Source: Candidatus Methylumidiphilus alinenensis (lineage in GTDB: Bacteria > Pseudomonadota > Gammaproteobacteria > Methylococcales > Methylococcaceae). From it: a DNA stretch of 64,000 nucleotides. Shown here piece by piece: positions 1 to 64,000 of this stretch. Each line of letters opens with the position of its first letter. Within the stretch, counting starts at the first letter, position 1. Location of the stretch: the NCBI GenBank assembly GCA_003242955.1, contig QJPH01000143.1, forward strand, positions 15,679 to 79,678, read 5' to 3'. The translations under genes were made by a program, and so were the position numbers. The notes under the pieces were generated by a model. That model was given only the letters and a program-made list of their open reading frames with translations. It was not told the DNA's origin and searched no databases.

Positions 1-1824
1 GATGATGCCGCTGTCCAGTTCCTCTTCTTCCAGAAATTTTTCGGCTAGGGCGATAGACCGACTCGGTTTTGAAAACCGAGTCGGTCTTGCTGGCTCGTCC
101 GGGAACAAGTCGGCAATTTGTTCTGCCGCCCAATGTCGCGTGACTTGAACCTTTCGGCCCCCTTCGACATTTTGCATCGCCAAAGCCAAGGTGCGCAACA
201 CTTCCAAACTTCGCTCGGGTCCGGCGCGTCCGGGGCGCAGTTCGCGGGAACGGGACAGCCACAACAGGATGGACTCGTACAATTCGGCGCGTTGTTCCGG
301 CAAACGCTTTTCGTTCCAATGCACCACCGCCAAGGCGGTCAGCATCACCGTGTTGCGGGCAAGGCGGCGGATGTTGGGGCGGCCATTCAAGGCTTGCAAC
401 AATTCCAGACGATGGGCTTCCGCCACTTTGGTGTCGGTTGGATGCAGGGCACGGCTCCAACGGTCCAGGAAAGTTTCCACCGCATGATCGTTCAAAGCTT
501 CGATAGTGCTAGGCTGGAAATTCGGCAACACCGAGCGGTCTTGATAGCCGGAAGGCCGGGAGGTGACGAGGATGGGGCATTGCTTCCACGTCGCGGCGAC
601 GGCTTCCAGCAATTCGGTGGCGAATTCGCGGGTTTTGCGATCTGAGGCTTCGTCCAGGCCGTCGAACAACAGCAGGCAATCACCCTGATTCAATCTTTCC
701 TTGAACCAGGTTGCATCCAAGCCCCATTCCCGGCTGGCCGATTGGCTGTCAAGAAAATGCACCAGCCATTGCGGGTTTTTGGTGGTGGTGGGTGGTTGCA
801 TTGATTGTTGACCCGCATCACCAACCCCTTTCCAAGAACTACCGCAGACCGACTCGGTTTTGGAAACCGAGTCGGTCTTCATATGGGCGACATGCTCCAA
901 CCATTCCGCAATCGACACAAAAACCGGCAGTAGTGGGCGGGTAAGCCCGAGTAATTTCTCTGCGGCTTTGTCTGTGACACCCAACCGGTCCCCTGCCAAG
1001 GTGTGGGCAATCCAGCGTAGAAAGGTCGTCTTGCCTGCGCCGGGGTCGCCCACGACCACGCGGCGCGGATGGCCTAGGGTGTTTTTCAGCTTGCCACCGC
1101 CCGTGATGTCCAGTTCGATATACAGGTCTGCAATCGGGAAGCGGTGCGCCTTGCCGCTGCCGACATGCAGGCCACGTATGTCGATGTGGGCGCATTCTTC
1201 ATACAATTGGGCTAGATAGCGCTCGGGGTTGGCTTGGGCTTTAGCTTGCGACTTGGCAATGGGTGCAAAGCTCGGGTTATTGACTAGCCAGTCTTTCAAC
1301 GCGGACTCGACTTTGCGTTCCAGTTCCTCGGATGTGGCAAACATGGCACGGATGCGGTTTTGCGTCAACCAAGTTTTAAATTCTTGCAATGCGGCAGTGT
1401 TGCGTTGCACTTCCAGTGCAAGGGCGGGAATTAGGTCATATTTCCCTTGCAAAGCGGCTTCGGTTAAACGGTACGCCTCTTTTTTATCGTCCGGCCATGG
1501 CGCAGTTTCATCAACCACAAACACCAGCAATGCTTTTCGATTGTCCTGCCGAACCGTCCGCTCGCATTCCAGCCGACAAATGCTCTTGTGGTCGGGTTGG
1601 CCTTCCGGCACCCAGCCATAGCGATGGGCGACGATGGCTACGGTCAAATGCGTATCGTCCACCCTCGCCATGCATTCGTCCAATGGCTTGTTATCCTTCG
1701 CTGCCCAATCCTTATTCATGATCGGCAAAAAACCAGACCGTATAGCCGCCGCCTTGGCCTTATCGCGGAACTCTTTCAGGTCCGTAACCGTCGAGGAAAT
1801 AAAGACTTTAGGGGCACCATTCAT
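1..1824 (-). CDS. STAND NTPase: N-terminal DUF4062 (TIR-like) domain fused to a NACHT P-loop module; the 3' end runs off the left edge of the window
   Basis: Absent from the supplied ORF track because its stop lies outside the window. My translation of the minus strand from ATG 1824-1822 stays open to position 1. The N-terminus MNGAPKVFISSTVTDLKEFRDKAK is DUF4062-type. Walker A is VVVGDPGAGKTTFLRWI (GKTT at 1024-1035) and Walker B is CLLLFDGLDE (~655-690). The helical region NTVMLTALAVVHWNEKRLPEQRAELYE is NACHT-like. The + strand ORFs listed between 118 and 1893 are shadow ORFs. Confidence 0.8.
   Translation of the reverse strand, partial: MNGAPKVFISSTVTDLKEFRDKAKAAAIRSGFLPIMNKDWAAKDNKPLDECMARVDDTHLTVAIVAHRYGWVPEGQPDHKSICRLECERTVRQDNRKALLVFVVDETAPWPDDKKEAYRLTEAALQGKYDLIPALALEVQRNTAALQEFKTWLTQNRIRAMFATSEELERKVESALKDWLVNNPSFAPIAKSQAKAQANPERYLAQLYEECAHIDIRGLHVGSGKAHRFPIADLYIELDITGGGKLKNTLGHPRRVVVGDPGAGKTTFLRWIAHTLAGDRLGVTDKAAEKLLGLTRPLLPVFVSIAEWLEHVAHMKTDSVSKTESVCGSSWKGVGDAGQQSMQPPTTTKNPQWLVHFLDSQSASREWGLDATWFKERLNQGDCLLLFDGLDEASDRKTREFATELLEAVAATWKQCPILVTSRPSGYQDRSVLPNFQPSTIEALNDHAVETFLDRWSRALHPTDTKVAEAHRLELLQALNGRPNIRRLARNTVMLTALAVVHWNEKRLPEQRAELYESILLWLSRSRELRPGRAGPERSLEVLRTLALAMQNVEGGRKVQVTRHWAAEQIADLFPDEPARPTRFSKPSRSIALAEKFLEEEELDSGII
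55..87. repeat. 33-nt palindromic element, family P (AGACCGACTCGGTTTT-G-AAAACCGAGTCGGTCT), copy 1, inside the NACHT CDS
   Basis: Perfect 16-bp arms. The same element occurs at 846-878, 53155-53187 and 58662-58695, with a half copy at 54941-54952. 33 nt equals 11 codons, and it is read through on the minus strand as ARPTRFSKPSRS. Confidence 0.9.
846..878. repeat. 33-nt palindromic element, family P, copy 2, inside the NACHT CDS between Walker A and Walker B
   Basis: Sequence is AGACCGACTCGGTTT-TGG-AAACCGAGTCGGTCT. It is read through in a different phase from copy 1, as KTDSVSKTESV, with no stop codon. Confidence 0.9.
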
Positions 1825-1875
1825 AGAGCGGTTCCAACAAAAAATACCGATTCAAAAAAGGAAGCGGTCAACGGG

Positions 1876-2022
1876 TCACTGCCATTAAGTTAAGGAAAAA
1901 ACCGTCGTTCCGGCAGGGAGTGCCGGAACCTATAGGCCATGGAGGGCGGGCTAGATTCACCTCCCTGTGTTCTGGATACCGGCAATCCATGCCGGTATGA
2001 CGGCTTAACTTAATGGCAGTGA
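1876..2022. mobile_element. MITE family A, 147-bp copy
   Basis: 19-bp terminal inverted repeats TCACTGCCATTAAGTTAAG / CTTAACTTAATGGCAGTGA enclose GC-rich hairpin modules (CGTCGTTCCGGCAGGGAGTGCCGGAAC...). It is flanked by a GTCAACGG direct duplication (1867-1874 and 2023-2030). A second full copy lies at 17054-17200. Confidence 0.8.
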
Positions 2023-2078
2023 GTCAACGGATGCGATTAAATTGATGCATACGACAATGCTATACATGAAATTACGTC

Positions 2079-2157
2079 GGGAGTGCAAGGCTTGCCTTGC
2101 TTGCACACCCCATCGCAAGGCAAGCCTTGCACTCCCGCATCACTTTTAATCGCACCC
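2079..2157. repeat. REP-like hairpin element, family F
   Basis: GGGAGTGCAAGGCTTGCCTTGC ... GCAAGGCAAGCCTTGCACTCCC followed by the tail GCATCACTTTTAATCGCACCC. A near-identical copy lies at 53684-53762 and a partial copy at 37498-37520. Confidence 0.8.
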
Positions 2158-2169
2158 TGCTATCCATGG

Positions 2170-3018
2170 CTACTCGACAGTCACCCCATCCCCGCGCCGG
2201 ACAATCCCGGTTGACACCACCCTGGCATAGACACCAACGCTAGGCAGGGATTTTCCGGCAAATGGCACATGCACCCGGTTTTGCGCGATACCCTTGCTGA
2301 AGATACCGTTGTCTTTCGGCAAATCGCCTTGGGCTAAGGTCGGCATCACGCAGCGTGGGCAGGGGTCGGTTATTTGCAAGCGGACGGATTCGCCGATGCG
2401 TAGCATCTTGCCCACCCAATCGTTTTCGACAAAACCTTCCAAGCCTGCCGTGTCAATCACTAAATTCGGGCGGAAGCGCCTGACCTCGAAGCGGCCTTGC
2501 GGATACAAGCCACGCAATTGGTCGATGGTGCTGGTGGTCAAAATATGCAGGGTGGAATAATCGAAAAAAGTGCCGTCTGGCGCGTCGCCGGCTATCGCAG
2601 CCCGAATGACCTCGTTATCTTTTCCCTCATTGTCGGGACAGAACTCTTCAAGAACGGGCGATGCGGGTGCGGAAGAGCGGAAATTGACCGGACGGGACAG
2701 GGCTTGCGACAAGGCTTCATCCACATCGGGCTGGTCACTGCGAACCACTTCGCCGGTAGGCAGGGTGATCCAAATTGCGGGCAGGGTTCCAGAGGCCGGT
2801 GGAGCCACATAGGCAGCGCGGTAGGCAAAAAAATCAGGCCACTTTTTGGGGTTCTTGGCACTGACGACCTGCCCGGTTTCCTTGTCTATCAGCGCATAGG
2901 CGCGGTCGCCCAAAACACCTAGGGTGGTGATTTCGGAGGCGTTGAGTTCCTCTCCCAGCATTGACTTGACCGGGTATCGCCATACGGTGGAAACTGAATG
3001 TGAAGATGAGTTTGACAT
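2170..3018 (-). CDS. MOSC domain-containing protein
   Basis: MSNSSSHSVSTVWRYPVKSMLGEE is a MOSC N-terminal beta-barrel type start, and the C-terminal MOSC region includes ITDPCPRCVMPT. I moved the start to ATG 3018, because the first 70 codons of the tracked ORF (to 3228) read through repeat family H. Confidence 0.75.
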   Translation of the reverse strand: MSNSSSHSVSTVWRYPVKSMLGEELNASEITTLGVLGDRAYALIDKETGQVVSAKNPKKWPDFFAYRAAYVAPPASGTLPAIWITLPTGEVVRSDQPDVDEALSQALSRPVNFRSSAPASPVLEEFCPDNEGKDNEVIRAAIAGDAPDGTFFDYSTLHILTTSTIDQLRGLYPQGRFEVRRFRPNLVIDTAGLEGFVENDWVGKMLRIGESVRLQITDPCPRCVMPTLAQGDLPKDNGIFSKGIAQNRVHVPFAGKSLPSVGVYARVVSTGIVRRGDGVTVE

Positions 3019-3070
3019 GTTGGCTTGCTCTTTATTATGGTTATTAGCGCGAACGTCCTGTTTTCTGCTC

Positions 3071-3177
3071 GTTCCCAAGCTCCAGCTTGGGAATGCGGTT
3101 TTTGAAGCTCCAGCTTCCCGAGAAACGATCAAGCAGAAGCTTGCAAGGCATGGGTTCCCAAGCTGGAGCTTGGGAAC
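3071..3177. repeat. Inverted-repeat element, family H (GTTCCCAAGCTCCAGCTTGGGAA ... TTCCCAAGCTGGAGCTTGGGAAC)
   Basis: Long terminal inverted repeats are visible directly. It shares the CCAAGCTGGRGCTTGG core with the interior of family D MITEs. Confidence 0.7.
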
Positions 3178-3218
3178 CAGCCAAAAATAAGGCTGGTCGT
3201 CAATGGGAAACGCTGTAT

Positions 3219-4181
3219 TCACTCCCAAACCGTATCCGGCTGGGCCAGCTTATCCAGCAATTTGAGATAGCGCAGGTGACGGGCCGGGGCGATTTCGCCA
3301 TTTTCCACCCCCTCGCGCACGGCGCAGCCTTTGTCGTTAATGTGGCGGCAGTCGTTAAAGCGGCAGTGGCCGATATGGGCTTGGAATTCGCGGTAACCCC
3401 AGGCCAAGTCCTGGCCTTTGATTTCGGCCAGGCCAAACACGGCGACACCGGGGCTGTCGATCAAATAGCCACCTTCCGGCAAATTATAAAGCGTTGCGGC
3501 GGTGGTAGTGTGACGGCCTAGGCCACTGCGCTCGGAGATTTCCCCTGTGCGCAGGTTTTTTTCCGGCAACAAAGTATTAGTCAGGGAGGATTTGCCAACG
3601 CCTGATTGGCCTGCAAATATCGAGCAATGCCCATGCAAGGCGTGTTTCAGTTCGACCATGCCGAGTCCCTTGTGTGCACTAACCGGATGGACCGGGTAGC
3701 CGATGCGGACGTAATCATTCAATTCGGCGAGTGCATGATCCCGGTCCTCGGCCAAGTCGATTTTGTTATAGATGATTTCGGCGGGAATCTGGCGAAATTC
3801 ACACACCGCCAGATATTGATCGACCAGCAACCAATCCGGTGCCGGGGAGGGTGAAATGACGATGAACACCCGGTCTAAATTGGCTGCCACCACCTTTAAC
3901 TTACCCGCATAACCAGGGCGGATGAGCATGGAACTGCGCGGCAGGACTTCTTCCACCCGGCCTTGCACCCCATCCTCGCTAGGTGCCCACTTCACCCTAT
4001 CGCCGACCGCCACATCGCCTAAGCGACGGCGGGTTTGGCATAAGATGATGTTGCCGTCCGGCGTTTCCACCGCCAAACCCTGCCCCAAATGTGAGATGAC
4101 CAGACCTTCTAGCCAAGAGCTTGGGGAAGGCGTGCCGGCCTTGGGGTGTTGTGGTGAATTGCGGCGGCCTTTTCCTTTCAT
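3219..4181 (-). CDS. rsgA: Ribosome small-subunit-dependent GTPase A
   Basis: The GTPase motif order is circularly permuted: NKIDL (G4) precedes GQSGVGKSSL (G1). The C-terminal zinc motif is CRFNDCRHINDKGC. The start is set at ATG 4181 (MKGKGRR). The longer tracked ORF overlaps the upstream M48 gene. TAATG gives a 1-nt stop/start overlap. Confidence 0.85.
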   Translation of the reverse strand: MKGKGRRNSPQHPKAGTPSPSSWLEGLVISHLGQGLAVETPDGNIILCQTRRRLGDVAVGDRVKWAPSEDGVQGRVEEVLPRSSMLIRPGYAGKLKVVAANLDRVFIVISPSPAPDWLLVDQYLAVCEFRQIPAEIIYNKIDLAEDRDHALAELNDYVRIGYPVHPVSAHKGLGMVELKHALHGHCSIFAGQSGVGKSSLTNTLLPEKNLRTGEISERSGLGRHTTTAATLYNLPEGGYLIDSPGVAVFGLAEIKGQDLAWGYREFQAHIGHCRFNDCRHINDKGCAVREGVENGEIAPARHLRYLKLLDKLAQPDTVWE

Positions 4182-5422
4182 TAGGACTTCGATTCTAAAT
4201 TGGCGATGCGAATGGCGGCCGGTGGGTGGCTGTAATGGAATGCCGAGTATAATGGGTCGGGCGTCAGTGTGCTGGCGTTGTCGCGGTAGAGCTTGACTAG
4301 GGCGCTGATGAGATCGCGTGGACGTGCGTAAACGGAGGCGAAATCGTCTGCCTCGAATTCGAACTTGCGCTGGAAATAGGCCATCGTCGGTTGCAAAAAC
4401 AGCGTAAACGAAGGCATTGCCAGCATGAACAACAATAAAGCGGTTGAATTGGATTGCTGGCTCACCCCCAGCCCCTCGTAAAACCAGTTTTGCCCCATCA
4501 ACCAACCCAACAGCCCGAGCCCTACCAAGCTGATGACGGCGCTGGTGATCAGCATTTTCAGCACATGCTTGCGTTTGAAGTGTCCCAACTCATGGGCCAG
4601 CACCGCCTCTAATTCCTCATGGCTGAGGGAATTGACCAAGGTATCGAAAAACACAATTCGCTTGTTGTTGCCAATCCCAGTGAAGTAGGCGTTGCCGTGG
4701 CCTGAGCGGCGGGAACCGTCCATGACAAAGATGCCCTTGCTATGAAAGCCGCAACGGCCCAGCAAGGCTTCAATGCGTTCGCGCAAGGTAGCATCCTCCA
4801 ATGGTGAAAACTTATTGAACAGCGGCGCGATCAATGTGGGGAAGGCCCAACTCATTAAAATCGAAAAGCTTTGCAAGATTGCCCAAGCCAAAACCCACCA
4901 CAACGGCCCTACCGTTCCCATCACCCACAAGATCAAGGCCAATAGCGGCCCACCGATGGCTAGCCCTAAAGCCAGTTGCAATAAATGGTCTTTGGCGTAT
5001 TGTAAAGGCGTATTACGATTGAAGCCAAAGCGATCTTCAAGATCGAAGGTCATATAAATGCTGATTGGCAAATCAATTAATTGTATCAGCAGCAAAGTGG
5101 ATAGAATGACGGTCACTCCAGTCAAGATCGTGGGCCATTCAAACCCCATCCAAAATTCTGCCACCCGGTCGATGCCGCCGCCCAGCGTAAACAGCATCAG
5201 TACGGCAAGGCTGACCGCACGGTCAACTTCGCCAAGCTTGGCCTTGGCTAGAGTATAATCGGCCGCCTTTTGGTGTGCCTCCAGCGTAATGCTGTCGCGG
5301 AAAGCAACCGGAACCGAATCGCGATGGGCTAGGACATAGGCGCATTGCCGTCTTGCCAACCAATATTCCACGCCATAGGATATGACGACAGCGAACAGAA
5401 AAATTATTGTAAATGCATTCAT
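4181..5422 (-). CDS. M48 family (Ste24-type) integral-membrane zinc metalloprotease
   Basis: Multiple hydrophobic segments followed by the HELGH zinc motif (LAHELGHFKRKH). Confidence 0.8.
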   Translation of the reverse strand: MNAFTIIFLFAVVISYGVEYWLARRQCAYVLAHRDSVPVAFRDSITLEAHQKAADYTLAKAKLGEVDRAVSLAVLMLFTLGGGIDRVAEFWMGFEWPTILTGVTVILSTLLLIQLIDLPISIYMTFDLEDRFGFNRNTPLQYAKDHLLQLALGLAIGGPLLALILWVMGTVGPLWWVLAWAILQSFSILMSWAFPTLIAPLFNKFSPLEDATLRERIEALLGRCGFHSKGIFVMDGSRRSGHGNAYFTGIGNNKRIVFFDTLVNSLSHEELEAVLAHELGHFKRKHVLKMLITSAVISLVGLGLLGWLMGQNWFYEGLGVSQQSNSTALLLFMLAMPSFTLFLQPTMAYFQRKFEFEADDFASVYARPRDLISALVKLYRDNASTLTPDPLYSAFHYSHPPAAIRIANLESKS

Positions 5423-5514
5423 TGGTAAACCTTGTTGGATTAATTTGGAAATGGAATGCCGCTTTTTTTTGAAGGGATGTTATCCTTAAGGCACTGGATT
5501 AACAAGGCAACAAA

Positions 5515-6060
5515 ATGGCACAAGACCCGCAAAACCTGATCTGGCTCGACTTGGAAATGACCGGGCTCGACCCAAACAACGATGTGATCATCGAAATTGC
5601 CACGGCAATAACGGATAAAAACCTCAATATATTGGCTACAGGACCCGTTTTGGCAGTGCATCAACCCGAGGCATCTTTAGCTTCCATGGATGATTGGAAC
5701 CAAAAACACCACGGAGGTTCCGGCCTCATTCAACGGGTCAGGGATAGTTCGGTGGACGAGGCCGAAGCCGAGCGACTGACATTGGAATTTATTAGTGCTT
5801 GGACACCCCCGAGAACTTCGCCCCTATGCGGCAATAGCATATGCCAGGACCGCCGTTTTCTCTACCGGTGCATGCCAAAACTCGAAGCTTTTTTCCACTA
5901 CCGAAATTTGGATGTCAGTACCGTCAAGGAACTAGCCGCCCGCTGGGCACCGGAAATTAAGAAAAGTGTCAAAAAATCGAACAATCATTTGGCCATGGAT
6001 GACATTCTGGAATCTATCGCCGAGTTGCAATTTTATCGTAATCATTTCTTCAAATTCTGA
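5515..6060 (+). CDS. orn: Oligoribonuclease
   Basis: DEDDh exonuclease start [13 protein letters not shown], 181 aa, with a typical Orn length and C-terminus. Confidence 0.9.
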
Positions 6061-6149
6061 GTTACCGGAAAACTGATGTCTTATTGTTGTCTTATATCAT
6101 CCAATCGCTTAGTATCCCAACTAATATAGTCACCTAACACCGATTTTTC

Positions 6150-6947
6150 ATGTCCGTCCATAGCGCAAATAAAACCATCGAAGATGTCCAAAACAGCGAG
6201 GATACCCGCCGGATCGACATTGACCGGGTTGGTATAAAGTCCATACGCCATCCTGTTCTTTTCCGGCAACGCGACGGCGAATTGCAAGCCACCGTGGCCA
6301 TGTTCGACATGACCGTCAATTTGTCACACGAACAGAAAGGAACCCATATGTCCCGCTTCGTCGAAATTCTCAACGAAGAACTAGGGGAGTTGGACATCCG
6401 TACTTTTCCCCAAGTCATCAGCGATATGGCATCTAGGCTCGAAGCAGACCATGCTTACATCGAAACCCACTTCCCGTTGTTTATTCGGAAGAAGGCGCCA
6501 GTAACCAGTGTGCCCAGTTTGCTGGATTACGAGGTCACCCTAACGGGCGAATGGATAGCAGGTTTGTCTAAACTTTGGCTTAAAGTGGTCGTTCCAGTCA
6601 CCAGTCTTTGCCCCTGTTCCAAGAAGATATCCGACTACGGGGCGCATAACCAGCGCTCCCATGTGACTTTGACGGTGCAACCTAGGGAACTCTTATGGGT
6701 GGAGGATTTGATTGATCTCATCGAAAGGCAGGCATCAAGTCAAATTTATGGCCTGTTAAAGCGTGCCGACGAAAAATATGTCACCGAGCGGGCCTACAAC
6801 AACCCGAAGTTTGTAGAGGACATTGTCCGCGATATCGCCAACGACCTTAATCAAAATAAAGCTATTCTTTATTATAAACTGGAAACCGAAAACTTTGAAT
6901 CCATTCATAACCACTCTGCTTATGCGATTATTGAAAGATTCAAATAA
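6150..6947 (+). CDS. folE2: GTP cyclohydrolase I type 2 (FolE2/MptA family)
   Basis: Motifs [21 protein letters not shown] and SLCPCSK are characteristic of FolE2. Length is 265 aa. Confidence 0.85.
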
Positions 6948-6968
6948 AAAATCACTACGAGGTTATCC

Positions 6969-7964
6969 ATGAAAGCCATACTGATGACTCAGACAGGTGG
7001 GCCAGAACTCCTAACTTTAGCGGATATTCCCGAACCCACGATTACCGAACCGACCCAGATCAAAGTACGCTTGAAAGCCGCCGGGATTAACCCAGTAGAC
7101 ACCAAGCTGCGTAGGCGCGGCGTATTCTATGACAATGCCCTCCCGGCGGTTTTGGGCTGCGATGGTGCGGGTGTGGTGGTGGAGACAGGAAGCGCAGTCG
7201 GCAAATTCAAGGTCGGCGACAACGTATGGTATTGCCATGGAGGCTTGGGCGGCGATCAAGGAAATTATGCCGAGTACAATGTTCTGGACGAGCGCTGGGT
7301 CGCCCATATGCCCAAGACTATCAGCTTTGAAGAAGCGGCAGCGGGGCCTTTGGTATTGATTACCGCCTGGGGCGCACTGTATGACCGGGCTAGGCTACAG
7401 GAATCCAATACCGCGCTGATTCACGCCGGTGCAGGCGGTGTTGGGCATGTCGCCATACAATTGGCCCGGCTCCACGGGGCAAAAGTCATTACAACCGTTG
7501 GAACTGATAACAAAGTCGCACTGACAAGGTCTTGGGGTGCCGACGAGGTAATCAACTACCGGGACCAGGATTTTGTCGAAGCCGTCAACCGATTGACCGA
7601 CGGTAGAGGAGCTGAGGTGGTTCTGGAATCGGTGGGCCCGGAGGTTTTTGAACGCAGCATCAATTGCACCGCCTATTTTGGCACGATAGTCACCTTGCTT
7701 GAAATCGGCAATGCCAGCCTTAAAGAAGCGCGCCTAAGAAATTTGCGCATTGGTTTTGAACTGATGCTGACCCCCCAGCTACGCAAACTGAACGTCGGCC
7801 ATGACCTGCAAGTAGACATGCTGAACCAATGTGGAAAATGGATCGACCAAGGCAAGCTGAAAATCCATGTGGGCAAGACCTTCGCCTTAGCTGAGGCCGC
7901 CCAGGCACACGCGCTGATCGAAGAAGGTCACGTGACCGGAAAGCTGGTGTTGAAAATTGATTGA
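6969..7964 (+). CDS. Medium-chain dehydrogenase/reductase (quinone oxidoreductase-like, NAD(P)-binding)
   Basis: GroES-like N-terminal part, Rossmann motif HAGAGGVGHVAIQLA, 331 aa. Confidence 0.75.
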   Translation: MKAILMTQTGGPELLTLADIPEPTITEPTQIKVRLKAAGINPVDTKLRRRGVFYDNALPAVLGCDGAGVVVETGSAVGKFKVGDNVWYCHGGLGGDQGNYAEYNVLDERWVAHMPKTISFEEAAAGPLVLITAWGALYDRARLQESNTALIHAGAGGVGHVAIQLARLHGAKVITTVGTDNKVALTRSWGADEVINYRDQDFVEAVNRLTDGRGAEVVLESVGPEVFERSINCTAYFGTIVTLLEIGNASLKEARLRNLRIGFELMLTPQLRKLNVGHDLQVDMLNQCGKWIDQGKLKIHVGKTFALAEAAQAHALIEEGHVTGKLVLKID

Positions 7965-7989
7965 TAGATGTTACGGAACTGTATAGGCC

Positions 7990-8073
7990 GTAGCCCGGAT
8001 GAAGTGCAGCGAAATTTGGGGGGTGCCATGTTCTCCCGGATTTTCGCTCGCCAAGCGGCTCCATCCGGGCTAC
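7990..8073. repeat. REP-like element, family G (GTAGCCCGGATGRAG ... CTCCATCCGGGCTAC)
   Basis: 15-bp inverted termini are visible. A second copy lies at 8535-8624. Confidence 0.8.
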
Positions 8074-8103
8074 AACACTGCGATTTAGCATCACTGTTAG
8101 TAA

Positions 8104-8267
8104 GGTGATAACCCATAAAAAACATCCCATCCAAAGGCCAAGCTGGGGCTTGGCGCTACCAAAGGAACGCCAAGCCCGAGCTTGGCAAGGTGATTTGCGG
8201 AGGAATTGTTCGTGATTTTCATGGACAATTCATTTCGGTTTTGGTGGGTTCATTATTGGAAATCACC
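8104..8267. mobile_element. MITE family D, 164-bp copy
   Basis: Terminal inverted repeats are GGTGATAACCCATAA / TTATTGGAAATCACC. It is flanked by a TAA duplication (8101-8103 and 8268-8270). Near-identical copies lie at 10000-10164 and, inverted, at 35843-36007. Confidence 0.85.
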
Positions 8268-8301
8268 TAACATCAGCGATAAACTCGAAGAGGAATTTGC
8301 A

Positions 8302-8475
8302 ATGACCGATAACACTGAAAACCTAGTGCTTGAAATTTTACGGCAACTGCGCGGCGACATGACTAGTCTTCGCAGTGAAGTGCGCGATGGCTTTAACCGG
8401 GTTGAGATTCGGCTCGGATATGTGGAACAATCCTTAGCTGGCAATTTGGCGGTATCGGCTTCTGACCGTGATTAG
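8302..8475 (+). CDS. Small hypothetical protein (57 aa)
   Basis: ATG 8302 starts MTDNTENLVLEILRQLRGDMTSLRSEV. The upstream part of the tracked ORF (from 8206) is MITE D sequence. It weakly resembles an untracked 46-aa ORF at 39260-39400. No function is recognisable. Confidence 0.3.
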   Translation: MTDNTENLVLEILRQLRGDMTSLRSEVRDGFNRVEIRLGYVEQSLAGNLAVSASDRD

Positions 8476-8534
8476 ATTCTCAGCCTGAAACAGCGCATTG
8501 AACGGATCGAAAGACGTTTGTGAATCTCTGCATT

Positions 8535-8624
8535 GTAGCCCGGATGGAGCCGCTTGCGGCGTAATCCGGGAGAACGTGGACACAACCCGGATTTGCGCTC
8601 ACCAAGCTGCTCCATCCGGGCTAC
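8535..8624. repeat. REP-like element, family G, copy 2
   Basis: GTAGCCCGGATGGAGCCGC ... GCTGCTCCATCCGGGCTAC. It accounts for the spurious N-terminal extension of the bioA ORF. Confidence 0.8.
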
Positions 8625-8649
8625 GGCCGTTCGCGTTTGCGTAACATCA

Positions 8650-9999
8650 GTGAATAACCAAAATCTCTCCCAACGCGACCAAGCCGTCATCTGGCATCCC
8701 TGCACCCAGATGAAGGATCATGAAGTCCTGCCTGTCATCCCCATCCGCCGTGGACATGGCGTTTGGCTGGAAGATTTCGACGGCAAACGTTACTTGGATG
8801 CCATCAGTTCATGGTGGGTGAACTTGTTTGGTCATGCCAACCCCTACATTAACGCCGCTGTGCGTGGGCAACTGGAGACCTTGGAACATGTCCTGCTTGC
8901 CGGGTTTACCCATGAACCCGCCGTTTGCCTGGCCGAAAGGCTCCTGTCACTAGCCCCTGTTGGTTTAACCCGCTGCTTCTACGCCGACAACGGCTCCTCT
9001 GCCATTGAAGTGGCGTTGAAAATGAGTTTCCATTATTGGCTTAATGCCGGCCAAGCCCGTAAAACCCGTTTTGTCACGCTAGCAAACAGCTATCACGGGG
9101 AAACCTTGGGTGCGTTGGCGGTGGGCGACGTGGATTTGTACAAGAAAACCTATGCCCCGTTGCTGATGACAGCCATCACTGCGCCATCGCCGGATTGTTA
9201 CAATCTTGAACGAGGTGAGTCGTGGGCGGAGCATTCCACCCGCAAATTTCTGGAAATGGAGTCTATTTTAGCAGAACACGCCGATGAAGTATGCGCCGTC
9301 ATCGTAGAACCCTTGGTGCAGTGCGCCGGTTCCATGCGCATGTACGACCCCGTTTACCTAACCCGGCTGAGGGAAGCTTGCGACCGTTACGGTGTCCATT
9401 TGATTGCCGATGAAATAGCCGTCGGCTTTGGCCGGACGGGGACCCTGTTTGCCTGTGAACAGGCCGGTATCACACCCGATTTTCTTTGCCTGTCGAAAGG
9501 CATCACCGGAGGCTATTTGCCGCTTTCCGCCGTGTTGACAAGGGATAGGATTTATCAGGCGTTTTATGGTGATTACACAGCCCAAAAAGCCTTCCTGCAC
9601 TCCCACAGCTACACCGGCAATGCACTGGCCTGCACGGCGGGTCTGGCGACCTTGGACTTGTTCGAGAAGGATGATGTGTTGAAGCGTAATCGCGTCCTGT
9701 CCGGTGTGATGGCTGAAGCAACCAAATCTTTTTCAGATCACCCCCACGTTGCCGAAGTGCGTCAAACGGGCATGATACTGGCCATAGAAATGGTCAAGGA
9801 CAAACTAACCCGCGAACCCTACGACTGGCGCGAACGCCGTGGCCTGACGGTATACCGCCATGGACTTGAACGGGGCGTGTTGCTGCGGCCCTTGGGCAAT
9901 GTGGTCTACTTCATGCCGCCTTATGTGATCACGCCGGAGGAAATTGGCTTCATGGCGGAGGTGGCGTTTGAAGGTATTCAACGGGCGACGGCGCATTAA
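8650..9999 (+). CDS. bioA: Adenosylmethionine-8-amino-7-oxononanoate aminotransferase
   Basis: Class III PLP aminotransferase with IWHPCTQM near the N-terminus and a PLP-lysine context FLCLSKGITGGYLP. I propose the GTG start at 8650 (MNNQNLSQRDQAVIWHP), because the tracked start at 8554 reads through REP G. Confidence 0.85.
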   Translation: MNNQNLSQRDQAVIWHPCTQMKDHEVLPVIPIRRGHGVWLEDFDGKRYLDAISSWWVNLFGHANPYINAAVRGQLETLEHVLLAGFTHEPAVCLAERLLSLAPVGLTRCFYADNGSSAIEVALKMSFHYWLNAGQARKTRFVTLANSYHGETLGALAVGDVDLYKKTYAPLLMTAITAPSPDCYNLERGESWAEHSTRKFLEMESILAEHADEVCAVIVEPLVQCAGSMRMYDPVYLTRLREACDRYGVHLIADEIAVGFGRTGTLFACEQAGITPDFLCLSKGITGGYLPLSAVLTRDRIYQAFYGDYTAQKAFLHSHSYTGNALACTAGLATLDLFEKDDVLKRNRVLSGVMAEATKSFSDHPHVAEVRQTGMILAIEMVKDKLTREPYDWRERRGLTVYRHGLERGVLLRPLGNVVYFMPPYVITPEEIGFMAEVAFEGIQRATAH

Positions 10000-10164
10000 G
10001 GTGATATCCAATAAAGAACATCCCATCCAAAGGCCAAGCTGGGGCTTGGCGCACCTGGAAGGAACGCCAAGCCCCAGCTTGGCAAGGTGATTTGCGGAGG
10101 AATTGTTCGTGATTTTCGTGGACAATTGATTTCGGTTTTGGTGGATTCATTATTGGAAATCACC
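10000..10164. mobile_element. MITE family D, 165-bp copy, inserted at the bioA stop codon
   Basis: TIRs are GGTGATATCCAATAA / TTATTGGAAATCACC. The TAA duplication sits at 9997-9999 (which is the bioA stop codon) and 10165-10167. Confidence 0.85.
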
Positions 10165-10193
10165 TAACCTAAAAACGGCAGTTGATTGGCCCA

Positions 10194-13100
10194 TTATTCC
10201 CGCGCTGCCCTCAACAAATCCGCGCTTACGTCCTGCTTCAGCATGTCATACAACACCGACATAAAGGTTTCTCGGGTATCGTCATCGCTTAATAGCCTCT
10301 CTGCCATCTGTTTGTGTGTGACCATGGCCTCGACTATCGCCTTGATCGCCGCATCTGGCAGCTTGGCTTTCAACGCCTGCTCTAAAGGATTGTTCTGCAC
10401 CTGTGCCATCACAGCAGGATCATCGCGCAACTTCTCCGAAACATGAATAACAAAGGCCACTTTGTCTTTGTCGCTAATATCCTTGCCAAACAAGCGATTC
10501 AGCCTTTCGATCAACTCGGAAATGTATTTTTTCCCCAGGTCATGCGCTTCACGCAGGCCATTGTCGGTGATAGGTGTCAATTGGTAGGGTTTGTTGCCGC
10601 CGTCTGCCACACCGCCTAGCGTTTTGTCCCTGTTCAGCTTGTAATGGGTCAGTTTCAAGCCTTCCAAATCCACTTGCTCGGGTGCAATGCCTTTTAAGCG
10701 TTTGCGCAATAGCCGGGCGAAGCTGGCAAATTCCTCCAAGGCTGGATCGCCAAAATCCACCAGTTGGGCGACATATTCATAGACGCGCACAAACTTGGCC
10801 AGGCTTTCCTTGAAGATCATCAGTTCATCCAATGCCTTGGCATATTCCGCCCGCTGTGCGTCGGCTTGTTTCATGCCTAATTCATCATCACTGGTTTTAG
10901 CTTCTGCATAGGCTTTTTCCCATTTCCTGATCACTCCGTCCAACTCTTTGAACTTGGCGTTGAAACGGTCCGTGGCAGGCTGGGTTAGCGCATATAGTTT
11001 TTGATGTGTGGGTTTGTCCACAATGGCTGCGCCAAACGCCACCACTTCGGCGGAGGTGTAGAGCAGCATCCCGTCCAAGCGTTGCTTGATGTCGTAAACT
11101 ATAGCCGGGTTTTGCACATCGGAAACTTGGGCATCGCGGTAGAACATTTTGAATGCCGCCAAAATCTCTTCCGGCTTGTTCACGAAGTCGATCACAAACG
11201 GATTGTCCTTGCCCGGATAAATGCGGTTCAAGCGCGAGAGGGTTTGCACTGCTTCCACGCCGGTTATCTTCTTATCCAAGTACATCGCCACCAGCTTGGG
11301 CTGGTCGAAGCCGGTTTGAAACTTATTGGCGACGATCAATAGCTGATATTCCTGCGTGTCGAATACTTTGCGCAGGTCGCGCCCTTTGAGTCCGGGGTTC
11401 ATGTTGGACTCATTGAAAAGATGCGTTTCGGCATACCCGCTTTCGTTCAATTCTTTGTTTGGCACGTCCCCGGAAAATGCCACCAAGGCATGAATGCCAA
11501 CATACTCCTTAACTGCGCAGTACCGTTCCAGTTCTAGCTTGTATTTCACCGCCGCCGCCCGCGAAGGGGCCACAATCATGGCCTTCGCCTTGCCGCCCAA
11601 TAGATGGGCCACTTTTGTGCGGAAGTGCTCCACAGCCAATTCGGTCTTTTTTGCTATGTTGGTGGGATTGAGCGAGAGCCACTTCGCCAAGGCCCGTTTG
11701 CCGCTTTTCTCGTCCACCCGCTTATCCGCATCAGCCGTACCGATTCTTAGGGCCAATTCGTAGTGAATATAATTCTGCAACACATCCAAAATAAACCCCT
11801 CCTCAATGGCCTGTTGCATAGTGTAAAGATGAAACGGCACAGGCGGGTTGATGGCTGATGGTGGCAGGCTAGGATTTTTTGGCCGGCCAAACAGCGACAG
11901 GGTGGAATGCTTAGGGGTCGCTGTAAAGGCAAAGTAACTGGCATTGCCGGGACGCTGGCGGGAGGATTGCCACACAGACAGGCGTTCTTCCTTGGACAGC
12001 TTTTCCCATTCCTCCTCGCTCTGTCCGGTCAGCACATAACGCAAATCATCCGCCGTGCTGCCGCCAGTGCTGCTGTGCGCTTCATCAATCAGGATGGCAA
12101 AGCGACGGTCGCGGAGGTTTTTTTCGCTCAGGATCAGGTTTTGGGCATAGGGGAAGGTTTGCAGCGTCACCACAATAATCGGCGCACCGGACAACATCGC
12201 CTCCGCCAGCCGCTGGCTTTTCGGCTTGCCCGACTTCTGCTTGTCAATCGCACAGACCACGCCGGTTTGATGCTCGATTTGCACAATCGCCTCCTGCAAC
12301 TGCTGGTCCAGCACCGTGCGGTCGGTCACGACGATGACGCTATGGAAGTAAGGCTCGCCATCCGGTCGGCGTAGGCGGATCAGTTCATGCGCCGTCCAAG
12401 AAATCGTGTGGGTCTTGCCGGAACCGGCGCTGTGCTGGATCAAATACGGTTGCCCCACCCCTTCCAGCCGCACCGCTTCAACGATCTTGCCCACGCCTTC
12501 CCACTGGTGGAAGCGTGGAAATAGTTGGGTTTCCTTGGTGTATGGCCTGCCACTGGCATCCTCAGCCGGTTTCTTTTCCAGCACCACGAAACGGTGGAAG
12601 ATGCGCAACCAGTTGTCGCGGACCAATACCCGTTGCCAAAAATAGCTCACCGGATAACCGCCAATATTGCTAAGTGGGTTGCCCGCCGCGCCGTCATTAC
12701 CTTGGTTGAACGGCAGAAACACCGTGGACTCGCCGGCCAGCCGGGTCGTCATGCGAATGTCGCTATCGCTCATCGCGAAATGCACCACCGCCCCATGTTT
12801 GAATGCCAGCAGCGGCTCCACCCTTCCGGTGTTCTCGTTCTTCAACGGGCGGTCTTGCCGATATTGCAGCATCGCGGCATCCACCGACTGGGTGAAGTCG
12901 GTTTTAAGCTCCACGGTGGCAACGGCTATACCGTTGATGAAGAACACCAAATCAATCGAATTGCCGGACTCCAACGAATAGCGCAATTGCGCGACGACCC
13001 GTAAGCGATTGGCGGCGTAGCGTTTTAATACTTGCTCATTGCGCCCGTCTTCCGGCAGGGCTTGGGACATTTGGAGATTGCCCGCACCCACTTGCGAAGC

Positions 13101-13394
13101 CCCGCCCCCCGCCAGCGAGAACCCCCGCCGCAACACCGCCACCGTGCCGCCGTCTTTGCTGTCCAAGGCTTTGCGCAGTGCGTCGAGCAGGGCAGTTTCG
13201 GTATTTGCGCCATGGAGCCTATGCAGCCTGTCCCACACCTCGGGCTGGCTTTCATTTAGCCAAGCCAACACATCTTCCGGGTAGAGGGCGCGGGCCGGGT
13301 CGTAGTGTGCGGAATCCCCGACCAGCCAGCCGGCGGATTCCAATTGGCCGACGATATGTTGTTCCAGTTTGCATTCGTGGTGGGTTTGCTGCAT
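10194..13394 (-). CDS. hsdR: Type I restriction enzyme, R (endonuclease/translocase) subunit
   Basis: 1066 aa. SF2 helicase motif I is QHSAGSGKTHT and motif II is ILIDEAHSS. An N-terminal nuclease-type region is present, and hsdS and hsdM lie upstream. Confidence 0.9.
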   Translation of the reverse strand: MQQTHHECKLEQHIVGQLESAGWLVGDSAHYDPARALYPEDVLAWLNESQPEVWDRLHRLHGANTETALLDALRKALDSKDGGTVAVLRRGFSLAGGGASQVGAGNLQMSQALPEDGRNEQVLKRYAANRLRVVAQLRYSLESGNSIDLVFFINGIAVATVELKTDFTQSVDAAMLQYRQDRPLKNENTGRVEPLLAFKHGAVVHFAMSDSDIRMTTRLAGESTVFLPFNQGNDGAAGNPLSNIGGYPVSYFWQRVLVRDNWLRIFHRFVVLEKKPAEDASGRPYTKETQLFPRFHQWEGVGKIVEAVRLEGVGQPYLIQHSAGSGKTHTISWTAHELIRLRRPDGEPYFHSVIVVTDRTVLDQQLQEAIVQIEHQTGVVCAIDKQKSGKPKSQRLAEAMLSGAPIIVVTLQTFPYAQNLILSEKNLRDRRFAILIDEAHSSTGGSTADDLRYVLTGQSEEEWEKLSKEERLSVWQSSRQRPGNASYFAFTATPKHSTLSLFGRPKNPSLPPSAINPPVPFHLYTMQQAIEEGFILDVLQNYIHYELALRIGTADADKRVDEKSGKRALAKWLSLNPTNIAKKTELAVEHFRTKVAHLLGGKAKAMIVAPSRAAAVKYKLELERYCAVKEYVGIHALVAFSGDVPNKELNESGYAETHLFNESNMNPGLKGRDLRKVFDTQEYQLLIVANKFQTGFDQPKLVAMYLDKKITGVEAVQTLSRLNRIYPGKDNPFVIDFVNKPEEILAAFKMFYRDAQVSDVQNPAIVYDIKQRLDGMLLYTSAEVVAFGAAIVDKPTHQKLYALTQPATDRFNAKFKELDGVIRKWEKAYAEAKTSDDELGMKQADAQRAEYAKALDELMIFKESLAKFVRVYEYVAQLVDFGDPALEEFASFARLLRKRLKGIAPEQVDLEGLKLTHYKLNRDKTLGGVADGGNKPYQLTPITDNGLREAHDLGKKYISELIERLNRLFGKDISDKDKVAFVIHVSEKLRDDPAVMAQVQNNPLEQALKAKLPDAAIKAIVEAMVTHKQMAERLLSDDDTRETFMSVLYDMLKQDVSADLLRAARE

Positions 13395-13453
13395 ACAGAA
13401 TCCTTATCAAGTTTAATTAAGCGATGCGCTTAGTTAAGGGAAAGCCGTTTCCC

Positions 13454-14587
13454 TTAACTAACGAACAATCTAAGGTAACGATCAAAAGCATAAGCCCGCC
13501 CCCTTTGCTGGCCGGTAATCTCGCGCAGAATTCCCAATCGCTCCAAATCGCGGATGAGGGCATTCGCTGTTGGCGAACTCACCGATAGCGCTTGTTCCAC
13601 ATCCATTGCCGAAACAACCGGCTTTCGGTACAACAAATTGAGTGCTTGTCTGGCATTGATGGCACGTTTACCCAAACCCAGTACTGCATGCTCCACTTCA
13701 GTTCGCAATGTTAGAATCTGCCGGAACACTTCACGGCCTTTGGTGGCCGTCCCCCCCACTCCGGTGAGAAAAAAACGGACCCAATGGATCAAGTCGTTGG
13801 AAACGCGCACCCGCATCAAGGCGTCATAGTAGCTGGTTCGGTTGCGCTCGAAAAAGTCAGAAAGATATAGCGAGGGCTTGGCCAGCAAACCGTAATTAAC
13901 CAAATACAAAGGAATCAGCAGCCTTCCAATACGCCCGTTGCCATCCAAAAATGGATGGATGGTCTCAAACTGATAGTGGCTGATCGCCAACCGCACCAAA
14001 TGGGGTACAGTGATGGCCTCGTTATGCCAAAACTTCTCCAAGTCTCCCATCAACTCTGGCACTCCGTCTGGATGTGGGGGAATGAACACTGCATCCATCA
14101 AATTGGAGCCACCGATCCAGTTTTGGCTTACCCGGAATTCCCCCGACTGCTTATGTTCGCCACGCACTCCACGCATAAGAATTTCGTGGGTTTTCTTGAG
14201 TAGTCGATTCGACAATGGCAAAGAGTTCAGTTCGGCAATCGCCGCGTTCACTGCATCAATGTAATTGCGCACCTCACGCCAGTCATCGCGCTTCTCCGGT
14301 TGGATTTGTTCTTCTGACATCAATGCCTCATCAATACCCGTTTGAGTGCCTTCAATCCGGCTGGAAGTCTGTGCTTCCTTGACAACGTGCATTTCGATGA
14401 ATAGGTCAATATCCGGTACGATCAATGAAAAGGCATTGAGTTCTCCTAACGCCCGGTTGGCTGACTCCAAGAGCGCATTGATGGTCGGGTCTTCCCATAA
14501 CCATTCATGGTTTACTGGCACAGGTTCAAAGCTTTTATACTGATAACGCTGCCGCCATACTCCTGCCTGAAAGGTTTCAAATTTCAT
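13454..14587 (-). CDS. Fic family protein with intramolecular inhibitory helix (class II-like) and a C-terminal wHTH-like region
   Basis: The Fic motif is HPFLDGNGRIGR. The N-terminal inhibitory motif (S/T)xxxE(G/N) is present as SSRIEG. ATGA gives a 4-nt overlap with hsdS. Confidence 0.85.
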   Translation of the reverse strand: MKFETFQAGVWRQRYQYKSFEPVPVNHEWLWEDPTINALLESANRALGELNAFSLIVPDIDLFIEMHVVKEAQTSSRIEGTQTGIDEALMSEEQIQPEKRDDWREVRNYIDAVNAAIAELNSLPLSNRLLKKTHEILMRGVRGEHKQSGEFRVSQNWIGGSNLMDAVFIPPHPDGVPELMGDLEKFWHNEAITVPHLVRLAISHYQFETIHPFLDGNGRIGRLLIPLYLVNYGLLAKPSLYLSDFFERNRTSYYDALMRVRVSNDLIHWVRFFLTGVGGTATKGREVFRQILTLRTEVEHAVLGLGKRAINARQALNLLYRKPVVSAMDVEQALSVSSPTANALIRDLERLGILREITGQQRGRAYAFDRYLRLFVS

Positions 14588-15912
14588 GCTGTGTTCCTGA
14601 CATCAATCTGCCCGGTGACGGCGGCGGTAATCAACGCGGCACGGCGTTCTTTCAAGAGGTTTATGCTGTGTTGGGTTTTGGTGATGAGGGAGTCGATGCG
14701 GGTGGTTTCATGGTCGAGATAGGCAACTATGCCCTGCTGTTCTGCAATCGAAGGAAGTGGAATGATCGTATCAGAAAGATAATCCTGTTCGATACTTTCT
14801 ACTGTGGCTCCTTGTTTCCGCCAAGCCTGTAATAAGTCATTATTAAAACCCTGAACCCAACGCAAGAAAAATTTTCCAATGCATAAATTGTGATTAAAGA
14901 ATAACGCCCTCATGTCTTGATTCAAAGCTACTTGAATTAAGTTAATTGCTATTGGAATTGTGTGCTTAAGTATACCAGAACGGACTACAAGCAAAATCTG
15001 ATTGGGTGGCACAAGTCTAGCGGCACTGTTTAATAAGCCAGCTTGAGTAATATTTTCTTCGGTTTCACAAATTGCTTCGACTTTCATGTCTTTGGGCGAA
15101 ACCCATGGTATATCCCCATTCCAGAATAACAAGTTATCCCTGATAGGAGTGCCGCCACCGCAGAAATTAGTAATGTATTTAAGCGTTCTAACTTCCCAAT
15201 GTTCCGGTACTTCCCCCAACCATTCCACGCCGGAATCCTTCATTTTGACAGTTGGGTCTAGTCCTCGGGTGACGGCTTGGGTAATCAAGGCTTGCCGCTT
15301 CTCGCGCAGCAACTCAATGAAGCGGGTTTTCTTGGACACCAGTGCATCAATGCGGACGGTTTCGCGGTCGAGGAGTTGTGTCAGTTTTATTTGTTCTTCA
15401 AGAAGAGGGACGGCGATGTTTATTTTTAACAGATCAGAAGCATTAATTGCTGGATAACTTATCCCATTTGAACGAGCCTCAACTTCAGAAAGAAAGTATT
15501 CTGACAATAAAGCGTAATAGAGAAAACTAGGCGTAATTTCTTTTGATGAACGCACTATTGCGAACCCAGTTGAGAAAATCGCGGCCTCATGTTCTGGAAG
15601 TACTTTGCCGATTGCCCGCAGATACGTCCTTACTGTCGATATTACAACATCGCCACTTTTTGCTTTACGCTGAGCGCGGCTTGGAGCATCCTTTGCCAAC
15701 ATCCGAGTTGGATTTGAAACTCCATACTCCAAAGTTACCGAAGAAATATCGACATATTCAATTTCATCTAGGTCTTTAATATTTCTATCGCGCTCATCAT
15801 TATTGACAGTAGTTACTGTCCAAAGCGGTTTTACTTTCCACCCATCCGGCACTTTCCCCAACCACTCCACCCCGGAATCTTTGTATGCCGGATAAGGCTT
15901 GTAATCACTCAT
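14584..15912 (-). CDS. hsdS: Type I restriction-modification specificity subunit
   Basis: Two target-recognition halves are each followed by a conserved helix (LLDRETVRIDALVSKKTRFIELLREKRQALITQAVTRGLD and YLDHETTRIDSLITKTQHSINLLKERRAALITAAVTGQID). It is lower in GC than hsdR and hsdM by eye. Confidence 0.9.
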   Translation of the reverse strand: MSDYKPYPAYKDSGVEWLGKVPDGWKVKPLWTVTTVNNDERDRNIKDLDEIEYVDISSVTLEYGVSNPTRMLAKDAPSRAQRKAKSGDVVISTVRTYLRAIGKVLPEHEAAIFSTGFAIVRSSKEITPSFLYYALLSEYFLSEVEARSNGISYPAINASDLLKINIAVPLLEEQIKLTQLLDRETVRIDALVSKKTRFIELLREKRQALITQAVTRGLDPTVKMKDSGVEWLGEVPEHWEVRTLKYITNFCGGGTPIRDNLLFWNGDIPWVSPKDMKVEAICETEENITQAGLLNSAARLVPPNQILLVVRSGILKHTIPIAINLIQVALNQDMRALFFNHNLCIGKFFLRWVQGFNNDLLQAWRKQGATVESIEQDYLSDTIIPLPSIAEQQGIVAYLDHETTRIDSLITKTQHSINLLKERRAALITAAVTGQIDVRNTA

Positions 15913-16550
15913 GGATTTCCCTCAGATTTCTTCAATCCTTCAAAAATAATCTGTCGAAGAGGGGTATTATTGGCCTGTTGAACACATTCAATTGAGGCTT
16001 GAATATAACTGCTTGTATTTTTATCAGCAAGGTGTATGGCATGGCTGTAATCAATTGGATCATAGCCATTGAATACCGCAATCAGATCAAAAAATAAGCG
16101 GGTGATACGACCATTCAACTCGTAAAACGGATGCAGTGCAATCAGTTCGCACTGGAAGTAAGCTAACTGGTCGGCGAACTGGCCTTTGCTCCAACCGGCA
16201 GCCGCTTTGAGAAAATTCTCATGCTCCAATCGCTGAAAAATCCGCTTGGATTCTTTGGGCAAAAATTCCGCTTGACAAAACAACGAATCCCCCTTGCCCA
16301 TGTTGACGATTCTATATTCCCCCGCCCATTCGTATAACGCGGAAAAGGTCTGGCGGTGCAGTGCCTTGAAATAGGCTTCATCAAAACGAAGGGTGTCATC
16401 CATATCCGCTAAAAATAGACCAAAAGCAGTTTGCAAAAGTTCTTCTTCAATAACATGCAAAAGCTCAGGGTCGGTGATATCCATACGGTTACGAGGAATG
16501 TTAGTACCCGGCAAGTAGATGTCACTTTCTCTGAACTGATACTTGGACAT
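15909..16550 (-). CDS. Fic/DOC family protein, class I toxin-like (partner antitoxin encoded immediately upstream)
   Basis: The Fic-type motif is HPFYELNGRITR (HPFx[D/E]xNGRxxR, with G replaced by L). No internal SxxxEG motif was seen. It has a 4-nt overlap with the hsdS start. Confidence 0.75.
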   Translation of the reverse strand: MSKYQFRESDIYLPGTNIPRNRMDITDPELLHVIEEELLQTAFGLFLADMDDTLRFDEAYFKALHRQTFSALYEWAGEYRIVNMGKGDSLFCQAEFLPKESKRIFQRLEHENFLKAAAGWSKGQFADQLAYFQCELIALHPFYELNGRITRLFFDLIAVFNGYDPIDYSHAIHLADKNTSSYIQASIECVQQANNTPLRQIIFEGLKKSEGNP

Positions 16551-16680
16551 TGTGTTTTTCCATTAATTCTTTTGCGCGTTTTTTGACTTCTGGGGAGGCT
16601 GTGGTTTGGCAACCCTCAATGCGCATGGAAGTTTGCACGGCTTGGGTAATCTTTTGATTTAAGCGAGGGGTTAACTTCAT
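16522..16680 (-). CDS. VbhA-like Fic antitoxin (52 aa), not in the ORF track
   Basis: My translation is MKLTPRLNQKITQAVQTSMRIEGCQTTASPEVKKRAKELMEKHNVQVSVQRK. It carries the Fic-inhibitory motif (S/T)xxxE(G/N) as SMRIEG. ATGA overlaps the upstream ORF, and its 3' end overlaps the fic start by 29 nt. Confidence 0.7.
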   Translation of the reverse strand: MKLTPRLNQKITQAVQTSMRIEGCQTTASPEVKKRAKELMEKHNVQVSVQRK

Positions 16681-16928
16681 AGTATATTCCTTCCATAATC
16701 CAATGGGCGGTAGAAATCTTCATCATCGCCAACATCCGGCATGGCAGCCAACAAGGCTTTCAATGCCTCTCCCTCTGCACTGTCGGTGGTCTGTTCCGAT
16801 GGTTTAGGGGGGCTATGCATGTTTTCGTCGAGTAGCAACAACACGCGCAGCATCACCCCATCCGGCACGATATCGGGGACATGGATGGTGTGCTGGTGGG
16901 CAATGGCTTCAAATTCGATGGCTTGCAT
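16677..16928 (-). CDS. Hypothetical 83-aa acidic protein, translationally coupled to the VbhA-like gene
   Basis: ORF MQAIEFEAIAHQHTIHVPDIVPDGVMLRVLLL... shares an ATGA overlap with the downstream gene. No motif is recognisable. It could be an antitoxin-like or regulator protein. Confidence 0.4.
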   Translation of the reverse strand: MQAIEFEAIAHQHTIHVPDIVPDGVMLRVLLLLDENMHSPPKPSEQTTDSAEGEALKALLAAMPDVGDDEDFYRPLDYGRNIL

Positions 16929-16952
16929 GGTTTGCCTCCTGAATTAAATTTT

Positions 16953-17219
16953 GATCGTTCCCACGCTCCAGCGTGGGAATGCAGCCTTTACCGCTCCAGC
17001 GGTTCGATACCTCCGACGCTGGAGCGTCGCCGGAGGCATTCCCACGCAGAGCGTCAATGCCATTAAGTTAAGCCGTCATTCCGGCATGGACCGCCGGAAT
17101 CCAGATTGCAGGGATGCCAACAATCTATGCCATCCATGGAGCCTAGGTTCCGGCGAACCCTGCCGGAACGACAAGTTTTTTCTTAACTTAATGGCAGTGA
17201 CGCAGAGCGTGGGAACGAT
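16953..17219. mobile_element. Composite: family B inverted-repeat element (about 111 bp) interrupted by a family A MITE
   Basis: The B termini are GATCGTTCCCACGCTC / GAGCGTGGGAACGAT. The right terminus is split by the insertion at 17054-17200. Related B sequence occurs at 35633-35690, 36085-36115, 37046-37085 and 37355-37440. Confidence 0.75.
17054..17200. mobile_element. MITE family A, 147-bp copy nested in element B with a perfect 9-bp target-site duplication
   Basis: TIRs are TCAATGCCATTAAGTTAAG / CTTAACTTAATGGCAGTGA. The direct repeat CGCAGAGCG lies at 17045-17053 and again at 17201-17209. Confidence 0.9.
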
Positions 17220-17256
17220 ACCATTGTAGCCGGGACGGGGCTTCTTTCGTCAACCC

Positions 17257-19485
17257 TTAAGCCGTCACCTCGCCCAACAGCGCGGCAATTTCCGCTTCCA
17301 CTGCCTTCAATTCGGCATCAATCTCGGCCAGCGGACGCGGAGGCTGGTATTGATAGAAATAACGGTTGAAATTGATTTCATAGCCGACTATTCCAATGCC
17401 TTTGTCTTTTGGGTCGCGTTTGCCCGCGTCTATCCAGGCATCCGGTACATGCGGCAGCACTTTGCCGGTGAAGTAGTCGCGGATGTCTTGCTTTAACGGC
17501 ACGTTCTCGAATTCGCGCAGGTCCGGGTCGGGCTCATAGACGCGGGCTTTGCCATCTTCGTGTGGGAAATAGCCAAACAGGGTATCTTGTCCGGTTTTGG
17601 CCTGGATGGTCTCGGCAATGACCGGGGCGCATTCCGGGTCTTTCTCGGTGAGCCATAGCCGCAAATGCTTGATGTCGGCGGCAGTCAATGTTGTCGCCTT
17701 GTCACTTTTTTGAATAGGGTGGCGGAAAGTTTGCTCGAACTGGTTGTAATCATCCCACTCGCTTTGTTTGGACTCAGCCCAAAAACCGCGGACAGCTTCG
17801 CTCAATAGGATGCGCCGTTGCCAAGCCTTTTGATCCAGCAGTTTTTTCAGAATGGTTAGTGCGTCTTTTTCCAGCTTTTTCCGTTCCTCCTTGGGCGTGT
17901 CGGCAGTTAGGCCAAGCGCGGCATGGACATGATCGGTGATTTGAGCTTTATTTTTTTCGATGCTGTTATGACATTCACGCCCGAATTGCCCTTCCATCCA
18001 TTGCATGTGGCTTTGCAACTCTGGCAGATGGCGTAAGCTGTCAATGCGTTGTCCGTCCAGCCTGACCCGCAGACGCAGCGGACGCTCAACCGTGATGCGC
18101 CGGTAGCCAAAATCAATGGTGTCGAAAATCTTGGCAATCGGGCTTGCCGCGAATTGCCCGTGCAAGTGGGCAATTTCGGCTATTTGGTCGTCGCTCACAT
18201 ATTTACGCTTGCTGCCCAAAGATTTGCCCATGGTGGCGTACAAGCCCGAAGCGTCTATCAATTGCACCTTGCCCCGGCGGCGGTCCTCTTTATGATTGGA
18301 GAGTATCCAGACATAAGTGCCGATGCCGGTGTTGTAGAACAAATCATTCGGCAGGGCGACGATGGTTTCCAGCCAGTCTTGTTCCAAAATCCAACGGCGG
18401 ATTTCCGATTCGCCCGAACCCGCCCCGCCATTGAACAGCGGCGAGCCAGACAGCACAATGCCGATGCGCGTCCCGCCCTCCGCCACAGGTTTGCGCTTGG
18501 ACAAAAGATGCATCAAGAACAGCAGCGAGCCATCCCCAATGCGCGGAAGGCCCGGCCCAAACCGGCCAGTGTAGCCCTCACTATCGTGTTCCTTTTGCAC
18601 TTGCGTTTGCACGTTTTCCCACTTCACGCCAAAAGGTGGATTGGCTAGGCAATAATCAAACCTGTCAAATGGCAGCAAATCGTTGGAGAGGGTGTTGCCT
18701 AACTTGATGTTTTTAGTGTCGTAGCCTTTGATGAGCTTGTCGGCTACGGCGATGGCGTAGGTTTCCGGGTTGAGTTCCTGGGCATAAGGCGTGATGCTGG
18801 CGGCGGGGTTCCATTCTTCCACCAACTCGATGCCGGAAGACAGGAAGCCGCCGGTTCCGGCTGCACAGTCATAAATCGTGCGGATGATGCCCTCTTGCAT
18901 CAGCGCCTGTCGATGCGGGGAAATCACCAAGGTCGTCGTCAGCCGCACCACGTCACGCGGGGTGAAGAATTGCCCTGCGTCATCATTGGAGGATTCGGCG
19001 AATTTCCGAATCAGATGCTCGAAAACCAAGCCCATTTCATGATTGGTGATGACATCCGGGTGGAGGTCGATGGTGGCGAATTTCTGCGTCACCAGATAGA
19101 GTAAATTGGCACTTTCCAGCTTGACCAACCACTCGTCGAAGGCGAAATGTTCGAATATCTGTCGGGCATTCGCTGAGAATTTGGCAATGTAGTCTTCTAA
19201 ATTGGCCTTTGTGCCGGAGGTGCCAACCGTTGCCAGGGTGTGGGCGCTGATGTTGTAGAAACGAACGCCAGCTACATCCGGCAGGATCAGGTCGAGATTA
19301 AGCCCCAAACCCTTGATGGCTTCATAGCGTGACAGCACTTGTTCCCGCGTCGGCTCCAACACGCATTCAAGCCGCCTCAGCACGGTGAAGGGTAAAACGA
19401 TCCGGCCATATTCAGAGGGTCTGAAACGCCCCAAGAGCAAGTCGGCTATGTTCCAAATGAAGGAGGCGAAGTTTTGTTGATCCAT
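17257..19485 (-). CDS. hsdM: Type I restriction-modification N6-adenine DNA methyltransferase subunit (long form, 742 aa)
   Basis: The SAM motif is DCAAGTGGFL and the catalytic motif is LANPPFG. The long C-terminal extension is coiled-coil-like. Confidence 0.9.
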   Translation of the reverse strand: MDQQNFASFIWNIADLLLGRFRPSEYGRIVLPFTVLRRLECVLEPTREQVLSRYEAIKGLGLNLDLILPDVAGVRFYNISAHTLATVGTSGTKANLEDYIAKFSANARQIFEHFAFDEWLVKLESANLLYLVTQKFATIDLHPDVITNHEMGLVFEHLIRKFAESSNDDAGQFFTPRDVVRLTTTLVISPHRQALMQEGIIRTIYDCAAGTGGFLSSGIELVEEWNPAASITPYAQELNPETYAIAVADKLIKGYDTKNIKLGNTLSNDLLPFDRFDYCLANPPFGVKWENVQTQVQKEHDSEGYTGRFGPGLPRIGDGSLLFLMHLLSKRKPVAEGGTRIGIVLSGSPLFNGGAGSGESEIRRWILEQDWLETIVALPNDLFYNTGIGTYVWILSNHKEDRRRGKVQLIDASGLYATMGKSLGSKRKYVSDDQIAEIAHLHGQFAASPIAKIFDTIDFGYRRITVERPLRLRVRLDGQRIDSLRHLPELQSHMQWMEGQFGRECHNSIEKNKAQITDHVHAALGLTADTPKEERKKLEKDALTILKKLLDQKAWQRRILLSEAVRGFWAESKQSEWDDYNQFEQTFRHPIQKSDKATTLTAADIKHLRLWLTEKDPECAPVIAETIQAKTGQDTLFGYFPHEDGKARVYEPDPDLREFENVPLKQDIRDYFTGKVLPHVPDAWIDAGKRDPKDKGIGIVGYEINFNRYFYQYQPPRPLAEIDAELKAVEAEIAALLGEVTA

Positions 19486-19576
19486 GTTTTCAAGGCTGAA
19501 ATGAAGCCAGTTACGCTTCTACACCCATTTCACGCTAAAAATATCTATTTGCTGTAGGTCGGGATAGTCGCACATC

Positions 19577-19695
19577 GGCCTTGGTCATCGTTCAGCCCGA
19601 TGAATGAGTTTGTGGCGACTCGTCGCCGCATGGTTGGAAAAGCGTCGACGAGTCGCCGCACTCCCCATTTGGTAGGCTGAACGATGACCAAGGCC
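19577..19695. mobile_element. MITE family E (TIR GGCCTTGGTCATCGTTCAGCC)
   Basis: Termini are GGCCTTGGTCATCGTTCAGCC ... GGCTGAACGATGACCAAGGCC, with an internal GCGGCGACTCGTCGCCGC hairpin. A second copy lies at 53500-53623. Confidence 0.8.
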
Positions 19696-19758
19696 AAAAG
19701 GATTTACGCAAAAAGTTACGCAGCTAACCTCAGGGGTTGGCGTAACTGTATGATTGTG

Positions 19759-19835
19759 TGGTCGGGGTGAGAGGATTCGAACCTCCGGCCACTGCCTCCC
19801 GAAAGCAGTGCTCTACCAGGCTGAGCTACACCCCG
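19759..19835 (-). tRNA. tRNA-Pro (anticodon CGG)
   Basis: The reverse complement CGGGGTGTAGCTCAGCCTGGTAGAGCACTGCTTTCGGGAGGCAGTGGCCGGAGGTTCGAATCCTCTCACCCCGACCA folds as a cloverleaf. The acceptor stem has 7 bp, the anticodon loop is TTCGGGA, the T-loop is GGTTCGAATCC, and CCA is encoded. Confidence 0.9.
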
Positions 19836-19848
19836 TGATGGTGACAAT

Positions 19849-20871
19849 TCAATAGCTTCTTTCTACCGAGAATTGCGCAAGCTGGATAAGGGCTTCTTTG
19901 TATGCGGACTGCTCAAGGCAGTCTAGTGCTTCAATGGCCTTGTTGGCTTCTTCCTTTGCGCGACTGATAGTATACTCGATTGCCTGGGTAGACTCAATGA
20001 TCTCGTAAACTTCTTTGAACCGGTTTCTATCGCCTTCCTTGATGGTGTGGCGTAGCAACTCTGCCTGCTGTTCACTGCCGTGTTCAATGGCATAAATTAG
20101 AGGCAGGGTAGGCTTACCCTCGGCCAAGTCGTCGCCTAAATTTTTACCCAAATCCTCTGGGTCAGCCTTGTAGTCCAAAGCATCATCAACGAGTTGGAAG
20201 GCGATGCCCAACCTCAGGCCATATTCCTTAAGGCAGTTTTCAATGTCTTCAGGCGCACCGACTAGCACAGAGGCAAGTTGGGCAGCCGCACTGAACAAGA
20301 TGGCAGTTTTGCGGGAAATGACTTGCAGGTATTTTTGTTCGTTCGTTGATGGGTTATTGCAATTGAGCAATTGCAGCACCTCGCCCTCGGCAATGGCCGT
20401 GGTAGTCCGGGAAAGGATTTCCATGATGCGCATCTTGTTTACGCTGACCATCAGCTCAAAAGATCGCGAATAAAGATAATCCCCCACCAAGACACTGGCG
20501 GAGTTCCCCCACAATTCATTGACCGTGTCTTGACCGCGCCTCATCGAAGATTCGTCCACCACATCATCGTGCAACAAGGTTGCAGTGTGGATAAATTCAA
20601 TGACCGCTGCGAGGGTGATATGCTCCTCCTCACTGTAGCCTAAAGCTTTGGCGACGAGTAGCAACAGCACCGGGCGCAGGCGTTTACCCCCGCTGCTGAC
20701 AATGTAGTGGCCAATCTGGTTTATCAATACAACATCGGAACTCAGTTCGCGGATGATGAGTTTATTGACTTCGGTCATTTCCGCTTCGACGAGCCTTTTT
20801 ATGCACGCATAGTCTTGGCTGGGCCGATTGGCCGATGTCGAAGAGGTTTGTTGGGGGCTTGTAATCGTCAC
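19849..20871 (-). CDS. ispB: Octaprenyl-diphosphate synthase (trans-polyprenyl diphosphate synthase)
   Basis: First DDxxD motif is LLHDDVVDES and the second is FQLVDDALDY. Length is 340 aa. Confidence 0.85.
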   Translation of the reverse strand: MTITSPQQTSSTSANRPSQDYACIKRLVEAEMTEVNKLIIRELSSDVVLINQIGHYIVSSGGKRLRPVLLLLVAKALGYSEEEHITLAAVIEFIHTATLLHDDVVDESSMRRGQDTVNELWGNSASVLVGDYLYSRSFELMVSVNKMRIMEILSRTTTAIAEGEVLQLLNCNNPSTNEQKYLQVISRKTAILFSAAAQLASVLVGAPEDIENCLKEYGLRLGIAFQLVDDALDYKADPEDLGKNLGDDLAEGKPTLPLIYAIEHGSEQQAELLRHTIKEGDRNRFKEVYEIIESTQAIEYTISRAKEEANKAIEALDCLEQSAYKEALIQLAQFSVERSY

Positions 20872-20980
20872 TTATTGTCTCCGCTGGCGAGCGGTTATCC
20901 CGTATTTGTTATAATAAACACGCGAATCCTATTGAATCCACATGGTTTGTGTCAAGTTTAATTGGTTGCTCTCGACTATT

Positions 20981-21553
20981 TTAGCGCAATTTGCCCCCGC
21001 TTCTGGCATCAAAAATGACTGTGGGGCGGTCTTGGCCGCCGATTGACCCTGGTAGAAAATTCAATGAAGTGTCGGGGAAGTAGCAACGGACCTTGAGTTG
21101 CGTCTTGGCGGGCCGTACACCGCTAGGATTGGCGCTAGTGGATACGATTGCGCCACCGAAAGCACGGCATAACGACGATGCAATCGGGTGGGCGGTGACC
21201 CTAACAGCCAATGTGTCGCGGTTTCCCCGCAACCATGCAGGGGTTTGGGGGGCGCAAGGGACAACCCAGGTCACCGGGCCAGGCCAACTGGCGAGCAGCT
21301 TACTTTTCATCTGCGGGTTTTTTATGTCCAAAAAAGTCTCGACCTGTTCAAAATCGGCGGCGATTAAAATCAGCCCCTTCGCAGCCGACCGTCCTTTCAA
21401 CGCCAGCAATCCGGCTACGGCCCGCCCGTTCAAGGGGTCGCATCCAAGGCCCCACACGGCCTCTGTGGGATAGGCCAGGAGTTTACCCTCGTGCAATTGC
21501 TTTGCGGCTAGTTTAAGGCGCAGATTCGAAATCCAACCCATGCGTAGTGCCAT
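20981..21553 (-). CDS. tsaC: L-threonylcarbamoyladenylate synthase type 1 (YrdC/TsaC)
   Basis: YPTEAVWGLGCDP and STSANPSG motifs are present. The start is uncertain (ATG 21553 or 21541). The tracked start at 21589 overlaps the topA 3' end. Confidence 0.8.
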   Translation of the reverse strand: MALRMGWISNLRLKLAAKQLHEGKLLAYPTEAVWGLGCDPLNGRAVAGLLALKGRSAAKGLILIAADFEQVETFLDIKNPQMKSKLLASWPGPVTWVVPCAPQTPAWLRGNRDTLAVRVTAHPIASSLCRAFGGAIVSTSANPSGVRPAKTQLKVRCYFPDTSLNFLPGSIGGQDRPTVIFDARSGGKLR

Positions 21554-21560
21554 TCCCGTA

Positions 21561-23864
21561 TCAGGCCATTGCCGCGTCCGTCGGATCACCCTCGTAAGGT
21601 GTGGCGTAGCCGCATTCTTTTTGTGGGCAAACCTTCTCCACGCCCCGCCGCTTGGTGGTCTTTATGGTCAGTATCGGCCATCCGCAATTCGGGCATGGCT
21701 CAGAAATCGGCGGGTTCCAGGCGGCATAGCTGCAAGTAGGGTAGGTGGAACAGGAATAGAATAGCTTTCCGAACCGCGACTTGCGTTTGATAAGGCTGCC
21801 TTTTTTACATTCCGGACATTGGACGCCGGAATCTTCGGGCTTTTCCAATGGTTCAATGTGTTTGCAGGCGGGATAGCCACTGCACCCTACGAATTTGCCG
21901 AATCGACCGGTTTTTAACACCAGCGGGGAGTTGCATTTCGGACAGGTTCTTCCTTCAATCACCTCAGGCTCTGCTTGCTTGGGGTCGCCGTCGAGGTTGC
22001 GGGTGTATTTGCAAGTCGGGTAGCTGTTACAGCCTATGAACCGTCCGTTGCGGCCTAAGCGGATGGACAAAGGGCCGCCACATTCAGGACAAAGTTCTTC
22101 GATAGCCTCATGGGTCACGTCGGCACGCTTGAGGGATTCGTCTTTGTCTTCGATAAGGGCGATAAATGGCCCCCAGAATTCTCTTAGCAAGGGTTTCCAG
22201 GCTTTTTCGTCACGCGAGACGGCATCCAATTCGTCTTCGAGGTTGGCGGTGAAATTGTAATCGACATAGCGGGTGAAATGTTCGGTTAGGAACTTATTGA
22301 CAATACGGCCTACATCAGTCGGTGAAAATCGCTTGCTTTCCAGCATGACATAATGCCGCTGCTGTAGTGTGGAAATGATAGCGGCATAGGTGGATGGCCT
22401 ACCAATGCCATATTCCTCAAGGGTCTTGACTAGGCTGGCCTCAGTGTAACGCGGCGGCGGCTGGGTGAAGTGTTGCCCCGCGATGAGATCTAACAATTCG
22501 ACCTGCTGCCCTTCTTTGAGAGGCGGCAGGTAGCTTTCGTCGTCTTCGCCAGACGCGTCGTCGTCACGGCCTTCCAAGTAGACGGCCATGAAACCAGGGT
22601 CAATCACCGTTGAACCGTTCGCGCGAAACAGGCTTCCATCGCCGCAGGCCAAATCAACCGCCACAGTACCGATGATGGCATTAATCATCTGGCAGGCAAT
22701 CGTGCGTTTCCAGATAAGCGTGTAGAGCTTGAATTGGTCAACGGTCAAATGCGACTTGACAGTTTCCGGTGATCTTTGCGCCGACGTTGGGCGGATCGCT
22801 TCATGCGCCTCTTGGGCATTTTTGCTCTTAGTTTTATAGAACCGGGGTTGGTCGGGCAGGTTTTTCTGGCCGAATCGGCTGGCAATCAATTCACGGATAT
22901 CCTTGAGGGCTTCCTCTGCCAAATTGACCGAATCGGTGCGCATGTAGCTAATCAATCCGACACTTTCCCCACCTAAGTCTATGCCTTCGTACAACTGTTG
23001 AGCCACTGTCATAGTACGGCGGGTGGTGAAGCCCAGCTTGCGTGCGGCTTCTTGTTGCAAGGTTGAGGTGATGAAGGGTGGCGCCGGGTTACGCTTGCGT
23101 TCCTTTTCATCGACCTTGGACACATCCAATTTCCCACCGCTGGCCTTCAACAAGGAATCGCGGATGCTGTGTGCCTGCACTTCATCGGCAATACTGAATT
23201 GCTCCAATTTGACACCGTCGTAATGGATCAAGCGAGCTTTGAAGCTTTGCGCTTCGGTTTGTGCAGCCGCTTCGATAGACCAGTACTCTTGGGTTTTAAA
23301 CGCTTCTATTTCCAGTTCCCTCTCCACGATCATGCGCAGTGCGGGGCTTTGGACACGACCTGCGGAAAGACCGCGACGGATTTTTTTCCACAACAGGGGG
23401 GAGAGTTTGAAGCCGACCAAATAATCCAAGGCGCGGCGTGCTTGCTGGGCATTGATGAGAGGCTCCGAAAGCAAACCTGGGTGCTCAATGGCTTCAGTGA
23501 TGGCCCGCTTGGTGATCTCATGGAACACCACGCGATACACTGGCTTGTTTTCCAACAGGTTTCTTTCTTTTAGAAGTTCATAGAGATGCCAAGAAATGGC
23601 CTCTCCTTCGCGGTCAGGGTCGGTTGCCAAATAGATTGCATCGGCTTTTTGGGCTGCATTGGCTATAGTTTGAACATGTTTGAGGTTTTTCTCGATGATT
23701 TCATATTTCATGAAAAAATCATGATCGGGATCGACAGCGCCTTCCTTGGGCACAAGATCGCGCACATGACCATAGGAGGCGTGGACTTTAAAGTCTTTGC
23801 CCAGATATTTTTCAATAGTCTTGGCCTTGGCCGGTGATTCTACAATGACGAGGTTATGACTCAT
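21561..23864 (-). CDS. topA: DNA topoisomerase I
   Basis: TOPRIM start LVIVESPAKAKTIEKYLG, active-site region ISYMRTDS, and four C-terminal zinc-ribbon CxxC pairs. Length is 767 aa. Confidence 0.95.
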   Translation of the reverse strand: MSHNLVIVESPAKAKTIEKYLGKDFKVHASYGHVRDLVPKEGAVDPDHDFFMKYEIIEKNLKHVQTIANAAQKADAIYLATDPDREGEAISWHLYELLKERNLLENKPVYRVVFHEITKRAITEAIEHPGLLSEPLINAQQARRALDYLVGFKLSPLLWKKIRRGLSAGRVQSPALRMIVERELEIEAFKTQEYWSIEAAAQTEAQSFKARLIHYDGVKLEQFSIADEVQAHSIRDSLLKASGGKLDVSKVDEKERKRNPAPPFITSTLQQEAARKLGFTTRRTMTVAQQLYEGIDLGGESVGLISYMRTDSVNLAEEALKDIRELIASRFGQKNLPDQPRFYKTKSKNAQEAHEAIRPTSAQRSPETVKSHLTVDQFKLYTLIWKRTIACQMINAIIGTVAVDLACGDGSLFRANGSTVIDPGFMAVYLEGRDDDASGEDDESYLPPLKEGQQVELLDLIAGQHFTQPPPRYTEASLVKTLEEYGIGRPSTYAAIISTLQQRHYVMLESKRFSPTDVGRIVNKFLTEHFTRYVDYNFTANLEDELDAVSRDEKAWKPLLREFWGPFIALIEDKDESLKRADVTHEAIEELCPECGGPLSIRLGRNGRFIGCNSYPTCKYTRNLDGDPKQAEPEVIEGRTCPKCNSPLVLKTGRFGKFVGCSGYPACKHIEPLEKPEDSGVQCPECKKGSLIKRKSRFGKLFYSCSTYPTCSYAAWNPPISEPCPNCGWPILTIKTTKRRGVEKVCPQKECGYATPYEGDPTDAAMA

Positions 23865-23918
23865 TTGTCGCTTGTCGGTTCGGTTGATGCGAGAAAAAGC
23901 TTTTTAGGAGAGTACCAC

Positions 23919-24386
23919 TCAATGCACATAACTGGGTAGCGACTCGTAAACCAAATGCTCCATGCGGGCGAAAGCGATTTCCTCATTGGGTTGGCTAAAC
24001 AGGACCATCAGAACGATCCATTTCAGGTTTTCCAACGATATGGTTTCTTCATTCAATGCCATGACGCGATCGACTGCCAACTCCCTGCTGGCAGGGCTGA
24101 GGATGGTGGATTGTTCAAGGAACATCAAAAAGCCTCGGCATTCGGTGTCTAGTTTTACACATTCCTGGGTCGAATAGACACGGAATGCAGGCAAGGATGA
24201 ACTTTGGATGGGTTTTTGCTCGGTCAGCGACTCCAGCCAGTCGAATGCTTTGTTTATCTCTTGGTGCGGAAAACCGGCTTCCAGCAGTTCAGTGCGGATG
24301 GCATCCGGGTCTGGGTTTGCTTCGATCTCATCGTCCATGTAATTTTCGAAGAGATAAATCAACACATCAAATACGTTCTCTTTCAT
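23919..24386 (-). CDS. smg: Smg protein (DUF494)
   Basis: MKENVFDVLIYLFENYMD start, 155 aa, in the conserved position between dprA and topA. Confidence 0.85.
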   Translation of the reverse strand: MKENVFDVLIYLFENYMDDEIEANPDPDAIRTELLEAGFPHQEINKAFDWLESLTEQKPIQSSSLPAFRVYSTQECVKLDTECRGFLMFLEQSTILSPASRELAVDRVMALNEETISLENLKWIVLMVLFSQPNEEIAFARMEHLVYESLPSYVH

Positions 24387-24418
24387 TCTCGATCTCGATT
24401 AAAGGGGGCTAGGGAGTT

Positions 24419-25525
24419 TCACCGTGACCTAATGTAGCCGCCGTCGGCTGGAACAATATAGCCCTGTAGTTCCAACAAGAGCAACCAAGAAGCGATGGCT
24501 TCCGGCGTATTTCCCGTCGCCGCCACTAGAGTATCCACGGAGGTTGGGGCATACGCAATATATTTCAACAGCGAATGGCATTCGCTGTCGAGATCGTCGC
24601 TAGGCGGTTGCCGGATAACCTGGGGTTTGGCAGGAAAACTGGAGAATGCGAATTCGTCCAATATGTCGTCCACCGTTTCCACAAGTTTGGCACCTTGTTT
24701 GATTAAGGCGTTGCAACCCCGAGCCAAAGGGTTATTGATGGACCCCGGCACGGCAAAAACTTCACGCCCTTGTTCCAGTGCCAAGCGGGCCGTAATCAGG
24801 GAGCCGCTGCGCAACGCTGCCTCAACGACTAGGACACCTAGTGAGAGCCCACTGATAATACGGTTTCGGCGGGGAAAGTTTCCGGCTTGGGGAGGCGTTA
24901 GGGTTGGAAACTCAGAGACCAACGCCCCGCCCTGCGCCACGATGGCATTGGCCAGTTCTTGGTGGCTGCGCGGATAGACTTGATCCAGCCCCGTACCCGC
25001 GACGGCCACGGTAATGCCGCCATTCTCCAAAGCGCCCAGATGGGCGGATGCATCTATTCCCAAGGCCAAACCACTGGTTACGGCAAAGCCAGTTTCAGTC
25101 AGTGCGCGGGAAAAATCCTTGGCGATTTTCACTCCGACCGGAGATGGGTTACGGCTTCCGACCACTGCAATTTGCCGACAGGACAACGCTGAAACATCGC
25201 CGCGGACAAAAATCAACGGCGGTGGGTCAGCGATTTCGCCAAGTATTTGGGGATAGGCTAAGGTCTGTGAATCCAAGCAGTGATTCCCTTCGATTTCAAG
25301 CCAACGCAAATCGTTCTCCACCTTTTTCCAGTCAGGCTTCTTAAGCCACTCCAAGGTCTCCATGGCCAAACCCAGTGTTGCAAGGGTGCCGGTGGAAGCG
25401 CCGAATATTTGTCCGGGCGAACCAAAGCGTTCGACCAGCAGCCTGTAGGTCCGCGGCCCCACCCGCGGAGTCCGCAGCAGGCCAAGCTGGAAATTCAGTT
25501 CAGTTGGTTTGCTTGATGTTTTCAA
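24419..25525 (-). CDS. dprA: DNA-processing protein A
   Basis: Rossmann-like DprA core (IAVVGSRNPSPVG, VTSGLALGIDASAH) and a C-terminal wHTH-like tail. Confidence 0.9.
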   Translation of the reverse strand: MKTSSKPTELNFQLGLLRTPRVGPRTYRLLVERFGSPGQIFGASTGTLATLGLAMETLEWLKKPDWKKVENDLRWLEIEGNHCLDSQTLAYPQILGEIADPPPLIFVRGDVSALSCRQIAVVGSRNPSPVGVKIAKDFSRALTETGFAVTSGLALGIDASAHLGALENGGITVAVAGTGLDQVYPRSHQELANAIVAQGGALVSEFPTLTPPQAGNFPRRNRIISGLSLGVLVVEAALRSGSLITARLALEQGREVFAVPGSINNPLARGCNALIKQGAKLVETVDDILDEFAFSSFPAKPQVIRQPPSDDLDSECHSLLKYIAYAPTSVDTLVAATGNTPEAIASWLLLLELQGYIVPADGGYIRSR

Positions 25526-26580
25526 TTCGGATTCTGTACGGCATCGTTGAGTTGGATGGCACGGGTCGCATTTAGGACAGCGCCAAAGCTGACCCGCTCA
25601 TAGGGATGGAAAATTATTAGCAAACCCTCTTTTTCATTAGGAATATTAATCGTTTCATTGGTGTTGGTCGTGTAGATGATAGCCTTGCGGCTTCTGCGAA
25701 TCTCCAACACATGCCCAATTTCTAAGCCATCAGCCGTGCCACGGTCAATAACCACGATACTATATTGGCCGATTTGGGACACGCCGTCCACTACCGAGAT
25801 GATATGTCCATTGACTGGGGTCGAGGGGGCATGGGGTCTGAAGTCCATCTGCAACTTTTCGCGGGCCACGGGCATTATGCGGTCCCCTATTCTGACATCC
25901 CGATTACTTTTTGTAATTAACAGGGTGGAGGGGTCCCCAAAGGATTGAAATTCAACATCGGCGACATATAGAGCCTCGAAGCCGAGAACTTCCTTTGTTT
26001 CTGCATCCTTGTAGGGTGGGCCAGAGCGGAAAACCATGTAGCCTAATTGCGAGTTTTCAGGCATGCCGCGCACATAGATACGGTCTCCCGCACCGCCTGA
26101 AATATGTTCGTCGGCAAAATCGACAACGTAAGGCGCATTGTCCATTTCGCCCATTCCCACAACATTTGTTTGCATCAAAAATTGTTGGATGGCGTTCAGA
26201 GGAATCGTCGGAATGGCTTGCTGAAGCGGTTCCCGCCTAATGGTGGGAACAAGCCTGACCTCATCGGGGCGTGACTTTGAATAACGGGGTGTGTCTTGAA
26301 ACCGCCGGGCCACCTGTAAGCGAGGCCTGCCATCGGCAATGTCCAAAACTAATTCGTCACCCGGGTAGATCCAATGCGGGTTGGCAATATGCGGATTTTC
26401 GTGCCAGATTTCCGGCCATTGCCATGGCTTTGCTAAAAATTTGCCGGCAATGTCCCATAGAGTGTCCCCCTCGGTCACAGTATAATGTTCCGGATGATCT
26501 GGATTTAACTGGACTTCGGTGGCTTCGGAGAAGCCCGAAATGCATAACAAACAAAAACAGATTAAATTCCTCAATCTCAT
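25522..26580 (-). CDS. LysM domain-containing peptidoglycan-binding protein (secreted)
   Basis: The signal peptide is MRLRNLICFCLLCISGFSEA, so the start is set at ATG 26580. The LysM motif is YTVTEGDTLWDIAGKFL. Position upstream of dprA and divergent from def is conserved. Confidence 0.8.
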   Translation of the reverse strand: MRLRNLICFCLLCISGFSEATEVQLNPDHPEHYTVTEGDTLWDIAGKFLAKPWQWPEIWHENPHIANPHWIYPGDELVLDIADGRPRLQVARRFQDTPRYSKSRPDEVRLVPTIRREPLQQAIPTIPLNAIQQFLMQTNVVGMGEMDNAPYVVDFADEHISGGAGDRIYVRGMPENSQLGYMVFRSGPPYKDAETKEVLGFEALYVADVEFQSFGDPSTLLITKSNRDVRIGDRIMPVAREKLQMDFRPHAPSTPVNGHIISVVDGVSQIGQYSIVVIDRGTADGLEIGHVLEIRRSRKAIIYTTNTNETINIPNEKEGLLIIFHPYERVSFGAVLNATRAIQLNDAVQNPN

Positions 26581-26783
26581 AGATGCCACTATATTTGCCT
26601 TTTTCGGTGCGGGTGCGCTGTAATATGATTCATCAACCGGCGCAGTTCCCAAAGGGTGTTAACCACTTTAAAAAAATAATGCATAGCCGGACATTCCAAC
26701 GCTATATTTATTTCAAACATTCAAAGTCTAGACGAATTCGGCTAGAATTCAAAATTCCTAAACCTTGCTCTTGCTTCTAAACC

Positions 26784-27317
26784 ATGGCCATTCTCCCAAT
26801 TCTCGAATATCCAGACCCCCGACTGCGGAAAAAAGCACTACCAGTAGAAGGGGTTGATGATTCAATCCGTACCCTAATGGATGATATGCTAGAGACCATG
26901 TACGCTGCACCGGGGATTGGATTGGCGGCGGTCCAGGTGAATCGGCTAAAGCGTGTGATTGTCATTGATATATCAGAGGAAAAGAATGCCCCACTAAGGC
27001 TAGTCAACCCCGAGATCGTCTGGACGAGCGGCAACGAGGAAATGGACGAGGGTTGCCTTTCCGTGCCGGGGGTCTTTGAAAAGGTCGCACGGGCGGAAAA
27101 AGTCAAGGTAAAAGCCTTGGGATATGATGGTGACTATTTTGAATTGGAGACCGATGGCTTGCTCGCCGTCTGTATCCAACATGAAATCGACCATCTCGAA
27201 GGCAAGCTCTTTGTTGATCATCTTTCACCGTTAAAGCGACACCGCGCAAGGAAAAAGCTAGAAAAAGACCGCCGCCAGAAAGCGCCCAAAACCGAATTGA
27301 AAAACTCCGTATTATGA
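26784..27317 (+). CDS. def: Peptide deformylase
   Basis: Motifs [17 protein letters not shown] and HEIDHLEG are present. Confidence 0.95.
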
Positions 27318-28246
27318 AAATCCTTTTCGCTGGAACCCCGGAATTTTCCATACCCAGCCTGGAAATGCTGCTTGCCTCGGAGCATCAGATTGTGGGTGTT
27401 TATACCCAGCCGGATCGGCCGGCGGGCAGGGGTCGCAAGGACAGGCCCAGCCCGGTCAAGGCATTGGCACTTTCCTGCGGGATACCGGTTTGCCAGCCCA
27501 TCAGCTTGAAATCAGCGGATGAACACAAAAAACTGTCCGCATTTGGGGCCGATTTAATGGTGGTGGTCGCTTACGGGTTGATGTTGCCCAAAGACATCTT
27601 GGAAACTCCACGGTTTGGCTGTGTCAACGTCCATGGGTCATTGCTGCCCCGCTGGCGCGGAGCGGCACCCATACAACGCGCGATCATGGCCGGTGATGCG
27701 GAAACAGGGGTCACCATCATGTTCCTTGAACCTAAAATGGATGCCGGGCCTATGTTGCTCAAGGTGGCGACCCCGCTACAGCCGTTGGAAACCTCTGCGG
27801 AATTGTATGACCGGCTGGCGGTTTTAGGTGCCGACGCGTTGGAACAGTGTCTGCCAGGAATTGAAACTGGTATGCTAAAAGCAGAAAATCAAGACGAATC
27901 ACTTGCCACCTATGCGAGTAAACTTGAAAAGGGCGAGGCAACCATTGATTGGACGCTTCCTGCTGCCTGCTTGGAAAGAAAGGTCAGGGCGTTTAATCCT
28001 TGGCCTGTGGCGGAAACTGTTTACCAAGGAGAAACACTGCGTATCTGGCGCGCAGAGGCGCTTGACAACGAGTCTTACGGAAAGCCCGGCGAGGTTTTGT
28101 CTGATCGCAAAACCTTAGACGTGGCCACGGGAGAAGGTTTGCTTCGCTTGCTAGAACTGCAACTTCCCGGTGGCAGACGGCTTGCTGCTGCCGATTTTCT
28201 CAACTCCCACCCGGTGAAAAATATGCATTTTGGCGTAGGCACTTGA
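27314..28246 (+). CDS. fmt: Methionyl-tRNA formyltransferase
   Basis: [12 protein letters not shown] start and [18 protein letters not shown] motif. It overlaps def by 4 nt. Confidence 0.95.
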
Positions 28247-29532
28247 ATACCCGCACATTGGCAGCGAATGTATTGGCGCAGGTGATTGTCGAGGGCAAGT
28301 CCCTTACCGACGCGCTGGAAGAAATCTTGCCGAAAATATCACTCGATAATGACCGGGCATTCGTACAAGCGCTGTGTTTTGGCGTGACACGCTGGTATTT
28401 CAGGCTTGACTTCATCCTTAGGCAACTAGCGCCCAAACCCATCCGAAACCAGGAGGTCAGGCTGCTCGCACTGCTTGGCTTATACCAACTGGAGTATACG
28501 AGGGTCAAACCGCATGCGGCAGTATCCGAAACGGTCTCCGCTTTAGGGGACAAACTTTGGGCAAAGCCATTGGTAAACGCTGTCTTGCGCCGCTTCCAAA
28601 GGGAAAGGGGGCATCTTTTAGCACTCGCCGACAGGGATGAATCCGCCACTTTCTCCCATCCCGGCTGGCTGATCGGAAAGATCCGCAAGAATTGGCCCAA
28701 GCAGTGGGAAACTATCTTGGAACAGGCCAATTGGCAACCGCCAATGACTTTGCGCGTCAATTTGAAGCAGGGAAGCCGCACGGGCTATTTAGGCAGCTTG
28801 GCTGAGTCTGGCATAGTGGCACACCCGTGCCGATTCGCTGCTTCTGGTATAACTCTGGAAGCCCCTGTTTCGGTGCAAAGCTTGCCAGGATTTGCAAAAG
28901 GCGCGGTTTCCGTCCAGGATGAGGCGGCACAATTGGCTGTCGGGCTACTTAGGCTTGAACCAACGCATAGGGTTTTGGACGTTTGCGCCGCGCCTGGAGG
29001 CAAGACCTTGCACATATTGGAAAGCCACTCTGACCTAGGGGAGGTCGTTGCACTGGACATTGCCGCGGAAAGACTTGCTAAAATGAAGGAAAACCTTGTC
29101 CGCGCCAGTCTTGATGCCACCGTTGTTTGTGCGGATGCCGCCAAAATCGAGGCATGGTGGGACGGCAAGCCGTTTGACCGCATTTTGCTGGATGCGCCTT
29201 GTTCCGCCACTGGCGTGATTCGCCGTCACCCTGACATCAAATTGTTGCGCCAGCCCGTAGACATAGCCAAACTGGTGGATTTGCAACGCCGCATCCTTGC
29301 TAGTGTTTGGACAATGCTGAAAAAGGACGGGCTTCTTGTTTATGCAACTTGCTCCATACTGAAAGAGGAAAATGAAACACAAATCGAGACATTTCTACAG
29401 AACCATCCCGATGCGAGGGAAGTACCCATTGAATCTGCATGGGGCAGCCCCCGTCTGCATGGATGCCAGATTCTTAGTGGAGATGACGGAATGGATGGGT
29501 TTTATTACGCATGCCTAACGAAATGTCATTAG
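28243..29532 (+). CDS. rsmB: 16S rRNA (cytosine967-C5)-methyltransferase
   Basis: NusB-like N-terminal part, SAM motif [10 protein letters not shown], and catalytic regions [15 protein letters not shown] and YATCS. Confidence 0.9.
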
Positions 29533-30116
29533 AGCACAACCTAATTTTGAAGCTGCGAAGCTTAATGGTTCTAAGCGCTTTGCTAATGCCGCTTGTTTCT
29601 ACATGGGTTAATGCGGATGGTTATGGTTTCAATATCCAGCGCGCCGAATTGCTACTGGACGAGTCGGGACAAATGTATACGTTGGATGCCGATATCGACT
29701 ATCGCTTCAGCGAACCCGCTATTGACGCGCTTCGGAATGGAGTTCCCCTGGATCTAGTATTGCACTTAATTATCAAGCAGGAATCCGGCTGGTGGTGGCG
29801 GAAGACTTTGCTGGACGAAAAATTTTCTTATCGCATCGACTACCATTCCTTATCCAAGTTTTACCAAATCATCTATGACAACAGTACCCCCCCGCGAAAT
29901 TTTGTCAGCTTCAATGCCCTGCTCGAAACGATGGGATCAATCCGGGGAATGCCGGTTATGCAATCGGCGCTCCTGAAACAAGGAGAGCGCTATGGAGCCA
30001 TCCTCACGGTGGGGTTGGATATCGAATCACTGCCCTTGCCATTACGTCCAGTGGCTTACATAAGCCCTGCTTGGCATCTATCCAGTCCGCAATACAAATG
30101 GACCTTCGTAAACTGA
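29511..30116 (+). CDS. DUF4390 domain-containing protein (periplasmic/secreted)
   Basis: Hydrophobic N-terminus, 201 aa, in the conserved position between rsmB and the ntrY-like kinase. The exact start is uncertain. Confidence 0.6.
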   Translation: MPNEMSLEHNLILKLRSLMVLSALLMPLVSTWVNADGYGFNIQRAELLLDESGQMYTLDADIDYRFSEPAIDALRNGVPLDLVLHLIIKQESGWWWRKTLLDEKFSYRIDYHSLSKFYQIIYDNSTPPRNFVSFNALLETMGSIRGMPVMQSALLKQGERYGAILTVGLDIESLPLPLRPVAYISPAWHLSSPQYKWTFVN

Positions 30117-32275
30117 GGCCGCCTTTGGGCCTTTACATCTTGGTGCTGTTCGCGGCCATCGTCGCGTCGTTGCACTTGATGAGTTCCGCCACCCAAGACT
30201 CGTCACGGCTTGGGGAGATGTATTCATGGCTGCTATTGATCAACGCACTCGGTTCGGTGTTGTTGTTAGGGCTTGTCGGTGCCAATGTTTACTGGTTGTT
30301 GCTGCAACTCAAAAGAAAGGCGGCAGGTTCGCTACTGACTGCACGGATGGTGTTTTTGTTCATCCTACTGGCCTTGGCCCCTGCGGCTATTGTTTTTTAT
30401 TTCTCCATGCAATTTCTACAGCAAAACATCGACAGTTGGTTCGATGTCCGCATTGACCAGGCCATGGATGATGCCCTTGAATTGAGCCGTTCTGCTCTGG
30501 ACGAACGGGAGAGGGGGCTTTTGAAACAGACCGAACAGGTAGCCAGCCACTTGGAAAACATGCCTGCCTCCATGGTAGGGATTACACTCAGTGAAGTTTA
30601 CGAAAATCCCATCGAAGGCGAGTTGACAGTATTCAACAAAAAAGGCCGGGTCATCGTATCCAGCGGTTCAAGTTCCGACAATATCGTTCCCGATTTGCCC
30701 GGCGAGGGCATACTTATACAACTGCGGCAAGACAAATCCTACGTCGGATTGGAACCCACCGCTGGCGAAGGCATGAAAATCCGTGCAGTGGTCTTGGTTA
30801 ATGGCCGCGATGAAAATTATTATCTCCAGGCGATATTTCCAGTACCCAAACGACTGGCGGAATTGGGCGACACTGTCGAATCGGCACATGCCCACTACAA
30901 AAAATTAATTTTCCTGCGCAGTCACCTTAAGGGCACCTTCGCATTGACGCTGTCGCTGGTGTTGCTGCTTAGCCTGTTGGCGGCAATCTGGGGGGCCTTT
31001 GTCAGCATCCGCCGGATAGTCGCCCCGGTCCGCCGTCTAGCGGAGGGCACCCGTGCGGTGGCAGAGGGTAATTATGAAAAGCGCCTGCCGGTAAAGAGTA
31101 AAGACGAACTGGGTTTTCTAGTGGAGTCTTTTAACGCCATGACCGCCAAGATTGCCAGGGCCAGGGATGAGGCGCATATTTCCAAGGTCGAAGTGGAGCG
31201 CCAGCGCGCTTACCTGGAAACGGTGCTGGCCAACTTGTCTTCTGGAGTGATGAGCTTCGACGGCCATTTGCGTTTACAGACGGCAAATCTTGCCGCAGAC
31301 ACTATCCTTCATATTGATGTAGTCGGTTTAATCAATACGCCGTTGCCGGGGTTGGCCGAGGCGTATCCCCACCTTGGTGAATTGATGGGATTTATCGGAG
31401 AGCGTTTGATCCGTGAAAAACCATGGCGTGAAGAGGTCCATTTCAACGGACCCTATGGGCGGCAGGACCTATTTTGCCGTGGCACACCCCTGTTTGACGT
31501 CGGCAGGGCGTGGCAGGGTGCAGTCGTGGTGTTTGACGACGTGTCCGCGCTGCTCCAAGCCCAGCGTCGGGCGGCTTGGGGCGAGGTGGCCCAAAGGCTG
31601 GCACATGAGATTAAAAATCCGTTGACACCGATACAGCTTTCCGCCGAACGGCTCAAACATAAGCTTTCAAAAAGCCTGGGCGAAGCTGATGCCGAGGTGC
31701 TTGACCGTTCCACTCGAACCATCGTCCAACAGGTGGAGGCAATGAAAAGCATGGTGAACGCCTTTGCCGAATATGCCAAACCCTCTGTCATCAATCCACA
31801 ACCGGTCGATCTTCGCCTACTCATTGAGGAGGTGGTCGCATTGTATCCTTCCCAATCGGGCATGGAGTTTACGATGGTCTTGGAAAAGAATTTGCCTAAG
31901 GTTTTCGCCGACCCTGTGCGAATGCGCCAAGTTTTGCACAATATGATCAAAAATGCCCAGGAGGCAATTACCCCAGGAGTGCCAGGAACTATGTTTATCA
32001 ACACGCATTTGACTCAAGTAAGCGGCAATGCCTTTGTCGAAATACTGCTAAGGGATGATGGACCCGGCATCGCCCCCGGTCAGGCTGAGCGCATTTTCGA
32101 CCCCTACGTCACCACCAAGACCAAGGGGACGGGGCTGGGCCTTGCCATCGTCAAGAAGATTATCGAAGAGCACGGGGGTTCCATCCATCTGGACCAAACC
32201 CTTCAGGGTGGCGCCGGGTTCGTCATTCGTCTGCCTCTTGCGGATATGGCACGGGAAGGAGTCGTCCATGGCTAA
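30098..32275 (+). CDS. ntrY: NtrY-like membrane sensor histidine kinase (HAMP-PAS-HisKA-HATPase)
   Basis: N-terminal TM segments, H-box LAHEIKNPLTPI, and N/G boxes HNMIKNAQEA, DDGPGI, GTGLGLAIV. The start is set at ATG 30098 (MDLRKLRPP). Confidence 0.8.
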   Translation: MDLRKLRPPLGLYILVLFAAIVASLHLMSSATQDSSRLGEMYSWLLLINALGSVLLLGLVGANVYWLLLQLKRKAAGSLLTARMVFLFILLALAPAAIVFYFSMQFLQQNIDSWFDVRIDQAMDDALELSRSALDERERGLLKQTEQVASHLENMPASMVGITLSEVYENPIEGELTVFNKKGRVIVSSGSSSDNIVPDLPGEGILIQLRQDKSYVGLEPTAGEGMKIRAVVLVNGRDENYYLQAIFPVPKRLAELGDTVESAHAHYKKLIFLRSHLKGTFALTLSLVLLLSLLAAIWGAFVSIRRIVAPVRRLAEGTRAVAEGNYEKRLPVKSKDELGFLVESFNAMTAKIARARDEAHISKVEVERQRAYLETVLANLSSGVMSFDGHLRLQTANLAADTILHIDVVGLINTPLPGLAEAYPHLGELMGFIGERLIREKPWREEVHFNGPYGRQDLFCRGTPLFDVGRAWQGAVVVFDDVSALLQAQRRAAWGEVAQRLAHEIKNPLTPIQLSAERLKHKLSKSLGEADAEVLDRSTRTIVQQVEAMKSMVNAFAEYAKPSVINPQPVDLRLLIEEVVALYPSQSGMEFTMVLEKNLPKVFADPVRMRQVLHNMIKNAQEAITPGVPGTMFINTHLTQVSGNAFVEILLRDDGPGIAPGQAERIFDPYVTTKTKGTGLGLAIVKKIIEEHGGSIHLDQTLQGGAGFVIRLPLADMAREGVVHG

Positions 32276-33641
32276 AGCCTATATCATGGTTGTGGATGAC
32301 GAGCCTGACATTCGCCAATTGTTGCAGGAAATTCTCGAAGACGAAGATTATGAAGTGGCTGTTGCCCATAATGGCGCAAGCGCCCGTGCGCTAAGGGCAA
32401 CGCGCCGCCCCGACCTGATCCTGCTGGACATTTGGATGCCTGATGAAGACGGCATCACCCTGCTAAAATTTTGGCTGAATGAGGATCAGAGCGCATCCCC
32501 TGTGATCATGATGTCTGGACACGCAACGGTGGAGACGGCGGTGGAAGCAACCCGGCTTGGCGCCTACGATTTTCTTGAGAAGCCATTGTCGTTGGCTAAA
32601 CTACTGGTCACGGTGGAACGGGCGTTGGAAAACGTGCGGCTGAAGCGGGAAAACATCGGACTCAAACGACGTGTGGAGGCGTTGGTCGAACCCATTGGCA
32701 AAAGCGCTGTCATGGAGAGGCTCCGTGAGCAAGCCCGTCGGTTGGGACAGCACGATGCCCGCGTTTTACTCATCGGCGAGCCGGGCTGCGGCAAGGAAAA
32801 TCTGGCCCGCTATCTGCATTCCCACAGCCCAAGGCGCGATGGACCATTCATTGATGTCGGTGTTGGTGCGATTGCCCCAAAGTTTTCGGCGATAGAGTTT
32901 TTTGGGCGGGAGGAAGATGCCAAAATTCATGAGGGACTGCTGGAACAGGCGCACGGCGGAACCCTGTTTTTGGATGAGGTGGCGGATATGGAGGAGGAAA
33001 CACAGGTTCGCCTATTGAGCGTTTTGGAGTCGCATAATTTTTCCCGCGTGGGTGGCGGCGAGCCGATTACTGTGGATGTTAGGATTATCGCTTCCACGCG
33101 CAAATCGCTGGACGAAGAAGTCCGTGAAGGCCGCTTCCGCCGGGAGCTTTATTATTTGCTCAATGTGGTCACCTTAAAAATTCCGCCATTGCGGGAACAT
33201 AACGATGACATTCCCGAATTGCTAAGATTTTATGTCGATTACTACGTCAGTAGAGAGAAACTCGGGTTCCGCCGTTTTCCCGTGGCGGTGCAGAACTTCC
33301 TCCGCCACTATGCATGGTATGGCAATATTCGGGAATTGAAAAATTTAGTGCAACGGCTTTTGATACTAGGTTCGGGTGAAGAGGTCACGCTGGAGGAGGT
33401 TAAAGCCTCGTTGGGCGATTCATTGGGTGAACTTCCCACTGGCGGCACCCAGCAAGCCCCCGATTATTACGAACTACCGTTGAAGGAGGCTCGCGAGCGT
33501 TTCGAGAAGGATTACTTAGAATATCACTTAGACAAATACGGCGGCAGCGTCGCCCGTCTATCCCATGCGATTGGATTGGAACGCACCCATCTTTATCGCA
33601 AGTTGAATTCCTTGGGAATTAAGTTCCGGGAGAAGAAATAG
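32268..33641 (+). CDS. ntrX: NtrX-like response regulator (REC - AAA+ - Fis-type HTH)
   Basis: The start is set at MAKAYIMVVDDEPDIR, ATG 32268, with an 8-nt overlap with the kinase gene. The phospho-acceptor context is LILLDIWMPD and Walker A is GEPGCGKE. The GAFTGA sigma-54 contact loop is absent (EFFGREEDAKIHEG), as in NtrX proteins. Confidence 0.8.
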   Translation: MAKAYIMVVDDEPDIRQLLQEILEDEDYEVAVAHNGASARALRATRRPDLILLDIWMPDEDGITLLKFWLNEDQSASPVIMMSGHATVETAVEATRLGAYDFLEKPLSLAKLLVTVERALENVRLKRENIGLKRRVEALVEPIGKSAVMERLREQARRLGQHDARVLLIGEPGCGKENLARYLHSHSPRRDGPFIDVGVGAIAPKFSAIEFFGREEDAKIHEGLLEQAHGGTLFLDEVADMEEETQVRLLSVLESHNFSRVGGGEPITVDVRIIASTRKSLDEEVREGRFRRELYYLLNVVTLKIPPLREHNDDIPELLRFYVDYYVSREKLGFRRFPVAVQNFLRHYAWYGNIRELKNLVQRLLILGSGEEVTLEEVKASLGDSLGELPTGGTQQAPDYYELPLKEARERFEKDYLEYHLDKYGGSVARLSHAIGLERTHLYRKLNSLGIKFREKK

Positions 33642-33642
33642 T

Positions 33643-35025
33643 ATGAAAATTATCATCCTCGGTGCTGGGCAAGTCGGCTCCAGCGTTTTGGGCAGTTTGG
33701 TGAGCGAAGCCAACGATATTGTCGTGATCGACACCCAATCGGATGTTTTGCGTGATCTGCAAGACCGTTACGATATTTCCACCGTGCAAGGCAACGCCGC
33801 CCACCCCACCGTTTTAGCGAAGGCGGGTGCGGCGGACGCGGAAATGTTGATTGCCGTCACGAGTGACGACGAAACCAATATGCTGGCCTGCCAAATTGCC
33901 GGCACCTTGTTCAAAGTACCGAAAAAAATAGCCCGCGTTCGTGCCATCGAGTATCTGAGTTACCCGGAAATTTTTGGCCCGAATGCCATTTTAATCGATG
34001 TGGTCATCAGCCCCGAACAGATTGTCACCCGCTTCATCGAGCGACTCCTCGAATACCCTGGAGCCTCGCAAGTCTTGGATTTCGCCGACGGCAAGGTGCG
34101 TTTGGTTTCGGTGCGCGCCCACCGTGGCGGGCCGCTGGTCGGTCGTGAAATCAAGGAACTCCACCAGCACATGCCGAATGTCCATGCCCGTATCACCGCC
34201 ATTTTCCGCAAGGGCCAGCCAATCATACCGAACGGCAAGGTCATCATCGAGGCGGACGACGAGGTGTTCTTCGTAGCCTCTAGCGAGGAAACCAAAGACG
34301 TGATGAGCGAACTGTGCGAGATTGACAAGCCTTACAAACGGCTCATGTTCGCCGGCGGTGGCCACATCGGCAAGCGTGTCGCCCAGGCTTTGGAAAATCG
34401 TTATCAAGTGAAGGTCATCGAAAAAAATGCCCGCCGTGCGAAGAAAATAGCCGCTGAACTGAGCAATACTGTCGTTCTCTTGGGTGATGCGTCGGATAAG
34501 GAATTGCTGATAAGTGAAAATATTGAGAGCACCGACGTATTTTGCGCCATCACCAACGAAGATGAAGCTAACATCCTTTCTGCCATGCTTGCCAAACGCC
34601 TAGGCGCAAGGCGGGTGATCAGCCTGGTCAACAAGAGTGCCTATGCCGATATTGTCGATGCGAGCCTAGTTGATTTAGTCATATCGCCGCAACAATCCAC
34701 CATCGGCTGCCTGTTGCGCCATGTGCGCAAGGGCGATGTGGTGCAGGTCCACTCCTTGCGCCACGGCGAAGCGGAGGCAATAGAAGCAATCGCCCACGGC
34801 ACAAAGGGCCAGTCCGAAATTGTCGGCCAGCGCATAGACCAAGTCAAAATCCCCGCTGGCGTAGTGATGGGCGCACTGGTTCGCGGAGACGAGGTGATAC
34901 AGGTGCACCATGACACCATCATTGAAGAAGGCGACCATGTCATCATGTTCCTACACGACAAGAAACTCATCCGGGTCGTCGAAAAGCTCTTCCAGTCCAC
35001 CGCGCCCTCCCCGTCCACGATCTAG
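33643..35025 (+). CDS. trkA: Trk system potassium uptake protein TrkA
   Basis: Two NAD-binding Rossmann starts (MKIIILGAGQVG and LMFAGGGHIGKRV), each followed by a TrkA-C domain. Length is 460 aa. Confidence 0.9.
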   Translation: MKIIILGAGQVGSSVLGSLVSEANDIVVIDTQSDVLRDLQDRYDISTVQGNAAHPTVLAKAGAADAEMLIAVTSDDETNMLACQIAGTLFKVPKKIARVRAIEYLSYPEIFGPNAILIDVVISPEQIVTRFIERLLEYPGASQVLDFADGKVRLVSVRAHRGGPLVGREIKELHQHMPNVHARITAIFRKGQPIIPNGKVIIEADDEVFFVASSEETKDVMSELCEIDKPYKRLMFAGGGHIGKRVAQALENRYQVKVIEKNARRAKKIAAELSNTVVLLGDASDKELLISENIESTDVFCAITNEDEANILSAMLAKRLGARRVISLVNKSAYADIVDASLVDLVISPQQSTIGCLLRHVRKGDVVQVHSLRHGEAEAIEAIAHGTKGQSEIVGQRIDQVKIPAGVVMGALVRGDEVIQVHHDTIIEEGDHVIMFLHDKKLIRVVEKLFQSTAPSPSTI

Positions 35026-35027
35026 TC

Positions 35028-35609
35028 ATGTCGGCAGAGGCAACTCGGGAAAAATGGGACCGCGCCTACTCGGACGCGTCGGAGCGTGAGCCAGAACCTG
35101 CCGAAGTCTTGGCCGATAATGCCCATTTGCTGCCGCCCACAGGTCAAGCTTTGGACTTGGCTTGCGGCTTGGGCGGCAATGCGCTGTTTCTGGCTCGTCG
35201 GGGATTCAAGCTTAGCGCTTGGGATATTTCGCCTGTGGCCATCGCACGGCTTGCGGATTTGGCTGGGCGTTTGGGGCTTGAGATCGAGGCGCAAGTGAGG
35301 GATGTAGGGACCATGCCTTTTCCCCGCGAGGCTTTCGATGTAGTGACCGTCAGTCGCTTCCTCGCCAGACCGCTGGCGGGGCCAATTTATGACAGCCTGA
35401 GGCCGGGTGGGCTATTGTTTTACCAAACCTTCGTGCGCGAAAAACCGGCTCCCTGCGGTCCCTGCAACCCCGACTATTTGTTGGCGGAAAATGAATTGCT
35501 GCAATTGTTTGACGGCCTGCGCGTGTTGTTCTACCGCGAGGAGGGATTGGTTGGCGATCTCACTGCTGGAAATAGGAATGAGGCGTATTTTGTCGGGCAG
35601 AAGCGTTGA
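35028..35609 (+). CDS. Class I SAM-dependent methyltransferase (TehB/TPMT-like)
   Basis: The SAM motif is ALDLACGLGGNALFLA. Length is 193 aa. Confidence 0.7.
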   Translation: MSAEATREKWDRAYSDASEREPEPAEVLADNAHLLPPTGQALDLACGLGGNALFLARRGFKLSAWDISPVAIARLADLAGRLGLEIEAQVRDVGTMPFPREAFDVVTVSRFLARPLAGPIYDSLRPGGLLFYQTFVREKPAPCGPCNPDYLLAENELLQLFDGLRVLFYREEGLVGDLTAGNRNEAYFVGQKR

Positions 35610-35842
35610 TATTTAACTGGCTGCTAAATTTTGATCGTTCCCACGCTCCGGCGGGTTTGAAGGCACTGGAGCGCTCATCGTTATACACAAGTGTTGGAGG
35701 CCCGTCATTTCGGCAGGGATGCCGAAATCCAGCGTCCAAGGATGGCAAACTCGGGGCCACGACAGATATTCCCGCAACCGCTTATATCTAACTACGGGAT
35801 GGCATGTTACCTGAATCAGGCATTTGCACAACCGACTTGTTA

Positions 35843-36007
35843 GGTGATTTCCAATAATGAATCCACCAAAACCGAAATGAATTGTCCACGAGAATCACAA
35901 ACACCTTCTTCGCAAATCACCTTGCCAAGCTGGAGCTTGGCGTTCCTTCTGGGAGCGCCAAGCACCAGCTTGGCCTTTGGATGGGATGTTCTTTATTGGA
36001 TATTACC
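35843..36007. mobile_element. MITE family D, 165-bp copy in inverted orientation
   Basis: TIRs are GGTGATTTCCAATAA / TTATTGGATATTACC. The TTA duplication lies at 35840-35842 and 36008-36010, which is the reverse complement of the TAA seen at the other two copies. Confidence 0.85.
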
Positions 36008-36122
36008 TTACCGTCCATGGCCTGGATTTCGGCATCCATGCCGAAATGACGGATTTTCCGGTTTGGCTGGACTTGTGTATAACGACGAACGCTGGAGCGT
36101 GGTAACGATAAAAACTAAAGAG

Positions 36123-37031
36123 ATGAACATGACAGCCAGACACAGAAAACTTATCAGTTTTGATTGGGCGATCAAGAAAATTCTTCGCAGCAAAGCTAAC
36201 TTTTGCGTGTTAGAAGGTTTTTTAAGCGAATTGCTGTTTGATGATATAACAATTAAAGAAATCCTTGAAACTGAGAGCAATAAAAATTCTAGGGAAGATA
36301 AATTCAATCGCCTGGATATTAAAGTAAAGAATTCAAAAGATGAAATAATAATCATTGAAATTCAATACGGTCGTGAACTGGATTATATGCAAAGAATGCT
36401 GTATGGCTCGGCAAAAGCAATTACTGAATATATTAAAGAATCTGACCCTTATTCAAAAATAGTCAAAATTATTTTAATAAACATATTATATTTTGATTTA
36501 GGCGAGGGCGATGATTATATTTATAAAGGCATAACTTCATTCATAGGTTTGCATAATCAAGGTCAATTAAAGCTGGATAGCAATCAAGCGAAGCTGTATA
36601 AAACGGATAAAATAGAGGCAATTTATCCTGAATATTATTTAATTAAGGTCAATAATTTTAACGATATTGCGAAAGACAGCTTGGATCAATGGATTTATTT
36701 TTTAAAAAATGAAGAGGTTAAGGATGATTTTAAAGCGAGGGGATTGGATAAAGCGAAAGAGATTTTGGATTATTTGAAATGCTCTGATGAAGAAAAAAGA
36801 GACTATGAATACTATAAAGAATCTTTGCATTATCAAGCCAGTATGTATGAATCGACCTATGTGGTTGGGAAAATAGATGGAAAAACAGAGGCTTTTATTT
36901 TATTATTAAAAAGTCGCTTTGGACAATTAACCACTGAGCAAATTGAAAAAATTAAATCGCTGGGTGATGAAAAACTTAACCAAGTTTTACAGAAACTTTG
37001 GACTGCGCAAAGTTTTCAGGAATTATTCTAA
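36123..37031 (+). CDS. Rpn-family recombination-promoting nuclease / putative transposase (PD-(D/E)XK)
   Basis: Very AT-rich. The start is set at ATG 36123 (MNMTARHRKLISFDWAIKKIL). The nuclease core is RLDIKVKNSKDEIIIIEIQYGRE. The first 93 codons of the tracked ORF (from 35844) are MITE read-through. Confidence 0.7.
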   Translation: MNMTARHRKLISFDWAIKKILRSKANFCVLEGFLSELLFDDITIKEILETESNKNSREDKFNRLDIKVKNSKDEIIIIEIQYGRELDYMQRMLYGSAKAITEYIKESDPYSKIVKIILINILYFDLGEGDDYIYKGITSFIGLHNQGQLKLDSNQAKLYKTDKIEAIYPEYYLIKVNNFNDIAKDSLDQWIYFLKNEEVKDDFKARGLDKAKEILDYLKCSDEEKRDYEYYKESLHYQASMYESTYVVGKIDGKTEAFILLLKSRFGQLTTEQIEKIKSLGDEKLNQVLQKLWTAQSFQELF

Positions 37032-37215
37032 ATAATCCTAAATATGATCGTTCCCACTCTCCGGCGCTCGACGTTATACACAAGTCCAAGCAAGCCGGAA
37101 AAGTCGTCATACCGGCCGGGAAGCCGGTATCCAGTCACAGGGATGTGAAACTTCAAACTTATGATAGGGTTTGCCGTAACGAATAGTTTGCCATCCTTGG
37201 GCGTCTGGATTCCGG

Positions 37216-37318
37216 GTAAGCGTTCACCCCCCCCTGGGAGCGTGGGCGTCTCGCCCGCTGAAATGGAGGCCAAGATGGCCGCGCTGCCGGGAAAAAGCGG
37301 GGGGGGGTGAACGCTTAC
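37216..37318. mobile_element. MITE family I (103 bp) nested in a hairpin-module repeat, with a perfect 8-bp target-site duplication
   Basis: 19-bp perfect TIRs are GTAAGCGTTCACCCCCCCC / GGGGGGGGTGAACGCTTAC. GATTCCGG lies at 37208-37215 and again at 37319-37326. The interrupted host sequence CTGGATTCCGG|CATCCCAGCCGGAATGACG is a family C-type arm. Confidence 0.9.
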
Positions 37319-37684
37319 GATTCCGGCATCCCAGCCGGAATGACGTGCCTTCAACACTTGTGTATAACGGCGAGCGCTCCGGCGTGGAAACCGAAACTGC
37401 CCCGCACGGCGGGTTGAAGGCACTGGAGTGCCTAGGGCCACATTCCCATACTAGAGCGTCATTGCCATTAAGTTAAGGGTTTCAATATGCCAACGCCGGG
37501 AGTGCAAGGCTTGCCTTGCCTGGATTTACAGAAAACGATCACCCCCTATAGTCAATTTCGACTAATTGGTACAATGGTCGCAACATTCTGAACTTTCTTA
37601 TAATTTGTGGCTTGATGCCAAAGATAGGTGTAATCTGTTGGAAAAAAGGTCAATGAATTGGGCGGAAAAAGCGACTAACCCAAT

Positions 37685-39007
37685 ATGAACTATAAATTTC
37701 CAGTGACAGTCATGATTACAGTTGATTGGGTTAAAGTCTGGTCAACTAGCCTGTTTCGCAATGCTTACACGGTTTTCCGCCAAATCAAAGAAGGCGGATT
37801 GGACTACCGGGCCATGAGCTTGGTTTATACCAGCCTGTTGGCTTTGATCCCGCTGTTGGCGGTAAGCTTTTCAATGCTCAAGGCGTTCGGGGCAGATGCT
37901 TACCTGGAACCCATCATCATGGAAATCCTCGACCCCTTAGGCGAAAAAAGGGAGCCGGTTGCCAAGTTCATACTCGATTCGGTGAGAGGATTGGATGTCG
38001 GCGTGTTGGGTTCGGTCGGATTATTGTCCCTGCTTTACACTAGCATTTCCCTGCTGGAAAAAATCGAAGATTCATTTAACTACATTTGGCGCAAGAAGCC
38101 TAAGCTTTCGCGCGGCTTGTTGCGGCGCTTCAGCGATTATCTGAGTTTTATCTTGGTTGGCCCCTTGCTGGTCTTTTCAGCCTTTGGGGGGATGAACGAG
38201 TTGTTCAACCGCATGCCCGACGCGCCCGAGGTCAAAGGTGCGGTAAGCCCACTGCTTGTGTTCGTTCAACCAATGTTGCCCAATGTGTTCATCATTGCCG
38301 CTTTCACCTTCATCTACAAATTGATACCTGACGCACGGGTCAATATCAGTTCGGCGTTGCTCGGTGGTGTATTAGCGGGATTGTCATGGAAACTGGCCGG
38401 TTGGGTTTTTGCCACGTTCATGGCCGGTTCGGCCCAGTATCATGCAGTCTATTCCACCTTTGCGATCCTGATTCTGTTTATGATTTGGGTCTATCTAAGT
38501 TGGCTGATCGTCTTATTAGGCGTACAGGTGTCTTTTTACCACCAACATCCCCGCTATTTGTCCCTGCGCCATGGTGAGGCACGCTTAAGCTCCAGGCTGT
38601 TCGAGCGCTTGGGGCTGCTCGTCATGGTATTGATCGGGCAGCGATTTTTTAGTGGCACCCCGCCTTGGACCATCGGCGAACTCTCCACCCGGTTGGAATT
38701 GCCCGAACTGTGCGTGGACGATATGCTACAAGTTTTGACGGAACGGGGCTTTATCATGGCCATCGGCGACTTGACAGAAACCATCATCCCGGCCCGCGAT
38801 TTTTCCACGATCCCCGTCTTGGACGTGTTGGACGCGCTGCGCACCGCAAGGGAAGATGATTTCCCGGCGGGTGCCGGCGGCTTGGGGGAACCCGTAGTGG
38901 ACGGCCTTTGCAACCAGTTTGACGAGGCAACCCGAGAAATCGGCGGTGACACCACGGTTCGTGATTTGGTTTTGGCATCTCAAACTTCAGTGACTGCAAA
39001 ACCATAG
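37685..39007 (+). CDS. YihY/BrkB family inner-membrane protein with a C-terminal wHTH-like extension
   Basis: Six or so hydrophobic helices follow YRAMSLVYTSLLALIPLLAV. A soluble tail of about 150 aa follows. The start is uncertain within the first 10 codons. Confidence 0.7.
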   Translation: MNYKFPVTVMITVDWVKVWSTSLFRNAYTVFRQIKEGGLDYRAMSLVYTSLLALIPLLAVSFSMLKAFGADAYLEPIIMEILDPLGEKREPVAKFILDSVRGLDVGVLGSVGLLSLLYTSISLLEKIEDSFNYIWRKKPKLSRGLLRRFSDYLSFILVGPLLVFSAFGGMNELFNRMPDAPEVKGAVSPLLVFVQPMLPNVFIIAAFTFIYKLIPDARVNISSALLGGVLAGLSWKLAGWVFATFMAGSAQYHAVYSTFAILILFMIWVYLSWLIVLLGVQVSFYHQHPRYLSLRHGEARLSSRLFERLGLLVMVLIGQRFFSGTPPWTIGELSTRLELPELCVDDMLQVLTERGFIMAIGDLTETIIPARDFSTIPVLDVLDALRTAREDDFPAGAGGLGEPVVDGLCNQFDEATREIGGDTTVRDLVLASQTSVTAKP

Positions 39008-39060
39008 GTTTTCCTGATTAACAAGATTATTTAGCCAATTTGTAACATCCAGCCGTATTC

Positions 39061-39173
39061 GTCATTCCGGCAGGGATTGCCGGAATCCAGTCGCCATGGA
39101 GGGCAATCTAGGTTCACCTCCCTGTGTTCTGGATACCGGCGAACCCTCGCTTCGCTCTCCCTGCCGGTATGAC
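39061..39173. repeat. Hairpin-module repeat (family A interior without the outer TIRs)
   Basis: GTCATTCCGGCAGGGATTGCCGGAATCCAG...CCATGGAGGGC...CACCTCCCTGTGTTCTGGATACCGGC...CCCTGCCGGTATGAC closely matches 1901-2003. It lies about 200 bp beyond the 3' end of the AT-rich operon. Confidence 0.75.
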
Positions 39174-39386
39174 GCACATATTGGTTTAGCTGAGCAGTCT
39201 ACCTAATCAGGGAGTGCCTTGTGATACGCTAATATTTTACCACCCGAAAGGCTTCCGCCATGATCGACGACAACATAGACCACATCATCATAGAACACCT
39301 GCGGGCTATCCGCTCTTCGTTGGCGCGTCATGACCAGACGCAATACGGTTTACACCGATTGCGCCGCGATGACGAAACTAAAGAGG

Positions 39387-41213
39387 CTACGGTTTTATAA
39401 GTAGGCGAATATCGGGATTGGCGTACATCGTATAGAGAAGTCCTAGTGGATTTCGGTGACGCTTCAACAATTCCCACTTAGCATAATATATGGCTTCACC
39501 TAGCGGGTCTCCACGCAATAGGGATTGGTAAAATATTTTAGAGAATTCGCTGGCAAATCGGTCTGGAATTCTTTCTTCCGTGCCGATGTATCCTCGGTTG
39601 TTATTTGTATTCAAAAAGAACTTAGGAAATGGGTTAGGTGCAAATGAGTCATTATCAGTGCTACCACAAGCATTGAGAAAGATGATGGGTTTGGAAGATT
39701 TGGATTTATATTCTACTCGGTTATATACAAAATGCTTTTGAAGGTCGCCGATACTTGCTTGCAATGTTGATGAAAAACACAGTTTCGATTCGTTTGAGTC
39801 AGCCGGTTCACAAACTTGGCAATGACAGACGAAGTGTTGAATTTGATCGGGACGGCTTTGCATTTCCCCGTTGAAGCGCAGGAACGGATTTTGAAGATGT
39901 TTGGCTAGATTGCCGCGAAAAACACTAGCATCCAGATATTCGCCTGGCCAAGGCCCTTCCAGTTCGAGAAATTGATCATGATCCTTAAAAAACTCCCAAT
40001 TAGATTTAGCTACATGGAGTTCCTGATGGTGGAAATACTTTAGCGGCAGAACGGGGTCATTATCCAAAATCAAATCCTCACTAACATTAGCATCGGATAG
40101 TTCACGATATACCACGCTTGAAAAGCCAGGAAAGCGGCATAAAGCTAGTCGTAATTCGTCATAATTGGCAACGGGCAACCATTCAGTATTATTAAATAAT
40201 GGTAAAAACTCGATAGGTAAAATATCATTAGATTCACCTGACATAACAATCAATGAAGGGGAATTACTGTCATGATTCCATTTTGGACAGCATCTACGAA
40301 AAGTTTTGACTACCTCAGAATCTTGACCATTAAAAAGTATCGATAGGAGTTCGTTTCCAGCGCAATTCAATTCAGACAAGGCTTTGTTTAGTTGATTAAA
40401 TTCGACCTGTAGACCTTCATTTTTCCCTATTTTGATGAGCTTGCGCAAAGCTTTTCGCAAGTTTATTAATTTTGATTTTGTTTCTGAATCATCCAATCTA
40501 TAGGGTAGACAAATTTTTTGTTTGTGAGGTCCGGTAATTAATATTTCATGTAAACTACGCTCATCAACAATATTCGAAATTCTGAGTGTACTTACCATAC
40601 TAGCCCTTTCCGGCTTTTGATCGATGTTTTGATCAAGTTCCCGGTCATTTATGGATTGTGAGGTAAGGCAGGGTAAGTTGTTGACGGTTTTAATAATCTG
40701 CTGAAAGAGTTCTAGGGCGAACTTATCGCGTGTACTTTTTGTTCTGGCATCTTGAAATGTTTTCAGATTTTTATCGGTTTTTAAATGAAAGATTTGCTGC
40801 TTTTCTAGCCCTTTCAGGTCCATGATGCCATCGAACAGAATTGGTGTTAAGGCGACAGGTATTACCCGCTTCCCTGTGTTCGGCACTGCAATGTTAATGG
40901 GGACAAAGGCTGGTAATTCGTGGTTTTCAATATACTCGCTGCCTAAAAAATTCGGACTGACCAGTAACAGACCGAAATGGCAACCAGCGACAGCCGCCTG
41001 AATCTTTTCATGCCAATCTTCTCCAGCTATAATATCCTCATCATCCCAAGCTTCAAAATTGTACTCTTTAGAAATTTTAAGACATTGCTTTAGAGGTTTA
41101 AGTAATTTTTCTTTGAGTTCTTTATCTTCATGTGAATAGGATATGAAATAACGGATTACAGTTTTATTATTACCAGGCTCTTTTAATATAAAAGTTTTCG
41201 ATGATTCATTCAT
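39387..41213 (-). CDS. TIR domain - CHAT (caspase-like protease) domain fusion protein, 608 aa
   Basis: The TIR region runs from about aa 18 to 135 (VIRYFISYSHEDKELKEKL ... LLLVSPNFLGSEYIENHELPAF, candidate catalytic Glu at E96/E99). The CHAT-like C-terminal region (about aa 320-608) has ILPIEFLPLF, a His-box QIQHFVCHC (H460/H464) and a Cys-box PIIFLNACGS (C516). Assignments are by motif only. Confidence 0.7.
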   Translation of the reverse strand: MNESSKTFILKEPGNNKTVIRYFISYSHEDKELKEKLLKPLKQCLKISKEYNFEAWDDEDIIAGEDWHEKIQAAVAGCHFGLLLVSPNFLGSEYIENHELPAFVPINIAVPNTGKRVIPVALTPILFDGIMDLKGLEKQQIFHLKTDKNLKTFQDARTKSTRDKFALELFQQIIKTVNNLPCLTSQSINDRELDQNIDQKPERASMVSTLRISNIVDERSLHEILITGPHKQKICLPYRLDDSETKSKLINLRKALRKLIKIGKNEGLQVEFNQLNKALSELNCAGNELLSILFNGQDSEVVKTFRRCCPKWNHDSNSPSLIVMSGESNDILPIEFLPLFNNTEWLPVANYDELRLALCRFPGFSSVVYRELSDANVSEDLILDNDPVLPLKYFHHQELHVAKSNWEFFKDHDQFLELEGPWPGEYLDASVFRGNLAKHLQNPFLRFNGEMQSRPDQIQHFVCHCQVCEPADSNESKLCFSSTLQASIGDLQKHFVYNRVEYKSKSSKPIIFLNACGSTDNDSFAPNPFPKFFLNTNNNRGYIGTEERIPDRFASEFSKIFYQSLLRGDPLGEAIYYAKWELLKRHRNPLGLLYTMYANPDIRLLIKP

Positions 41214-41261
41214 ATAGGCTTACTGTTATTATTCTTTAAACAAACAGGCGGTCGATGACCA

Positions 41262-42812
41262 TTACAAGGCTAAGTTGACAGTCAGAGTTTGAATGAGTCG
41301 TGTACCCTGTAAAACTTGGACATAAATACGATGATTGGTAATAGAATCATCAATTGATTTCAAGGTGAAATTCAGTTCGGGGATTAAGTCATGGGCCTCT
41401 CTTTCCAGCTTTATTATCTGCCTACTAGTTGTGGCTTGTAATGTTTCAGAATACAAGAAAACAGTAAACTCAACCTCGGGAGTGTCTTGCCCGTCGCGAA
41501 CAACAATTTTCTCATAACAGGCTGAACTAGAATCAGATATATCAATGGGCTGCTCTTGAGTAAATTGAACCCGCATTGTCCATGTTTTCTCAGCACTATC
41601 AGCCTCCGAACCATTGTCAACAAAAATTTCTGCCGCAACATAGCCAGAGTAATTGCTTAGTTGAGGGCCTTGAAAATAGTCAGACAGTTGCTTTATTGAC
41701 TCTGCTTGTTGTTGAAGAATTTCGGTTAAGCGACTTTCAGAAATCATGCCTGTAGGTGTTTGACTGCCTGTATCCATGATGGCCTGTAGTTGCTTGGCAA
41801 GTTTAAATTGCTTTTCAAAGACATGCTGATAAATAGGATTTCTGATGGCACACACGCCTTGGTTATCCCGAATGCACCCTTGCAGGTAGAGGTCTCTGAT
41901 AATCTTGCTGCTTAATGAAAATGGCAGGTTAGCTCCATTGAGGATGGCTTCCAATACTTTGGTAAGGTTTGAATTCAGTTTATCAGTTCCGAAAAGATTA
42001 GATACCATGGTTTGAATATGGGTGGTACTGTCTAGGCCAACATTTTCTAAAAATTCAGAAAGTTTGTCTAACTGATCGTCTATTTCCTTGCTGTCGAGCT
42101 TGTAAAGATGATGGCAAACATATTGAACTAGATACGGATGACCTAAAGTGGTCTCATATATCTTGCTAATTTGAATTTCGGAGAATTTATCATCCGATAG
42201 ACGTGTAATGAGTCCTTGGGTTTCTGATGGAGTGAAATCTGGAAGATAGATTTTTTCTGCTATATTGAATGGAGAGATTAGGTAATTTTCTTCCATGGTC
42301 AAATCTCCTAAATCGGTTGAACCAGCAATTACAAATACATGTTTGTGCTTACTTTTGTCAACGAAACTTTCCATATAATACGCTCGTATGTGTCGCAATA
42401 ATTCAGCTGCAACTTCTCTGTTGGGGCATATTTCATCGATAAGGAATATTATTGGTTTGTTATTATGTAATAACCTAAAATAATCAATTATCCTATCTGG
42501 TGTAGTGCTGTCATAGTGATATATAAGGTGTTTGGTTTTACTCCAGAACTCATGTGTGACTTCTTTAATATCATAAAAACCACATGCTTCTAAATTGATA
42601 TGAATATATATATATTTATCAGTAAACTCACTATCTAGCGCATTAAGTAAAGTGGTTTTCCCTGTTTGCCTAGAAGCCATTATGGATATGCATGTCTTAG
42701 AATTAATATCATCATAAATCTCTTTAACTATTTTTTCTCTAGTTACCGATTTATCTTTTAATATTGGGCTTGTATACACAAATGGATTGGTGGTATTTTC
42801 TAAAGTATTCAT
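41262..42812 (-). CDS. AAA-like (ORC/Cdc6-type, Pfam AAA_35-like) P-loop ATPase with an uncharacterised C-terminal domain, 516 aa
   Basis: Walker A is IMASRQTGKTTLLNAL, Walker B is PIIFLIDEI, and the motif TTLGHPYLVQYVCHHL follows. The last ~170 aa (from about SNYSGYVAAEIFVDNG) look beta-rich with no recognisable motif. There is an 8-nt gap to the upstream gene. Confidence 0.65.
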   Translation of the reverse strand: MNTLENTTNPFVYTSPILKDKSVTREKIVKEIYDDINSKTCISIMASRQTGKTTLLNALDSEFTDKYIYIHINLEACGFYDIKEVTHEFWSKTKHLIYHYDSTTPDRIIDYFRLLHNNKPIIFLIDEICPNREVAAELLRHIRAYYMESFVDKSKHKHVFVIAGSTDLGDLTMEENYLISPFNIAEKIYLPDFTPSETQGLITRLSDDKFSEIQISKIYETTLGHPYLVQYVCHHLYKLDSKEIDDQLDKLSEFLENVGLDSTTHIQTMVSNLFGTDKLNSNLTKVLEAILNGANLPFSLSSKIIRDLYLQGCIRDNQGVCAIRNPIYQHVFEKQFKLAKQLQAIMDTGSQTPTGMISESRLTEILQQQAESIKQLSDYFQGPQLSNYSGYVAAEIFVDNGSEADSAEKTWTMRVQFTQEQPIDISDSSSACYEKIVVRDGQDTPEVEFTVFLYSETLQATTSRQIIKLEREAHDLIPELNFTLKSIDDSITNHRIYVQVLQGTRLIQTLTVNLAL

Positions 42813-42820
42813 AACGACAC

Positions 42821-45800
42821 CTATTTAGGGTATATTTCACTGATTCGTTCGAGTAAACTGACAGCCGTCAACTCAACTTCGATGTGTTTTCCAAGAATGA
42901 AAGGCAGGTCAGGCAGGACAAAACTATACAGAATGCTTTCCGGTTCGTGCTTGAGGATAGTTGCTAAAACTAATTTCTTCATCAGATTAGCGATTTCTTT
43001 ATCACTCAAATTAACATCATATATTTCTAGCAAACGTTGTAATTCAAAAGGTGTAAACTTATTGCCAAGTTCATATTTTTCCCTTTCATTAGCATATTTA
43101 CGAGTTATTTTACTGTAAGCTATGCGGTCAATAATAATTTTACCTAGTTTCTTATCAAAACAAGCCATCATTAAATAAAGTAATAGCTTGGATTGATCAT
43201 CCAAATTATACAAATAAACTTCAATCATATGTTCGCAAAATGTTGTAGAATTAATCACTTTGTCAATGTCATCGCGACTAATTTCCCTCACTTTGCGTAT
43301 CTTGTCAATACGAATTATTTTCGCGCAGCAAAACTGAATGAAGTTGGGATAACAAGCTGTTTTCTCGGTGATATATCTTATGTTATTTTTGTCAATAGTG
43401 AGAATGTTCTTAAAAGGTTCATCAATCAGTGCCATGGCATCTTTTTCAGCCAAAGATCCGAGTTCTAGTTTTTCCAAAAAATTAAACAACGGCGATTGGA
43501 TGTCATGCATCCGGAAGTAGAGTTCGCGGTAGCCGGCTACAACAATCTTGACTGAGGCTTCATTAATCAGTGCCCTTAAGGTTCTTGAAAATGTCTCACC
43601 CGTTGGCAGCAGATCATCCAATTCGTCGAGGAAAAGTACCAGCTTGCATTTATGGCTTTTACAGTAATCATCTACCTGGGTGATAAAATCGGCTATGGCA
43701 TTAAATGCAGTGGTTATTTCCAATTTTCGAAACAACCCCTTCCCCCATTCCAAAATATCGGAACCGTACGGGCTACAATCTAGATAGACAGTTTTGAAAT
43801 GTTTGCGTTTGTCGATCTCATCTTTGATACGCATCAATAAAGAAGTCTTGCCTATGCGTCTAGGGCCAATGATGGCATAACATTTTTTGTTGGGTTGCAG
43901 GATAGAATTTATAATAATTTGGGTTTCATTTTCTCGACCATAGAACATTTCCCTGACCGGGCCGGCAATTTGGAAAGGGGACAAGGCAACGAGATTGACC
44001 TGTCCAACCAGCAAAGACAGGAGTTCCTCATGGGGATTGTTGGCAAGAAGAATATTCTTTAAATCCTGGTAATCTAGCACGGCAGTCGAAAAGCTTAGTG
44101 ATTCATTTTTCAGCGTCGTTGTTATAAATTCTATCCTCTCTGGTGCAATAACTAGGACAATCCTCCAATTAGTCGTGGATTTAATCCAATGATTTACCGT
44201 GCTGTAGTCAGTGCCTTTCAACACAGTAACAAGTATGCAATCAAAACCATGAAATTTGATAGATGGAATTTTAATTTCAAAAACTTCCAAATGTGGTTGT
44301 AAGTTTAGAGGAACGGGTACGCGTTCTTGGAATAATACCTTGACGGTGGCGCAGAGTATTTCCAGATGGTTTTGCCTGAGCAATTCTTTTTGTTTCTGAT
44401 TGGCTTCATATTTTGAATTAAGTGCAATCGAAAGGTGGACAAGATTCGCCCACTGTTCTGGGTTTATCAAAAGAAAATCAGTTACCCAAGGTAGTTGTTT
44501 TTCTTTATTCAAGGCTACATCAATTTTACATACATCAATAAGCTTGATTGCTGCAATCAGCTCTTGCCGATGTTCAAGTGCTGTTTTGAAGACATCTTGG
44601 TGAGTTGAAATCCAGTGGGCATAACCGCTATCTTGCAACAAGTAATGGCTTTCTTTTTGTTCAACGTGGCTAACGATTAGTTTTAGAGCCTCCAAAGATT
44701 GGACACCCAGCAAGACATTGTCTTTTGGAAAAAAATGCTTGATTCTATGCAGCTTATCGTGAATGCCGGTAAGTTCAGCCCCGCCGAGGGACAGGGCTAT
44801 CAAGACCATTTTCTCCGCCAACGTATGTTTAGCCCATAATAGAGCATATCCCTTTTCCTGATTGCAAATAGTTTCCAACTCTTTAAGGTAATTTGGACTG
44901 ACCACTCGGTAGCGGTTGACAAGCCCCTGAGCGAGTGCAACGATAATTTCTTGACCCGTTCCATTATTGGCTAAACTATGCACTGCCGTAGGCATATCGG
45001 CTAAAAATAGTTCTTTGGTTTTTTCGCCTTCTAGGGATAGGAATATCAAACTACGTTGCCGTGTGCCTATGATAATTTCTTGGCTACCCTTATAAGTCTT
45101 GCCTAAAGCTATCGAAATTAGCTGCCTGTCTATGTTGTTAATGATGCAAAATCTCGACTTCTCGCCATCAGCATGGACACTGTAAATCGAATCAGGGGTT
45201 AATACATAAAAATGCGGATTGCCTTGCTCGTTTTCAATGCAGACCCAATCCAGCACATTGACGGAATCGCCTAGCTCCAACCATGGCTGCTTGAATGGGT
45301 CAGCCTGTGTTTCAGGTTGATTTAGAAAATCGTTGATATTTTGCATACGATAGATGCAACCTGTCACCGTGATGACATAAAAAGTTATTTTATCCTTAGC
45401 AACTTTTAATTCCATCTTGATAGGAATGGCTGGCAACGTAAACTCCCTACGCTGTACATTGCCAGCCTGGATAACGATGTCATTATTCACTAGCCCGCAT
45501 GCCAAATAATCTTGGCCTTGGTGGTGGAGTGCCGTTAAACAGCAAATTGCCTTGCTATAACTGGCAAAGGGTTTATCCATGTCAAGATAATCAAAAGAGT
45601 CAAGCTTAAAAACGTCTGAACCGTTTCCTATGAAATATTGTTTTTTGCTACCATGGATAAGGACGATGTGTATTTCTGTATCATTAAAATGTTTTTTATC
45701 AATTCTGCCCTTGTCTATCCTATAAAGATCACCTTCTGAACTTGCTAGTATAATCCTGTTGCCACCATCAATGGATGAGATGAACTCGATATTCTCTAGT

Positions 45801-47479
45801 CTGAGGTGTGATTCCAACAAATCCATCCCAATCAATTTTAAATTGTCTAATTGTTTGTAGGCATCGGGAAATAAACCTTCCGAAGATAATCGTTTTATGT
45901 CCTCACTACGCCGGATCGGTAAATCCTTCCAACGAATTTTCTCTTCTGTGAATTCTTTGAATTGACCTAGAAAATCATTACCACTGCCAATAACATTATT
46001 GATTTTTTCTAATTCAAAGCATATTTGCTCACAAGTAGGTAAGTTTTGATATTTTTTATATAATCTTTCAATAAATTCAAATGTGTAACGTATAAGAATT
46101 TTTTCATTTTGATATTTTTTTAATAAATAACCCAATTTTTGTAAAATTTGTAAATTAACGTCATAAACCTGCTGTTCTTCAATAGATTGTAAAAACTCCA
46201 CAACTTGATGGCAATCCATTTCCCGCTCAAGGACATCCATTCCATATCGGGCTACTGCGGGATATTTTGACTCACTGAACCAATTTAGAATCTCTTTGTT
46301 TCCATGACTTTTTTTCAAATCATTAAATGCTTGTGCAATTTTTTTATTGATGGTGGAACCTATATATATCTTGAAAACTTGCAATTTGCCATTGGCCAAC
46401 CCTGCAATAACCCGCTTCTTATCCAACTGCCTAATATTACCAGCCCACAACGCGGTTACCCGATGTTCGGTGGGATATTCCCATTTGATACGCAACTCAC
46501 GTCTGTCAGGATCAACGGCAAATACATAGATGCGGTTGCTGGCACCTCCAACTAATATTTCTAGTATGCCATCGTTGTCAATATCGTCACAATATAAGGA
46601 ATGAAACTTATCGGCACATTTGATCGAGTATTTTAATTGCGTCGTGTGTAGATCATAGATGTCCAGTTTGCCATTGGAAGCACAAGCAATAATGCTTTCG
46701 CTACCTTCATTATCGGGATCGGCTACTTGGACGCAAATATATAAGCTCGAATGGGCAAAACTTCGAGGTGTCATATTTATATACCCATGCGGATTGATGT
46801 CGTATACGATAATCCCTCCCCCATGCATAATACCTACCAGATGGGAGTCTTGTATAGTGTTTGCATCAGTAGGTGAAGGCAAGTCGTCAATTTGAAAGTG
46901 TTGGATATTTTTTAGAGTGTCTAGTTCTTGATCCGGTTTGTTAGGTGAAAAAGGGCTAAAGCGATAAATTTTATTATTCGATGCCGCCAAATATAGGTGT
47001 GAATCCTTGTAAATTATACAATAGATTTCCAAATCATCTTCTTGTTGTCTTGGTATACCAATGATTGAGCGTAAGTCAGCTGAAAGTTTATTACCTTGTC
47101 TCGAAAAATGATAAATGGCAGGCGGTGCATTCTTTTTATAAGCAACGAGCATGGCGGAATGTGTACTTGCCCCCCTGCCATATTTAAAAAAACGTAATTC
47201 TTGGAAGCCACTAGGATTGTCAAGTTGTACAATTTTTTGCAGGTTCTCACCACAGGAGTATATCTTGCATCTACCATATGTAGTGATAATGTTCACCTCT
47301 TTGGTGGTGTTGTTATCGATATCGACGGCTTCAATGGCAATAACACCCCCATGACAGTGAATTTCATCAATCAGATCAAGTTTGTGTTCTTTAACAAGTA
47401 AAAACTTCTGGATCGCTTTAAAATACTCCTGATGAGATAAATCTTCTTTCCCTGCACCAACTAAATTATGCTGTATCAT
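42821..47479 (-). CDS. Giant (~1552 aa) protein: N-terminal FG-GAP-like beta-propeller, helical linker, second propeller-like region, C-terminal P-loop ATPase plus helical/wHTH-like tail
   Basis: An FG-GAP-like blade CDDIDNDGILEILVGGASNRIYVF lies at ~46560-46600. Repeated strand patterns occur (ACASNGKLDIYDL, AGLANGKLQVFKI, LASSEGDLYRID). The ATPase lead-in is SPFQIAGPVREMFYGRENE, Walker A is YAIIGPRRIGKTSLL (Lys codon 43847-43849), and Walker B is LVLFLDELDD. I prefer ATG 47479, preceded by GGAGG, over the tracked TTG at 47494. Confidence 0.65.
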   Translation of the reverse strand: MIQHNLVGAGKEDLSHQEYFKAIQKFLLVKEHKLDLIDEIHCHGGVIAIEAVDIDNNTTKEVNIITTYGRCKIYSCGENLQKIVQLDNPSGFQELRFFKYGRGASTHSAMLVAYKKNAPPAIYHFSRQGNKLSADLRSIIGIPRQQEDDLEIYCIIYKDSHLYLAASNNKIYRFSPFSPNKPDQELDTLKNIQHFQIDDLPSPTDANTIQDSHLVGIMHGGGIIVYDINPHGYINMTPRSFAHSSLYICVQVADPDNEGSESIIACASNGKLDIYDLHTTQLKYSIKCADKFHSLYCDDIDNDGILEILVGGASNRIYVFAVDPDRRELRIKWEYPTEHRVTALWAGNIRQLDKKRVIAGLANGKLQVFKIYIGSTINKKIAQAFNDLKKSHGNKEILNWFSESKYPAVARYGMDVLEREMDCHQVVEFLQSIEEQQVYDVNLQILQKLGYLLKKYQNEKILIRYTFEFIERLYKKYQNLPTCEQICFELEKINNVIGSGNDFLGQFKEFTEEKIRWKDLPIRRSEDIKRLSSEGLFPDAYKQLDNLKLIGMDLLESHLRLENIEFISSIDGGNRIILASSEGDLYRIDKGRIDKKHFNDTEIHIVLIHGSKKQYFIGNGSDVFKLDSFDYLDMDKPFASYSKAICCLTALHHQGQDYLACGLVNNDIVIQAGNVQRREFTLPAIPIKMELKVAKDKITFYVITVTGCIYRMQNINDFLNQPETQADPFKQPWLELGDSVNVLDWVCIENEQGNPHFYVLTPDSIYSVHADGEKSRFCIINNIDRQLISIALGKTYKGSQEIIIGTRQRSLIFLSLEGEKTKELFLADMPTAVHSLANNGTGQEIIVALAQGLVNRYRVVSPNYLKELETICNQEKGYALLWAKHTLAEKMVLIALSLGGAELTGIHDKLHRIKHFFPKDNVLLGVQSLEALKLIVSHVEQKESHYLLQDSGYAHWISTHQDVFKTALEHRQELIAAIKLIDVCKIDVALNKEKQLPWVTDFLLINPEQWANLVHLSIALNSKYEANQKQKELLRQNHLEILCATVKVLFQERVPVPLNLQPHLEVFEIKIPSIKFHGFDCILVTVLKGTDYSTVNHWIKSTTNWRIVLVIAPERIEFITTTLKNESLSFSTAVLDYQDLKNILLANNPHEELLSLLVGQVNLVALSPFQIAGPVREMFYGRENETQIIINSILQPNKKCYAIIGPRRIGKTSLLMRIKDEIDKRKHFKTVYLDCSPYGSDILEWGKGLFRKLEITTAFNAIADFITQVDDYCKSHKCKLVLFLDELDDLLPTGETFSRTLRALINEASVKIVVAGYRELYFRMHDIQSPLFNFLEKLELGSLAEKDAMALIDEPFKNILTIDKNNIRYITEKTACYPNFIQFCCAKIIRIDKIRKVREISRDDIDKVINSTTFCEHMIEVYLYNLDDQSKLLLYLMMACFDKKLGKIIIDRIAYSKITRKYANEREKYELGNKFTPFELQRLLEIYDVNLSDKEIANLMKKLVLATILKHEPESILYSFVLPDLPFILGKHIEVELTAVSLLERISEIYPK

Positions 47480-47487
47480 GCGTGATG

Positions 47488-47492
47488 CCTCC
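47488..47492 (-). promoter_or_regulatory. Shine-Dalgarno (GGAGG) for the giant ATPase gene
   Basis: GGAGG on the minus strand lies 8 nt upstream of ATG 47479, inside the 21-nt gap after the GH57-like gene stop. Confidence 0.55.
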
Positions 47493-47500
47493 AAGGTTTA

Positions 47501-48859
47501 TTAGGTGTTGTTGATATTCCGAAGCTCATGGTAATCAATCGCTTGTTTGATGGAGTTTAACCAAGGCAATATTCTTTTCTTAAAATCGGAGTCTGTATTC
47601 AATTTTGCCAGGGATTTATCCAGTTCAGAATTGAGTTCTTCTTGTGTGCGCTGGTGTATCGCCCACATCAGTTGCGTGTAAATCTCTTGACCTGCTTTCA
47701 GTAGCTCATAATTATCCATTAGGGAAGCAGTCAAATACAGTGTCCGCATTTGTAAATCAATGCCCTCATAGATTCGCTCTGGATTCCAAAACCAGATCGA
47801 AGCCCAAAAGTATTGGGTTGAATAAAATGCCCGGTCCAACAAATCGCGTAGTTTATTTAATCCAGAGTGTTGTTCATCACCCTCGATATTGAAATTAATG
47901 TTTGAATTAGCATCCCATATCAGATCGGTCAGCTTCCAAAGGTTTTCATGGATAGGATTGTCTTTGGATTTCCACAAGGGGTAGTAATCTCCCCTTTTAT
48001 AGTTATCCGGCTGAGTTGCCCAAGAGCAGGGTGGAAAATACTCAAAGATTTGTCCAACTTCTTTGGGTTTTTCAATCTTGCTTAGACCTTTGATGTTGAG
48101 CAGATCGGACACCAAGCATAATTCTACAGAATCTGATTTCGATAATTTACACAGCATGTCCCTCAGAAAAGTCTCCTGATAATATTTAACATGATGACCA
48201 AAGGTTTCCCCGGATATGGCAATGATAGTGTAGCAGTCTTGCTGTTGCAGTTGAATTTCAGCCTCCATTTGTCGAACAAACTCCCGACCCGTCAGATGAT
48301 GCCCATTTTTAATACGATTGCTCCATAGTTCACTCCTCATGAACACTGCAATGTCGTTGACATGGTAAATTTCGTGTTGAGGAATCCTTATCCCATTTAT
48401 TTCCATCACGCAATCATCAATAATCGTCCATTGAAAGCCCATCTCTTGATATAAAGGTAAAAGTTTGTCGTGATAGCACATTTCAGGAGAAAAAATACCC
48501 GATGTTGTAGTAACTCCGAAATGTTCGGACTTTAAATCCTTATCTAATGCAATTTGTCGTTTGACTTCTTGGTCTGGTAACAATGGAAAGATGGGATGGT
48601 AAGCCCCGGTATGGATCATTTCTATTTTGCCGAACTTAACCGCCTGTTTAAGCCCTTCTATGACTTTGTCTTTACGGAATTCGATTAATAAGCTGGCTAA
48701 AGAATTGGCAAGGGAAACGGTGAATTTGGCATTGGGTTTGGAATTGAATAGTTCCACTAGGGGTTGGTAACACTCACGGGTCACCTCGTCGATGACTTTG
48801 TCGTTTTGTGATGAAGGTTGAAATAAATCCAGTAAAAACGCCACATACATTTTAGCCAT
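47501..48859 (-). CDS. GH57-like protein, paralogue 2 (probably non-catalytic), 452 aa
   Basis: GH57-type regions are present: GKIEMIHTGAYHPIFPLL, GIFSPEMCY and YSTQYFWASIW. However, region I is DLFQP (His replaced by Asp) and region IV is IIAISGETFGHH (the acid/base Asp replaced by Ser, codon checked in the DNA). TAATG gives a 1-nt overlap with paralogue 1. Confidence 0.65.
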   Translation of the reverse strand: MAKMYVAFLLDLFQPSSQNDKVIDEVTRECYQPLVELFNSKPNAKFTVSLANSLASLLIEFRKDKVIEGLKQAVKFGKIEMIHTGAYHPIFPLLPDQEVKRQIALDKDLKSEHFGVTTTSGIFSPEMCYHDKLLPLYQEMGFQWTIIDDCVMEINGIRIPQHEIYHVNDIAVFMRSELWSNRIKNGHHLTGREFVRQMEAEIQLQQQDCYTIIAISGETFGHHVKYYQETFLRDMLCKLSKSDSVELCLVSDLLNIKGLSKIEKPKEVGQIFEYFPPCSWATQPDNYKRGDYYPLWKSKDNPIHENLWKLTDLIWDANSNINFNIEGDEQHSGLNKLRDLLDRAFYSTQYFWASIWFWNPERIYEGIDLQMRTLYLTASLMDNYELLKAGQEIYTQLMWAIHQRTQEELNSELDKSLAKLNTDSDFKKRILPWLNSIKQAIDYHELRNINNT

Positions 48860-50049
48860 TAGCGGTTCTCCAAAAGATGTCTTTTATTCTCAATTGCGGT
48901 CACCAATTCCCTAAATAATTTCTCGCCTTTGCCAATATCATCATCATTACCGGTCATCACCCAAGCCTTTTGCAGAATGCGCATCAAATTGAATGCCCCC
49001 TTGTAAATTTCCTGTGAATTCTCAGGTTTGTCGAATTTCCAATAGTTGGCCCACCAGAACTGACAAGAGTAAAGGGCTTTGTCCATATCCCCATTCAAGT
49101 TTTTATCGTTCAAGCGTCGCACATTGTCCAGTACAAGGTCACAAAATTGCCATTGCAAGGTATGGATGGGATTTTTATGGCTTTTCCACCAAGAAAAATA
49201 ATCCCGGTTGTCAATGTCGGCACGATCTGTAGACCAGGAGCCGGGCGGGATAAACTGGGTTACCTGCTTGAAATGATGAAAGATTTCTGCCAAGTGGGCG
49301 GTTCGTATCTCATCCTTATGCTGGTCAAAAGCAGCAAACATTTCACTAAGAAACACTTCGCTATATTTATGTTGATGATGACCAAAAGTTTCCCCATCCA
49401 GCGCGATGATCAGATAGCCGTCTTGGTCCCCCATCCATTGTTTCATGGAAGCCAGCAACTCTTCGACAAATTCCTGCCCATGGACCCAGTTGTTATCGTT
49501 ATTGGCAAAGCGGTTGGACCAATGGTTGCTACGCAACAACACCCCTAATTCATCTTGGCAGTAAACGGTGTCAAACGGAACTTCGATGCCATAATAGTCC
49601 AGATTGCCATCGTCGGCGATAGTCCACTGATAACCGAGGGATTTTAGCTGGGAAGCCAGATTGCCGGTGAAGGCCAATTCAGGAGAAAAGACTCCTTGTG
49701 GATTGAATTCAGCTGTCAATAAACGCTGATTGCCTTCATGGTTTAGCCGTATCTGCCGTTCCACTTCTTCATAAGGTATCAATGGGAAGATAGGGTGGTA
49801 AGCCCCGGTTTCGGTCAACTCCAAAATTCCTTCGTCATGCGCGGCGCGGATATTCTCAAGTATCTGCGGAAATGGATCGTGGAGTAATTCGACAAGACTG
49901 TAGTTGATGTTCAAGGTGAATTTCAAGCCGCTGGCTTCCCTGATTTTACGCGTCAGCGGTTCGTAGCTCTCCCGTACAATTTTAGCCAGCATATCAAATT
50001 CTTGTACAGGTGGCTGGTAGATGTGAAACAGAAAGTTGACAAATTTCAT
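48859..50049 (-). CDS. GH57-like glycoside hydrolase, paralogue 1 (catalytic motifs intact), 396 aa
   Basis: The start is set at ATG 50049 (MKFVNFLFHIYQPP). Regions are HIYQP, GILELTETGAYHPIFPLI, GVFSPELAF (nucleophile Glu), IIALDGETFGHH (acid/base Asp) and YSCQFWWANYW. The 55 upstream codons of the tracked ORF are MITE read-through. Confidence 0.7.
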   Translation of the reverse strand: MKFVNFLFHIYQPPVQEFDMLAKIVRESYEPLTRKIREASGLKFTLNINYSLVELLHDPFPQILENIRAAHDEGILELTETGAYHPIFPLIPYEEVERQIRLNHEGNQRLLTAEFNPQGVFSPELAFTGNLASQLKSLGYQWTIADDGNLDYYGIEVPFDTVYCQDELGVLLRSNHWSNRFANNDNNWVHGQEFVEELLASMKQWMGDQDGYLIIALDGETFGHHQHKYSEVFLSEMFAAFDQHKDEIRTAHLAEIFHHFKQVTQFIPPGSWSTDRADIDNRDYFSWWKSHKNPIHTLQWQFCDLVLDNVRRLNDKNLNGDMDKALYSCQFWWANYWKFDKPENSQEIYKGAFNLMRILQKAWVMTGNDDDIGKGEKLFRELVTAIENKRHLLENR

Positions 50050-50056
50050 CAATAAT

Positions 50057-50061
50057 CTCCT
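50057..50061 (-). promoter_or_regulatory. Shine-Dalgarno (AGGAG) for the first gene of the AT-rich operon
   Basis: The minus strand reads AAAGGAGATTATTGATG, with AGGAG 7 nt upstream of ATG 50049. Confidence 0.55.
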
Positions 50062-50117
50062 TTGACTGCAATAGCTAGGTTGCCTTGGGAACAGGCTTGA
50101 TCCAGTGATTTTTACGC

Positions 50118-50196
50118 CGTCATTACAAAAGGCTTGTCGTCGCTTGAGGTTTGCCATCCCTGGACGCTGGATTCCTGCATCCATGCCGGAATGACG
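50118..50196. repeat. Degenerate family C hairpin-module element just upstream of the operon
   Basis: CGTCATTAC...CTGGATTCCTGCATCCATGCCGGAATGACG. It is related to the elements at 50363-50503 and 58498-58636. Confidence 0.6.
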
Positions 50197-50362
50197 GGCC
50201 CGGCGTAATTTCAAGCATTGCCGAGTTTGTGTGCATCACGTTTAATCGTACCCACCTTTCGCAAAAAATCCACCGGACGTACAATAGGAATATTACCATA
50301 ACTGCCAAGTGTCAACAGATCATGGTCGCCGGACACAGCAATTCTCATTTTGGCTAGAACGC

Positions 50363-50503
50363 CGTCATTCCGGCAGGGATTGCCGGAATCCAGATGCCAT
50401 GGACGGCAACTCGACGCTCGCAAGTGTTTGATTCAGGGTGTGTGCCAGCCCGCAGTTTCACATCCCTGTGGACTGGATTCCGGCAATCCCTGCCGGAATG
50501 ACG
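50363..50503. mobile_element. MITE family C (141 bp) with ~30-bp terminal inverted repeats
   Basis: CGTCATTCCGGCAGGGATTGCCGGAATCCAG ... CTGGATTCCGGCAATCCCTGCCGGAATGACG. A homologous copy lies at 58498-58636. Confidence 0.8.
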
Positions 50504-50725
50504 GACCATAGTTTAACTCTAATTTTTTATTTGGTTCAACGTTAAGGTGGTTTCCAATAAAGTTTACCCTCCTTTGGGGAAATCCCCCCTAACCCCCCTT
50601 TTGCAAAGGGGGGAGTGGTATGCTCATTTCTGGAATACACCTAATCGTGATTTTGCCTGAATGACCAACCGCACTAATTCAGGGTAAAATAAGCATTTAA
50701 GTTTACTTGACGCTACTGGAAACTC

Positions 50726-53106
50726 TTGAACAATCAAAATTATTTTGCCACGGCCCCATTGGGTTTCGAACTTTTGCTCGCCGACGAATTGCGTGGTTTG
50801 GGTGCCGATGAGGTTAAAGACGTCCGGGCGGGGGTTTCTTTCTCCGCCGACATCGAAACCGCCTACCGGGTTGTTTGTGGTCGCGGTTAGCCAATCGCGT
50901 GTTGTTAAAGCTGGCAAGCTTTCCCGCCGCCACTCCCGAGGAACTATACACCGAAGTCAGTGAAATCGACTGGGCGGTTTTGATGCTGCCTGAAGCAACG
51001 TTGGCCGTGGATTTCACCAGTTCCCGATCCCGCATCACCCACACTCAATTTGGCGCGCAAAAGGTCAAGGATGCCATCGTCGATCAGTTCCGCGAACTGT
51101 GCGGTATCCGCCCTTCGGTGCGTTTGGACCGTCCAGACATTCGGGTGAATGTTTATTTGGACAAGGACATTGCCAGCGTTGCCCTGGATATTTCCGGCGA
51201 GAGCCTGCACAAGCGCGGTTATCGGTTGGATGGCGGAATTGCCCCGCTGAAGGAAAACCTAGCCGCCGCCGTTCTGCTGCGAGCGGGTTGGCCTGATATT
51301 GCTAAAACGGGAGGCGAATTGGTCGATCCCATGTGTGGTTCTGGAACCCTGCTGATCGAAGCCGCTTGGATGTCTGCTGATATTGCGCCAGGGCTGATGC
51401 GGGATTATTTTGGCTTTCAGGGCTGGAAGCATCATCGCGCCGACTTGTGGGAATCTCTGTTAGAGGAAGCCAAAACCCGCCGCGAAGCCGGTTTGCGGAA
51501 GCTGCCGACGATCACCGGCTATGATTTTGACCGCCATGCCGTCCATGCCGCATTGGACAATATCGAGCGGGCCGGATTGCACGGATTGATCCATGTCGAA
51601 AAGCAAGAGGTCATAAACGCACGGCCTCGCAAATACGGCTATACTTCTGAATTAAGCCGTCATTCCGGCATGGATCGCCGGAATCCAGATTGCAGGGATG
51701 CCACCAATCCATGCCGGAACGACGATGGAACCCTTAATTCAACAGCAGAGACCTTAGACTCCTTCCCTTTTATAAAGGAAAAAAAGGGGGATTTTCAACC
51801 TACCGGACTGGTCGTGGTCAACCCCCCCTATGGCGAAAGGCTAGGCGAGGCGGATGAACTGGCCGGTTTGTATAGCGAACTGGGTGGTGTCCTAAGAACC
51901 CATTTCCAAGCTTGGAAAGCCAGCGTATTGACCGGCAACCCGGAACTGGCGTTCAAACTGGGGATTCGTGCGAGGAAATTCTACAAACTCTACAACGGGG
52001 CGATAGAATGCAAATTGTTCAATTTCGATATCGAACCAGAGCGATTTTTTACGCCCCACGAGGATGAAACCGGGCTTTCTGAGGAAGCCCGCAAATCCAA
52101 GCAACTGATGCGCCAAGCCCAAAGTCTGGCAAACAAGGGGGAAACCGGTTCAGGGGCGGAAATGTTTGCCAATCGTTTGCGTAAAAATGCAAAAAACTTG
52201 GGGCGGTGGGCTAGGCAAAACAACGTGTCTTGTTACCGGCTCTATGATGCCGACCTTCCCGAATATGCGGTGGCGGTGGATTTGTACCAAGGCGAGAAAA
52301 CTTGGCTGCATGTGCAGGAATACCAGGCACCGGCCATCATTGACCCCGCCAAGGCCGAGCACCGTTTGGTGGAAGCCTTGTCAGTCATGCCACAGGTGTT
52401 GGAGATTCCACAAGGACAACTATTCCTGAAAATCCGCCAGCGCCAGAGGGGCTCCGACCAATATGAGAAGCAGGCCGACGTAGGCCGATTCCATCAGGTG
52501 GACGAAGGCGTTTGCCGTTTTTGGGTCAACTTTGAAGACTATCTGGACACCGGCCTGTTTCTGGACCACCGCCCGACCCGGCTGATGATCCAGCGATTGG
52601 CCAAGGACAAGCATTTCCTCAACCTCTTTGCCTATACCGGAACGGCCACCGTCCATGCGGCTTTGGGCGGTGCCCGTTCGACGACCAGTGTGGACATGTC
52701 GCATACCTATATGGAATGGGCGCGGCGGAACTTGGAACTGAACGGCATCAAAGGTTATCATCACGAACTGATCCAGGCCGATTGCCTGGCTTGGCTGGAT
52801 GCCCAGGTAGATAAGGGTGGCAACCGGTTTGATTTGATATTCCTAGACCCGCCCACCTTCTCCAATTCCAAGCGCATGGCAGGTGCTTTTGACGCACAGC
52901 GGGATCATGTGGAAATCTTACGCAAAACCGCCAGATTGCTATCGCCCGGCGGCCTGTTAATCTTTTCCACCAATTTCCGTAAATTCAAACTCGATTATGA
53001 TGCTTTGCAAGATTTTGTGGTCGAGGACATCAGCGGCAAGACCATCCCCAAGGATTTTGAACGCAACCCGAGAATCCATTATTGTTGGACGATCAGAAAT
53101 AAATAG
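50726..53106 (+). CDS. rlmL: Bifunctional 23S rRNA (G2445-N2)/(G2069-N7) methyltransferase RlmKL, with an apparent 1-nt frameshift near 50873-50877 and an in-frame MITE-derived insert
   Basis: The tracked ORF 50875-53106 begins LWSRLANRVLL and carries NPPYGERL, YRLYDADLPEY and DPPTFSNSKR. The expected N-terminus (TTG 50726: MNNQNYFATAPLGFELLLADELRGLGADEVKDVRAGVSFSADIETAYRVV) lies in another frame and stops at TAG 50888-50890. Confidence 0.85.
51649..51740. mobile_element. Internally deleted family A MITE derivative (92 nt) inside the rlmKL reading frame
   Basis: GAATTAAGCCGTCATTCCGGCATGGATCGCCGGAATCCAGATTGCAGGGATGCCACCAATCCATGCCGGAACGAC...CTTAATTC. Its first ~65 nt are near-identical to 17066-17130. 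It is translated as ELSRHSGMDRRNPDCRDATNPCRNDDGTLNS. Confidence 0.85.
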
Positions 53107-53154
53107 CGTTGAGTATGGCATCGGTAGCATATAAGATAGTTTGCCATTTAATAA

Positions 53155-53187
53155 AGACCGACTCGGTTTTAAAATCCGAGTCGGTCT
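53155..53187. repeat. Family P palindrome, intergenic copy 3 (33 nt)
   Basis: AGACCGACTCGG-TTTTAAAAT-CCGAGTCGGTCT, 49 nt after the rlmKL stop. It may act as a transcript-end hairpin, but no T-tract follows. Confidence 0.85.
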
Positions 53188-53214
53188 TGCCAAGCATCAA
53201 TGATTAGGTAAGCC

Positions 53215-53496
53215 GTGCAAAGACGAGTGCATATTGTTGTTTCTGGTAGGGTGCAAGGCGTTGGTTACCGCGCATCGGCCTTCGACAAAGCAAAGTCATT
53301 AGGCATAACTGGCTGGGTGCGGAATTTACCGGAAGGCAATGTCGAAATCCTTGCCGAGGGTGATAAGCCTAGTATGGAGGCTTTCATTGACTGGTGCGCA
53401 AGTGGGCCGCGCTGGGCTAGGGTGGATGATGTGCAAGTGAGTGATGAGATGCCTAAAGGGGATTCTAGTAGTTACAGCGTTTTTATTATCAAATAA
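53215..53496 (+). CDS. acyP: Acylphosphatase
   Basis: GTG start. The signature is VSGRVQGVGYR plus GWVRNLPEGNVEI. Length is 93 aa. Confidence 0.85.
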   Translation: MQRRVHIVVSGRVQGVGYRASAFDKAKSLGITGWVRNLPEGNVEILAEGDKPSMEAFIDWCASGPRWARVDDVQVSDEMPKGDSSSYSVFIIK

Positions 53497-53499
53497 TTC

Positions 53500-53623
53500 G
53501 GCCTTGGTCATCGTTCAGCCCACCCAATGTGGAGTGCGGCGACTCGTCGCCGCTTTCCGAACCATGCGGCGACGAGTCGCCGCACTCCACAAACTCACCC
53601 ATCGGGCTGAACGATGACCATGG
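53500..53623. mobile_element. MITE family E, copy 2
   Basis: GGCCTTGGTCATCGTTCAGCC ... GGCTGAACGATGACCATGG. The interior is the inverted version of the 19577-19695 copy. Confidence 0.8.
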
Positions 53624-53683
53624 ACGAAAAGCACTCTTCTTTGCGCCTTTGCGAGCTTTGCGTGAGACTTCTTTTTCCAGCTT

Positions 53684-53762
53684 GGAGTGCAAGCCTTGCC
53701 TTGCCTGCACACGCCATCGCAAGGCAAGCCTTGCACTCCCGCATCACTTTTAATCGCACCCC
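53684..53762. repeat. REP-like hairpin element, family F, copy 2
   Basis: GGAGTGCAAGCCTTGCCTTGC ... GCAAGGCAAGCCTTGCACTCCCGCATCACTTTTAATCGCACCCC. Compare with 2079-2157. Confidence 0.8.
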
Positions 53763-54667
53763 TAGGGGGTTGCGGCTTTTTGGCTGGTGCGCCTAGGCTG
53801 GCGGGCCAGTTCCCGCAAATGCCAAGCGTCAGGATCGACTGCGCCCTCCAAGCGAGCTTCCTCGGCATCGTCGAGTTCATGGAAAAAATCAAATCCCGTG
53901 CGCTGCTCAATTGCATCTACGCTGGTCACATAATGGTCTAGGGGTTCGTCACCGCGCACCGTTTGCGGCATCACCAACGCCAGCATCTTTTTTGCCTCCG
54001 GGGCAACGATGATTGTGTAGAATGCATCGGGAACTTCAACCCGCCAAGAGGTGTGCAAGCGCTCGACCGGCGGGTCAAAAATCGGGCCGGCCATCACCCA
54101 GATTTTTCCGAATTGCTTAGCAAAGGGGTCCAATTCCACCTCTTCCAACCGTTCCCAAAGTTTGTTGCTTAGACCGGCCTTTTGCGGCACGGCGTTGGTC
54201 ATGCGCAAGGCATCCTTTTGCCCTTGCTTGCCGTAAATCAAGCCCATGGCATGAAAGGGTGCCAAATGACCAATTTCGTAACCGCTGCCGTTATAATGCT
54301 GCGGGGCTACACGGTTGATACCCCGCCAGTCAGACTTGAATTCTTCGGGCGACATCAGACTGGTTGCACCTTGTGGAGAGGGCATGAGCGCATAAGTGAC
54401 CCAAAGCGGATTTCCTCTCAGGTCAGAATATCCCAAGATAAACCCTTGGTTGCGCAAAGTACGGGCCCAAGTAAAGGGGTTCATCCTGTCCATGGGTTTG
54501 GGTTCCCCCATCCAGAACATAGGTGGGCGGGCGACATGGACCTCGAAAGCGTACCAAGCCCCAATCAGCAGACTGAGCGCCAACCAGGCACTAAAAGGCA
54601 TTAAGCCGCCTAAACGAAGAGCAAAAACAAGCATTGTCCAAATAGACAGGCGCCGTGATTTTTGCAC
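53762..54667 (-). CDS. DNA/RNA non-specific endonuclease family protein (membrane-anchored)
   Basis: N-terminal TM segment. The beta-beta-alpha-Me region is SGYEIGHLAPFHAM (a variant of DRGHLxP) followed by NAVPQ. Its 3' end abuts repeat F, so the exact C-terminus is uncertain. Confidence 0.6.
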   Translation of the reverse strand: MQKSRRLSIWTMLVFALRLGGLMPFSAWLALSLLIGAWYAFEVHVARPPMFWMGEPKPMDRMNPFTWARTLRNQGFILGYSDLRGNPLWVTYALMPSPQGATSLMSPEEFKSDWRGINRVAPQHYNGSGYEIGHLAPFHAMGLIYGKQGQKDALRMTNAVPQKAGLSNKLWERLEEVELDPFAKQFGKIWVMAGPIFDPPVERLHTSWRVEVPDAFYTIIVAPEAKKMLALVMPQTVRGDEPLDHYVTSVDAIEQRTGFDFFHELDDAEEARLEGAVDPDAWHLRELARQPRRTSQKAATP

Positions 54668-54953
54668 AGGGACGCTAGTTCGAGCCGTGCGTGTCAGGGA
54701 GGTTTTTTTGGGTTGTTGTATGAAGATGATGCTCCGTCCAATGCTGTTTGATGTTAAGCAGCGGTAGGCCGGAATAAGTCCGCGCCAGTGGGCGTTTCCG
54801 GCGAGCTGACGGGCCGAATGCCGGAAACGGTCGTTTGCACGACCTTATTCCGGCCTACGTCCAATCCTGTGTCAACAGCATGGGGCGACCGGCCGGTCGC
54901 CCCCACCACCGTACATTTAGTGCGCCGTCGCTTAAGTTAAAGACCGACTCGAT

Positions 54954-55592
54954 TTATTGTTTCTCAGGTTCGCTTTCAGTCCCTGGTTTTCTCATGGCAT
55001 CCATGTTGTGGCCACCATGGCCGCCCGCACCCGCACCACCGCCGCTGTTGCCGGGGCCACCGCCACTGCCACCGGCACCGGCACTGACACCTTCTTTTTG
55101 ACGCATGTTGATGGCGACGCCAGAAGCCTTGGTGATGTTTTGCTCGGTTAGCCCACCCAAAGCAATTGCGCCATCCACGACATCGGTGGTCACTGCACTC
55201 ACATCCATGACATCCGCTATGGGACTGGTCACCACGGCCTTAACCGGGTCGCTCAGCAACGCCTCAGCGGGTGGATGGGCCGAGATGACAATCGGGTATG
55301 TCGTACCCGCCGGCACGGTGATGGTGTAATGAGCATTGGTGAAATGAGTCGTGTGGACGACGTTGCCGGATTTGTCCCGCACATCAAGCGAGCCTTGTTC
55401 GATGGGTCCGTTCTTATTGCTGATCTTCCCGCTGATTCTCGCTTCCATTTTGGACGCTGAACTGCTGGAATAGCTACCGTCTTCGCCGCAACCGGCCATC
55501 AGCCCAAAGCCCAATACTGAAACCGCCACTAGTGCGCATTTCAGGATATCAAATCTTGTTTTTGTAATAAGAAGTGTTTTCGCCATTTTCAA
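54954..55592 (-). CDS. Putative lipoprotein with a Gly/His-rich C-terminal tail
   Basis: Signal peptide with a lipobox (GLMAGC). The C-terminus is GAGGSGGGPGNSGGGAGAGGHGGHNMD. No enzymatic motif was seen. Confidence 0.5.
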   Translation of the reverse strand: MKMAKTLLITKTRFDILKCALVAVSVLGFGLMAGCGEDGSYSSSSASKMEARISGKISNKNGPIEQGSLDVRDKSGNVVHTTHFTNAHYTITVPAGTTYPIVISAHPPAEALLSDPVKAVVTSPIADVMDVSAVTTDVVDGAIALGGLTEQNITKASGVAINMRQKEGVSAGAGGSGGGPGNSGGGAGAGGHGGHNMDAMRKPGTESEPEKQ

Positions 55593-55812
55593 ACCCGTTA
55601 TGGTGGAAGTGAATGATTAAATTCGACGACTGTAAAACCGCTGCAACATTTAGACATCATTATTATACTGTCACGTCGATTCAATCAGGTTTATAGCACA
55701 GAATTTCGCTGCCTGTATAGACAGCCAAGCTATAGTTTTGATGCATTATGCCGGCCTCAGCGGAACTGGTGGCGTTCCAGATGAAGCCGGCGCAGATGGA
55801 AAGTGAACCTCT

Positions 55813-56181
55813 TCAGGGTGTCTCGGTTACGGCAGGCGCCTGATGTTTTTTCACTTCGCCGCGTTGAATGCGGACATACTCTTCAAGTTGACGCTTAGCC
55901 ACATCGAAAGCGTCGCGCAGTGCCACGTACAAATCCTCATGCGATTGCTTGTCGTGTCGCTCGCGGCTGATCACGATATGCTTGTTGGGTACGCTGAGGT
56001 CGATGCGGACGTGGAAGAGATTACCTTGTTGCTGGTGTTGGTGATCGAGTTCAACAGCGACCCTGCAACTGATGATGTTGTCACAGAACTGCTCCAGTTT
56101 AGCCGCTTTTTCGCGGATTTTTGATTCTGCGGCATCGGAATGGCCTATGCCGTGAAATGTAATCTCTAGTGGTACTTGCAT
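55813..56181 (-). CDS. hpf: Ribosome hibernation-promoting factor / RaiA family protein
   Basis: The start is set at ATG 56181 (MQVPLEITFHGIGHSDAAESKIREKAAKLEQF). The pattern is typical of a sigma-54 modulation protein fold. Length is 122 aa. Confidence 0.75.
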   Translation of the reverse strand: MQVPLEITFHGIGHSDAAESKIREKAAKLEQFCDNIISCRVAVELDHQHQQQGNLFHVRIDLSVPNKHIVISRERHDKQSHEDLYVALRDAFDVAKRQLEEYVRIQRGEVKKHQAPAVTETP

Positions 56182-56421
56182 GTTGTAACCCGTTATTTCC
56201 AATGGTTTGAAAACCAGGGAAGATTTGCCGGACGCATGGGCGGTCAATGCACGACCATTGTCCAAAACGTCCAGTTGACACTGGATTGAATCCAGCTTTT
56301 AGGACTTCCCCGTTGTTTATACTCGCCGATGGGTACCGGCGGGGCTAATGTCCAAGCCGAAACAGATTATAGTAATAATTTGGCTTGACCGGGTAGAATA
56401 TAATTATTTAAAAATCTGTAG

Positions 56422-57054
56422 ATGATGGAACCAAAAAACATATGGGCAGTTAAGCTCGGCGGTAGCTTGGCGGATTCCTATTGTTTAATCCCTTGGTTGG
56501 AAGCCTTAAGCCAAACTAGTGCCATCATCGTACCCGGCGGGGGGCTGTTTGCCGATGCGGTACGGCAGGCCCAAATGCACTGGCATTTCGACGAACAGAC
56601 AGCGCATCACATGGCAATATTGGCGATGCGGCAATATGGGCGGATGCTAGCCGGGCTTTGCCCCAAACTCGTCATGGCAACGACCTTGGAAAACTTGGTC
56701 AACCACATCGGACATGCAGTAGTCTGGCTTCCTGACCCCGAAACACTGGATGAAGCGGGCATACCGGCCACTTGGGATATCTCTTCCGACAGCCTAGCTG
56801 CCTGGCTGTCCAATAAGCTTTGTGTTGAAAATTTATTACTAGTGAAGTCCATTGCGGAACTAGACAAACCCGACGACAAAGCCCGTGAACTGACTGCCAT
56901 ACAGGCGGCAGAGGCTGGCTGGGTCGATCCAGCCTTTAACCAGTATGCTATGAACCAGCCATTTAAAAGCTGGCTTTGCGGACCTGAAGCCTACGCCAAC
57001 CTGCCAAAAGGGTTCATCGAACCCGCCCGTTCTTTCATCCTGCTGCGCCCGTAA
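56422..57054 (+). CDS. Amino-acid kinase (aspartate/glutamate/uridylate kinase) fold protein
   Basis: VKLGGSL start motif and IVPGGGLFADAVR. Length is 210 aa. A link to methanopterin-type cofactor synthesis is only a guess. Confidence 0.55.
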   Translation: MMEPKNIWAVKLGGSLADSYCLIPWLEALSQTSAIIVPGGGLFADAVRQAQMHWHFDEQTAHHMAILAMRQYGRMLAGLCPKLVMATTLENLVNHIGHAVVWLPDPETLDEAGIPATWDISSDSLAAWLSNKLCVENLLLVKSIAELDKPDDKARELTAIQAAEAGWVDPAFNQYAMNQPFKSWLCGPEAYANLPKGFIEPARSFILLRP

Positions 57055-57258
57055 ATTGAGGTGGGCTAGGCGCACACTGGAAATGCCAATTTTTCATTGA
57101 GGTTGATGTGCACCCGTAGCCCACCAAAGCCAGACACTTGTTTAGAGCAAAGTCGAATTTTTGTGTGAAACTTGGAAATTACCGGGCAAAGTTTTCGGCT
57201 TTTCCCAATCGGCTGTTAAAATGCATAATCTGCTACACACACCCCAGAGAGTAATGCC

Positions 57259-58476
57259 ATGAATCGTAGAAACACCGTCGGAGTCAAGGTCGGTCGCGTC
57301 CAGATCGGCGGCGGCGCGCCTGTCGTCGTCCAGTCCATGACCAATACCGACACGGCCGACATTGAAGGGACCGTACAGCAAGTTTATGAACTGGCCCGTG
57401 CCGGCTCGGAACTGGTCCGCATCACGGTGGACAGGGACGAGTCTGCCGCCGCCGTCGCGCATATTCGTGAAAAACTGGATGCAAGGGGCTGCGACGTGCC
57501 GCTGATCGGAGACTTCCACTTCAACGGTCATAAATTGCTGGAGTCCTACCCTGACTGTGCCGAGGCACTGGGCAAGTACCGCATCAACCCCGGCAACGTA
57601 GGCCGAGGTTCCAAGCGCGACCCGCAATTTGCACAAATGGTCGAATTCGCCTGCCGCTACAACAAGCCAGTGCGCATTGGCGTCAACTGGGGCAGCCTTG
57701 ATCAAAGCGTGTTGGCCCGGTTGCTGGATGAAAACGCGCAGTTGGACGAACCCCAACCGTTGCCTGAAGTAATGCGCGAGGCGGTCATCACTTCCGCTTT
57801 GGAAAGCGCCGACAAGGCAGTGGAACTGGGCCTGCCCAAAGACCGTATCGTCTTGTCGTGCAAGATGAGCGGGGTGCAAGAGTTGATTGCTGTTTACGAA
57901 TCCATGGCTGCCCGCACAGATTATGCGTTGCACCTAGGTTTGACCGAAGCCGGCATGGGCTCTAAGGGTATCGTTGCCTCAACTGCGGCCCTATCTGTGT
58001 TGATGCAACAAGGCATAGGCGACACCATCCGAATTTCCCTGACCCCTGAACCGGGGGGGGATCGTAGCTTGGAAGTCATCGTCGCCCAAGAAATCCTGCA
58101 AACGCTGGGAATCCGTTCGTTTACCCCAATGGTCATCTCCTGCCCCGGTTGCGGACGCACCACCAGCGACTATTTCCAGAAATTAGCCCAGCAGATTCAA
58201 AGCCATATGCGCCACCAAATGCCGATCTGGAAAAAACAATACAAAGGCGTTGAAGAAATGCATGTTGCAGTGATGGGGTGCGTGGTCAACGGACCCGGCG
58301 AAAGCAAGAACGCGAATATCGGCATTTCCTTGCCCGGCACCGGCGAACAACCCGTCGCCCCGGTTTTCGAAGACGGAGTTAAAACCGTCACACTCAAGGG
58401 CGACAACATCGCCGGCGATTTCCAAGAAATTGTCGAACGTTATGTGCAAAGCCATTATGGGCAGACAGCAGCTTGA
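57259..58476 (+). CDS. ispG: 4-hydroxy-3-methylbut-2-en-1-yl diphosphate synthase (flavodoxin)
   Basis: [11 protein letters not shown], the RISLT region, and Fe-S ligand contexts SCPGCGRT and GCVVNGPGE. Length is 405 aa. Confidence 0.95.
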
Positions 58477-58497
58477 GCCAAGACGATGATTGTGGCC

Positions 58498-58636
58498 CGT
58501 CATTCCGGCTGGGATGCCGGAATCCAGTCACAAGGACGTGAAACTACGGGTTGCCAAGTCACTTGAATTAAACACTTGTGCAATCGGAAAGTTACCGTCC
58601 ATGGCTCTGGATTCCGGCATCCCGGCCGGAATGACG
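58498..58636. mobile_element. MITE family C, copy 2 (139 bp)
   Basis: CGTCATTCCGGCTGGGATGCCGGAATCCAG ... CTGGATTCCGGCATCCCGGCCGGAATGACG, immediately after the ispG stop. Confidence 0.8.
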
Positions 58637-58661
58637 GCATTATAGCCAAAATGAGAATGCA

Positions 58662-58695
58662 AGACCGACTCGGTTTTTAAAAACCGAGCCGGTCT
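58662..58695. repeat. Family P palindrome, intergenic copy 4 (34 nt); possible bidirectional terminator between convergent ispG and sapC-like genes
   Basis: AGACCGACTCGGTTTTT/AAAAACCGAGCCGGTCT with one arm mismatch, followed by TTGTCTT. Confidence 0.8.
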
Positions 58696-58700
58696 TTGTC

Positions 58701-59468
58701 TTAATGCAAAGCCACTGCTGCTGGTACTTTAGCTGCTTTGCGTTCAGCCAAACGGCGGAAATTAGCCAAGGACGCAAGGTGGAAATAAATCCAAGCCAAC
58801 TCGCCAGATTTGAAAAGTTCCTGAACTTTGTCCGCATCCAATTGGAGAAGTGCGGCTTCGTCGACGGCCCAAAGCCCACTCAGGGTGAACGACTTGCCAT
58901 CTGCTGTGGCTTGGGCTTGTTGTTCCTTCAATAAACCCAAATCCACTAGTTTGCTGCAAAAATCGACGGTTCGTTGCGATTGTAAATTGTAGTCGGTCAA
59001 AAACGACAGCGTTTGGTTCAAGAAAACCGAAGGCTTGTCACCGACGAACAAGGGTTCACCTTGGTCTTCCCCCAGCCAAGGGCAGGACTCATCCACACAA
59101 ACCCATGGCTGGGTTGGGTTTTGTGGGTTGTCACCCAGCACGAAAGGATAGCGGCGCACGAAAGCAGGCACATAATTAGCTTTCCAAGCAAGCCCTTCAT
59201 CCAAAAAAAGGTTTTCTGAGTTTTCCAAGCCCAAGACCGCGACGGGGTTGAAAGTGCCATTTTCGCCTTGGGCGAATACCACTGGGTATTCCCTACAACA
59301 TTCGACAAATTCCACTCCCACTAGGGGTACGGAATTAGTGTGAGCTGCAAAGCTTTGGTCGGGCGGGGTTCCAATCTTGAGTCCACCGTGCCGCTGCGGG
59401 TTGAGTACGGTAATTTCCCGATAAAACAACAAAGTGACATTGCTCGCGTCTTGCTGATTTTCTGACAT
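58701..59468 (-). CDS. SapC family protein
   Basis: The start is set at ATG 59468 (MSENQQDASNVTLLFYREITVLNPQRHGGLKI). It carries YPVVFAQ and YVPAFVRRYPFVL motifs typical of SapC. Confidence 0.65.
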   Translation of the reverse strand: MSENQQDASNVTLLFYREITVLNPQRHGGLKIGTPPDQSFAAHTNSVPLVGVEFVECCREYPVVFAQGENGTFNPVAVLGLENSENLFLDEGLAWKANYVPAFVRRYPFVLGDNPQNPTQPWVCVDESCPWLGEDQGEPLFVGDKPSVFLNQTLSFLTDYNLQSQRTVDFCSKLVDLGLLKEQQAQATADGKSFTLSGLWAVDEAALLQLDADKVQELFKSGELAWIYFHLASLANFRRLAERKAAKVPAAVALH

Positions 59469-59716
59469 GATTTTTTCCTTATGTGGAGTTGTTTGGTGTA
59501 CAGCATTATTATATTTGTCGGACTCATGCTGCAAAATGTTACCAGAAATGCCTAATGGCTGAAACAGGCTAACATTACGTGTTTGACTTTCATCGCCGGG
59601 GATGCCAACAAATTTACACCTGAATGAATGTACGGTTTGATAAATCACTCGCAGACTACCCCTTGGATGTGCCAGAATTTACACTTAAATCGGCAGCTTG
59701 AGGAAACATTTCGGCC

Positions 59717-60745
59717 ATGAGCGATGACCCCTCCGTGAAACCCAATGCGACCAGCCCGGTCGACCCTCCCGACACCGGCACGGCGGCTCCAGACCCCTGT
59801 CGGCGCGGGGACGAGGCAACCAAAGCCATCTTGCAACGCTTGCTGAATGAATTATCGGCCAATGAGTCCGGTGTTTTGCAAAACCTAGACACCGAGTGCC
59901 TGCACGATTATCGCATTGCAGTGCGCCGCACCCGCTCCGCCCTTGACCAAATCGAGGGGATATTTCCTCGGCGGACAGTGGAGCGCTTCAGTCCCCGCTT
60001 TGCCTGGCTGGGCAAAATCACCAGCCCCCCCCGCGACTTTGATGTCTACCTGCTCGGCTTTGACGACCTAAAGGCCGGATTGCCCGAGCCTTTTCAAGAC
60101 AGCATTGAACCGCTGCGCCTTTTCCTGAAGCGCCATTGCGACCTCGCACATCGTGAATTGGAGCGGCAAATCCGTTCCTCACGCTATCGCACGCTGTTGA
60201 CCAGTTGGGAAAAGTTTCTCATGCTGCCCTGCCCAAAAAGACCGCAAGCCCCCAATGCATTGACACCCATCAAGCAAATTGCCGATTTGCGCATCTGGAA
60301 GCTATTCCGTCGAGTACTGAAACAAGGCCGTGGCATACTCCCCGGCACGCCTGCGGAAAACATCCACGAATTGCGCAAAACCTGCAAGAAATTGCGTTAT
60401 ATGCTTGAGTTTTTCCGCGACCTCCACGCGCCCGAAGAAATCGACAAGCCCATCAAACAACTGAAGAAACTCCAGAATTACCTAGGCGATTTTCAGGATG
60501 TCCACGCCCGTATCGACATGCTGCGCGGCATCAGCCATGAAATGCGCAATGATGCGACAGTCTCCACCGAAACTTTGCTGGCCCTAGGCGGCTTGTTAGC
60601 CTCGCTGGATAACCGACAAACTGCTTTGCGAGTGGAGTTTCCCGAGCATTTCGACCCATTTTCCAATTCCCGCAACCGGGAGCGGTTTAAGGAGTTGTTT
60701 AAGCCTGCGCCTTCGATTAAGACTTTGGAGCCTGAGGAGGAATAG
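59717..60745 (+). CDS. CHAD domain-containing protein
   Basis: LHDYRIAVRRTRSAL and IHELRKTCKKLRYMLEFF helices are typical of CHAD. Length is 342 aa. Confidence 0.75.
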   Translation: MSDDPSVKPNATSPVDPPDTGTAAPDPCRRGDEATKAILQRLLNELSANESGVLQNLDTECLHDYRIAVRRTRSALDQIEGIFPRRTVERFSPRFAWLGKITSPPRDFDVYLLGFDDLKAGLPEPFQDSIEPLRLFLKRHCDLAHRELERQIRSSRYRTLLTSWEKFLMLPCPKRPQAPNALTPIKQIADLRIWKLFRRVLKQGRGILPGTPAENIHELRKTCKKLRYMLEFFRDLHAPEEIDKPIKQLKKLQNYLGDFQDVHARIDMLRGISHEMRNDATVSTETLLALGGLLASLDNRQTALRVEFPEHFDPFSNSRNRERFKELFKPAPSIKTLEPEEE

Positions 60746-60802
60746 GGAAACCAAAAGAAAGTCTCACGCAAAGGCGCAACGACGCAACGTAAAGAATAAA
60801 TT

Positions 60803-60904
60803 ATGGCTTACCGAACCACCCTATTTCTCTCCCATGCCACCACCAACGACGCATTCGTCCATGACTTGCAACAAGCCTTGCAAGATTCATCAAGTAACTA
60901 TTAG
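60803..60904 (+). pseudogene. 33-codon remnant resembling the N-terminus of a TIR-like domain protein
   Basis: My translation is MAYRTTLFLSHATTNDAFVHDLQQALQDSSSNY*. The LFLSHA..D.F...L pattern matches the first strand and helix of TIR-type domains. It is truncated 19 nt before the cupin gene. Confidence 0.3.
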
Positions 60905-60923
60905 ATGTTGAAAACGCTGTAAC

Positions 60924-61433
60924 ATGCATCCCCGCGCCGCAGAATTGATCCACTTGCTTGACTTGGAACCGCACCCTGAAGGCGGTTATTATCGCCGCAT
61001 CCATCGTTCTGAAAGCCGGGTGCTGCGCGAGGCGGACGGCATCGGACGAAGAGCGTTGACTTCGATTTATTATCTGTTGACGGAAGGCTCCCTTAGCCGC
61101 TGGCACCGGGTTTGCGCCGATGAGGCATGGCACCATTATGAAGGAGCGCCGCTGGAGTTGTTGGTTTTCGAGGCGGATGGCTCGCTCACTTTATCGCACA
61201 GGCTGGGACCGTTACTGGAGGGAGACACGCCTGCTTATGTCGTCCCCGCTGGTTGGTGGCAAGCTGCTCGGCCCCTTGGAGCCTATTCGCTAGTCGGCTG
61301 CACAGTAGGGCCCGGTTTCGAGTTTGCAGACTTCACCCTCCTAGCCGACTTGCCCGAGGAGGAAAGACCGGCATCCCCAAGCTTTGCCGATTTTGAGTTA
61401 TTTCTACCGTGTCCAAACTGTAGTTTATATTAA
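60924..61433 (+). CDS. Cupin (DUF985) domain protein
   Basis: LEPHPEGGYYRRIHRS and WHRV...AWHHYEG motifs. Length is 169 aa. Confidence 0.75.
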   Translation: MHPRAAELIHLLDLEPHPEGGYYRRIHRSESRVLREADGIGRRALTSIYYLLTEGSLSRWHRVCADEAWHHYEGAPLELLVFEADGSLTLSHRLGPLLEGDTPAYVVPAGWWQAARPLGAYSLVGCTVGPGFEFADFTLLADLPEEERPASPSFADFELFLPCPNCSLY

Positions 61434-62083
61434 TAGGCCTTCGCCCTAAAATTCGCCGGAACGTCTAACTCGAATACTTCGTCGTGAATGCGGGCGACAT
61501 AAAAACCGGCTTTTAAAATGCGCTCCCTCAATTCGTCAGAACAATCAACTGCCGCTAAAATGCCATAAACCGCTTTGTCTTTGTGTTCGGGGAAAAATCG
61601 GCGAAACCTTTCCAGAATAGTCCGTAATTGGTCTATGGATTCTTCCTTTACATGGCTTTTCACTTCGACCACATAGGCTTCGTTGACCTCACTATTGGCA
61701 TAGGCCAATACGTCGATCTCCATACTTTCTCCTTGCTTTTTGACGCGGACGCTAGGACTAATCACTTCCATCCCAAATCGCGCAGACAAAATCTTGGTCA
61801 TTGACGGCAAGGCCAAGCCTTCGGTGAAACTACCGAACTTTTTCCCCAATCCGCCAATTTGTTTGCCCAGTTCTTTTATTTCACTGGCCGTCTCCTTCAT
61901 TTGACGATCAGTCTCCTTCATTTGACGATCAGTCTCCTTCATTTGACGATCAGTTTCCTTCATTTGACGATCAGTTTCCTGCATTTGCTTGGCTGTTTCT
62001 TGTTGTGCGACAGCCAAACTTGCAACCAAAGTTTTCAGTTCTTCATCGGTCATGGATTTACTCTTGTTTAAAAAATTAGTCAC
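61430..62083 (-). CDS. Coiled-coil heptad-repeat protein with a C-terminal PD-(D/E)XK-like nuclease fold
   Basis: The N-terminal region is QETAKQMQETDRQMKETDRQMKETDRQMKETDRQMKETASEIKE. The C-terminal region MEIDVLAYAN...AYVVEVKSHV fits a D...ExK motif. Confidence 0.5.
   Translation of the reverse strand: MTNFLNKSKSMTDEELKTLVASLAVAQQETAKQMQETDRQMKETDRQMKETDRQMKETDRQMKETASEIKELGKQIGGLGKKFGSFTEGLALPSMTKILSARFGMEVISPSVRVKKQGESMEIDVLAYANSEVNEAYVVEVKSHVKEESIDQLRTILERFRRFFPEHKDKAVYGILAAVDCSDELRERILKAGFYVARIHDEVFELDVPANFRAKAY
61890..61973. repeat. Four tandem 21-bp repeats (GTYTCCTTCATTTGACGATCA), plus a degenerate fifth unit to 61994, inside the CDS
   Basis: Three units are identical and one has a single substitution, all read directly. 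They encode the heptad KETDRQM on the minus strand. Confidence 0.9.
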
Positions 62084-62129
62084 TACGACTCCAACCTTCG
62101 GCGTCTAATCCCGTTTCACCCGAATAGGT

Positions 62130-63350
62130 TTAGTCGAAGCGGTATTCCTTGGGTACCACAATCACCCCTTTGGCTGATACGGCAAACCGCTCCCTGTCCT
62201 TAGCTTCATCAAAACCAATTTGTTCGCCTGGTGGAATATTCACCTCTTTATCGACAATAGCGTTGCGGACCTTCGCGCCCTTGCCAACGATGACATTGTC
62301 AAACAGCAAGGATTCCTCGACGACAGCGCCTTCCTCCACGCGGACCCGCGACGACAGGATCGAATGGCGCACATAACCCCCCTGAATTACCGTGCCGCTG
62401 CCGAGAATGGAGTTGATCAATAATCCATCCATGCCGTTTTCGCTGGGAACCATCCGCGCCGGCGGGCTTTGGCTATGATAGGTGCGAATGGCCCAGTCTG
62501 CTTGGTAAAGGTCAAGCGGGGGTACGGGCTTTAGCAAATCCATGTTAGCTTCGTAATAGGAGTCGATAGTTCCCACATCACGCCAGTAGCGGTCAGGCGT
62601 GACGCGTCCCCGTGAACCGCCAAAACGGTAGGCAAAAACCTTGTGTGTTTTGATCATGCGTGGAATCAAATCCTTGCCGAAATCATGGCTGGAATCTGCA
62701 CAAACATTGTCGGCTTTTAATTCTCTCGCCAGCGAGTCCATGGAGAAGACATATATACCCATCGACACGAGGGCTTTATCTGGATCATCCGGTATGGGGA
62801 AAGGTTCGCTTGGCTTTTCTTGAAACGCTACAATCCGTTTGTCTTCGTCAATCGACATGACACCGAATGCATGAGCCTCTCCAATGGGGACTCTCATGCA
62901 AGCCACTGTCAAATCAGCTTGCTTTTCTTCATGGGCTTTGATTAGAGCGGCATAGTCCATCCGATAAATATGGTCGGCGGCCAGGATCAATATTTTTTTG
63001 GCCCCACTGCGCTGAAGGAGAAACAAGTTTTGATAAATGGCATCGGCAGTGCCACTGTACCATAACGCGCCGGCCCGCATCTGCGGGGGGACCATGGTGA
63101 TGTATTCGCCGCGCTCTGGGTTGAATATGGACCAACCATCGCGCAGATGCTTTTGTAGCGAATGGTATTTGTACTGCGTCAATACCAGTATGCGGGTGAC
63201 ACCAGAATGCAGACAGTTGGACAGTGTGAAGTCAATGATCCGATATTTACCCCCGAATGGCACTGCCGGCTTGGCCCGTTCTGCGGTCAATGGTTGCAAC
63301 CTCTGCCCACTGCCTCCGGCGAGGAGCATCGTTAAGGTGTTTTCCGGCAT
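62130..63350 (-). CDS. glgC: Glucose-1-phosphate adenylyltransferase
   Basis: LLAGGSGQRLQPLTAERAKPAVPFGGKYRIIDFTLSNC start and a C-terminal left-handed beta-helix region. Length is 406 aa. Confidence 0.9.
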   Translation of the reverse strand: MPENTLTMLLAGGSGQRLQPLTAERAKPAVPFGGKYRIIDFTLSNCLHSGVTRILVLTQYKYHSLQKHLRDGWSIFNPERGEYITMVPPQMRAGALWYSGTADAIYQNLFLLQRSGAKKILILAADHIYRMDYAALIKAHEEKQADLTVACMRVPIGEAHAFGVMSIDEDKRIVAFQEKPSEPFPIPDDPDKALVSMGIYVFSMDSLARELKADNVCADSSHDFGKDLIPRMIKTHKVFAYRFGGSRGRVTPDRYWRDVGTIDSYYEANMDLLKPVPPLDLYQADWAIRTYHSQSPPARMVPSENGMDGLLINSILGSGTVIQGGYVRHSILSSRVRVEEGAVVEESLLFDNVIVGKGAKVRNAIVDKEVNIPPGEQIGFDEAKDRERFAVSAKGVIVVPKEYRFD

Positions 63351-63424
63351 GGCGACTCCTGATTTTCGTTAAGCTAATTGTGCAAGGTTTCAGTCCCTAT
63401 TGGTCATATTAGTTTCATAATATA

Positions 63425-64000
63425 TCAAAACCCAAACAACTCCCGCAGTTTTTTCCCAGGCTCATCGGCTTTCATAAATGCCTCGCCTACCAGAAAGGCG
63501 TGAACTCCATGTTCACGCATCAACGCCACATCAGTCGGCGAAAGTATGCCGCTTTCGGTCACGACAATGCGGTCATCGGGGATGGACCACAGCAGTTCCA
63601 AGGTAGTATGCAGCGAAACGCCAAACGTGCGCAAGTTGCGGTTGTTAATGCCGACTAGTTTTAAATTCAGATTTAATGCACGGTGAAGCTCGTCTGCGTC
63701 ATGCACCTCCACCAGCACATCCATTCCTAGTTCACCGGCCAGTTGTGCCAGTTCGGCCAATTTATGGTCATCCAATGCGGCTGCGATCAGCAGTATGCAA
63801 TCCGCCCCGATGGCCCTCGCTTCGACCACTTGGTAAGCGTCAATCAAAAAGTCCTTGCGGATAACCGGCAGGGTGCAAGCACTGCGGGCCTGTCGTAGAT
63901 ACGCCTCGCTGCCATGGAAAAAGTCCTGGTCGGTCAACACCGACAGGCAGGCCGCACCGCCCGTGGCGTAACTTTGCGCTATTTCGGCGGGGCGGAAGTC
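63425..64000 (-). CDS. trpC: Indole-3-glycerol phosphate synthase (5' end beyond the right edge of the window)
   Basis: [19 protein letters not shown] and ESGI motifs are present. The reading frame remains open upstream of the tracked Met to position 64000. Confidence 0.85.

Follow-up and report, generated by a model that had tools for sequence, protein, structure and literature searches.

A 33-nt palindrome carried twice in frame by a NACHT gene: a probable REP-type element with a candidate RAYT-like transposase

Two short palindromes in the reading frame of a NACHT gene of Candidatus Methylumidiphilus alinenensis probably represent a REP-type non-autonomous mobile element, 33 nt in length, whose family has its own RAYT-like HUH/Y1 tyrosine transposase; the NACHT copies would be tolerated survivors. 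The same palindrome flanks a RAYT-like gene and has a sister with which it covaries, which together point to a REP family that has a cognate transposase and behaves like the Rickettsia palindromic elements (RPEs). It is the cognate RAYT-like transposase that argues for a REP rather than an orphan RPE.

The element and its copies in coding DNA

The 33-mer has the consensus AGACCGACTCGGTTT-NNN-AAACCGAGTCGGTCT, and two intragenic and two intergenic copies are present in the window, the whole 64-kb stretch of DNA that was analysed:

55-87, minus-strand reading RPTRFSKPSRS, aa 580-590: copy A (site 2), in the linker after the NACHT/helical region
846-878, minus-strand reading KTDSVSKTESV, aa 316-326: copy B (site 1), in the NACHT NTPase domain
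53155-53187: intergenic copy with one arm mismatch, 49 nt 3' of the stop of ORF 50875-53106
54941-54956, plus strand: half copy, a single arm with two mismatches, probably a decayed element
58662-58695: intergenic copy with one arm mismatch, flanked by the convergent ORFs 57259-58476 (plus) and 58701-59648 (minus)

Matches to the arm AGACCGACTCGGTTTT number nine in the window, the half copy included, compared with 0.04 expected from 100 dinucleotide shuffles, none of which reached nine. The arm is exact on both sides at 55-70 (plus) and 72-87 (minus), and has one mismatch at 846-861 (plus) and 863-878 (minus), at 53155/53172 and likewise at 58662/58680. An earlier note on this DNA had placed 33-nt palindromes at these four positions, and all are real; the palindrome at 55-87 is perfect as 16+1+16, but at 846-878 the perfect symmetry is limited to arms of 15 bp around a loop of 3 nt, and the copy at 58662-58695 is 34 nt long, not 33. 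On single-strand folding both coding copies give a 15-bp hairpin, at -17.9 kcal/mol for DNA (z -7 to -10) and -25.9 kcal/mol for RNA. Each arm is itself a small palindrome, ACCGA-C/G-TCGGT, and the arms contain no stop codon in any frame. Rfam has no family for the hairpin in the window or in 10 further loci, where its sole matches lie elsewhere and are a tRNA and a fluoride riboswitch.

Public genomes and metagenomes yielded over 220 additional copies, nearly all of exactly 33 nt; this length is seen in 124 of the 127 metagenome copies among the matches listed, the search pattern having tolerated 31-35 nt. If a copy counts as deep when it is 30 aa or more inside an ORF of 300 aa or longer, then among the matches listed 20 of 95 copies are deep in GTDB genomes, with 17 of 40 in Methylococcaceae metagenome-assembled genomes (MAGs), and 14 of 127 are deep in metagenome contigs. 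A single MAG can hold at least 12-16 copies; the Methylococcaceae MAGs include CAIZPP, CAIOOA, CAIYXP and CAIWDB. In Methylococcaceae the coding copies are found in PurL, Lhr, a CysJ-like protein, MMPL, methylases and STAND/CHAT proteins, and host genes identified by Pfam or PDB homology in the whole set also include DNA methylases, PKS, NRPS, AsnB, radical SAM and TIR/CHAT/NACHT proteins. One phage copy lies in a tape-measure-like ORF; BLAST of GenBank plasmids and phages with the NACHT region and a 35-mer gave zero matches. The host genes, and the insert positions within them, are unrelated, and the flanks of the Methylococcaceae copies are not conserved. A large share of these further copies is in frame within real genes. 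The comparison drawn in the earlier note with the frame-preserving colonisation of ORFs by RPEs is supported, each check proposed there having turned out in its favour. Some intergenic copies stand right after stop codons or between convergent genes, and locus L015 has twin copies 1.4 kb apart with no transposase between them.

The coding copies are not spread evenly over the reading phases. By manual count, about 23 of 31 independent coding insertions are read in the phase [KQ]TDSVxKTESV, five in the DRLGF phase and three in the RPTRF phase, and on these manual counts the bias has a binomial P of 1e-4 against the stop-corrected expectation. A stop is possible only in the RPTRF phase, through a TGA, TAA or TAG loop. 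Stop codons were rejected as the source of the bias, since the TDSV and DRLGF phases are equally open and yet stand at 23 against 5.

Could the hairpins be retained for a local function, rather than being merely tolerated as selfish DNA? Such a role would not conflict with a RAYT origin; we regard it as rather unlikely. The hairpin might serve as a pause, a terminator, an mRNA stabiliser or a protein-binding site (with two palindromic half sites of 11 bp); alternatively, the host might profit from the TDSVxKTESV peptide as a linker or as a site for modification. At five orthologous filled sites (CysJ-like L013/L214, PurL L007/L108, L086/L151, Lhr L029/L065 and L042/L098) the flanks are 77-87% identical yet 29-30 of the 30 arm bases are identical, and the loop is the same in L086/L151 and different in the other four pairs. 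Ascertainment, however, inflates this conservation of the arms, as a pattern that needs intact arms was used to find both members of every pair, and gene conversion among copies, or re-insertion at a hot spot, would look alike. The self-palindromic arms are also kept in both sister families, the strong phase bias could mean a preferred peptide, and the position of some intergenic copies directly after stops or between convergent genes would suit a local role. Against this, host genes and positions are unrelated, most orthologues are fine without the insert, and there is no Rfam match.

A candidate cognate transposase

The same palindrome flanks a RAYT-like HUH/Y1 gene in four metagenome or MAG loci (L114, L188, L220 and L221), and in three of the four a copy also lies inside the transposase gene:

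L114, 108-683, minus strand: transposase ORF, 191 residues, NCBIfam NF047646 (REP-associated tyrosine transposase), E 7e-17
L114, 20-52, 729-761 and 927-959: palindrome copies
L188, 974-1585, plus strand: transposase ORF, NCBIfam NF047646, E 3e-14
L188, 922, 1174 and 1585: palindrome copies
L220, 3950, 4219 and 4626: palindrome copies
L221, 2951, 3207 and 3618: palindrome copies
L125, 3002-3436, minus strand: partial RAYT-like ORF, 18 nt from a copy at 3454-3484

The ORFs of L114 and L188 match the whole NF047646 profile (positions 7-146 of 146 for the match at E 7e-17), but the transposase scores stay below the curated cut-offs, with 61.7 bits where NCBIfam asks for 80 and 22.6 bits where Pfam Y1_Tnp asks for 23. 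The HUH (NHFHLLV) and YIHxNP motifs are conserved, with H58, H60 and Y122 invariant, and JGI names relatives 'REP element-mobilizing transposase RayT'; the RAYT relatives number roughly 4,400. The geometry is shared, with one copy 20-50 nt upstream of the gene and another at its stop codon, in four or five independent loci on contigs of 49-60% G+C. The gene often lies within a type I restriction-modification (R-M) locus. No RAYT relatives were found on IMG/VR viral contigs.

A different palindrome, AGACCGCTGCGGTTT-NNN-AAACCGCAGCGGTCT, stands on either side of the sister transposases P0140 and P0143 and also inside them, and P0142 has one imperfect copy of this sister palindrome upstream. Four positions per arm covary between the two palindromes, with pairing kept and the length still 33 nt; the sister arms read AGACCGCTGCGG...CCGCAGCGGTCT, compared with ...CGACTCGG...CCGAGTCG... 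in the query lineage.

A mover other than the RAYT-like enzyme, with the RAYT surroundings merely a favoured neighbourhood for a mobile element, is distinctly improbable. A DDE transposase might then move the element as a minimal MITE, or template switching during replication might copy the hairpin. No RAYT was found in the 64-kb window or in the 40 Methylococcaceae loci among the matches listed, so that its link to the window's genome is indirect; one RAYT relative, 71% identical (L224/L225), has no such palindrome nearby; and an element found within the RAYT gene itself lands there as it does anywhere else. Such a neighbourhood would have to account for the same flanking geometry in four or five independent loci of 49-60% G+C, and for a covarying sister palindrome placed with the same geometry at a sister transposase, which is the signature of cognate REP-RAYT pairs. 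As regards a DDE transposase, the entire element is a single palindrome, and at the Methylococcaceae copies neither target duplications nor direct end repeats were seen, nor any terminal inverted repeats apart from the hairpin. The IS200-type gene that lies some 650 nt from a copy in L061 is ordinary and was judged unrelated; an IS200 TnpA query found only this gene among all ORFs and missed the RAYT. Element-deleted junctions, searched for in the DNA compared, gave a single filled/empty pair, that of the RAYT genes of L188 (filled) and L114 (empty), which at 76% identity are too diverged for the insertion boundaries to be fixed.

How, then, would a palindrome with a RAYT-like transposase come to be carried in frame by unrelated genes? 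Acting in trans on single-stranded DNA hairpins, the enzyme would disperse the element through the genome. Landing in a gene would leave the reading frame unbroken, since a unit of 33 nt amounts to 11 codons and the arms are stop-free in all frames. Selection would purge copies harmful to the protein, and those that survive would lie in loops at the surface and in linkers between domains, read for the most part in the hydrophilic phase [KQ]TDSVxKTESV. The NACHT copies would be survivors of this kind, each adding 11 residues to one of two flexible loops that are repeat hot spots of the gene family. We infer that this candidate transposase moves the element and that a RAYT is present in the window's genome; the coding copies are presumably translated, and may be neutral. 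To our knowledge, REP mobility by RAYTs has not been shown in vivo for any family.

The NACHT host gene

The host gene reads off the start of the window from an ATG at 1824, so that 608 of its 1034 codons are visible; its protein is identical to P0001 (1034 aa), which has all three domains.

1-1824, minus strand: N-terminal 608 codons of a DUF4062 / NACHT / FGE-sulfatase STAND protein, ORF open throughout
1024-1041, minus strand: Walker A, GAGKTT, aa 262-267; G262, G264, K265 and T267 invariant in alignments
790-845, minus strand: repeat-like filler adjoining copy B, about aa 327-345, CGSSWKGVGDAGQQSMQ...
649-675, minus strand: Walker B, LLLFDGLDE, aa 384-392; G389, D391 and E392 invariant in alignments

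Both readings were verified on the minus strand, the two copies lying in different phases and neither introducing a stop, as first reported. The phase of copy B is the commonest coding phase of the family and that of copy A the rarest. The peptide sequences across the elements, as they would be translated, are HMKTDSVSKTESVC and EPARPTRFSKPSRSIAL. Copy B, at aa 316-326, falls between Walker A (aa 262-267) and Walker B (aa 384-392), which confirms the placement from which an effect on the NTPase had been suspected.

The AlphaFold model of the host protein has a mean pLDDT of 87.5. At site 1, residues 316-324 form the end of a helix (305-324) and residues 325-326 begin a coil (325-351); pLDDT is 41-48 for residues 321-340, and below 50 for 325-339. 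Site 2 lies in a coil (574-588) with pLDDT of 59-72, as for residues 571-590. Taken together, both inserted peptides are predicted to fall in low-confidence coil, in flexible loops between helices of an otherwise confident model, as would be expected of the surface loops that the earlier note had envisaged. Any effect of copy B on the putative NTPase is probably small, and the putative NACHT protein probably still works.

In alignments, both segments are absent from P0004/L001, P0007/L002 and all more distant homologues. P0005 (NCBI) and P0006 (ENA) have the same peptide at site 2 only, and the alleles of L005 (ENA) match those of the window. P0001-P0008 stem from boreal-lake samples. Site 1 in L003 and L004 holds different repeats in place of copy B, and site 2 is occupied by other repeats in L003, L004 and P0010. 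As judged from these alignments, both coding copies are insertions relative to the orthologues, and both sites are hot spots, filled in sister alleles by other repeat families. That the 11-residue segments are inserted is therefore upheld, whereas their being precise insertions is not, because both sites are hot spots and site 1 adjoins filler that the empty alleles lack. The window allele is about 23 residues longer there than the empty alleles (copy B plus filler), and at site 2 the difference from empty alleles is 39 nt, not 33. To the eye, the filler at 790-845 is similar to the right-hand half of the G-rich repeat of L004 at site 1, and may derive from an older repeat; blastn-short found no second copy of it in the DNA compared, and it is disordered in the AlphaFold model.

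The earlier note had also weighed whether the gene is a decayed pseudogene, in which case the in-frame state would be accidental. This is very improbable and largely refuted. The sister allele L004/P0008 does have a frameshift at site 2, caused by the other repeats; the window's gene, however, is open over its 608 visible codons, P0001 runs to 1034 aa, the Walker A and B motifs are intact and invariant, dN/dS against orthologues is 0.17-0.30, and the same element stands in frame in PurL and other housekeeping genes. Purifying selection acts on the NACHT host gene. That the segments are ancestral coding sequence, a chance likeness or an assembly artefact is refuted, with no point found in its favour and a probability close to nil, by the nine arm matches against 0.04, by identical DNA that recurs between genes, within unrelated genes and across several phyla, by the lack of the segments in most orthologues, and by the same alleles in independent assemblies and in long-read contigs of up to 1 Mb.

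Relation to known systems and significance

REP/RAYT systems were reportedly described by Nunvar in 2010, Bertels and Rainey in 2011 and Ton-Hoang in 2012. Like them, the 33-mer is a short, G+C-rich hairpin present in many copies, with one candidate HUH/Y1 gene flanked by the same repeat and with covariation of repeat and transposase between sister lineages, and it can be read as a minimal REPIN of two inverted 15-nt units (the comparison with REPtrons and REPINs uses parts of PMC3337134 and PMC3733652). It differs in being a perfect palindrome with self-palindromic arms and a fixed length of 33 nt. According to the part of PMC3733652 used here, the described REP superfamilies carry a terminal GTAG or CGTC tetranucleotide; neither tag nor its complement is present in the 33-mer, which thus falls outside both superfamilies. 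Classical REPs are extragenic, whereas at least 20 of the 95 genome copies and 14 of the 127 metagenome copies lie deep in long ORFs with Pfam domains, and at least 17 of the 40 Methylococcaceae copies among the matches listed are intragenic and in frame.

Further differences concern distribution. According to the abstract of the RAREFAN preprint (10.1101/2022.05.22.493013), REPIN-RAYT systems are mostly inherited vertically, a prevailing view to which one REP core shared across phyla runs counter; the core of the 33-mer occurs in Gammaproteobacteria, Desulfobacterota, Chloroflexota and Armatimonadota. Mis-binning was for the most part rejected as the explanation, on the strength of contigs of 250 kb to 1.4 Mb, G+C contents of 52-60% and lineage-specific conserved flanks, and is plausible only for small contigs such as L090.

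The closest precedent lies in the intragenic GTAG/CGTC REPs of Opitutus terrae, Thauera and R. conorii (RPE-4 and RPE-6; Di Nocera et al. 2013, PMC3733652, in part). In that account these 20-40 bp repeats lie wholly within ORFs, hit some genes twice and are argued to fall in linkers or loops, and over half of these insertions consist of dimers or grouped repeats that encode 20-30 residues. The 33-mer shares short repeats within ORFs, double-hit genes and placement in loops and linkers, and differs in being a tagless member of another sequence family with a copy inside its own transposase gene; no phase bias or fixed 11-codon unit is described in the part of PMC3733652 used here. Nor is a mobilising enzyme for intragenic copies named in the parts of PMC10969869 and PMC3733652 used. 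The earlier note held palindromes within ORFs to be uncommon outside Rickettsia; short intragenic REPs had already been described elsewhere (PMC3733652).

With PARCELs the 33-mer shares coding DNA of dyad symmetry that is thought to be horizontally transferred between distant microbes. In PARCELs, however, a motif of 25 residues is repeated in tandem, the ORFs have no known function and many of them carry membrane-targeting sequences, whereas the 33-mer forms single dispersed hairpins in housekeeping and defence genes. With RPEs it shares palindromic repeats in frame in many unrelated functional genes, and an extra peptide at fold-compatible positions. We know of no cognate transposase reported for RPEs. 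They are about 150 bp long (Ogata et al. 2000, 2002, as summarised in the part of PMC10969869 used), whereas the 33-mer has 33 nt (11 aa), a candidate transposase and free-living hosts of several phyla. It works like an RPE and is not a member of that group, from which the described length and host range set it apart.

Beyond its identification as a REP, the element invites a broader reading, which we offer very tentatively: that this lineage has become adapted to coding DNA as its habitat, travels across phyla with a RAYT in type I R-M loci, and provides for loop remodelling addressable by the RAYT. The features behind it are the fixed 11-codon unit, the stop-free arms and the benign hydrophilic phase, with the in-frame copy inside its own transposase gene and the constancy of the arms while host genes diverge. 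The recurrent swapping of repeat families at the same two NACHT sites hints at loop remodelling. If this reading is true, intragenic hairpins would be hot spots, open to the RAYT, that time and again remodel the loops of large defence proteins, namely NACHT, CHAT and TIR STAND proteins, Lhr and methylases.

In annotation, TDSVxKTESV, DRLGFxNRVG and RPTRFxKPSRS are to be taken as signs of inserts derived from a repeat and not as conserved motifs. Until now, protein-coding palindromes have counted as an oddity of Rickettsia and a handful of other genomes; in abundant lake methanotrophs the 11-codon element shows this habit often, and it comes with a candidate transposase and a covarying sister pair. 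A small element with such a transposase and sister pair makes it testable how hairpins may enter genes, why certain phases survive, and whether such inserts alter the loops of NTPases and defence proteins.

The palindrome and its NACHT host gene

The arm AGACCGACTCGGTTTT is matched nine times in the window at two or fewer mismatches, against 0.04 expected from shuffles. Two complete palindromes of 33 nt (the 33-mer) lie in a NACHT coding sequence and two more at 53155 and 58662, as the earlier note described; of the two coding copies that it called perfect, copy A is so and copy B, with its 3-nt loop, is not.

Features of the window
1824 to base 1, minus strand: NACHT gene, ATG at 1824, leaving the window at base 1, 608 codons visible
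55-87: complete 33-mer (copy A, site 2), perfect 16+1+16, read as RPTRFSKPSRS, aa 580-590
846-878: complete 33-mer (copy B, site 1), 15-bp arms and 3-nt loop, read as KTDSVSKTESV, aa 316-326
aa 262-267 and aa 384-392 of the NACHT protein: Walker A and Walker B
53155-53187: complete 33-mer
58662-58695: complete 33-mer, 34 nt
54941: decayed half copy of the 33-mer
2078-2137, 53684-53739; 8137-8186, 10033-10083, 35924-35974; 19611-19660, 53528-53591; 51658-51724: other hairpin-repeat families
19762-19835, minus strand: tRNA gene, the sole Rfam match in the window

Conservation among the window copies ends with the palindrome, save for a frequent A before and T after it. Both arms are themselves palindromic (ACCGA-C/G-TCGGT), and the single strand folds as a 15-bp hairpin far below shuffles in energy (-17.9 kcal/mol as DNA, -25.9 kcal/mol as RNA). 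REP-like elements are unusually abundant in the genome: the window holds at least four other hairpin-repeat families (GGAGTGCAAGCCTTGCCTTGC, GCCAAGCTGGGGCTTGGCG, TGTGGAGTGCGGCGACTCGTCGCCGC and CGTCATTCCGGCATGGATCGCCGGAATCC), one copy of which, at 19611-19660, lies some 100 nt from the tRNA gene.

The visible codons encode exactly the N-terminal part of P0001, which has 1034 aa and combines DUF4062, NACHT and FGE-sulfatase domains. As previously noted, its two palindromes are read in different phases, neither with a stop, and copy B falls between Walker A and Walker B. An alignment of 25 homologues, together with the DNA of five orthologous alleles (L001-L005), shows that both segments are insertions: they are absent from L001 and L002, whose proteins are 73-75% identical, and from all remoter homologues. 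L005 carries the same alleles as the window at both sites, and of the two peptides the homologues P0005 and P0006 have only that of site 2. The proposal of precise 11-residue insertions thus holds for insertion; precision is not demonstrable, since at site 2 the window allele exceeds the empty alleles by 39 nt and copy B adjoins about 56 nt of repeat-like filler at site 1. In the sister alleles L003 and L004, other G-rich hairpin repeats occupy exactly the same two positions, implying that both act as hot spots at which several repeat families have settled. In the L004 allele (protein P0008) about 150 nt of such repeats shift the frame at site 2 (L004 1825-2063), so some NACHT alleles have been inactivated by their repeat load.

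The window gene is otherwise healthy and not the decayed pseudogene that the earlier note had considered: it has an open frame and invariant Walker A and B motifs, and its dN/dS of 0.17-0.30 against four orthologues shows that purifying selection acts on it. The inserts appear to be structurally tolerated. In a confident AlphaFold2 model of P0001 (57 homologues, mean pLDDT 87.5, pTM 0.74), site 1 is placed where helix 305-324 ends in coil 325-351, with residues 325-339 below pLDDT 50, and site 2 in coil 574-588 at pLDDT 59-72, in keeping with the suggested loop positions.

Two further observations concern this gene. A third repeat hot spot in the orthologues, C-terminal of the NACHT domain (alignment columns ~975-1040) and absent from the window allele, holds CCCCTCTCCCCCGAGGGGAGAGGGG, with peptides like PLSPPGRGVGERG (L002 5062-5098, L003 2191-2227, L065 3838-3874, L075 4646-4682); this repeat also occurs inside Lhr and FGE-sulfatase ORFs. 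Positions 1-1988 of the window are identical to L005 around both REP sites and markedly different at ~aa 100-150, within alleles 92% identical overall in DNA (94% for full-length P0001 and P0002 proteins), a pattern that suggests recombination between them.

Distribution, residence in genes and reading phase

The wider copy count suggested by the earlier note came, in pattern scans, to at least 94 loci in species-representative genomes and at least 118 further loci in metagenomes, with many unrelated host genes, and to one IMG/VR viral contig with two copies. Length is exactly 33 nt in 124 of the 127 metagenome copies listed, for a pattern that admitted 31-35. Carriers among the matches listed are Methylococcaceae MAGs from stratified lakes (the closest named relatives of the window being Candidatus Methylumidiphilus), Syntrophobacteraceae, other Desulfobacterota, Chloroflexota, an Armatimonadota MAG and another Pseudomonadota MAG, with G+C from 44 to 64% and contigs up to 1.4 Mb.

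Conservation in Methylococcaceae copies is limited to 33-35 nt. In Desulfobacterota it extends to the flanks, the 33-mer there forming the centre of an imperfect palindrome some 100 nt long, which in Syntrophobacteraceae and related MAGs reads GGCnCAGGCAA...ATCC[33-mer]CCCATCTTGGACGAT...TTGCCAnGCGCC (L021, L036, L039, L056, L082, L096, L058, L060, L066) and matches no Rfam family. Sharing across phyla is not peculiar to the 33-mer, since the repeat CCCCCCTTTTGCAAAGGGGGG, encoding a PPFAKGG-type peptide, is likewise common to Methylococcaceae, Syntrophobacteraceae and groundwater Deltaproteobacteria loci (L003 1830-1862; window 50593-50613; L067, L094, L065, L029).

Residence deep in genes, at least 30 codons inside an ORF of at least 300 aa, is seen for 20 of the 95 genome copies listed (17/40 in Methylococcaceae, 3/55 elsewhere) and 14 of the 127 listed from metagenomes. 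By Pfam and PDB comparison the hosts are real and unrelated genes, and the copies lie mostly between annotated domains. They include PurL (a variable stretch aligned to ~residues 405-412 of Salmonella PurL), Lhr helicase, a CysJ-like flavoprotein (at the hinge between flavodoxin and FAD domains), MMPL, DNA methylases, asparagine synthase, a radical SAM protein, PKS and NRPS linkers, several TIR/CHAT/NACHT/FGE-sulfatase proteins and a phage tape-measure-like ORF. The viral contig (L101, IMGVR_UViG_3300045970_000708; 63% G+C) has its two copies within 4952-8275, one of them in frame (VKTDSVAKTESVS) towards the C-terminal end of a tape-measure-like ORF of 1108 aa.

The coding copies strongly favour one reading phase. 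Counted by hand, with orthologous and duplicate sites collapsed, independent coding events number ~23 for [KQ]TDSVxKTESV, 5 for DRLGFxNRVG and 3 for RPTRFxKPSRS; on these hand counts P is 1e-4 against a stop-corrected expectation and 4e-6 against thirds. Stop codons cannot account for the contrast of 23 with 5, and the simplest reading is a selection filter favouring the hydrophilic peptide. At five filled sites shared by orthologues, flank identity is 77-87%, yet the arms match at 29-30 of 30 positions, a figure inflated by how the copies were found; four of these sites have different loops. The arm identity may be due to selection, to gene conversion or to re-insertion.

A candidate cognate transposase

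Two loci, L114 and L188, came to light in the search for empty sites; there the flanks of a copy encode YCLxRNHFHLLVRI. The two ORFs, of 191 and 203 aa, contain the HUH and YIHxNP motifs and match the whole NCBIfam profile 'REP-associated tyrosine transposase' (RAYT) at E values of 7e-17 and 3e-14, under the curated cut-off; many of their ~4,400 relatives are named RayT by JGI. At L114, L188, L220 (the Armatimonadota MAG, 60% G+C) and L221, one 33-mer lies 20-50 nt upstream of the RAYT gene, and another lies at its stop codon or overlaps it. Three of the four genes, all save that of L114, hold a third in frame just after the HUH motif, in each RAYT lineage's own variant; either insertions recur at this position, as at a hot spot, or an old insert there has been kept matched to the copies that flank the gene.

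RAYT loci
L188 1174-1206, L220 4219-4251, L221 3207-3239, L222 3210-3242: REP copy inside the RAYT gene
L220 5215-6243, L222 2949-3697, L223 2955-2987: sister RAYT with sister palindrome
L220 2713-7536, L221 1059-6618, L114 108-2203, L188 483-2110: RAYT-like gene in a type I restriction-modification locus

Two sister RAYTs, P0140 and P0143 (60-61% identical), show this arrangement with a sister palindrome, AGACCGCTGCGGTTT-NNN-AAACCGCAGCGGTCT, which lies on both sides of the gene and inside it. Four positions per arm have changed together in this palindrome, leaving it 33 nt long and stop-free with self-palindromic arms; a third, P0142 (67% identical), has a single imperfect upstream copy. Palindrome and RAYT-like transposase are thus associated both physically and by covariation. 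In L220 both RAYT-REP pairs stand side by side. No such palindrome accompanies a relative with 71% identity (L224/L225). In four loci of differing G+C the RAYT-like gene has hsdS on one side and, on the other, an AlbA_2/Schlafen-like gene together with hsdR, a setting that could help to explain the spread across phyla.

No RAYT was found in the 64-kb window or the Methylococcaceae loci sampled, and no relatives on viral contigs; the enzyme is presumably encoded elsewhere in the window's own genome. A partial RAYT-like ORF adjoins a 33-mer in L125. A TnpA gene of the ordinary IS200 type (L061 6400-6909) stands ~650 nt from a 33-mer, probably by coincidence.

Mechanism and precedents

The best-supported explanation is that the 33-mer makes up a REP family served by a cognate RAYT. 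IS200/IS605 transposases and E. coli TnpA-REP act on single-stranded hairpins, and by analogy a RAYT-like enzyme would be expected to act on, and so mobilise, the single-stranded 33-mer hairpin. As a stop-free unit of 11 codons it would insert without breaking the frame, and the copies that survive selection would be those in loops and linkers, mostly of a single phase; these are presumably translated and neutral.

For the Rickettsia palindromic elements (RPEs), to which the earlier note likened the 33-mer, we know of no reported cognate transposase. The likeness holds for in-frame residence, of which RPEs are the classic example, and not for membership, RPEs being ~150 bp according to PMC10969869, against 33 nt here. 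The nearest precedent, in PMC3733652, is the intragenic GTAG/CGTC REPs of 20-40 bp in ORFs of Opitutus terrae, Thauera and R. conorii, for which linkers and loops were also argued; having neither tag, the 33-mer lies outside both superfamilies. New here are a sequence family built as a nested and perfectly symmetric unit of 33 nt, the large proportion of Methylococcaceae copies that lie within genes, the bias in reading phase, the REP copy inside a transposase gene, the covarying sister pair and the occurrence of one REP core in several phyla.

The earlier interpretation is thereby supported and sharpened to that of a presumably translated REP with a candidate RAYT, which introduces no new principle and gives a small system, amenable to experiment, in which to address a puzzle of long standing.

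Follow-up and report, generated by a model that had tools for sequence, protein, structure and literature searches.

A rare five-gene operon pairing GH57-like proteins with two STAND-like ATPases and a swappable effector in Candidatus Methylumidiphilus alinenensis

In the lake methanotroph Candidatus Methylumidiphilus alinenensis, five closely packed minus-strand genes occupy positions 39387-50049, between yihY and rlmKL, of the window, by which we mean the whole 64,000-nt stretch of DNA analysed. We consider it probable that these genes were gained by horizontal transfer and constitute an operon for a rare but conserved biological-conflict system, most likely one of anti-phage defence or abortive infection. 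A conflict role is proposed because of the conserved synteny and tight coupling of the genes, the variability of the effector, the catalytic and fold evidence, the division of the GH57 proteins into an active and an inactive member, the mobile and defence-related context, and the precedent of STAND modules associated with GT4 domains. No description of a system combining a GH57 pair, two ATPases and an effector was found in PADLOC 2.0, NCBIfam, PLSDB, IMG/VR or the searched literature, in agreement with a first-pass annotation of this DNA that knew of no named system with this gene set. As that annotation had also anticipated, PADLOC 2.0 matched the five proteins to no defence-system model and returned only weak single-domain matches; its Avs models matched none of the five.

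Operon anatomy and foreign composition

The ORF coordinates agree with the proposed arrangement of five co-directional genes, with a 1-nt stop/start overlap between g1 and g2 (at 48859) and gaps of 21, 8 and 48 nt before g3 (read from its ATG), g4 and g5, respectively (Table 1). The good Shine-Dalgarno sites noted for the first and third genes are AAGGAG and GGAGG, each 7 nt upstream of the ATG; that of g5 is weak, and a longer alternative g3 ORF, starting with TTG at 47494, would span the site. The flanking genes yihY and rlmKL, whose identities were confirmed with NCBIfam, lie in DNA of GC content 0.51 and 0.53, whereas that of the five-gene block is 0.39. The operon is an AT-rich island of foreign composition that was probably acquired horizontally. 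The MITEs previously noticed at its borders share a 30-nt hairpin core, GTCATTCCGGCAGGGATTGCCGGAATCCAG, of which exact copies lie on either side of the block; with three diverged copies elsewhere in the window, the total is 6, against 0 expected by chance. A further diverged copy at ~50170-50200 explains the spurious 5′ extension of the g1 ORF.

Table 1. Coordinates of the genes, domains, motifs and border repeats in the window
Feature	Coordinates	Strand	Evidence or remark
g1, GH57-A, 396 aa	48859..50049	-	Pfam GH57 3e-28
g1 CSR1, HIYQP	50011-50025	-	
g1 nucleophile Glu124	within 49678-49695	-	
g1 acid/base Asp218, in ALDGETFG	49381-49404	-	
g2, GH57-B, 452 aa	47501..48859	-	Pfam GH57 4e-32
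g2 CSR1	48815-48829	-	His replaced by Asp
g2 AISGETFG	48197-48220	-	acid/base Asp replaced by Ser
g3, giant sensor/switch, 1552 aa from ATG	42821..47479	-	Pfam BBS7/FG-GAP-type propeller and AAA_22/AAA_35
g3 propeller 1, FG-GAP/BBS7/ITFG2-like	46355-47377 (approx.)	-	
g3 helical region	45830-46354 (approx.)	-	
g3 propeller 2	44900-45817 (approx.)	-	propeller-family matches in homologues only
g3 wHTH and helices	44345-44899 (approx.)	-	
g3 alpha/beta domain	44000-44335 (approx.)	-	
g3 Orc/Cdc6-STAND-like AAA+ with lid and C-terminal winged helix	42824-43972 (approx.)	-	
g3 Walker A, GPRRIGKTS	43841-43867	-	
g3 Walker B, FLDELD	43616-43633	-	
g4, AAA_35 STAND-like ATPase, 516 aa	41262..42812	-	Pfam AAA_35 3e-19
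g4 NBD-helical-WH module	~41778-42755	-	
g4 Walker A, SRQTGKTT	42651-42674	-	
g4 Walker B, LIDEI	42429-42443	-	
g4 coiled-coil linker	41658-41777	-	
g4 C-terminal beta-sandwich	41265-41651	-	
g5, effector, 608 aa	39387..41213	-	Pfam TIR_2 2e-13 and weak CHAT
g5 TIR domain	40644-41165	-	catalytic Glu99 within 40914-40931
g5 conserved middle domain	39894-40625	-	
g5 CHAT caspase-fold protease	39390-39893	-	His464 within 39819-39836; Cys516 within 39660-39680
MITE-like hairpin repeat core	39061..39090	+	downstream border; exact 30-nt copy
MITE core, two inverted exact copies	50364-50393 and 50473-50502	+ and -	upstream border (50364..50502)

The encoded proteins

Profile searches confirmed that g1 and g2 both encode GH57-like proteins (Table 1). 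GH57-A is predicted to be an active retaining glycosidase or transglycosylase. It aligns across the nucleophile Glu with 1k1w, the T. litoralis 4-alpha-glucanotransferase, its ALDGETFGHH and GxFxPE motifs are invariant in 11/11 orthologues (the window and the ten further loci described below), and all 11 keep the nucleophile Glu and the acid/base Asp; its CSR5, with the alignment read by eye, deviates from the canonical alpha-glucan-binding motif. GH57-B, 33% identical to GH57-A, retains the nucleophile but has lost the acid/base Asp and the CSR1 His. Among its homologues, the residue preceding GETFG was Ser, Ala, Thr, Pro, Gly or Cys and never Asp (the motif being locatable in ~30 of ~45), and the CSR1 His was missing from all but one of those in which that motif could be located. 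Since GH57-A keeps both Glu and Asp while GH57-B is without the Asp, the two form an enzyme/pseudoenzyme pair. We therefore rejected the view that the two genes are equivalent: judged from its residues, GH57-B is a conserved, clade-specific pseudoenzyme paralogue of GH57-A that, having no general acid/base, probably only binds substrate. Like canonical GH57 enzymes (1k1w, branching enzymes, amylopullulanases), GH57-A has a (beta/alpha)7 barrel with catalytic Glu and Asp and recognisable conserved regions 1-4. Unlike them, the proteins described here are short (~400 aa), lack the usual C-terminal domains, always occur as an active A and an Asp-less B copy, are encoded with STAND-like ATPases and death effectors rather than with glycogen genes, and are only ~34% identical to the nearest metabolic clade.

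The product of g3 had been described as a double-propeller P-loop giant. Its first propeller and its ATPase were borne out: matches among PDB sequences included ITFG2, Cdc6 and SSO1545, and an AF2 model of the C-terminal 693 aa (pLDDT 75.8) had Orc1/Cdc6, SSO1545, plant NLRs and, at rank 48, MalT among its top Foldseek matches. The second propeller was undetectable in the window giant itself by profile search or hhalign, and propeller-family matches were obtained only at the equivalent region of homologues P0205-P0209. The order of propellers first and ATPase last, for which the first-pass annotation knew of no named system, is not unique and recurs in dozens of uncharacterised proteins of ~1550-1670 aa that have a double FG-GAP propeller followed by a C-terminal ATPase, most with HEAT repeats between. 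Homologue P0205 carries a GH57-B in frame at the N-terminal end of the giant; this one predicted protein could have arisen from a frameshift or an assembly artefact. Most population contigs of the Methylumidiphilus species have the giant gene split by a frameshift into pieces of 1031 aa and 520 aa, which may mean that the system is often inactive or dispensable.

The g4 product was modelled with AF2 (pLDDT 73), and Foldseek placed PABY2304 and SSO1545 on top, followed by Avs4, Avs3, ORC/Cdc6 and NLR resistosomes, with EfAvs5 also matched. Orc/Cdc6, SSO1545, Avs3/Avs4 and NLRs were matched by both ATPase models. The Walker A and B motifs are invariant in the orthologues of both ATPases (7 in the case of the giant), and profile and fold searches agree with the earlier P-loop assignments. 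The TIR and CHAT assignments in g5 held as well, and all the motifs named in the first-pass annotation (TIR Glu99, CHAT His464/Cys516, Walker A/B in both ATPases) are present. The TIR domain matched the PADLOC ThsB-type TIR model (4e-10), and its Glu99 aligned to the catalytic Glu of AbTIR. The g5 CHAT domain scored 20.4 bits, under the Pfam cut-off of 24 bits, and the CHAT-only orthologue in L001 scored 43.4 bits. The fifth genes of L001, L003, L014 and L015, which are CHAT-only, are orthologues of g5 over its residues ~200-604; the CHAT Cys does not vary, and His is kept in 4/5, being absent from the L015 homologue. The CHAT effectors carry their own conserved N-terminal domain of ~230 aa.

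Related loci and effector swapping

Co-localisation of homologous genes in other genomes had been set as a test of the proposal, and GH57-A, GH57-B and the giant were found in the same order in at least ten further distinct metagenomic loci (L001/L002, L003, L004, L005, L006, L010, L011, L012, L014 and L015). At the sequence level this synteny is conserved at low identity to the window proteins (50-59% for GH57-A, 47-59% for GH57-B, 27-39% for the giant and 29-36% for AAA_35). An AAA_35 gene directly follows the giant in eight of the ten; a ninth, in L012, is convergent, on the opposite strand, and fused to HD-CE. Intergenic distances range from −17 to +28 nt, and in 6/9 loci the GH57-B and giant genes share 4 nt at the stop/start junction. 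The genomic context was looked up for six GH57-B homologues, and five of them lie directly upstream of a giant. The exception, L013, has the GH57 pair without a giant, adjoining a convergent Metallophos-NACHT-FGE-sulfatase gene, so the pair can exist apart from this particular ATPase; L007/L008, conversely, have related double-propeller giants without GH57. With ~20 clusters in a set of 1.84 billion representatives, the family is very rare, and the host taxonomy is known for two loci, from Methylumidiphilus and Candidatus Kentrum. Operon GC is lower than that of both flanks in every locus with measurable flanks, the sole exception being the 555-nt left flank of L003. Neighbours across the loci include an integrase, transposases and an antitoxin, as well as Kiwa in L013; L004 adjoins housekeeping genes.

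The last gene of the operon is swappable. It encodes TIR-CHAT in the window, CHAT alone in L001/L002, L003, L014 and L015, a small membrane protein in L006 and L011, and HD-CE fused to AAA_35 in L012. The L004 effector is probably CHAT-only: the contig end truncates this gene, and what is left matches the conserved region preceding CHAT over only 100 residues (E 5e-7). Placement of TIR in the conserved core was rejected, the orthologous effectors being CHAT-only, membrane proteins or HD-CE; on the evidence of these loci, TIR is an addition found in one lineage of the system only, that of Methylumidiphilus. The AAA_35 C-terminal beta domain is absent from precisely the two loci, L006 and L011, with a non-CHAT effector, and the CHAT effector appears to co-vary with this beta-sandwich. 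Effector variability is a hallmark of conflict systems and is not typical of physiological regulators.

Proposed function and alternative explanations

Our best reading is a STAND-type conflict system with a glycoside-processing front end. Co-localisation and the profile and fold tests support the earlier view of a sensor/switch plus effector module; from domain logic and context we infer what the GH57 proteins do, that the components form a complex, what triggers the system, how events follow one another and that the phenotype is anti-phage defence. The GH57 enzyme/pseudoenzyme pair, with the full GH57 catalytic machinery predicted in GH57-A, would form the front end, probably docked on the N-terminus of the giant, and would produce, trim or sample a glycoside (a glycan or a glycosylated invader molecule). 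The giant, in which an Orc/Cdc6-STAND-like AAA+ ATPase comes after two beta-propellers and a winged helix, would serve as the sensor and switch that reads this signal, and AAA_35 would be an adaptor, a second STAND-like ATPase whose C-terminal beta-sandwich bears the effector or provides its docking site. Once the giant and AAA_35 had assembled in an ATP-dependent manner, the killing module, here a putative TIR NADase fused to a CHAT caspase-like protease, would be switched on, and NAD+ depletion and proteolysis would then stop the growth of the infected cell or kill it.

Kaur et al. 2021 (PMC8195603) predicted a counter-invader role for mobile operons that encode two STANDs together with sugar-modifying (GT4) domains and TIR/caspase effectors. 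Those nSTAND2 operons and STAND-GT4 fusions resemble the present operon in their mobility, their two STAND-type NTPases, the association of a carbohydrate-active enzyme with STAND modules and TIR/caspase effectors, and the computational prediction of their conflict role. They differ in having a fused GT4 transferase rather than a separately encoded GH57 hydrolase enzyme/pseudoenzyme pair, and the ATPases described here match AAA_35, ATPase_2 and nSTAND1, not nSTAND2; GH57 is not mentioned in the Aravind-group literature searched (including PMC8195603). The operon resembles Avs1-5 and bacterial NLR-like defence proteins in several respects: the ATPase module is of the Orc/Cdc6-STAND type and has its Walker motifs intact, the sensor regions are large and built of repeats, death effectors of the TIR, protease and nuclease types are exchanged among lineages, and g4 has Avs fold matches. 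By contrast, Avs is one polypeptide (effector, ATPase, TPR-like sensor), whereas the present operon divides sensor, ATPase, adaptor ATPase and effector among three genes, places the sensor-like propellers before the ATPase and has an obligatory GH57 pair. The TIR domain resembles that of Thoeris in its ThsB-type match and retained Glu, but the ThsA (SIR2/Macro-SLOG) partner is absent and the orthologous effectors outside the Methylumidiphilus lineage are without TIR. Similarly, a caspase-fold CHAT with a His/Cys dyad is the immune-sensor output in type III-E CRISPR (Craspase) and gasdermin systems, but no gRAMP/Cas7-11, Csx30 or gasdermin gene occurs in or beside the operon, and the CHAT proteins here have their own N-terminal domain and apparent co-variation with AAA_35.

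MalT of E. coli is a maltotriose-gated STAND transcription activator whose ligand is alpha-glucan-derived and made by carbohydrate enzymes. By analogy, the GH57 pair could turn an endogenous alpha-glucan (glycogen or malto-oligosaccharide) into a ligand for the giant, and carbon-storage status or stress, with no invader, would lead to regulated proteolysis or cell death (e.g. developmental or altruistic). We regard such a metabolic-status switch as unlikely. The GH57 family acts on alpha-glucans, GH57-A keeps its catalytic residues, MalT is among the fold matches of the giant and L004 has housekeeping neighbours; the nearest outgroup GH57 lies in a purely metabolic context, with a TreT-like glycosyltransferase, and therefore leaves room for a metabolic link. 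However, the patchy and extremely rare distribution, the foreign composition, the mobile or defence neighbours, the effector swapping and the divergent CSR5 of GH57-A all argue against it, and the analogy, which is hypothetical, has its limits: MalT is a STAND-class ATPase but has no propellers, and its output is transcription rather than a TIR, CHAT, HD-CE or membrane effector.

It is also quite unlikely that the GH57 pair acts as the conserved effector or counter-measure in its own right, for example by stripping sugars from invader DNA or proteins or destroying a host glycan needed by the phage, with the giant and AAA_35 only regulating it and the fifth gene serving as an auxiliary backup killer. 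We know of no evidence for any DNA-sugar glycosidase within GH57, one partner is catalytically dead, which suits binding or sensing better than brute-force degradation, and the fifth position holds classical suicide effectors that need no help. On the other side stand the GH57 genes being the best conserved components (47-59% identity, against 27-39% for the giant), the pair kept with a different STAND in L013, the potentially DNA-binding wHTH and Orc/Cdc6-like modules of the giant, and the proposal that sugar-modifying GT4 domains are effectors on invader molecules (PMC8195603). The existence of the pair without a giant, and of giants without GH57, could instead mean that there is no single system and that mobile islands happen to carry a metabolic GH57 pair alongside a STAND-plus-effector defence module that is independent of it; this is improbable given the shared gene order in 10/10 further loci, down to 27% giant identity, the frequent 4-nt overlaps, the P0205 fusion (one predicted protein) and the clade-specific pseudoenzyme, usually directly upstream of a giant. 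A role of the ATPases as transposition regulators (TniB/TnsC/MuB-like), in an operon serving as cargo or machinery for a mobile element, seems extremely improbable. MITEs lie on both flanks, Pfam TniB reaches 47.5 bits in homologue P0209 and a window protein gave a weak PADLOC TnsC match, but a resemblance to TniB is to be expected from the relationship of STAND and Orc/Cdc6 ATPases with TniB-type domains (PMC8195603). Moreover, no operon contains a TniA/TnsB/rve transposase, the flanking IS elements vary among loci, and TIR, CHAT and HD-CE effectors have no role in transposition. In summary, the operon looks like a hitherto undescribed system of bacterial immunity or cell suicide; it is unusual in always being led by a sugar-cleaving enzyme together with a catalytically dead copy of that enzyme.

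Organization and distribution of the operon

The five genes, referred to as g1 to g5, follow one another in tandem, all on the minus strand, between yihY and rlmKL. Re-measurement of their spacing returned the values reported by the first-pass annotation, a 1-nt overlap between g1 and g2 and then intervals of 21, 8 and 48 nt, and the good Shine-Dalgarno (SD) sites claimed for the first and third genes were located as AAGGAG, 7 nt upstream of the g1 ATG, and GGAGG, 7 nt upstream of the g3 ATG. Because SD sites precede these ATG codons, the longer ORFs that start at TTG, of 451 aa for g1 and 1557 aa for g3, were not adopted. In g1, the 55 codons added by the TTG start, situated 5′ of the SD-ATG start, are read-through of a MITE copy (RRARHSGMDAGIQRPG...), and GenBank annotates g1 in this 451-aa form (PZN84817.1). 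The GenBank labels for g1–g5 (DM484_02310–02330) read hypothetical, GH57 N-terminal domain, AAA+ or TIR-domain only, and NCBIfam holds no model for any of the five. Promoter and terminator scans gave nothing better than shuffled sequences.

Coordinates of the operon genes, neighboring features and related loci discussed in the text
Feature	Locus	Positions	Strand	Length	Content
g1 (GH57-A)	window	50049-48859	minus	396 aa	ORF
g2 (GH57-B)	window	48859-47501	minus	452 aa	ORF
g3 (giant)	window	47479-42821	minus	1552 aa	ORF
g4 (AAA_35 ATPase)	window	42812-41262	minus	516 aa	ORF
g5 (TIR-CHAT)	window	41213-39387	minus	608 aa	ORF
TTG extension of g1	window	50050-50214	minus	55 codons	MITE-copy read-through
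ORF converging on g5	window	39260-39400	plus	46 aa	ORF
Rpn-family gene	window	35844-37031	plus		nuclease / putative transposase
rlmKL	window	50875-53106		743 aa	ORF
Exact hairpin repeat copies	window	39061, 50364, 50473		30 nt	MITE
Hairpin copy inside rlmKL	window	51659-51688			MITE, 2 mismatches
Pepco-domain gene and integrase	L001	11022-12488			downstream of operon copy
P0009 neighborhood	L007	8311-14965			broader giant
P0009 neighborhood	L008	3718-10372			broader giant
GH57 pair neighborhood	L013	5317-14893			no giant
Outgroup GH57 cluster	L016	9619-12916			P0138

The GC content of the block is 0.39, against 0.51 and 0.53 in its flanks, in agreement with its earlier description as AT-rich, and the hairpin MITEs said to border it were recovered as exact copies of a 30-nt repeat, which has six copies in the window, three of them diverged, versus none expected by chance. 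A copy with 2 mismatches lies in frame within the rlmKL ORF, where it is translated as ...SRHSGMDRRNPDCRDATNPCRNDDG... just 5′ of the NPPY methyltransferase motif; the product of this ORF is longer than the 704-position RlmKL model, which matches it in two stretches. The small ORF between g5 and the downstream MITE (MIDDNIDHIIIEHLRAIRSS...) overlaps the last 14 nt of g5. A second foreign insertion is separated from the operon by a single gene, yihY; it is a very AT-rich gene (GC 0.33) for an Rpn-family recombination-promoting nuclease or putative transposase.

Co-localization in other genomes, on which the first-pass annotation had staked its proposal, was found: the order GH57-A, GH57-B, giant was the same in every retrievable giant context, comprising those of five full-length divergent giants (P0004–P0008), four more GH57-B homologues and one additional locus from a JGI metagenome scan (L010). 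The AAA_35 ATPase gene came next after the giant in eight loci; in L012 it lies on the convergent strand and is fused to HD-CE. Identity to the window proteins was 50–59% for GH57-A, 47–59% for GH57-B, 27–39% for the giant, 29–36% for AAA_35 and about 28–34% for the CHAT part. Intergenic distances in the related operons ranged from −17 to +28 nt, with a 4-nt overlap of the GH57-B stop and the giant start in six of nine loci, and operon GC was below that of both flanks in every locus with measurable flanks, except for the 555-nt left flank of L003. In the locus represented by L001 and L002, the operon copy is directly followed by genes for a 114-aa Pepco-domain protein and an integrase of phage type; beyond these lie a ParA gene, an HTH gene and an IS240 transposase gene, a content that indicates that the copy is carried on an integrative element.

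The system is rare. A word-indexed search with the giant returned only eight relatives, and when giant residues 1–1180 were run exhaustively through HMMER against 1.84 billion cluster representatives, no more than 20 proteins fell below 1e-30, some 15 being full-length (1511–1563 aa). The GH57-B search yielded about 45 relatives at no less than 45% identity. Among 185,579 GTDB species-representative genomes, the giant alignment gave one weak propeller match only, in a Rikenellaceae MAG, in a scan that also did not recover the window's own giant gene. As the system was not found in these genomes, defence-island surveys of cultured genomes missed it. Scans of IMG/VR with the giant and GH57 alignments and tblastn of GH57-B against PLSDB plasmids returned nothing. 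The system occurs in uncultivated methanotrophs and sulfur-oxidising symbionts. The loci examined number about a dozen, nearly all on metagenome contigs.

An intact and a degenerate GH57 protein

Both g1 and g2 matched the GH57 family (PF03065) with scores of 99.2 and 112.2 bits, respectively, well above the gathering cut-off of 21.2 bits. The reference nucleophile and acid/base residues of GH57 are Glu123 and Asp214 of the T. litoralis GTase. In GH57-A, Glu124 aligned with the 1k1w nucleophile in conserved sequence region 3 (CSR3), the acid/base Asp of CSR4 was in place (xDGE) within the stretch ALDGETFGHH, which is invariant in all 11 loci, and the CSR1 His and CSR2 Glu were retained, so that the protein has the GH57 catalytic residues. 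In g2 (GH57-B), the acid/base Asp and the CSR1 His are both gone. The CSR4 Asp was replaced by S, A, T, P, G or C in all homologues with a locatable motif (about 30 of about 45), and the CSR1 His by D, E or N in all but one of those with a locatable CSR1, while the Glu residues were retained. Thus, g2 is predicted to be a GH57-fold pseudoenzyme. The two proteins are 33% identical, and the nearest outgroup clade (P0137–P0140), about 34% and 31% identical, looks like a single active GH57. GH57-A and GH57-B form a predicted enzyme/pseudoenzyme pair that arose by duplication.

Two ATPases and an exchangeable fifth gene

The P-loop assignments made for g3 and g4 agree with both their Walker motifs and their folds. 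By Pfam, g4 matched AAA_35, and g3 matched a BBS7/BBS2/ITFG2/FG-GAP-type propeller followed by AAA_22/AAA_35/ATPase_2. The AlphaFold model of the C-terminal part of g3 (residues 865–1557 in TTG numbering, pLDDT 75.8) comprises a winged helix, a helical stretch, a β-β-β-α-β-α-β domain and an AAA+ module with lid and terminal winged helix; its best Foldseek matches were archaeal and eukaryotic Orc1/Cdc6 and SSO1545, then plant NLRs and MalT, with Orc/Cdc6 structures ranking above NLRs. The g4 model (pLDDT 73) matched PABY2304 and SSO1545, then Avs4, Avs3, ORC/Cdc6, NLR resistosomes and EfAvs5, and ends in a coiled coil and a lower-confidence β-sandwich. Over both proteins, the top matches (Orc1/Cdc6, SSO1545, PABY2304, Avs3/4, NLRs and MalT) had E values of 1e-9 to 1e-5, from models built on shallow alignments of 7 and 12 sequences. 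Walker A and B are invariant in both proteins, and both models show NBD, helical and WH elements. Because of these structural matches and motifs, g3 and g4 are assigned to the Orc/Cdc6-STAND class of switches, STAND NTPases having been assigned to the Cdc6/Orc clade (PMC8195603). As for a specific named STAND clade (such as NACHT, AP-ATPase or nSTAND1–6), g3 of the window matched AAA_22, AAA_35 and ATPase_2 only; nSTAND1 exceeded its cut-off of 27.1 bits in some orthologues (30.7 bits in P0207 and 36.5 bits in P0208). A PD-(D/E)xK nuclease reading of the α/β domain preceding the giant's ATPase, with which the strand order fits, was dropped: the conserved D-x-K sits in a helix that follows strand 5, and conservation of the first Asp is not strict.

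The double propeller proposed for the giant stood in part. The first propeller was found by Pfam; the second was undetected in the window protein alone, and its support came from several orthologues, in which the equivalent region (595–912) matched independent propeller families (RSE1 second propeller, BBS7, BBS2_Mid, IFT122 and CDC20). Since hhalign comparison of the two propeller regions was not significant, internal duplication in g3 cannot be claimed. The propeller-first, ATPase-last order, which the first-pass annotation knew from no named system, also occurs in a wider class of giants (P0009, P0222–P0241). These proteins, of about 1550–1670 aa, combine two strong propellers of FG-GAP/BBS-like type with a C-terminal ATPase_2/AAA_22-type ATPase, and most of them also have HEAT repeats. 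In L007 and L008, the P0009 gene diverges from those of an nSTAND2 ATPase and a zeta-toxin/AAA_33 protein, and GH57 is absent. The giant is intact (1552 aa) in the window and in PZN84815.1, and frameshifted in most assembled population variants at ~44380–44420, in an A-rich tract after ...HLSIAL, leaving a 1031-aa piece in 26 contigs and a 520-aa piece in 47. The frameshift may be a genuine allele, inactivating or phase-variable, or a homopolymer assembly error.

Both effector domains assigned to g5 were recovered. TIR_2 scored 51.5 bits against a 28-bit cut-off, and Glu99 fell on the catalytic Glu in the YEL motif of AbTIR; from the fold match and this conserved Glu, the domain belongs with TIR domain NADases, and NADase activity is predicted. 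CHAT (PF12770) scored 20.4 bits, under its 24-bit cut-off, and was secured by the orthologues, of which that in L001 scored 43.4 bits and that in L015 also matched Peptidase_C25, together with the conserved Cys: within the dyad, the Cys of FLNAC never varies, and four of five proteins have the His. The fifth position is a TIR-CHAT gene in the window, and a CHAT-only gene orthologous to g5 residues ~200–604 in L001/L002, L003, L014 and L015. It is probably CHAT-only in L004 as well, where the gene is cut by the contig end and matches over 100 residues only. L006 and L011 have membrane proteins instead, of 212 aa and of 231 aa with a faint DUF4231-like region, respectively, and L012 has no fifth gene. 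Because orthologous fifth genes are CHAT-only, membrane proteins, or HD-CE fused to AAA_35, the TIR domain is a lineage-specific addition and not core. The set of CHAT, TIR-CHAT, membrane protein and HD-CE is a clean example of modular effector exchange, in which the presence of an adaptor domain seems to follow the type of effector: the C-terminal β-sandwich of AAA_35 is missing in L006 and L011, which have no CHAT, and in the L012 fusion. This co-variation, over few loci, suggests that the CHAT protein may dock on the β-sandwich or have it as a substrate.

Comparison with known systems and a proposed mechanism

As the first-pass annotation had expected, PADLOC returned isolated domain matches only, all weak (ThsB TIR, TnsC, PDC-S27, PDC-S01, mad8 and PDC-M21C). 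Membership of GH57-A in PDC-M21C was considered and rejected (E 1e-3, 4 of 12 members). No system in PADLOC-DB 2.0 (2023) was matched by several of the genes, and the claim that no named system has this gene set held in PADLOC 2.0, NCBIfam and the literature searched. In the searchable literature, we found no paper tying GH57 to defence, CHAT or STAND, or AAA_35 to CHAT, and two Aravind-group papers on NTPase conflict systems do not mention GH57. Avs, for which no HMM was among the PADLOC matches, is a single-protein effector-STAND-TPR-like sensor, whereas here these functions are split over genes and the propellers are N-terminal. Thoeris needs ThsA (SIR2/Macro plus SLOG) in addition to ThsB, which the g5 TIR matched at 4e-10; no ThsA-like domain was found in the operon or neighboring ORFs. 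In Craspase and gasdermin systems, CHAT acts with gRAMP/Cas7-11 and Csx30 or with gasdermin, whereas none of these partner domains was found in the window operon proteins or the neighboring ORFs. The combination of a STAND-like ATPase with TIR or caspase-like effectors, including effector swapping, is already known in general; the undescribed features are the obligatory GH57 enzyme/pseudoenzyme pair, the split of the ATPases over two genes and the degenerate double-propeller giant.

The operon is best supported as a STAND-type conflict system, for which we infer every mechanistic step beyond the operon anatomy. The giant would be the sensor or switch, AAA_35 an adaptor ATPase carrying the effector, and the fifth gene an interchangeable killing module, acting in the window through NAD+ depletion by TIR and protein cleavage by CHAT. 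The GH57 pair forms the conserved, translationally coupled front end, and we propose that it supplies, trims or samples a glycoside read by the giant. MalT is, to our knowledge, the only nameable precedent of a sugar-gated STAND protein. Among conflict systems, the predicted STAND-GT4 systems are a precedent for the use of sugar chemistry (PMC8195603). A bolder version, which we regard as rather unlikely as it stands, makes a GH57-A/B heterodimer integral to the immune receptor: B would hold and A would cleave or transglycosylate a molecule that carries sugar, for example a glycan of the invader, phage DNA or protein that is glycosylated, or a host messenger derived from α-glucan, and the product or the state of occupancy would gate the assembly of a STAND-like machine with two ATPases, which triggers exchangeable death effectors.

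Four rival explanations were considered, each less likely. The operon may hold two independent modules, GH57 and STAND-effector, or the GH57 pair may itself be the real effector. In one predicted protein of 1956 aa (P0205), a GH57-B that is 52% identical to g2 and has Pro in place of the Asp is joined in frame to the N-terminal end of a full-length giant homologue, which hints, as a Rosetta-stone sign, at physical contact between GH57-B and the giant. In L013 the GH57-A/B pair is present without a giant, in a defence island, with Kiwa (KwaA/KwaB) 3 kb upstream and a convergent 1207-aa Metallophos-NACHT-FGE-sulfatase protein adjoining downstream; because of this arrangement, the pair may be usable by more than one STAND partner. 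A metabolic-status switch is a further rival. The outgroup GH57 of L016 (P0138, HIYQP motif) is a single gene in a metabolic setting, with DUF5752 and a TreT-like GT1/GT4 glycosyltransferase, and is the probable source of the recruited GH57. Finally, the operon might serve transposition, the TniB/TnsC AAA+ proteins of Tn7/Tn5053-type modules being accompanied by a DDE transposase (TniA/TnsB) in defined ends, but no transposase lies inside any operon copy.

Immunity in bacteria, plants and animals shares the theme of STAND/NLR-type ATPases linked to TIR, caspase-like or pore-forming effectors. For the questions of which signals such receptors sense in bacteria, and how upstream enzymes shape them, the operon offers a defined, conserved case: a glycosidase with intact catalytic residues and its dead paralogue are tied to the receptor at the gene level, once even by fusion. 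If the heterodimer reading were true, this would be the first bacterial immune system with sensing dependent on glycoside-bond chemistry. GH57 would be a categorically new component of immunity if its role is confirmed, and, if the link is functional, carbohydrate chemistry would join the bacterial immune-sensing repertoire, with a testable enzyme-pseudoenzyme-receptor model.

Follow-up and report, generated by a model that had tools for sequence, protein, structure and literature searches.

A TIR domain joined to a CHAT-family protease in the effector slot of a five-gene ATPase operon of Candidatus Methylumidiphilus alinenensis

Introduction

What does a bacterial protein do that carries a TIR domain and a caspase-fold protease on the same chain? 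TIR NADases and caspase-fold proteases are two central executioner chemistries of bacterial, plant and animal innate immunity. To our knowledge, the only bacterial link between the two so far is type IV Thoeris, where they are separate proteins. A first-pass annotation of 64,000 nucleotides of genomic DNA from the methane-oxidising bacterium Candidatus Methylumidiphilus alinenensis (the window) had picked out one polypeptide with two effector-type domains, and had placed side by side autoproteolytic release of the TIR domain, dual-output killing, and the conversion of one domain into a regulatory or scaffolding module. Here we ask what the protein is made of, what surrounds its gene, and what fills the same place in related operons.

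Results

One gene, one species-level cluster

The TIR::CHAT fusion gene (39387..41213, minus strand) is a single ATG-initiated open reading frame that fills this span exactly, and PZN84813.1, from Ca. Methylumidiphilus alinenensis, is the same 608-aa protein as its product. The protein consists of a TIR domain (aa 18-180), a disordered linker of 20-27 aa and a complete 400-aa CHAT protease. Since the same protein is encoded on 43 contigs and 11 distinct full-length alleles exist, the fusion is no assembly artefact. Two TIR haplotypes are present among the alleles; gene conversion from a paralogous TIR was considered as their source and rejected, neither haplotype being nearer to any sampled paralogue.

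Among the best 150 of 14,031 phmmer matches, from 1.84 billion protein representatives, TIR and CHAT are combined only in the fusion's own cluster. P0153, a candidate second TIR-CHAT protein on account of two matched stretches, was rejected as a double-TIR protein. A genome-collection scan with the fusion protein returned ten pattern matches, none of them confirmed; the phage collection held no match to the fusion, and the plasmid collection held stand-alone CHAT or TIR proteins only. As far as these searches reach, the TIR-CHAT fusion does not extend beyond one species-level cluster.

The TIR domain retains the catalytic glutamate

The TIR domain (aa 18-180; 40674..41162, minus strand) is defined by Pfam TIR_2, alignment to AbTIR, homologues and Foldseek. 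The TIR_2 profile (PF13676) matches aa 23-124 at E=1.7e-13, its 51.5 bits exceeding the gathering cut-off of 28. In the AF2 model, block-mean pLDDT over aa 11-100 is mostly 80-97, the last TIR helix spans aa 159-178, and Foldseek returns the TIR folds of TLR1, TRAM, RPPT, PdTIR, RUN1 and AbTIR.

The claim that this domain, with its FISYSHED motif (aa 23-30), retains the Glu expected for NAD+ cleavage was borne out. Glu99 (codon 40917-40919, minus strand), within an NHEL motif, aligns opposite the catalytic E208 of AbTIR and is invariant in 29 TIR homologues and 11 fusion alleles; the E208A variant of AbTIR is inactive (10.1101/2023.05.19.541320). The local motif reads Y94-x4-E99 instead of WxxxE, that is, Tyr for Trp plus a one-residue insertion, and the Trp position is Y or F throughout the clade. 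The Trp of WxxxE influences which cADPR isomer is produced, so product chemistry, and even activity, could differ from those of the characterised TIR NADases. By its residues the domain looks catalytically competent and would be expected to act as an NADase.

Among the matches listed, the nearest relatives of the domain reach 68% identity; in NACHT/TPR/WD40 and FGE-sulfatase proteins they form the N-terminal or terminal effector domain, and one comes from the same species. Free-standing TIR proteins of about 210 aa also belong to this clade (P0156 and P0157; 64-65% identity). The fusion's TIR is, judging from these relatives, a member of a clade that is usually N-terminal on NACHT/STAND immune proteins.

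A complete CHAT module follows

The remainder of the protein had been read as a CHAT-like caspase fold with a His box and a Cys box, and profiles, alignment and Foldseek all agree with this. The protease core (aa 319-608; 39390..40259, minus strand) reaches the last residue, 608. Its His box, QIQHFVCHC (aa 457-465), contains H460 and H464 (H464 codon 39822-39824) and its Cys box, IIFLNACGS (aa 510-518), contains C516 (codon 39666-39668). In the AF2 model these His and Cys residues come after strands 458-466 and 510-514, at the ends of adjacent core strands, and an alignment of 28 sequences shows no variation at H460, H464 or C516. H464 is the putative catalytic His, assigned over H460 by analogy to the HG motif. 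The core looks catalytically competent, and we would expect protease activity from it. The dyad is intact in 11/11 fusion alleles; with the fusion limited to one species-level cluster, this retention says little about selection.

On its own, the fusion scores 20.4 bits against CHAT (PF12770), below the gathering score of 24. The assignment is secured by its relatives and by structure: the ~400-aa homologues (E down to 1e-85) carry precomputed PF12770, the CHAT profile matches 28/28 aligned family members at E<=1e-3 (best 1.2e-14), and a profile match to SAVED-CHAT 8tl0 aligns the fusion's Cys box with the LNAC of 8tl0. Foldseek returns the Csx29 TPR-CHAT (8eey_B, E=2.9e-8), the separase protease domain (5fby, E=8.9e-8), SAVED-CHAT (8tl0, E=3.9e-7) and also DdvA (8rot), the main matches spanning E=3e-8 to 4e-6. 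A Pfam search found no PF00656 match in the fusion protein. Profiles and structure prediction, which the annotation had named as the check on its reading, recovered both folds together with the aligned TIR Glu and the aligned His/Cys dyad.

Between linker and core lies an N-terminal domain that is conserved in the CHAT family (aa 208-318; 40260..40592, minus strand), defined from the stand-alone homologues and the AF2 model. Its AF2 secondary structure shows a beta-meander of three strands and then three helices, and it is aligned in 26/26 stand-alone CHAT homologues. We regard it as a candidate docking surface for the C-terminal domain of the protein encoded upstream. In P0158 a member of the same CHAT family shares its chain with a Peptidase_C14 domain, a precedent for joining a second catalytic domain to this family.

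The linker is short

A lysine-rich, helical linker of ~180 aa (aa 140-320) had been proposed, and this did not hold up: aa 140-180 are still part of the TIR domain, and aa 208-318 are already part of the CHAT-family N-terminal domain. The inter-domain linker is aa 181-207 (40593..40673, minus strand), as bounded by pLDDT, homology and the DNA sequence; disorder is limited to aa 183-205 (pLDDT<50 in the AF2 model), and lysine makes up 9.9% of aa 140-320 vs 7.6% of the whole protein. The linker's basic residues are R191, K200 and R203. An SD-like GGAAAGGG precedes Met206 (40596-40598), which sits where stand-alone CHAT homologues begin.

We compared the linker with the Pepco proteins that accompany stand-alone members of the CHAT family. 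These partners carry a conserved (F/V)(T/K)(L/F)(K/S)R motif with an invariant C-terminal Arg, and they stop at this Arg or at most 9 residues past it, one of them having no tail at all. The sequence comparison found no cleavage motif common to the Pepco partners and the linker. The linker's PERAS was tried as a substrate site and rejected, being homologous to the extreme N-terminus of the stand-alone CHAT of L008.

Two ATPases and two GH57 proteins precede the fusion

The fusion gene is the last of a five-gene operon on the minus strand, in the order GH57, GH57, 1557-aa beta-propeller/STAND-like ATPase, 516-aa AAA_35 ATPase and TIR::CHAT. Promoter and terminator scans gave counts equal to the shuffled expectation.

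The gene directly upstream of the fusion (41262..42812, minus strand) encodes the 516-aa ATPase, identified by Pfam AAA_35 (E=2.9e-19), AF2 and Foldseek. Its aa 1-325 form a STAND/ORC-like ATPase with a winged helix, K52 being the Walker-A residue, and Foldseek matches the model to PAB2304/SSO1545 (PF01637 type), ORC/Cdc6, Avs3, Avs4 and NRC. Domain homology further delimits an all-beta C-terminal domain at aa ~376-516 (41265-41687, minus strand). An HMM of this domain matches only the protein encoded directly upstream of each CHAT gene, and the domain is common to otherwise unrelated sensors in this position, including one on a Streptomyces plasmid; the ATPase of L009 is without it, and L009 is also without CHAT. 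This co-occurrence suggests that the beta-rich domain is a docking domain for CHAT.

The 1557-aa protein (42821..47494, minus strand), assigned by Pfam and present in all sister loci, is the presumed sensor. One or more beta-propeller regions occupy its N-terminal part, and towards the C-terminus, at aa ~1184-1356 (nt ~43415-43957), lies a STAND-like P-loop ATPase that is paralogous to the ATPase of the 516-aa protein (26% identity, E=1e-8). In relatives, the large protein has nSTAND1, ATPase_2 and TniB matches. Its beta-propeller showed no homology to the 733-aa protein that precedes CHAT in L001; what the L001 protein shares is only the C-terminal domain of the AAA_35 ATPase.

The two GH57-family proteins head the operon, both assigned by Pfam and synteny: protein a, the product of the first gene, has up to 451 aa (48859..50214, minus strand; GH57 E=2.6e-28), and protein b has 452 aa (47501..48859, minus strand; E=3.7e-32). 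The start of protein a may lie a few codons downstream, as a close relative has 445 aa. Both proteins retain the nucleophile Glu, which in protein b aligns with the TLGT nucleophile E123.

Sister loci reveal a variable effector slot

The gene order is preserved around AAA_35 orthologues (29-36% identity) at L006, L007/L008, L009, L010, L082, L084, L085 and on the P0065 and P0068 contigs. These sister operons encode two GH57 proteins, a ~1550-aa beta-propeller/STAND-like ATPase and a ~500-aa AAA_35 ATPase, followed in most by a stand-alone CHAT. What comes at the end varies: CHAT with Pepco (L006, L007), CHAT with a clostripain-like Peptidase_C11 (L010, L084, P0068 contig), CHAT alone (L085), or, in L009, where CHAT is missing, a protein of 231 aa that has no Pfam match and contains hydrophobic, membrane-like segments. 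Only the Ca. Methylumidiphilus alinenensis locus has TIR::CHAT in this slot. The terminal-effector position first assigned to the fusion is therefore upheld both by its place at the end of an operon that encodes two ATPases and by the synteny of the sister loci.

Pepco follows the stand-alone CHAT gene directly in L001, L003, L005, L006, L007 and L086. A tblastn search of the 64-kb window with five Pepco sequences (PF24393) found no Pepco (best E=0.74), the 379 bp downstream of the fusion contain no ORF longer than 49 aa, and the C11 partner gene is also absent from the TIR::CHAT locus. Sequence comparison thereby puts the two domains on an unequal footing. One polypeptide with both domains stands, as described above; their standing as equivalent effector modules does not. 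CHAT, which occurs without TIR in every other locus recovered, is the ancestral and conserved module and would be the transducer, and TIR is a lineage-specific addition that coincides with the missing Pepco or C11 partner gene. The CHAT of L085 has no visible partner, so the protease may suffice as effector, which would weaken the argument that TIR replaces Pepco.

A low-GC island with mobile-element neighbours elsewhere

The operon lies in an island with a GC content of ~0.33-0.43, vs ~0.50-0.57 in the flanks. No tRNA or integrase was found at the island borders, the sole tRNA being a tRNA-Pro at 19759-19835. The neighbours of the sister loci include an integrase, a TacA/acetyltransferase (TacT-like) pair, and IS elements or a Y1 transposase. 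Scanning metagenomes with the alignment of the AAA_35 family yielded distant AAA_35 relatives only (21-32% identity), without GH57, CHAT or Pepco. On one short metagenome contig, L040, a TIR gene adjoins an AAA_35 gene.

PADLOC (PADLOC-DB 2.0) recognised no known system and gave domain-level matches only (ThsB-like TIR, PDC-S01/S27, mad8); the NCBIfam search gave nothing informative, and a literature search found no paper on a TIR-CHAT fusion or on the GH57-containing operon. With the operon absent from PADLOC-DB 2.0 and no describing paper found, its defence role rests on analogy. We take the operon to be rare, horizontally acquired and probably of the defence type.

Discussion

Sequence analysis alone cannot separate autoproteolytic release, dual output and a scaffold domain. 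The comparative data across the sister loci favour a reading in which TIR is a swapped-in, NAD+-depleting executioner and CHAT an activating or scaffolding module on an ATPase platform; this is the best-supported reading, and we lean towards it. The 608-aa protein would be the output module of the five-gene operon, its CHAT probably recruited to the ATPase platform via the beta-rich domain at the C-terminus of the AAA_35 protein. In the sister systems, CHAT would act on a separately encoded latent killer, either the Pepco pore-forming toxin or the clostripain-like C11 protease. TIR NADases are active only on self-association. Most likely, a trigger would cause the ATPases to oligomerise, which would cluster the CHAT modules and, by induced proximity, the TIRs tethered to them. 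Activated TIR would then hydrolyse NAD+ and growth would stop, as in abortive infection. The intact CHAT dyad may also cut the linker to free the TIR, or cleave other substrates. In related systems, Pepco is by experiment a protease-activated pore toxin (PMC12642450), and SAVED-CHAT is activated by filament formation and itself activates a second protease (10.1101/2023.06.23.546230).

Cleavage could also be the heart of the matter: activated CHAT would cut the linker, in cis or between neighbours, and the freed TIR would self-assemble and deplete NAD+, so that TIR takes the role of Pepco as proteolytic substrate and is inactive while tethered. We consider this unlikely, while giving weight to the fact that every partner in the sister loci is of a cleavage-activated type, be it Pepco (PMC12642450) or, by analogy, a C11/caspase-type protease. 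Consistent with cleavage, aa 183-205 of the linker are disordered and accessible in the model, the linker offers R191, K200 and R203, the bacterial caspase-like proteases characterised so far cleave after Arg, all alleles keep the dyad, and the stand-alone P0156 and P0157 suggest that a free TIR of this clade is a viable unit. However, we could identify no conserved cleavage motif and nothing in the linker is like the C-terminal motif of Pepco, its PERAS is homologous to the N-terminus of CHAT rather than to a substrate site, and oligomerisation on STAND scaffolds, rather than release, is the usual way in which TIRs of this clade become active. Clearly less probable still is that the two domains are independent outputs or CHAT the main killer, through broad proteolysis of host or phage proteins to which TIR adds NAD+ depletion, or that TIR has no catalytic part and serves for oligomerisation or as an adaptor. 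The partnerless CHAT of L085 fits a killing protease, as does the finding that an effector-less caspase-like protease can defend alone (PMC12642450); yet the CHAT proteases studied so far are substrate-specific. A non-catalytic TIR sits badly with the invariance of Glu99 and the FISY-H-D motif, which match active NADases, and a homotypic adaptor would find no other TIR among the operon's components.

Type IV Thoeris likewise has both a catalytic TIR and a cysteine protease of clan CD (Rousset et al., 10.1101/2024.10.24.620036). There the work is split between two proteins: the TIR protein senses and generates the signal, and the effector is a PF00656 caspase that carries a ligand domain at its C-terminus. 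The protease is activated by N7-cADPR (10.1101/2024.10.24.620036), and with both catalytic centres intact the fusion might operate on this principle in cis, its TIR making a cADPR-type messenger that allosterically activates CHAT as the real executioner. This we hold to be very improbable: the fusion is one polypeptide with a PF12770 CHAT that works without TIR in all other loci, it has neither a PF00656 caspase nor a C-terminal ligand-binding domain, and the two upstream ATPases, the likely sensors, are already able to provide activation. Least probable by far is a non-immune operon, a carbohydrate/glycogen regulatory or quality-control system in which protease and TIR have housekeeping signalling roles. 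Two conserved GH57 genes with the nucleophile Glu at the head of the operon, and the lack of a PADLOC system match, would agree with such a role; the patchy and rare distribution, the low-GC island, the mobile-element neighbours, the STAND-like architecture of the ATPases and a swappable output slot filled by known death effectors argue against it.

The reading of TIR as executioner and CHAT as scaffold places the locus near several known systems. Protease-Pepco (Trypco/Pepco; Kaur et al. 2020, PMC7159879; Evans et al. 2025 preprint, PMC12642450) follows the same logic of sensor, protease and latent killer, with swappable sensors. The stand-alone members of our CHAT family adjoin Pepco, whereas the window of the fusion has no Pepco and a fused TIR instead; the characterised example uses the trypsin-like protease of Avs4 rather than CHAT, and the GH57 and double-ATPase sensor context is not described in these papers (PMC7159879, PMC12642450). 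The best structural matches of the C-terminal part are SAVED-CHAT/PCaspase of type III-B CRISPR (8tl0; 10.1101/2023.06.23.546230) and the TPR-CHAT Csx29 (Craspase, 8eey), in both of which assembly on a sensor switches on CHAT as the initiator protease. The two-protease cascade of SAVED-CHAT/PCaspase is mirrored by the sister loci with CHAT and C11. The fusion differs from these systems in that its sensors would be STAND-like ATPases, not cOA/SAVED or Cas7-11, and its output the fused TIR.

The TIR itself leads to TIR-STAND or bacterial NLR-like proteins (NACHT, Avs) and TIR-SAVED, being 40-68% identical to the N-terminal TIRs of NACHT/TPR/WD40 proteins. Clustering of TIRs induced by oligomerisation is the mechanism expected there; in the fusion, TIR is not on the ATPase chain but, as we propose, tethered to a protease recruited in trans. 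An analogy, and nothing closer, may be drawn to the apoptosome (Apaf-1, caspase-9, executioner), where a STAND/AAA+ ATPase and beta-propeller sensor recruits a caspase-fold initiator via an adaptor; here the adaptor would be an unrelated beta-domain and the executioner a TIR NADase. One could extend this and see in GH57-GH57-giant ATPase-AAA_35-CHAT an undescribed, apoptosome-like immune system with an exchangeable output slot, with TIR as a protease-licensed pro-enzyme and the GH57 pair pointing to a glycan-type trigger or substrate. Taken as a whole, this picture strikes us as doubtful. We know of no glycan-type trigger or substrate in bacterial immunity. If the picture is true, the fusion would be the first natural TIR NADase kept as a protease-licensed pro-enzyme on its own activating protease.

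The analysis brings to light a conserved operon, as yet uncharacterised, that encodes two GH57 enzymes and a giant beta-propeller ATPase, and it identifies a candidate docking domain that may couple diverse sensors to the CHAT family. The fusion amounts to a natural effector-swap experiment, the same protease in its relatives unleashing a pore toxin or a second protease. As such it can show whether the protease scaffold controls TIR, by clustering or by cleavage, and how modular the design of sensor ATPase, adaptor, initiator protease and killer is.

Domain composition of the TIR-CHAT fusion

The TIR::CHAT gene is a single ATG-initiated ORF of 608 aa on the minus strand, at exactly the coordinates given in the first-pass annotation (39387-41213), and the motifs quoted there lie within it: FISYSHED at aa 23-30, QIQHFVCHC at aa 457-465 and IIFLNACGS at aa 510-518. 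Pfam detects TIR_2 at aa 23-124 (51.5 bits versus a cut-off of 28, E=1.7e-13). The TIR motif stretch at aa 82-100, which ends in NHEL, contains Glu99; this residue aligns opposite E208 of the AbTIR WxxxE motif and is invariant in 29/29 TIR homologues collected. The E208A substitution abolishes the NADase activity of AbTIR (10.1101/2023.05.19.541320). The WxxxE Trp position is Tyr94 in the fusion, with a one-residue insertion.

Taken alone, the fusion protein scores below the Pfam threshold for CHAT (20.4 bits versus 24, aa 456-587). The CHAT assignment is nonetheless secure: in the databases, aa ~208-608 come closest to ~400-aa proteins carrying PF12770 (E=1e-85 to 1e-48), CHAT is matched by 28/28 aligned family members (best E=1.2e-14), the family profile retrieves SAVED-CHAT (8tl0) from the PDB with the Cys box aligned, and Foldseek with the AlphaFold2 model (mean pLDDT 84.6, pTM 0.68) returns Csx29 TPR-CHAT (E=2.9e-8), separase protease domains and SAVED-CHAT, with TIR structures lower in the list. 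Peptidase_C25, another clan-CD family, is also matched by 9 of the 28 members. All 28 sequences share H460, C463, H464, C465, N514, A515 and C516. Both the catalytic-position Glu and the caspase-like fold with its His and Cys (H460/H464 and C516), as originally proposed, are thus borne out.

The ~180-aa lysine-rich helical linker assigned to aa 140-320 has to be given up. By model and homology boundaries, the TIR domain spans aa 18-180, its last helix being 159-178, and only aa 183-205 are disordered; from ~201-208 onward there is a conserved CHAT-family N-terminal domain, a beta-meander plus three helices, that aligns in every stand-alone homologue. Lysine makes up 9.9% of aa 140-320 versus 7.6% of the whole protein.

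Origin and alleles of the fusion

Homology to TIR donors ends at residue ~180, that to CHAT proteins begins at ~201-208, and Met206 lies within a few residues of the stand-alone CHAT protein start. The in-frame ATG of Met206 carries an SD-like GGAAAGGG at -5 with 5-nt spacing (40596-40620, including the upstream bases). Together these features fit the insertion of a TIR cassette in frame upstream of CHAT. GGAAAGGG looks like a relic ribosome-binding site, and Met206 may be the former start of the ancestral CHAT gene; internal initiation there may yield a free 403-aa CHAT. The nearest TIRs, 58-68% identical over aa ~14-180, are terminal domains of FGE-sulfatase, metallophosphatase, response-regulator and EAD9 proteins, the best match (P0025) being from the same species; TIRs at 40-50% identity are terminal domains of NACHT/TPR/WD40/pentapeptide proteins.

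The fusion matches PZN84813.1 of Candidatus Methylumidiphilus alinenensis at every residue; UniProt names it simply 'TIR domain-containing protein'. Its presence on 43 contigs, together with 11 distinct full-length alleles in public data, rules out an assembly or frameshift artefact. E99, H460, H464 and C516 are kept in 11/11 alleles.

Within aa 6-63 (41025-41198), 19 fully linked substitutions define two haplotypes among the 11 alleles, many of them charge swaps on TIR helix alphaA (E29K, E32K, K39E, K42E and others). Variable sites number 30 per 100 aa here versus about 3-4 in the CHAT part, and this 58-residue stretch holds 19 of the 23 differences between the window protein and its relative P0001 (binomial p about 2e-16). 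No sampled paralogue is closer to one haplotype than to the other. The pattern may stem from recombination from an unsampled allele, or from diversifying or balancing selection such as a phage inhibitor could impose.

The operon and its surroundings

TIR::CHAT follows four co-directional genes: two encoding GH57 proteins (48859-50214 and 47501-48859), one encoding a 1557-aa protein (42821-47494) that has matches to beta-propellers in its N-terminal part and ends in an AAA_22/AAA_35/TniB-type P-loop ATPase, and one encoding a 516-aa AAA_35 ATPase (41262-42812). In rising coordinate order the five genes are spaced by 48, 8, 6 and -1 nt. For the 1557-aa protein and the first GH57, the start codon was set by the longest ORF; the corresponding products of a close relative are 1552 and 445 aa. 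GC content is about 0.33-0.43 across the block versus about 0.50-0.57 in the flanking DNA. The ATPase modules of the two proteins are paralogues of each other (26% identity, E=1e-8). As modelled by AF2 (pLDDT 73.8), the 516-aa protein consists of ATPase, lid, winged-helix module and a nine-strand all-beta C-terminal domain, and Foldseek relates the protein to the archaeal ATPase_2 proteins PAB2304 and SSO1545, ORC/Cdc6, Avs3, Avs4 and plant NRC.

The two GH57 proteins are themselves paralogous (about 32% identical), and both keep the Glu aligned with the E123 nucleophile of T. litoralis 4-alpha-glucanotransferase. Every sister locus has conserved the pair, with identities of 47-59%. We are aware of no ATPase/protease system of the defence type in which a glycoside hydrolase plays a part.

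Elsewhere in the window, an Rpn-family/PDDEXK_2 'recombination-promoting nuclease/putative transposase' gene (35844-37031) sits in a separate low-GC islet (about 0.33), 2.4 kb away from the end of the island where TIR::CHAT lies, and a DNA/RNA non-specific endonuclease (Endonuclease_NS) gene (53762-54667, minus strand) lies about 3.5 kb past the upstream end. A type I restriction-modification system (10194-19485; HsdR 10194-13394, HsdM 17257-19485, three ORFs between) adjoins the only tRNA, tRNA-Pro (19759-19835).

Sister loci and the variable effector slot

Orthologues of the 516-aa ATPase (29-36% identity) lie in the same order of GH57, GH57, ~1550-aa protein and ~500-aa AAA_35, and what follows them varies: CHAT and Pepco (PF24393) in L006 and L007; CHAT and the clostripain-like Peptidase_C11 in L010 (12929-14191), L084 (4946-6241) and the P0068 contig; CHAT alone in L085; and CHAT at the contig end in the P0065 contig. 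L085 suggests that CHAT may suffice without a partner, and the C11-type loci suggest, by analogy, an initiator-to-executioner protease cascade like that from SAVED-CHAT to PCaspase. An IS-type transposase gene separates the large ATPase and AAA_35 genes in L010. L009, on a Ca. Kentrum sp. contig, has in place of CHAT a 231-aa protein with hydrophobic membrane-like segments and no Pfam match (11181-11876), followed by a UvrA-like gene. The stand-alone CHAT relatives in L001/L002, L003, L004/L005 and L086, a Streptomyces plasmid, always have a ~105-130-aa Pepco gene after them.

Among the compared loci, only the window and its alleles of at least 90% identity carry a TIR on CHAT. Searched exhaustively with phmmer, 1.84 billion representatives yielded 291 proteins at E<=1e-30; among the best 150, the query's own cluster alone combines the TIR and CHAT parts, and further, unrelated TIR+CHAT architectures may lie beyond these. 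P0158 has the same CHAT family fused C-terminally to a Peptidase_C14 caspase domain. The large protein belongs to a rare family, of which a 5.8-billion-sequence collection yielded eight clusters. On a short metagenome contig (L040, 692-1912), a stretch encoding a TIR, with 35% identity to aa 23-104 of the window TIR, directly follows or overlaps the end of a distant AAA_35 ATPase gene; such ATPases may thus be paired with TIR effectors elsewhere.

The CHAT part of the fusion genuinely belongs to the Pepco-associated CHAT family, but the defining feature of the protease-Pepco module is missing: the 64-kb window holds no Pepco (tblastn with five Pepco sequences, best E=0.74), and no ORF in the 379 bp downstream of TIR::CHAT exceeds 49 aa. 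The defining features of type IV Thoeris are likewise lacking in the locus. Neither the operon nor the fusion was found in PADLOC-DB 2.0 or the searchable literature.

A candidate coupling domain

The 516-aa ATPase ends in ~140 residues (41265-41687) homologous to the C-terminus (L001 7553-7975; 28% identity, E=3e-14) of an otherwise unrelated 733-aa protein encoded upstream of the stand-alone CHAT-Pepco pair in that locus. We searched an HMM of this all-beta domain, which matches no Pfam family, against all ORFs of 85 loci and the window. It matched only the protein encoded directly upstream of each CHAT gene; the 838-aa upstream protein on the Streptomyces plasmid is matched as well (aa 678-829, E=8e-19). 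The carriers are mutually unrelated: AAA_35 ATPases, BNR-like proteins and Streptomyces hypothetical proteins. In C11-type loci the domain diverges along with CHAT (L084, E=1.7e-5; L010, E=0.0019), and it is absent, as is CHAT, from L009, where the AAA_35 ATPase is truncated to 383 aa. This co-variation supports, without proving, physical coupling of the domain to the CHAT module.

Proposed mechanism

STAND ATPases oligomerise upon ligand binding. We propose that the large beta-propeller ATPase would sense a trigger and co-assemble with the AAA_35 ATPase, whose C-terminal domain would recruit and cluster CHAT. In sister systems the clustered, active CHAT would cleave Pepco or a C11 pro-protease; in the fusion system, clustering of the tethered TIR domains would deplete NAD+. 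We hold this scheme as a whole to be slightly better than an even bet. Filament assembly activates SAVED-CHAT, which in turn switches on a second protease, and the same source cites, for TIR-SAVED, a need for self-association to form the active site of TIR NADases (10.1101/2023.06.23.546230).

For the activation step we favour induced proximity over linker cleavage, since TIRs of this clade are normally carried by oligomerising scaffolds and there is no evident cleavage motif. The same two points weigh against a zymogen model in which linker cleavage activates the TIR, a less favoured but credible reading given the intact CHAT dyad and an accessible linker with R191, K200 and R203. Cis-signalling between TIR and CHAT of a Thoeris-IV-like kind is unlikely, because the CHAT family is TIR-independent elsewhere and has neither the PF00656 core nor the C-terminal ligand domain of the Thoeris-IV caspase. 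The logic of the system is, by analogy, that of a protease-effector module on a STAND-like sensor, with a putative role in defence.
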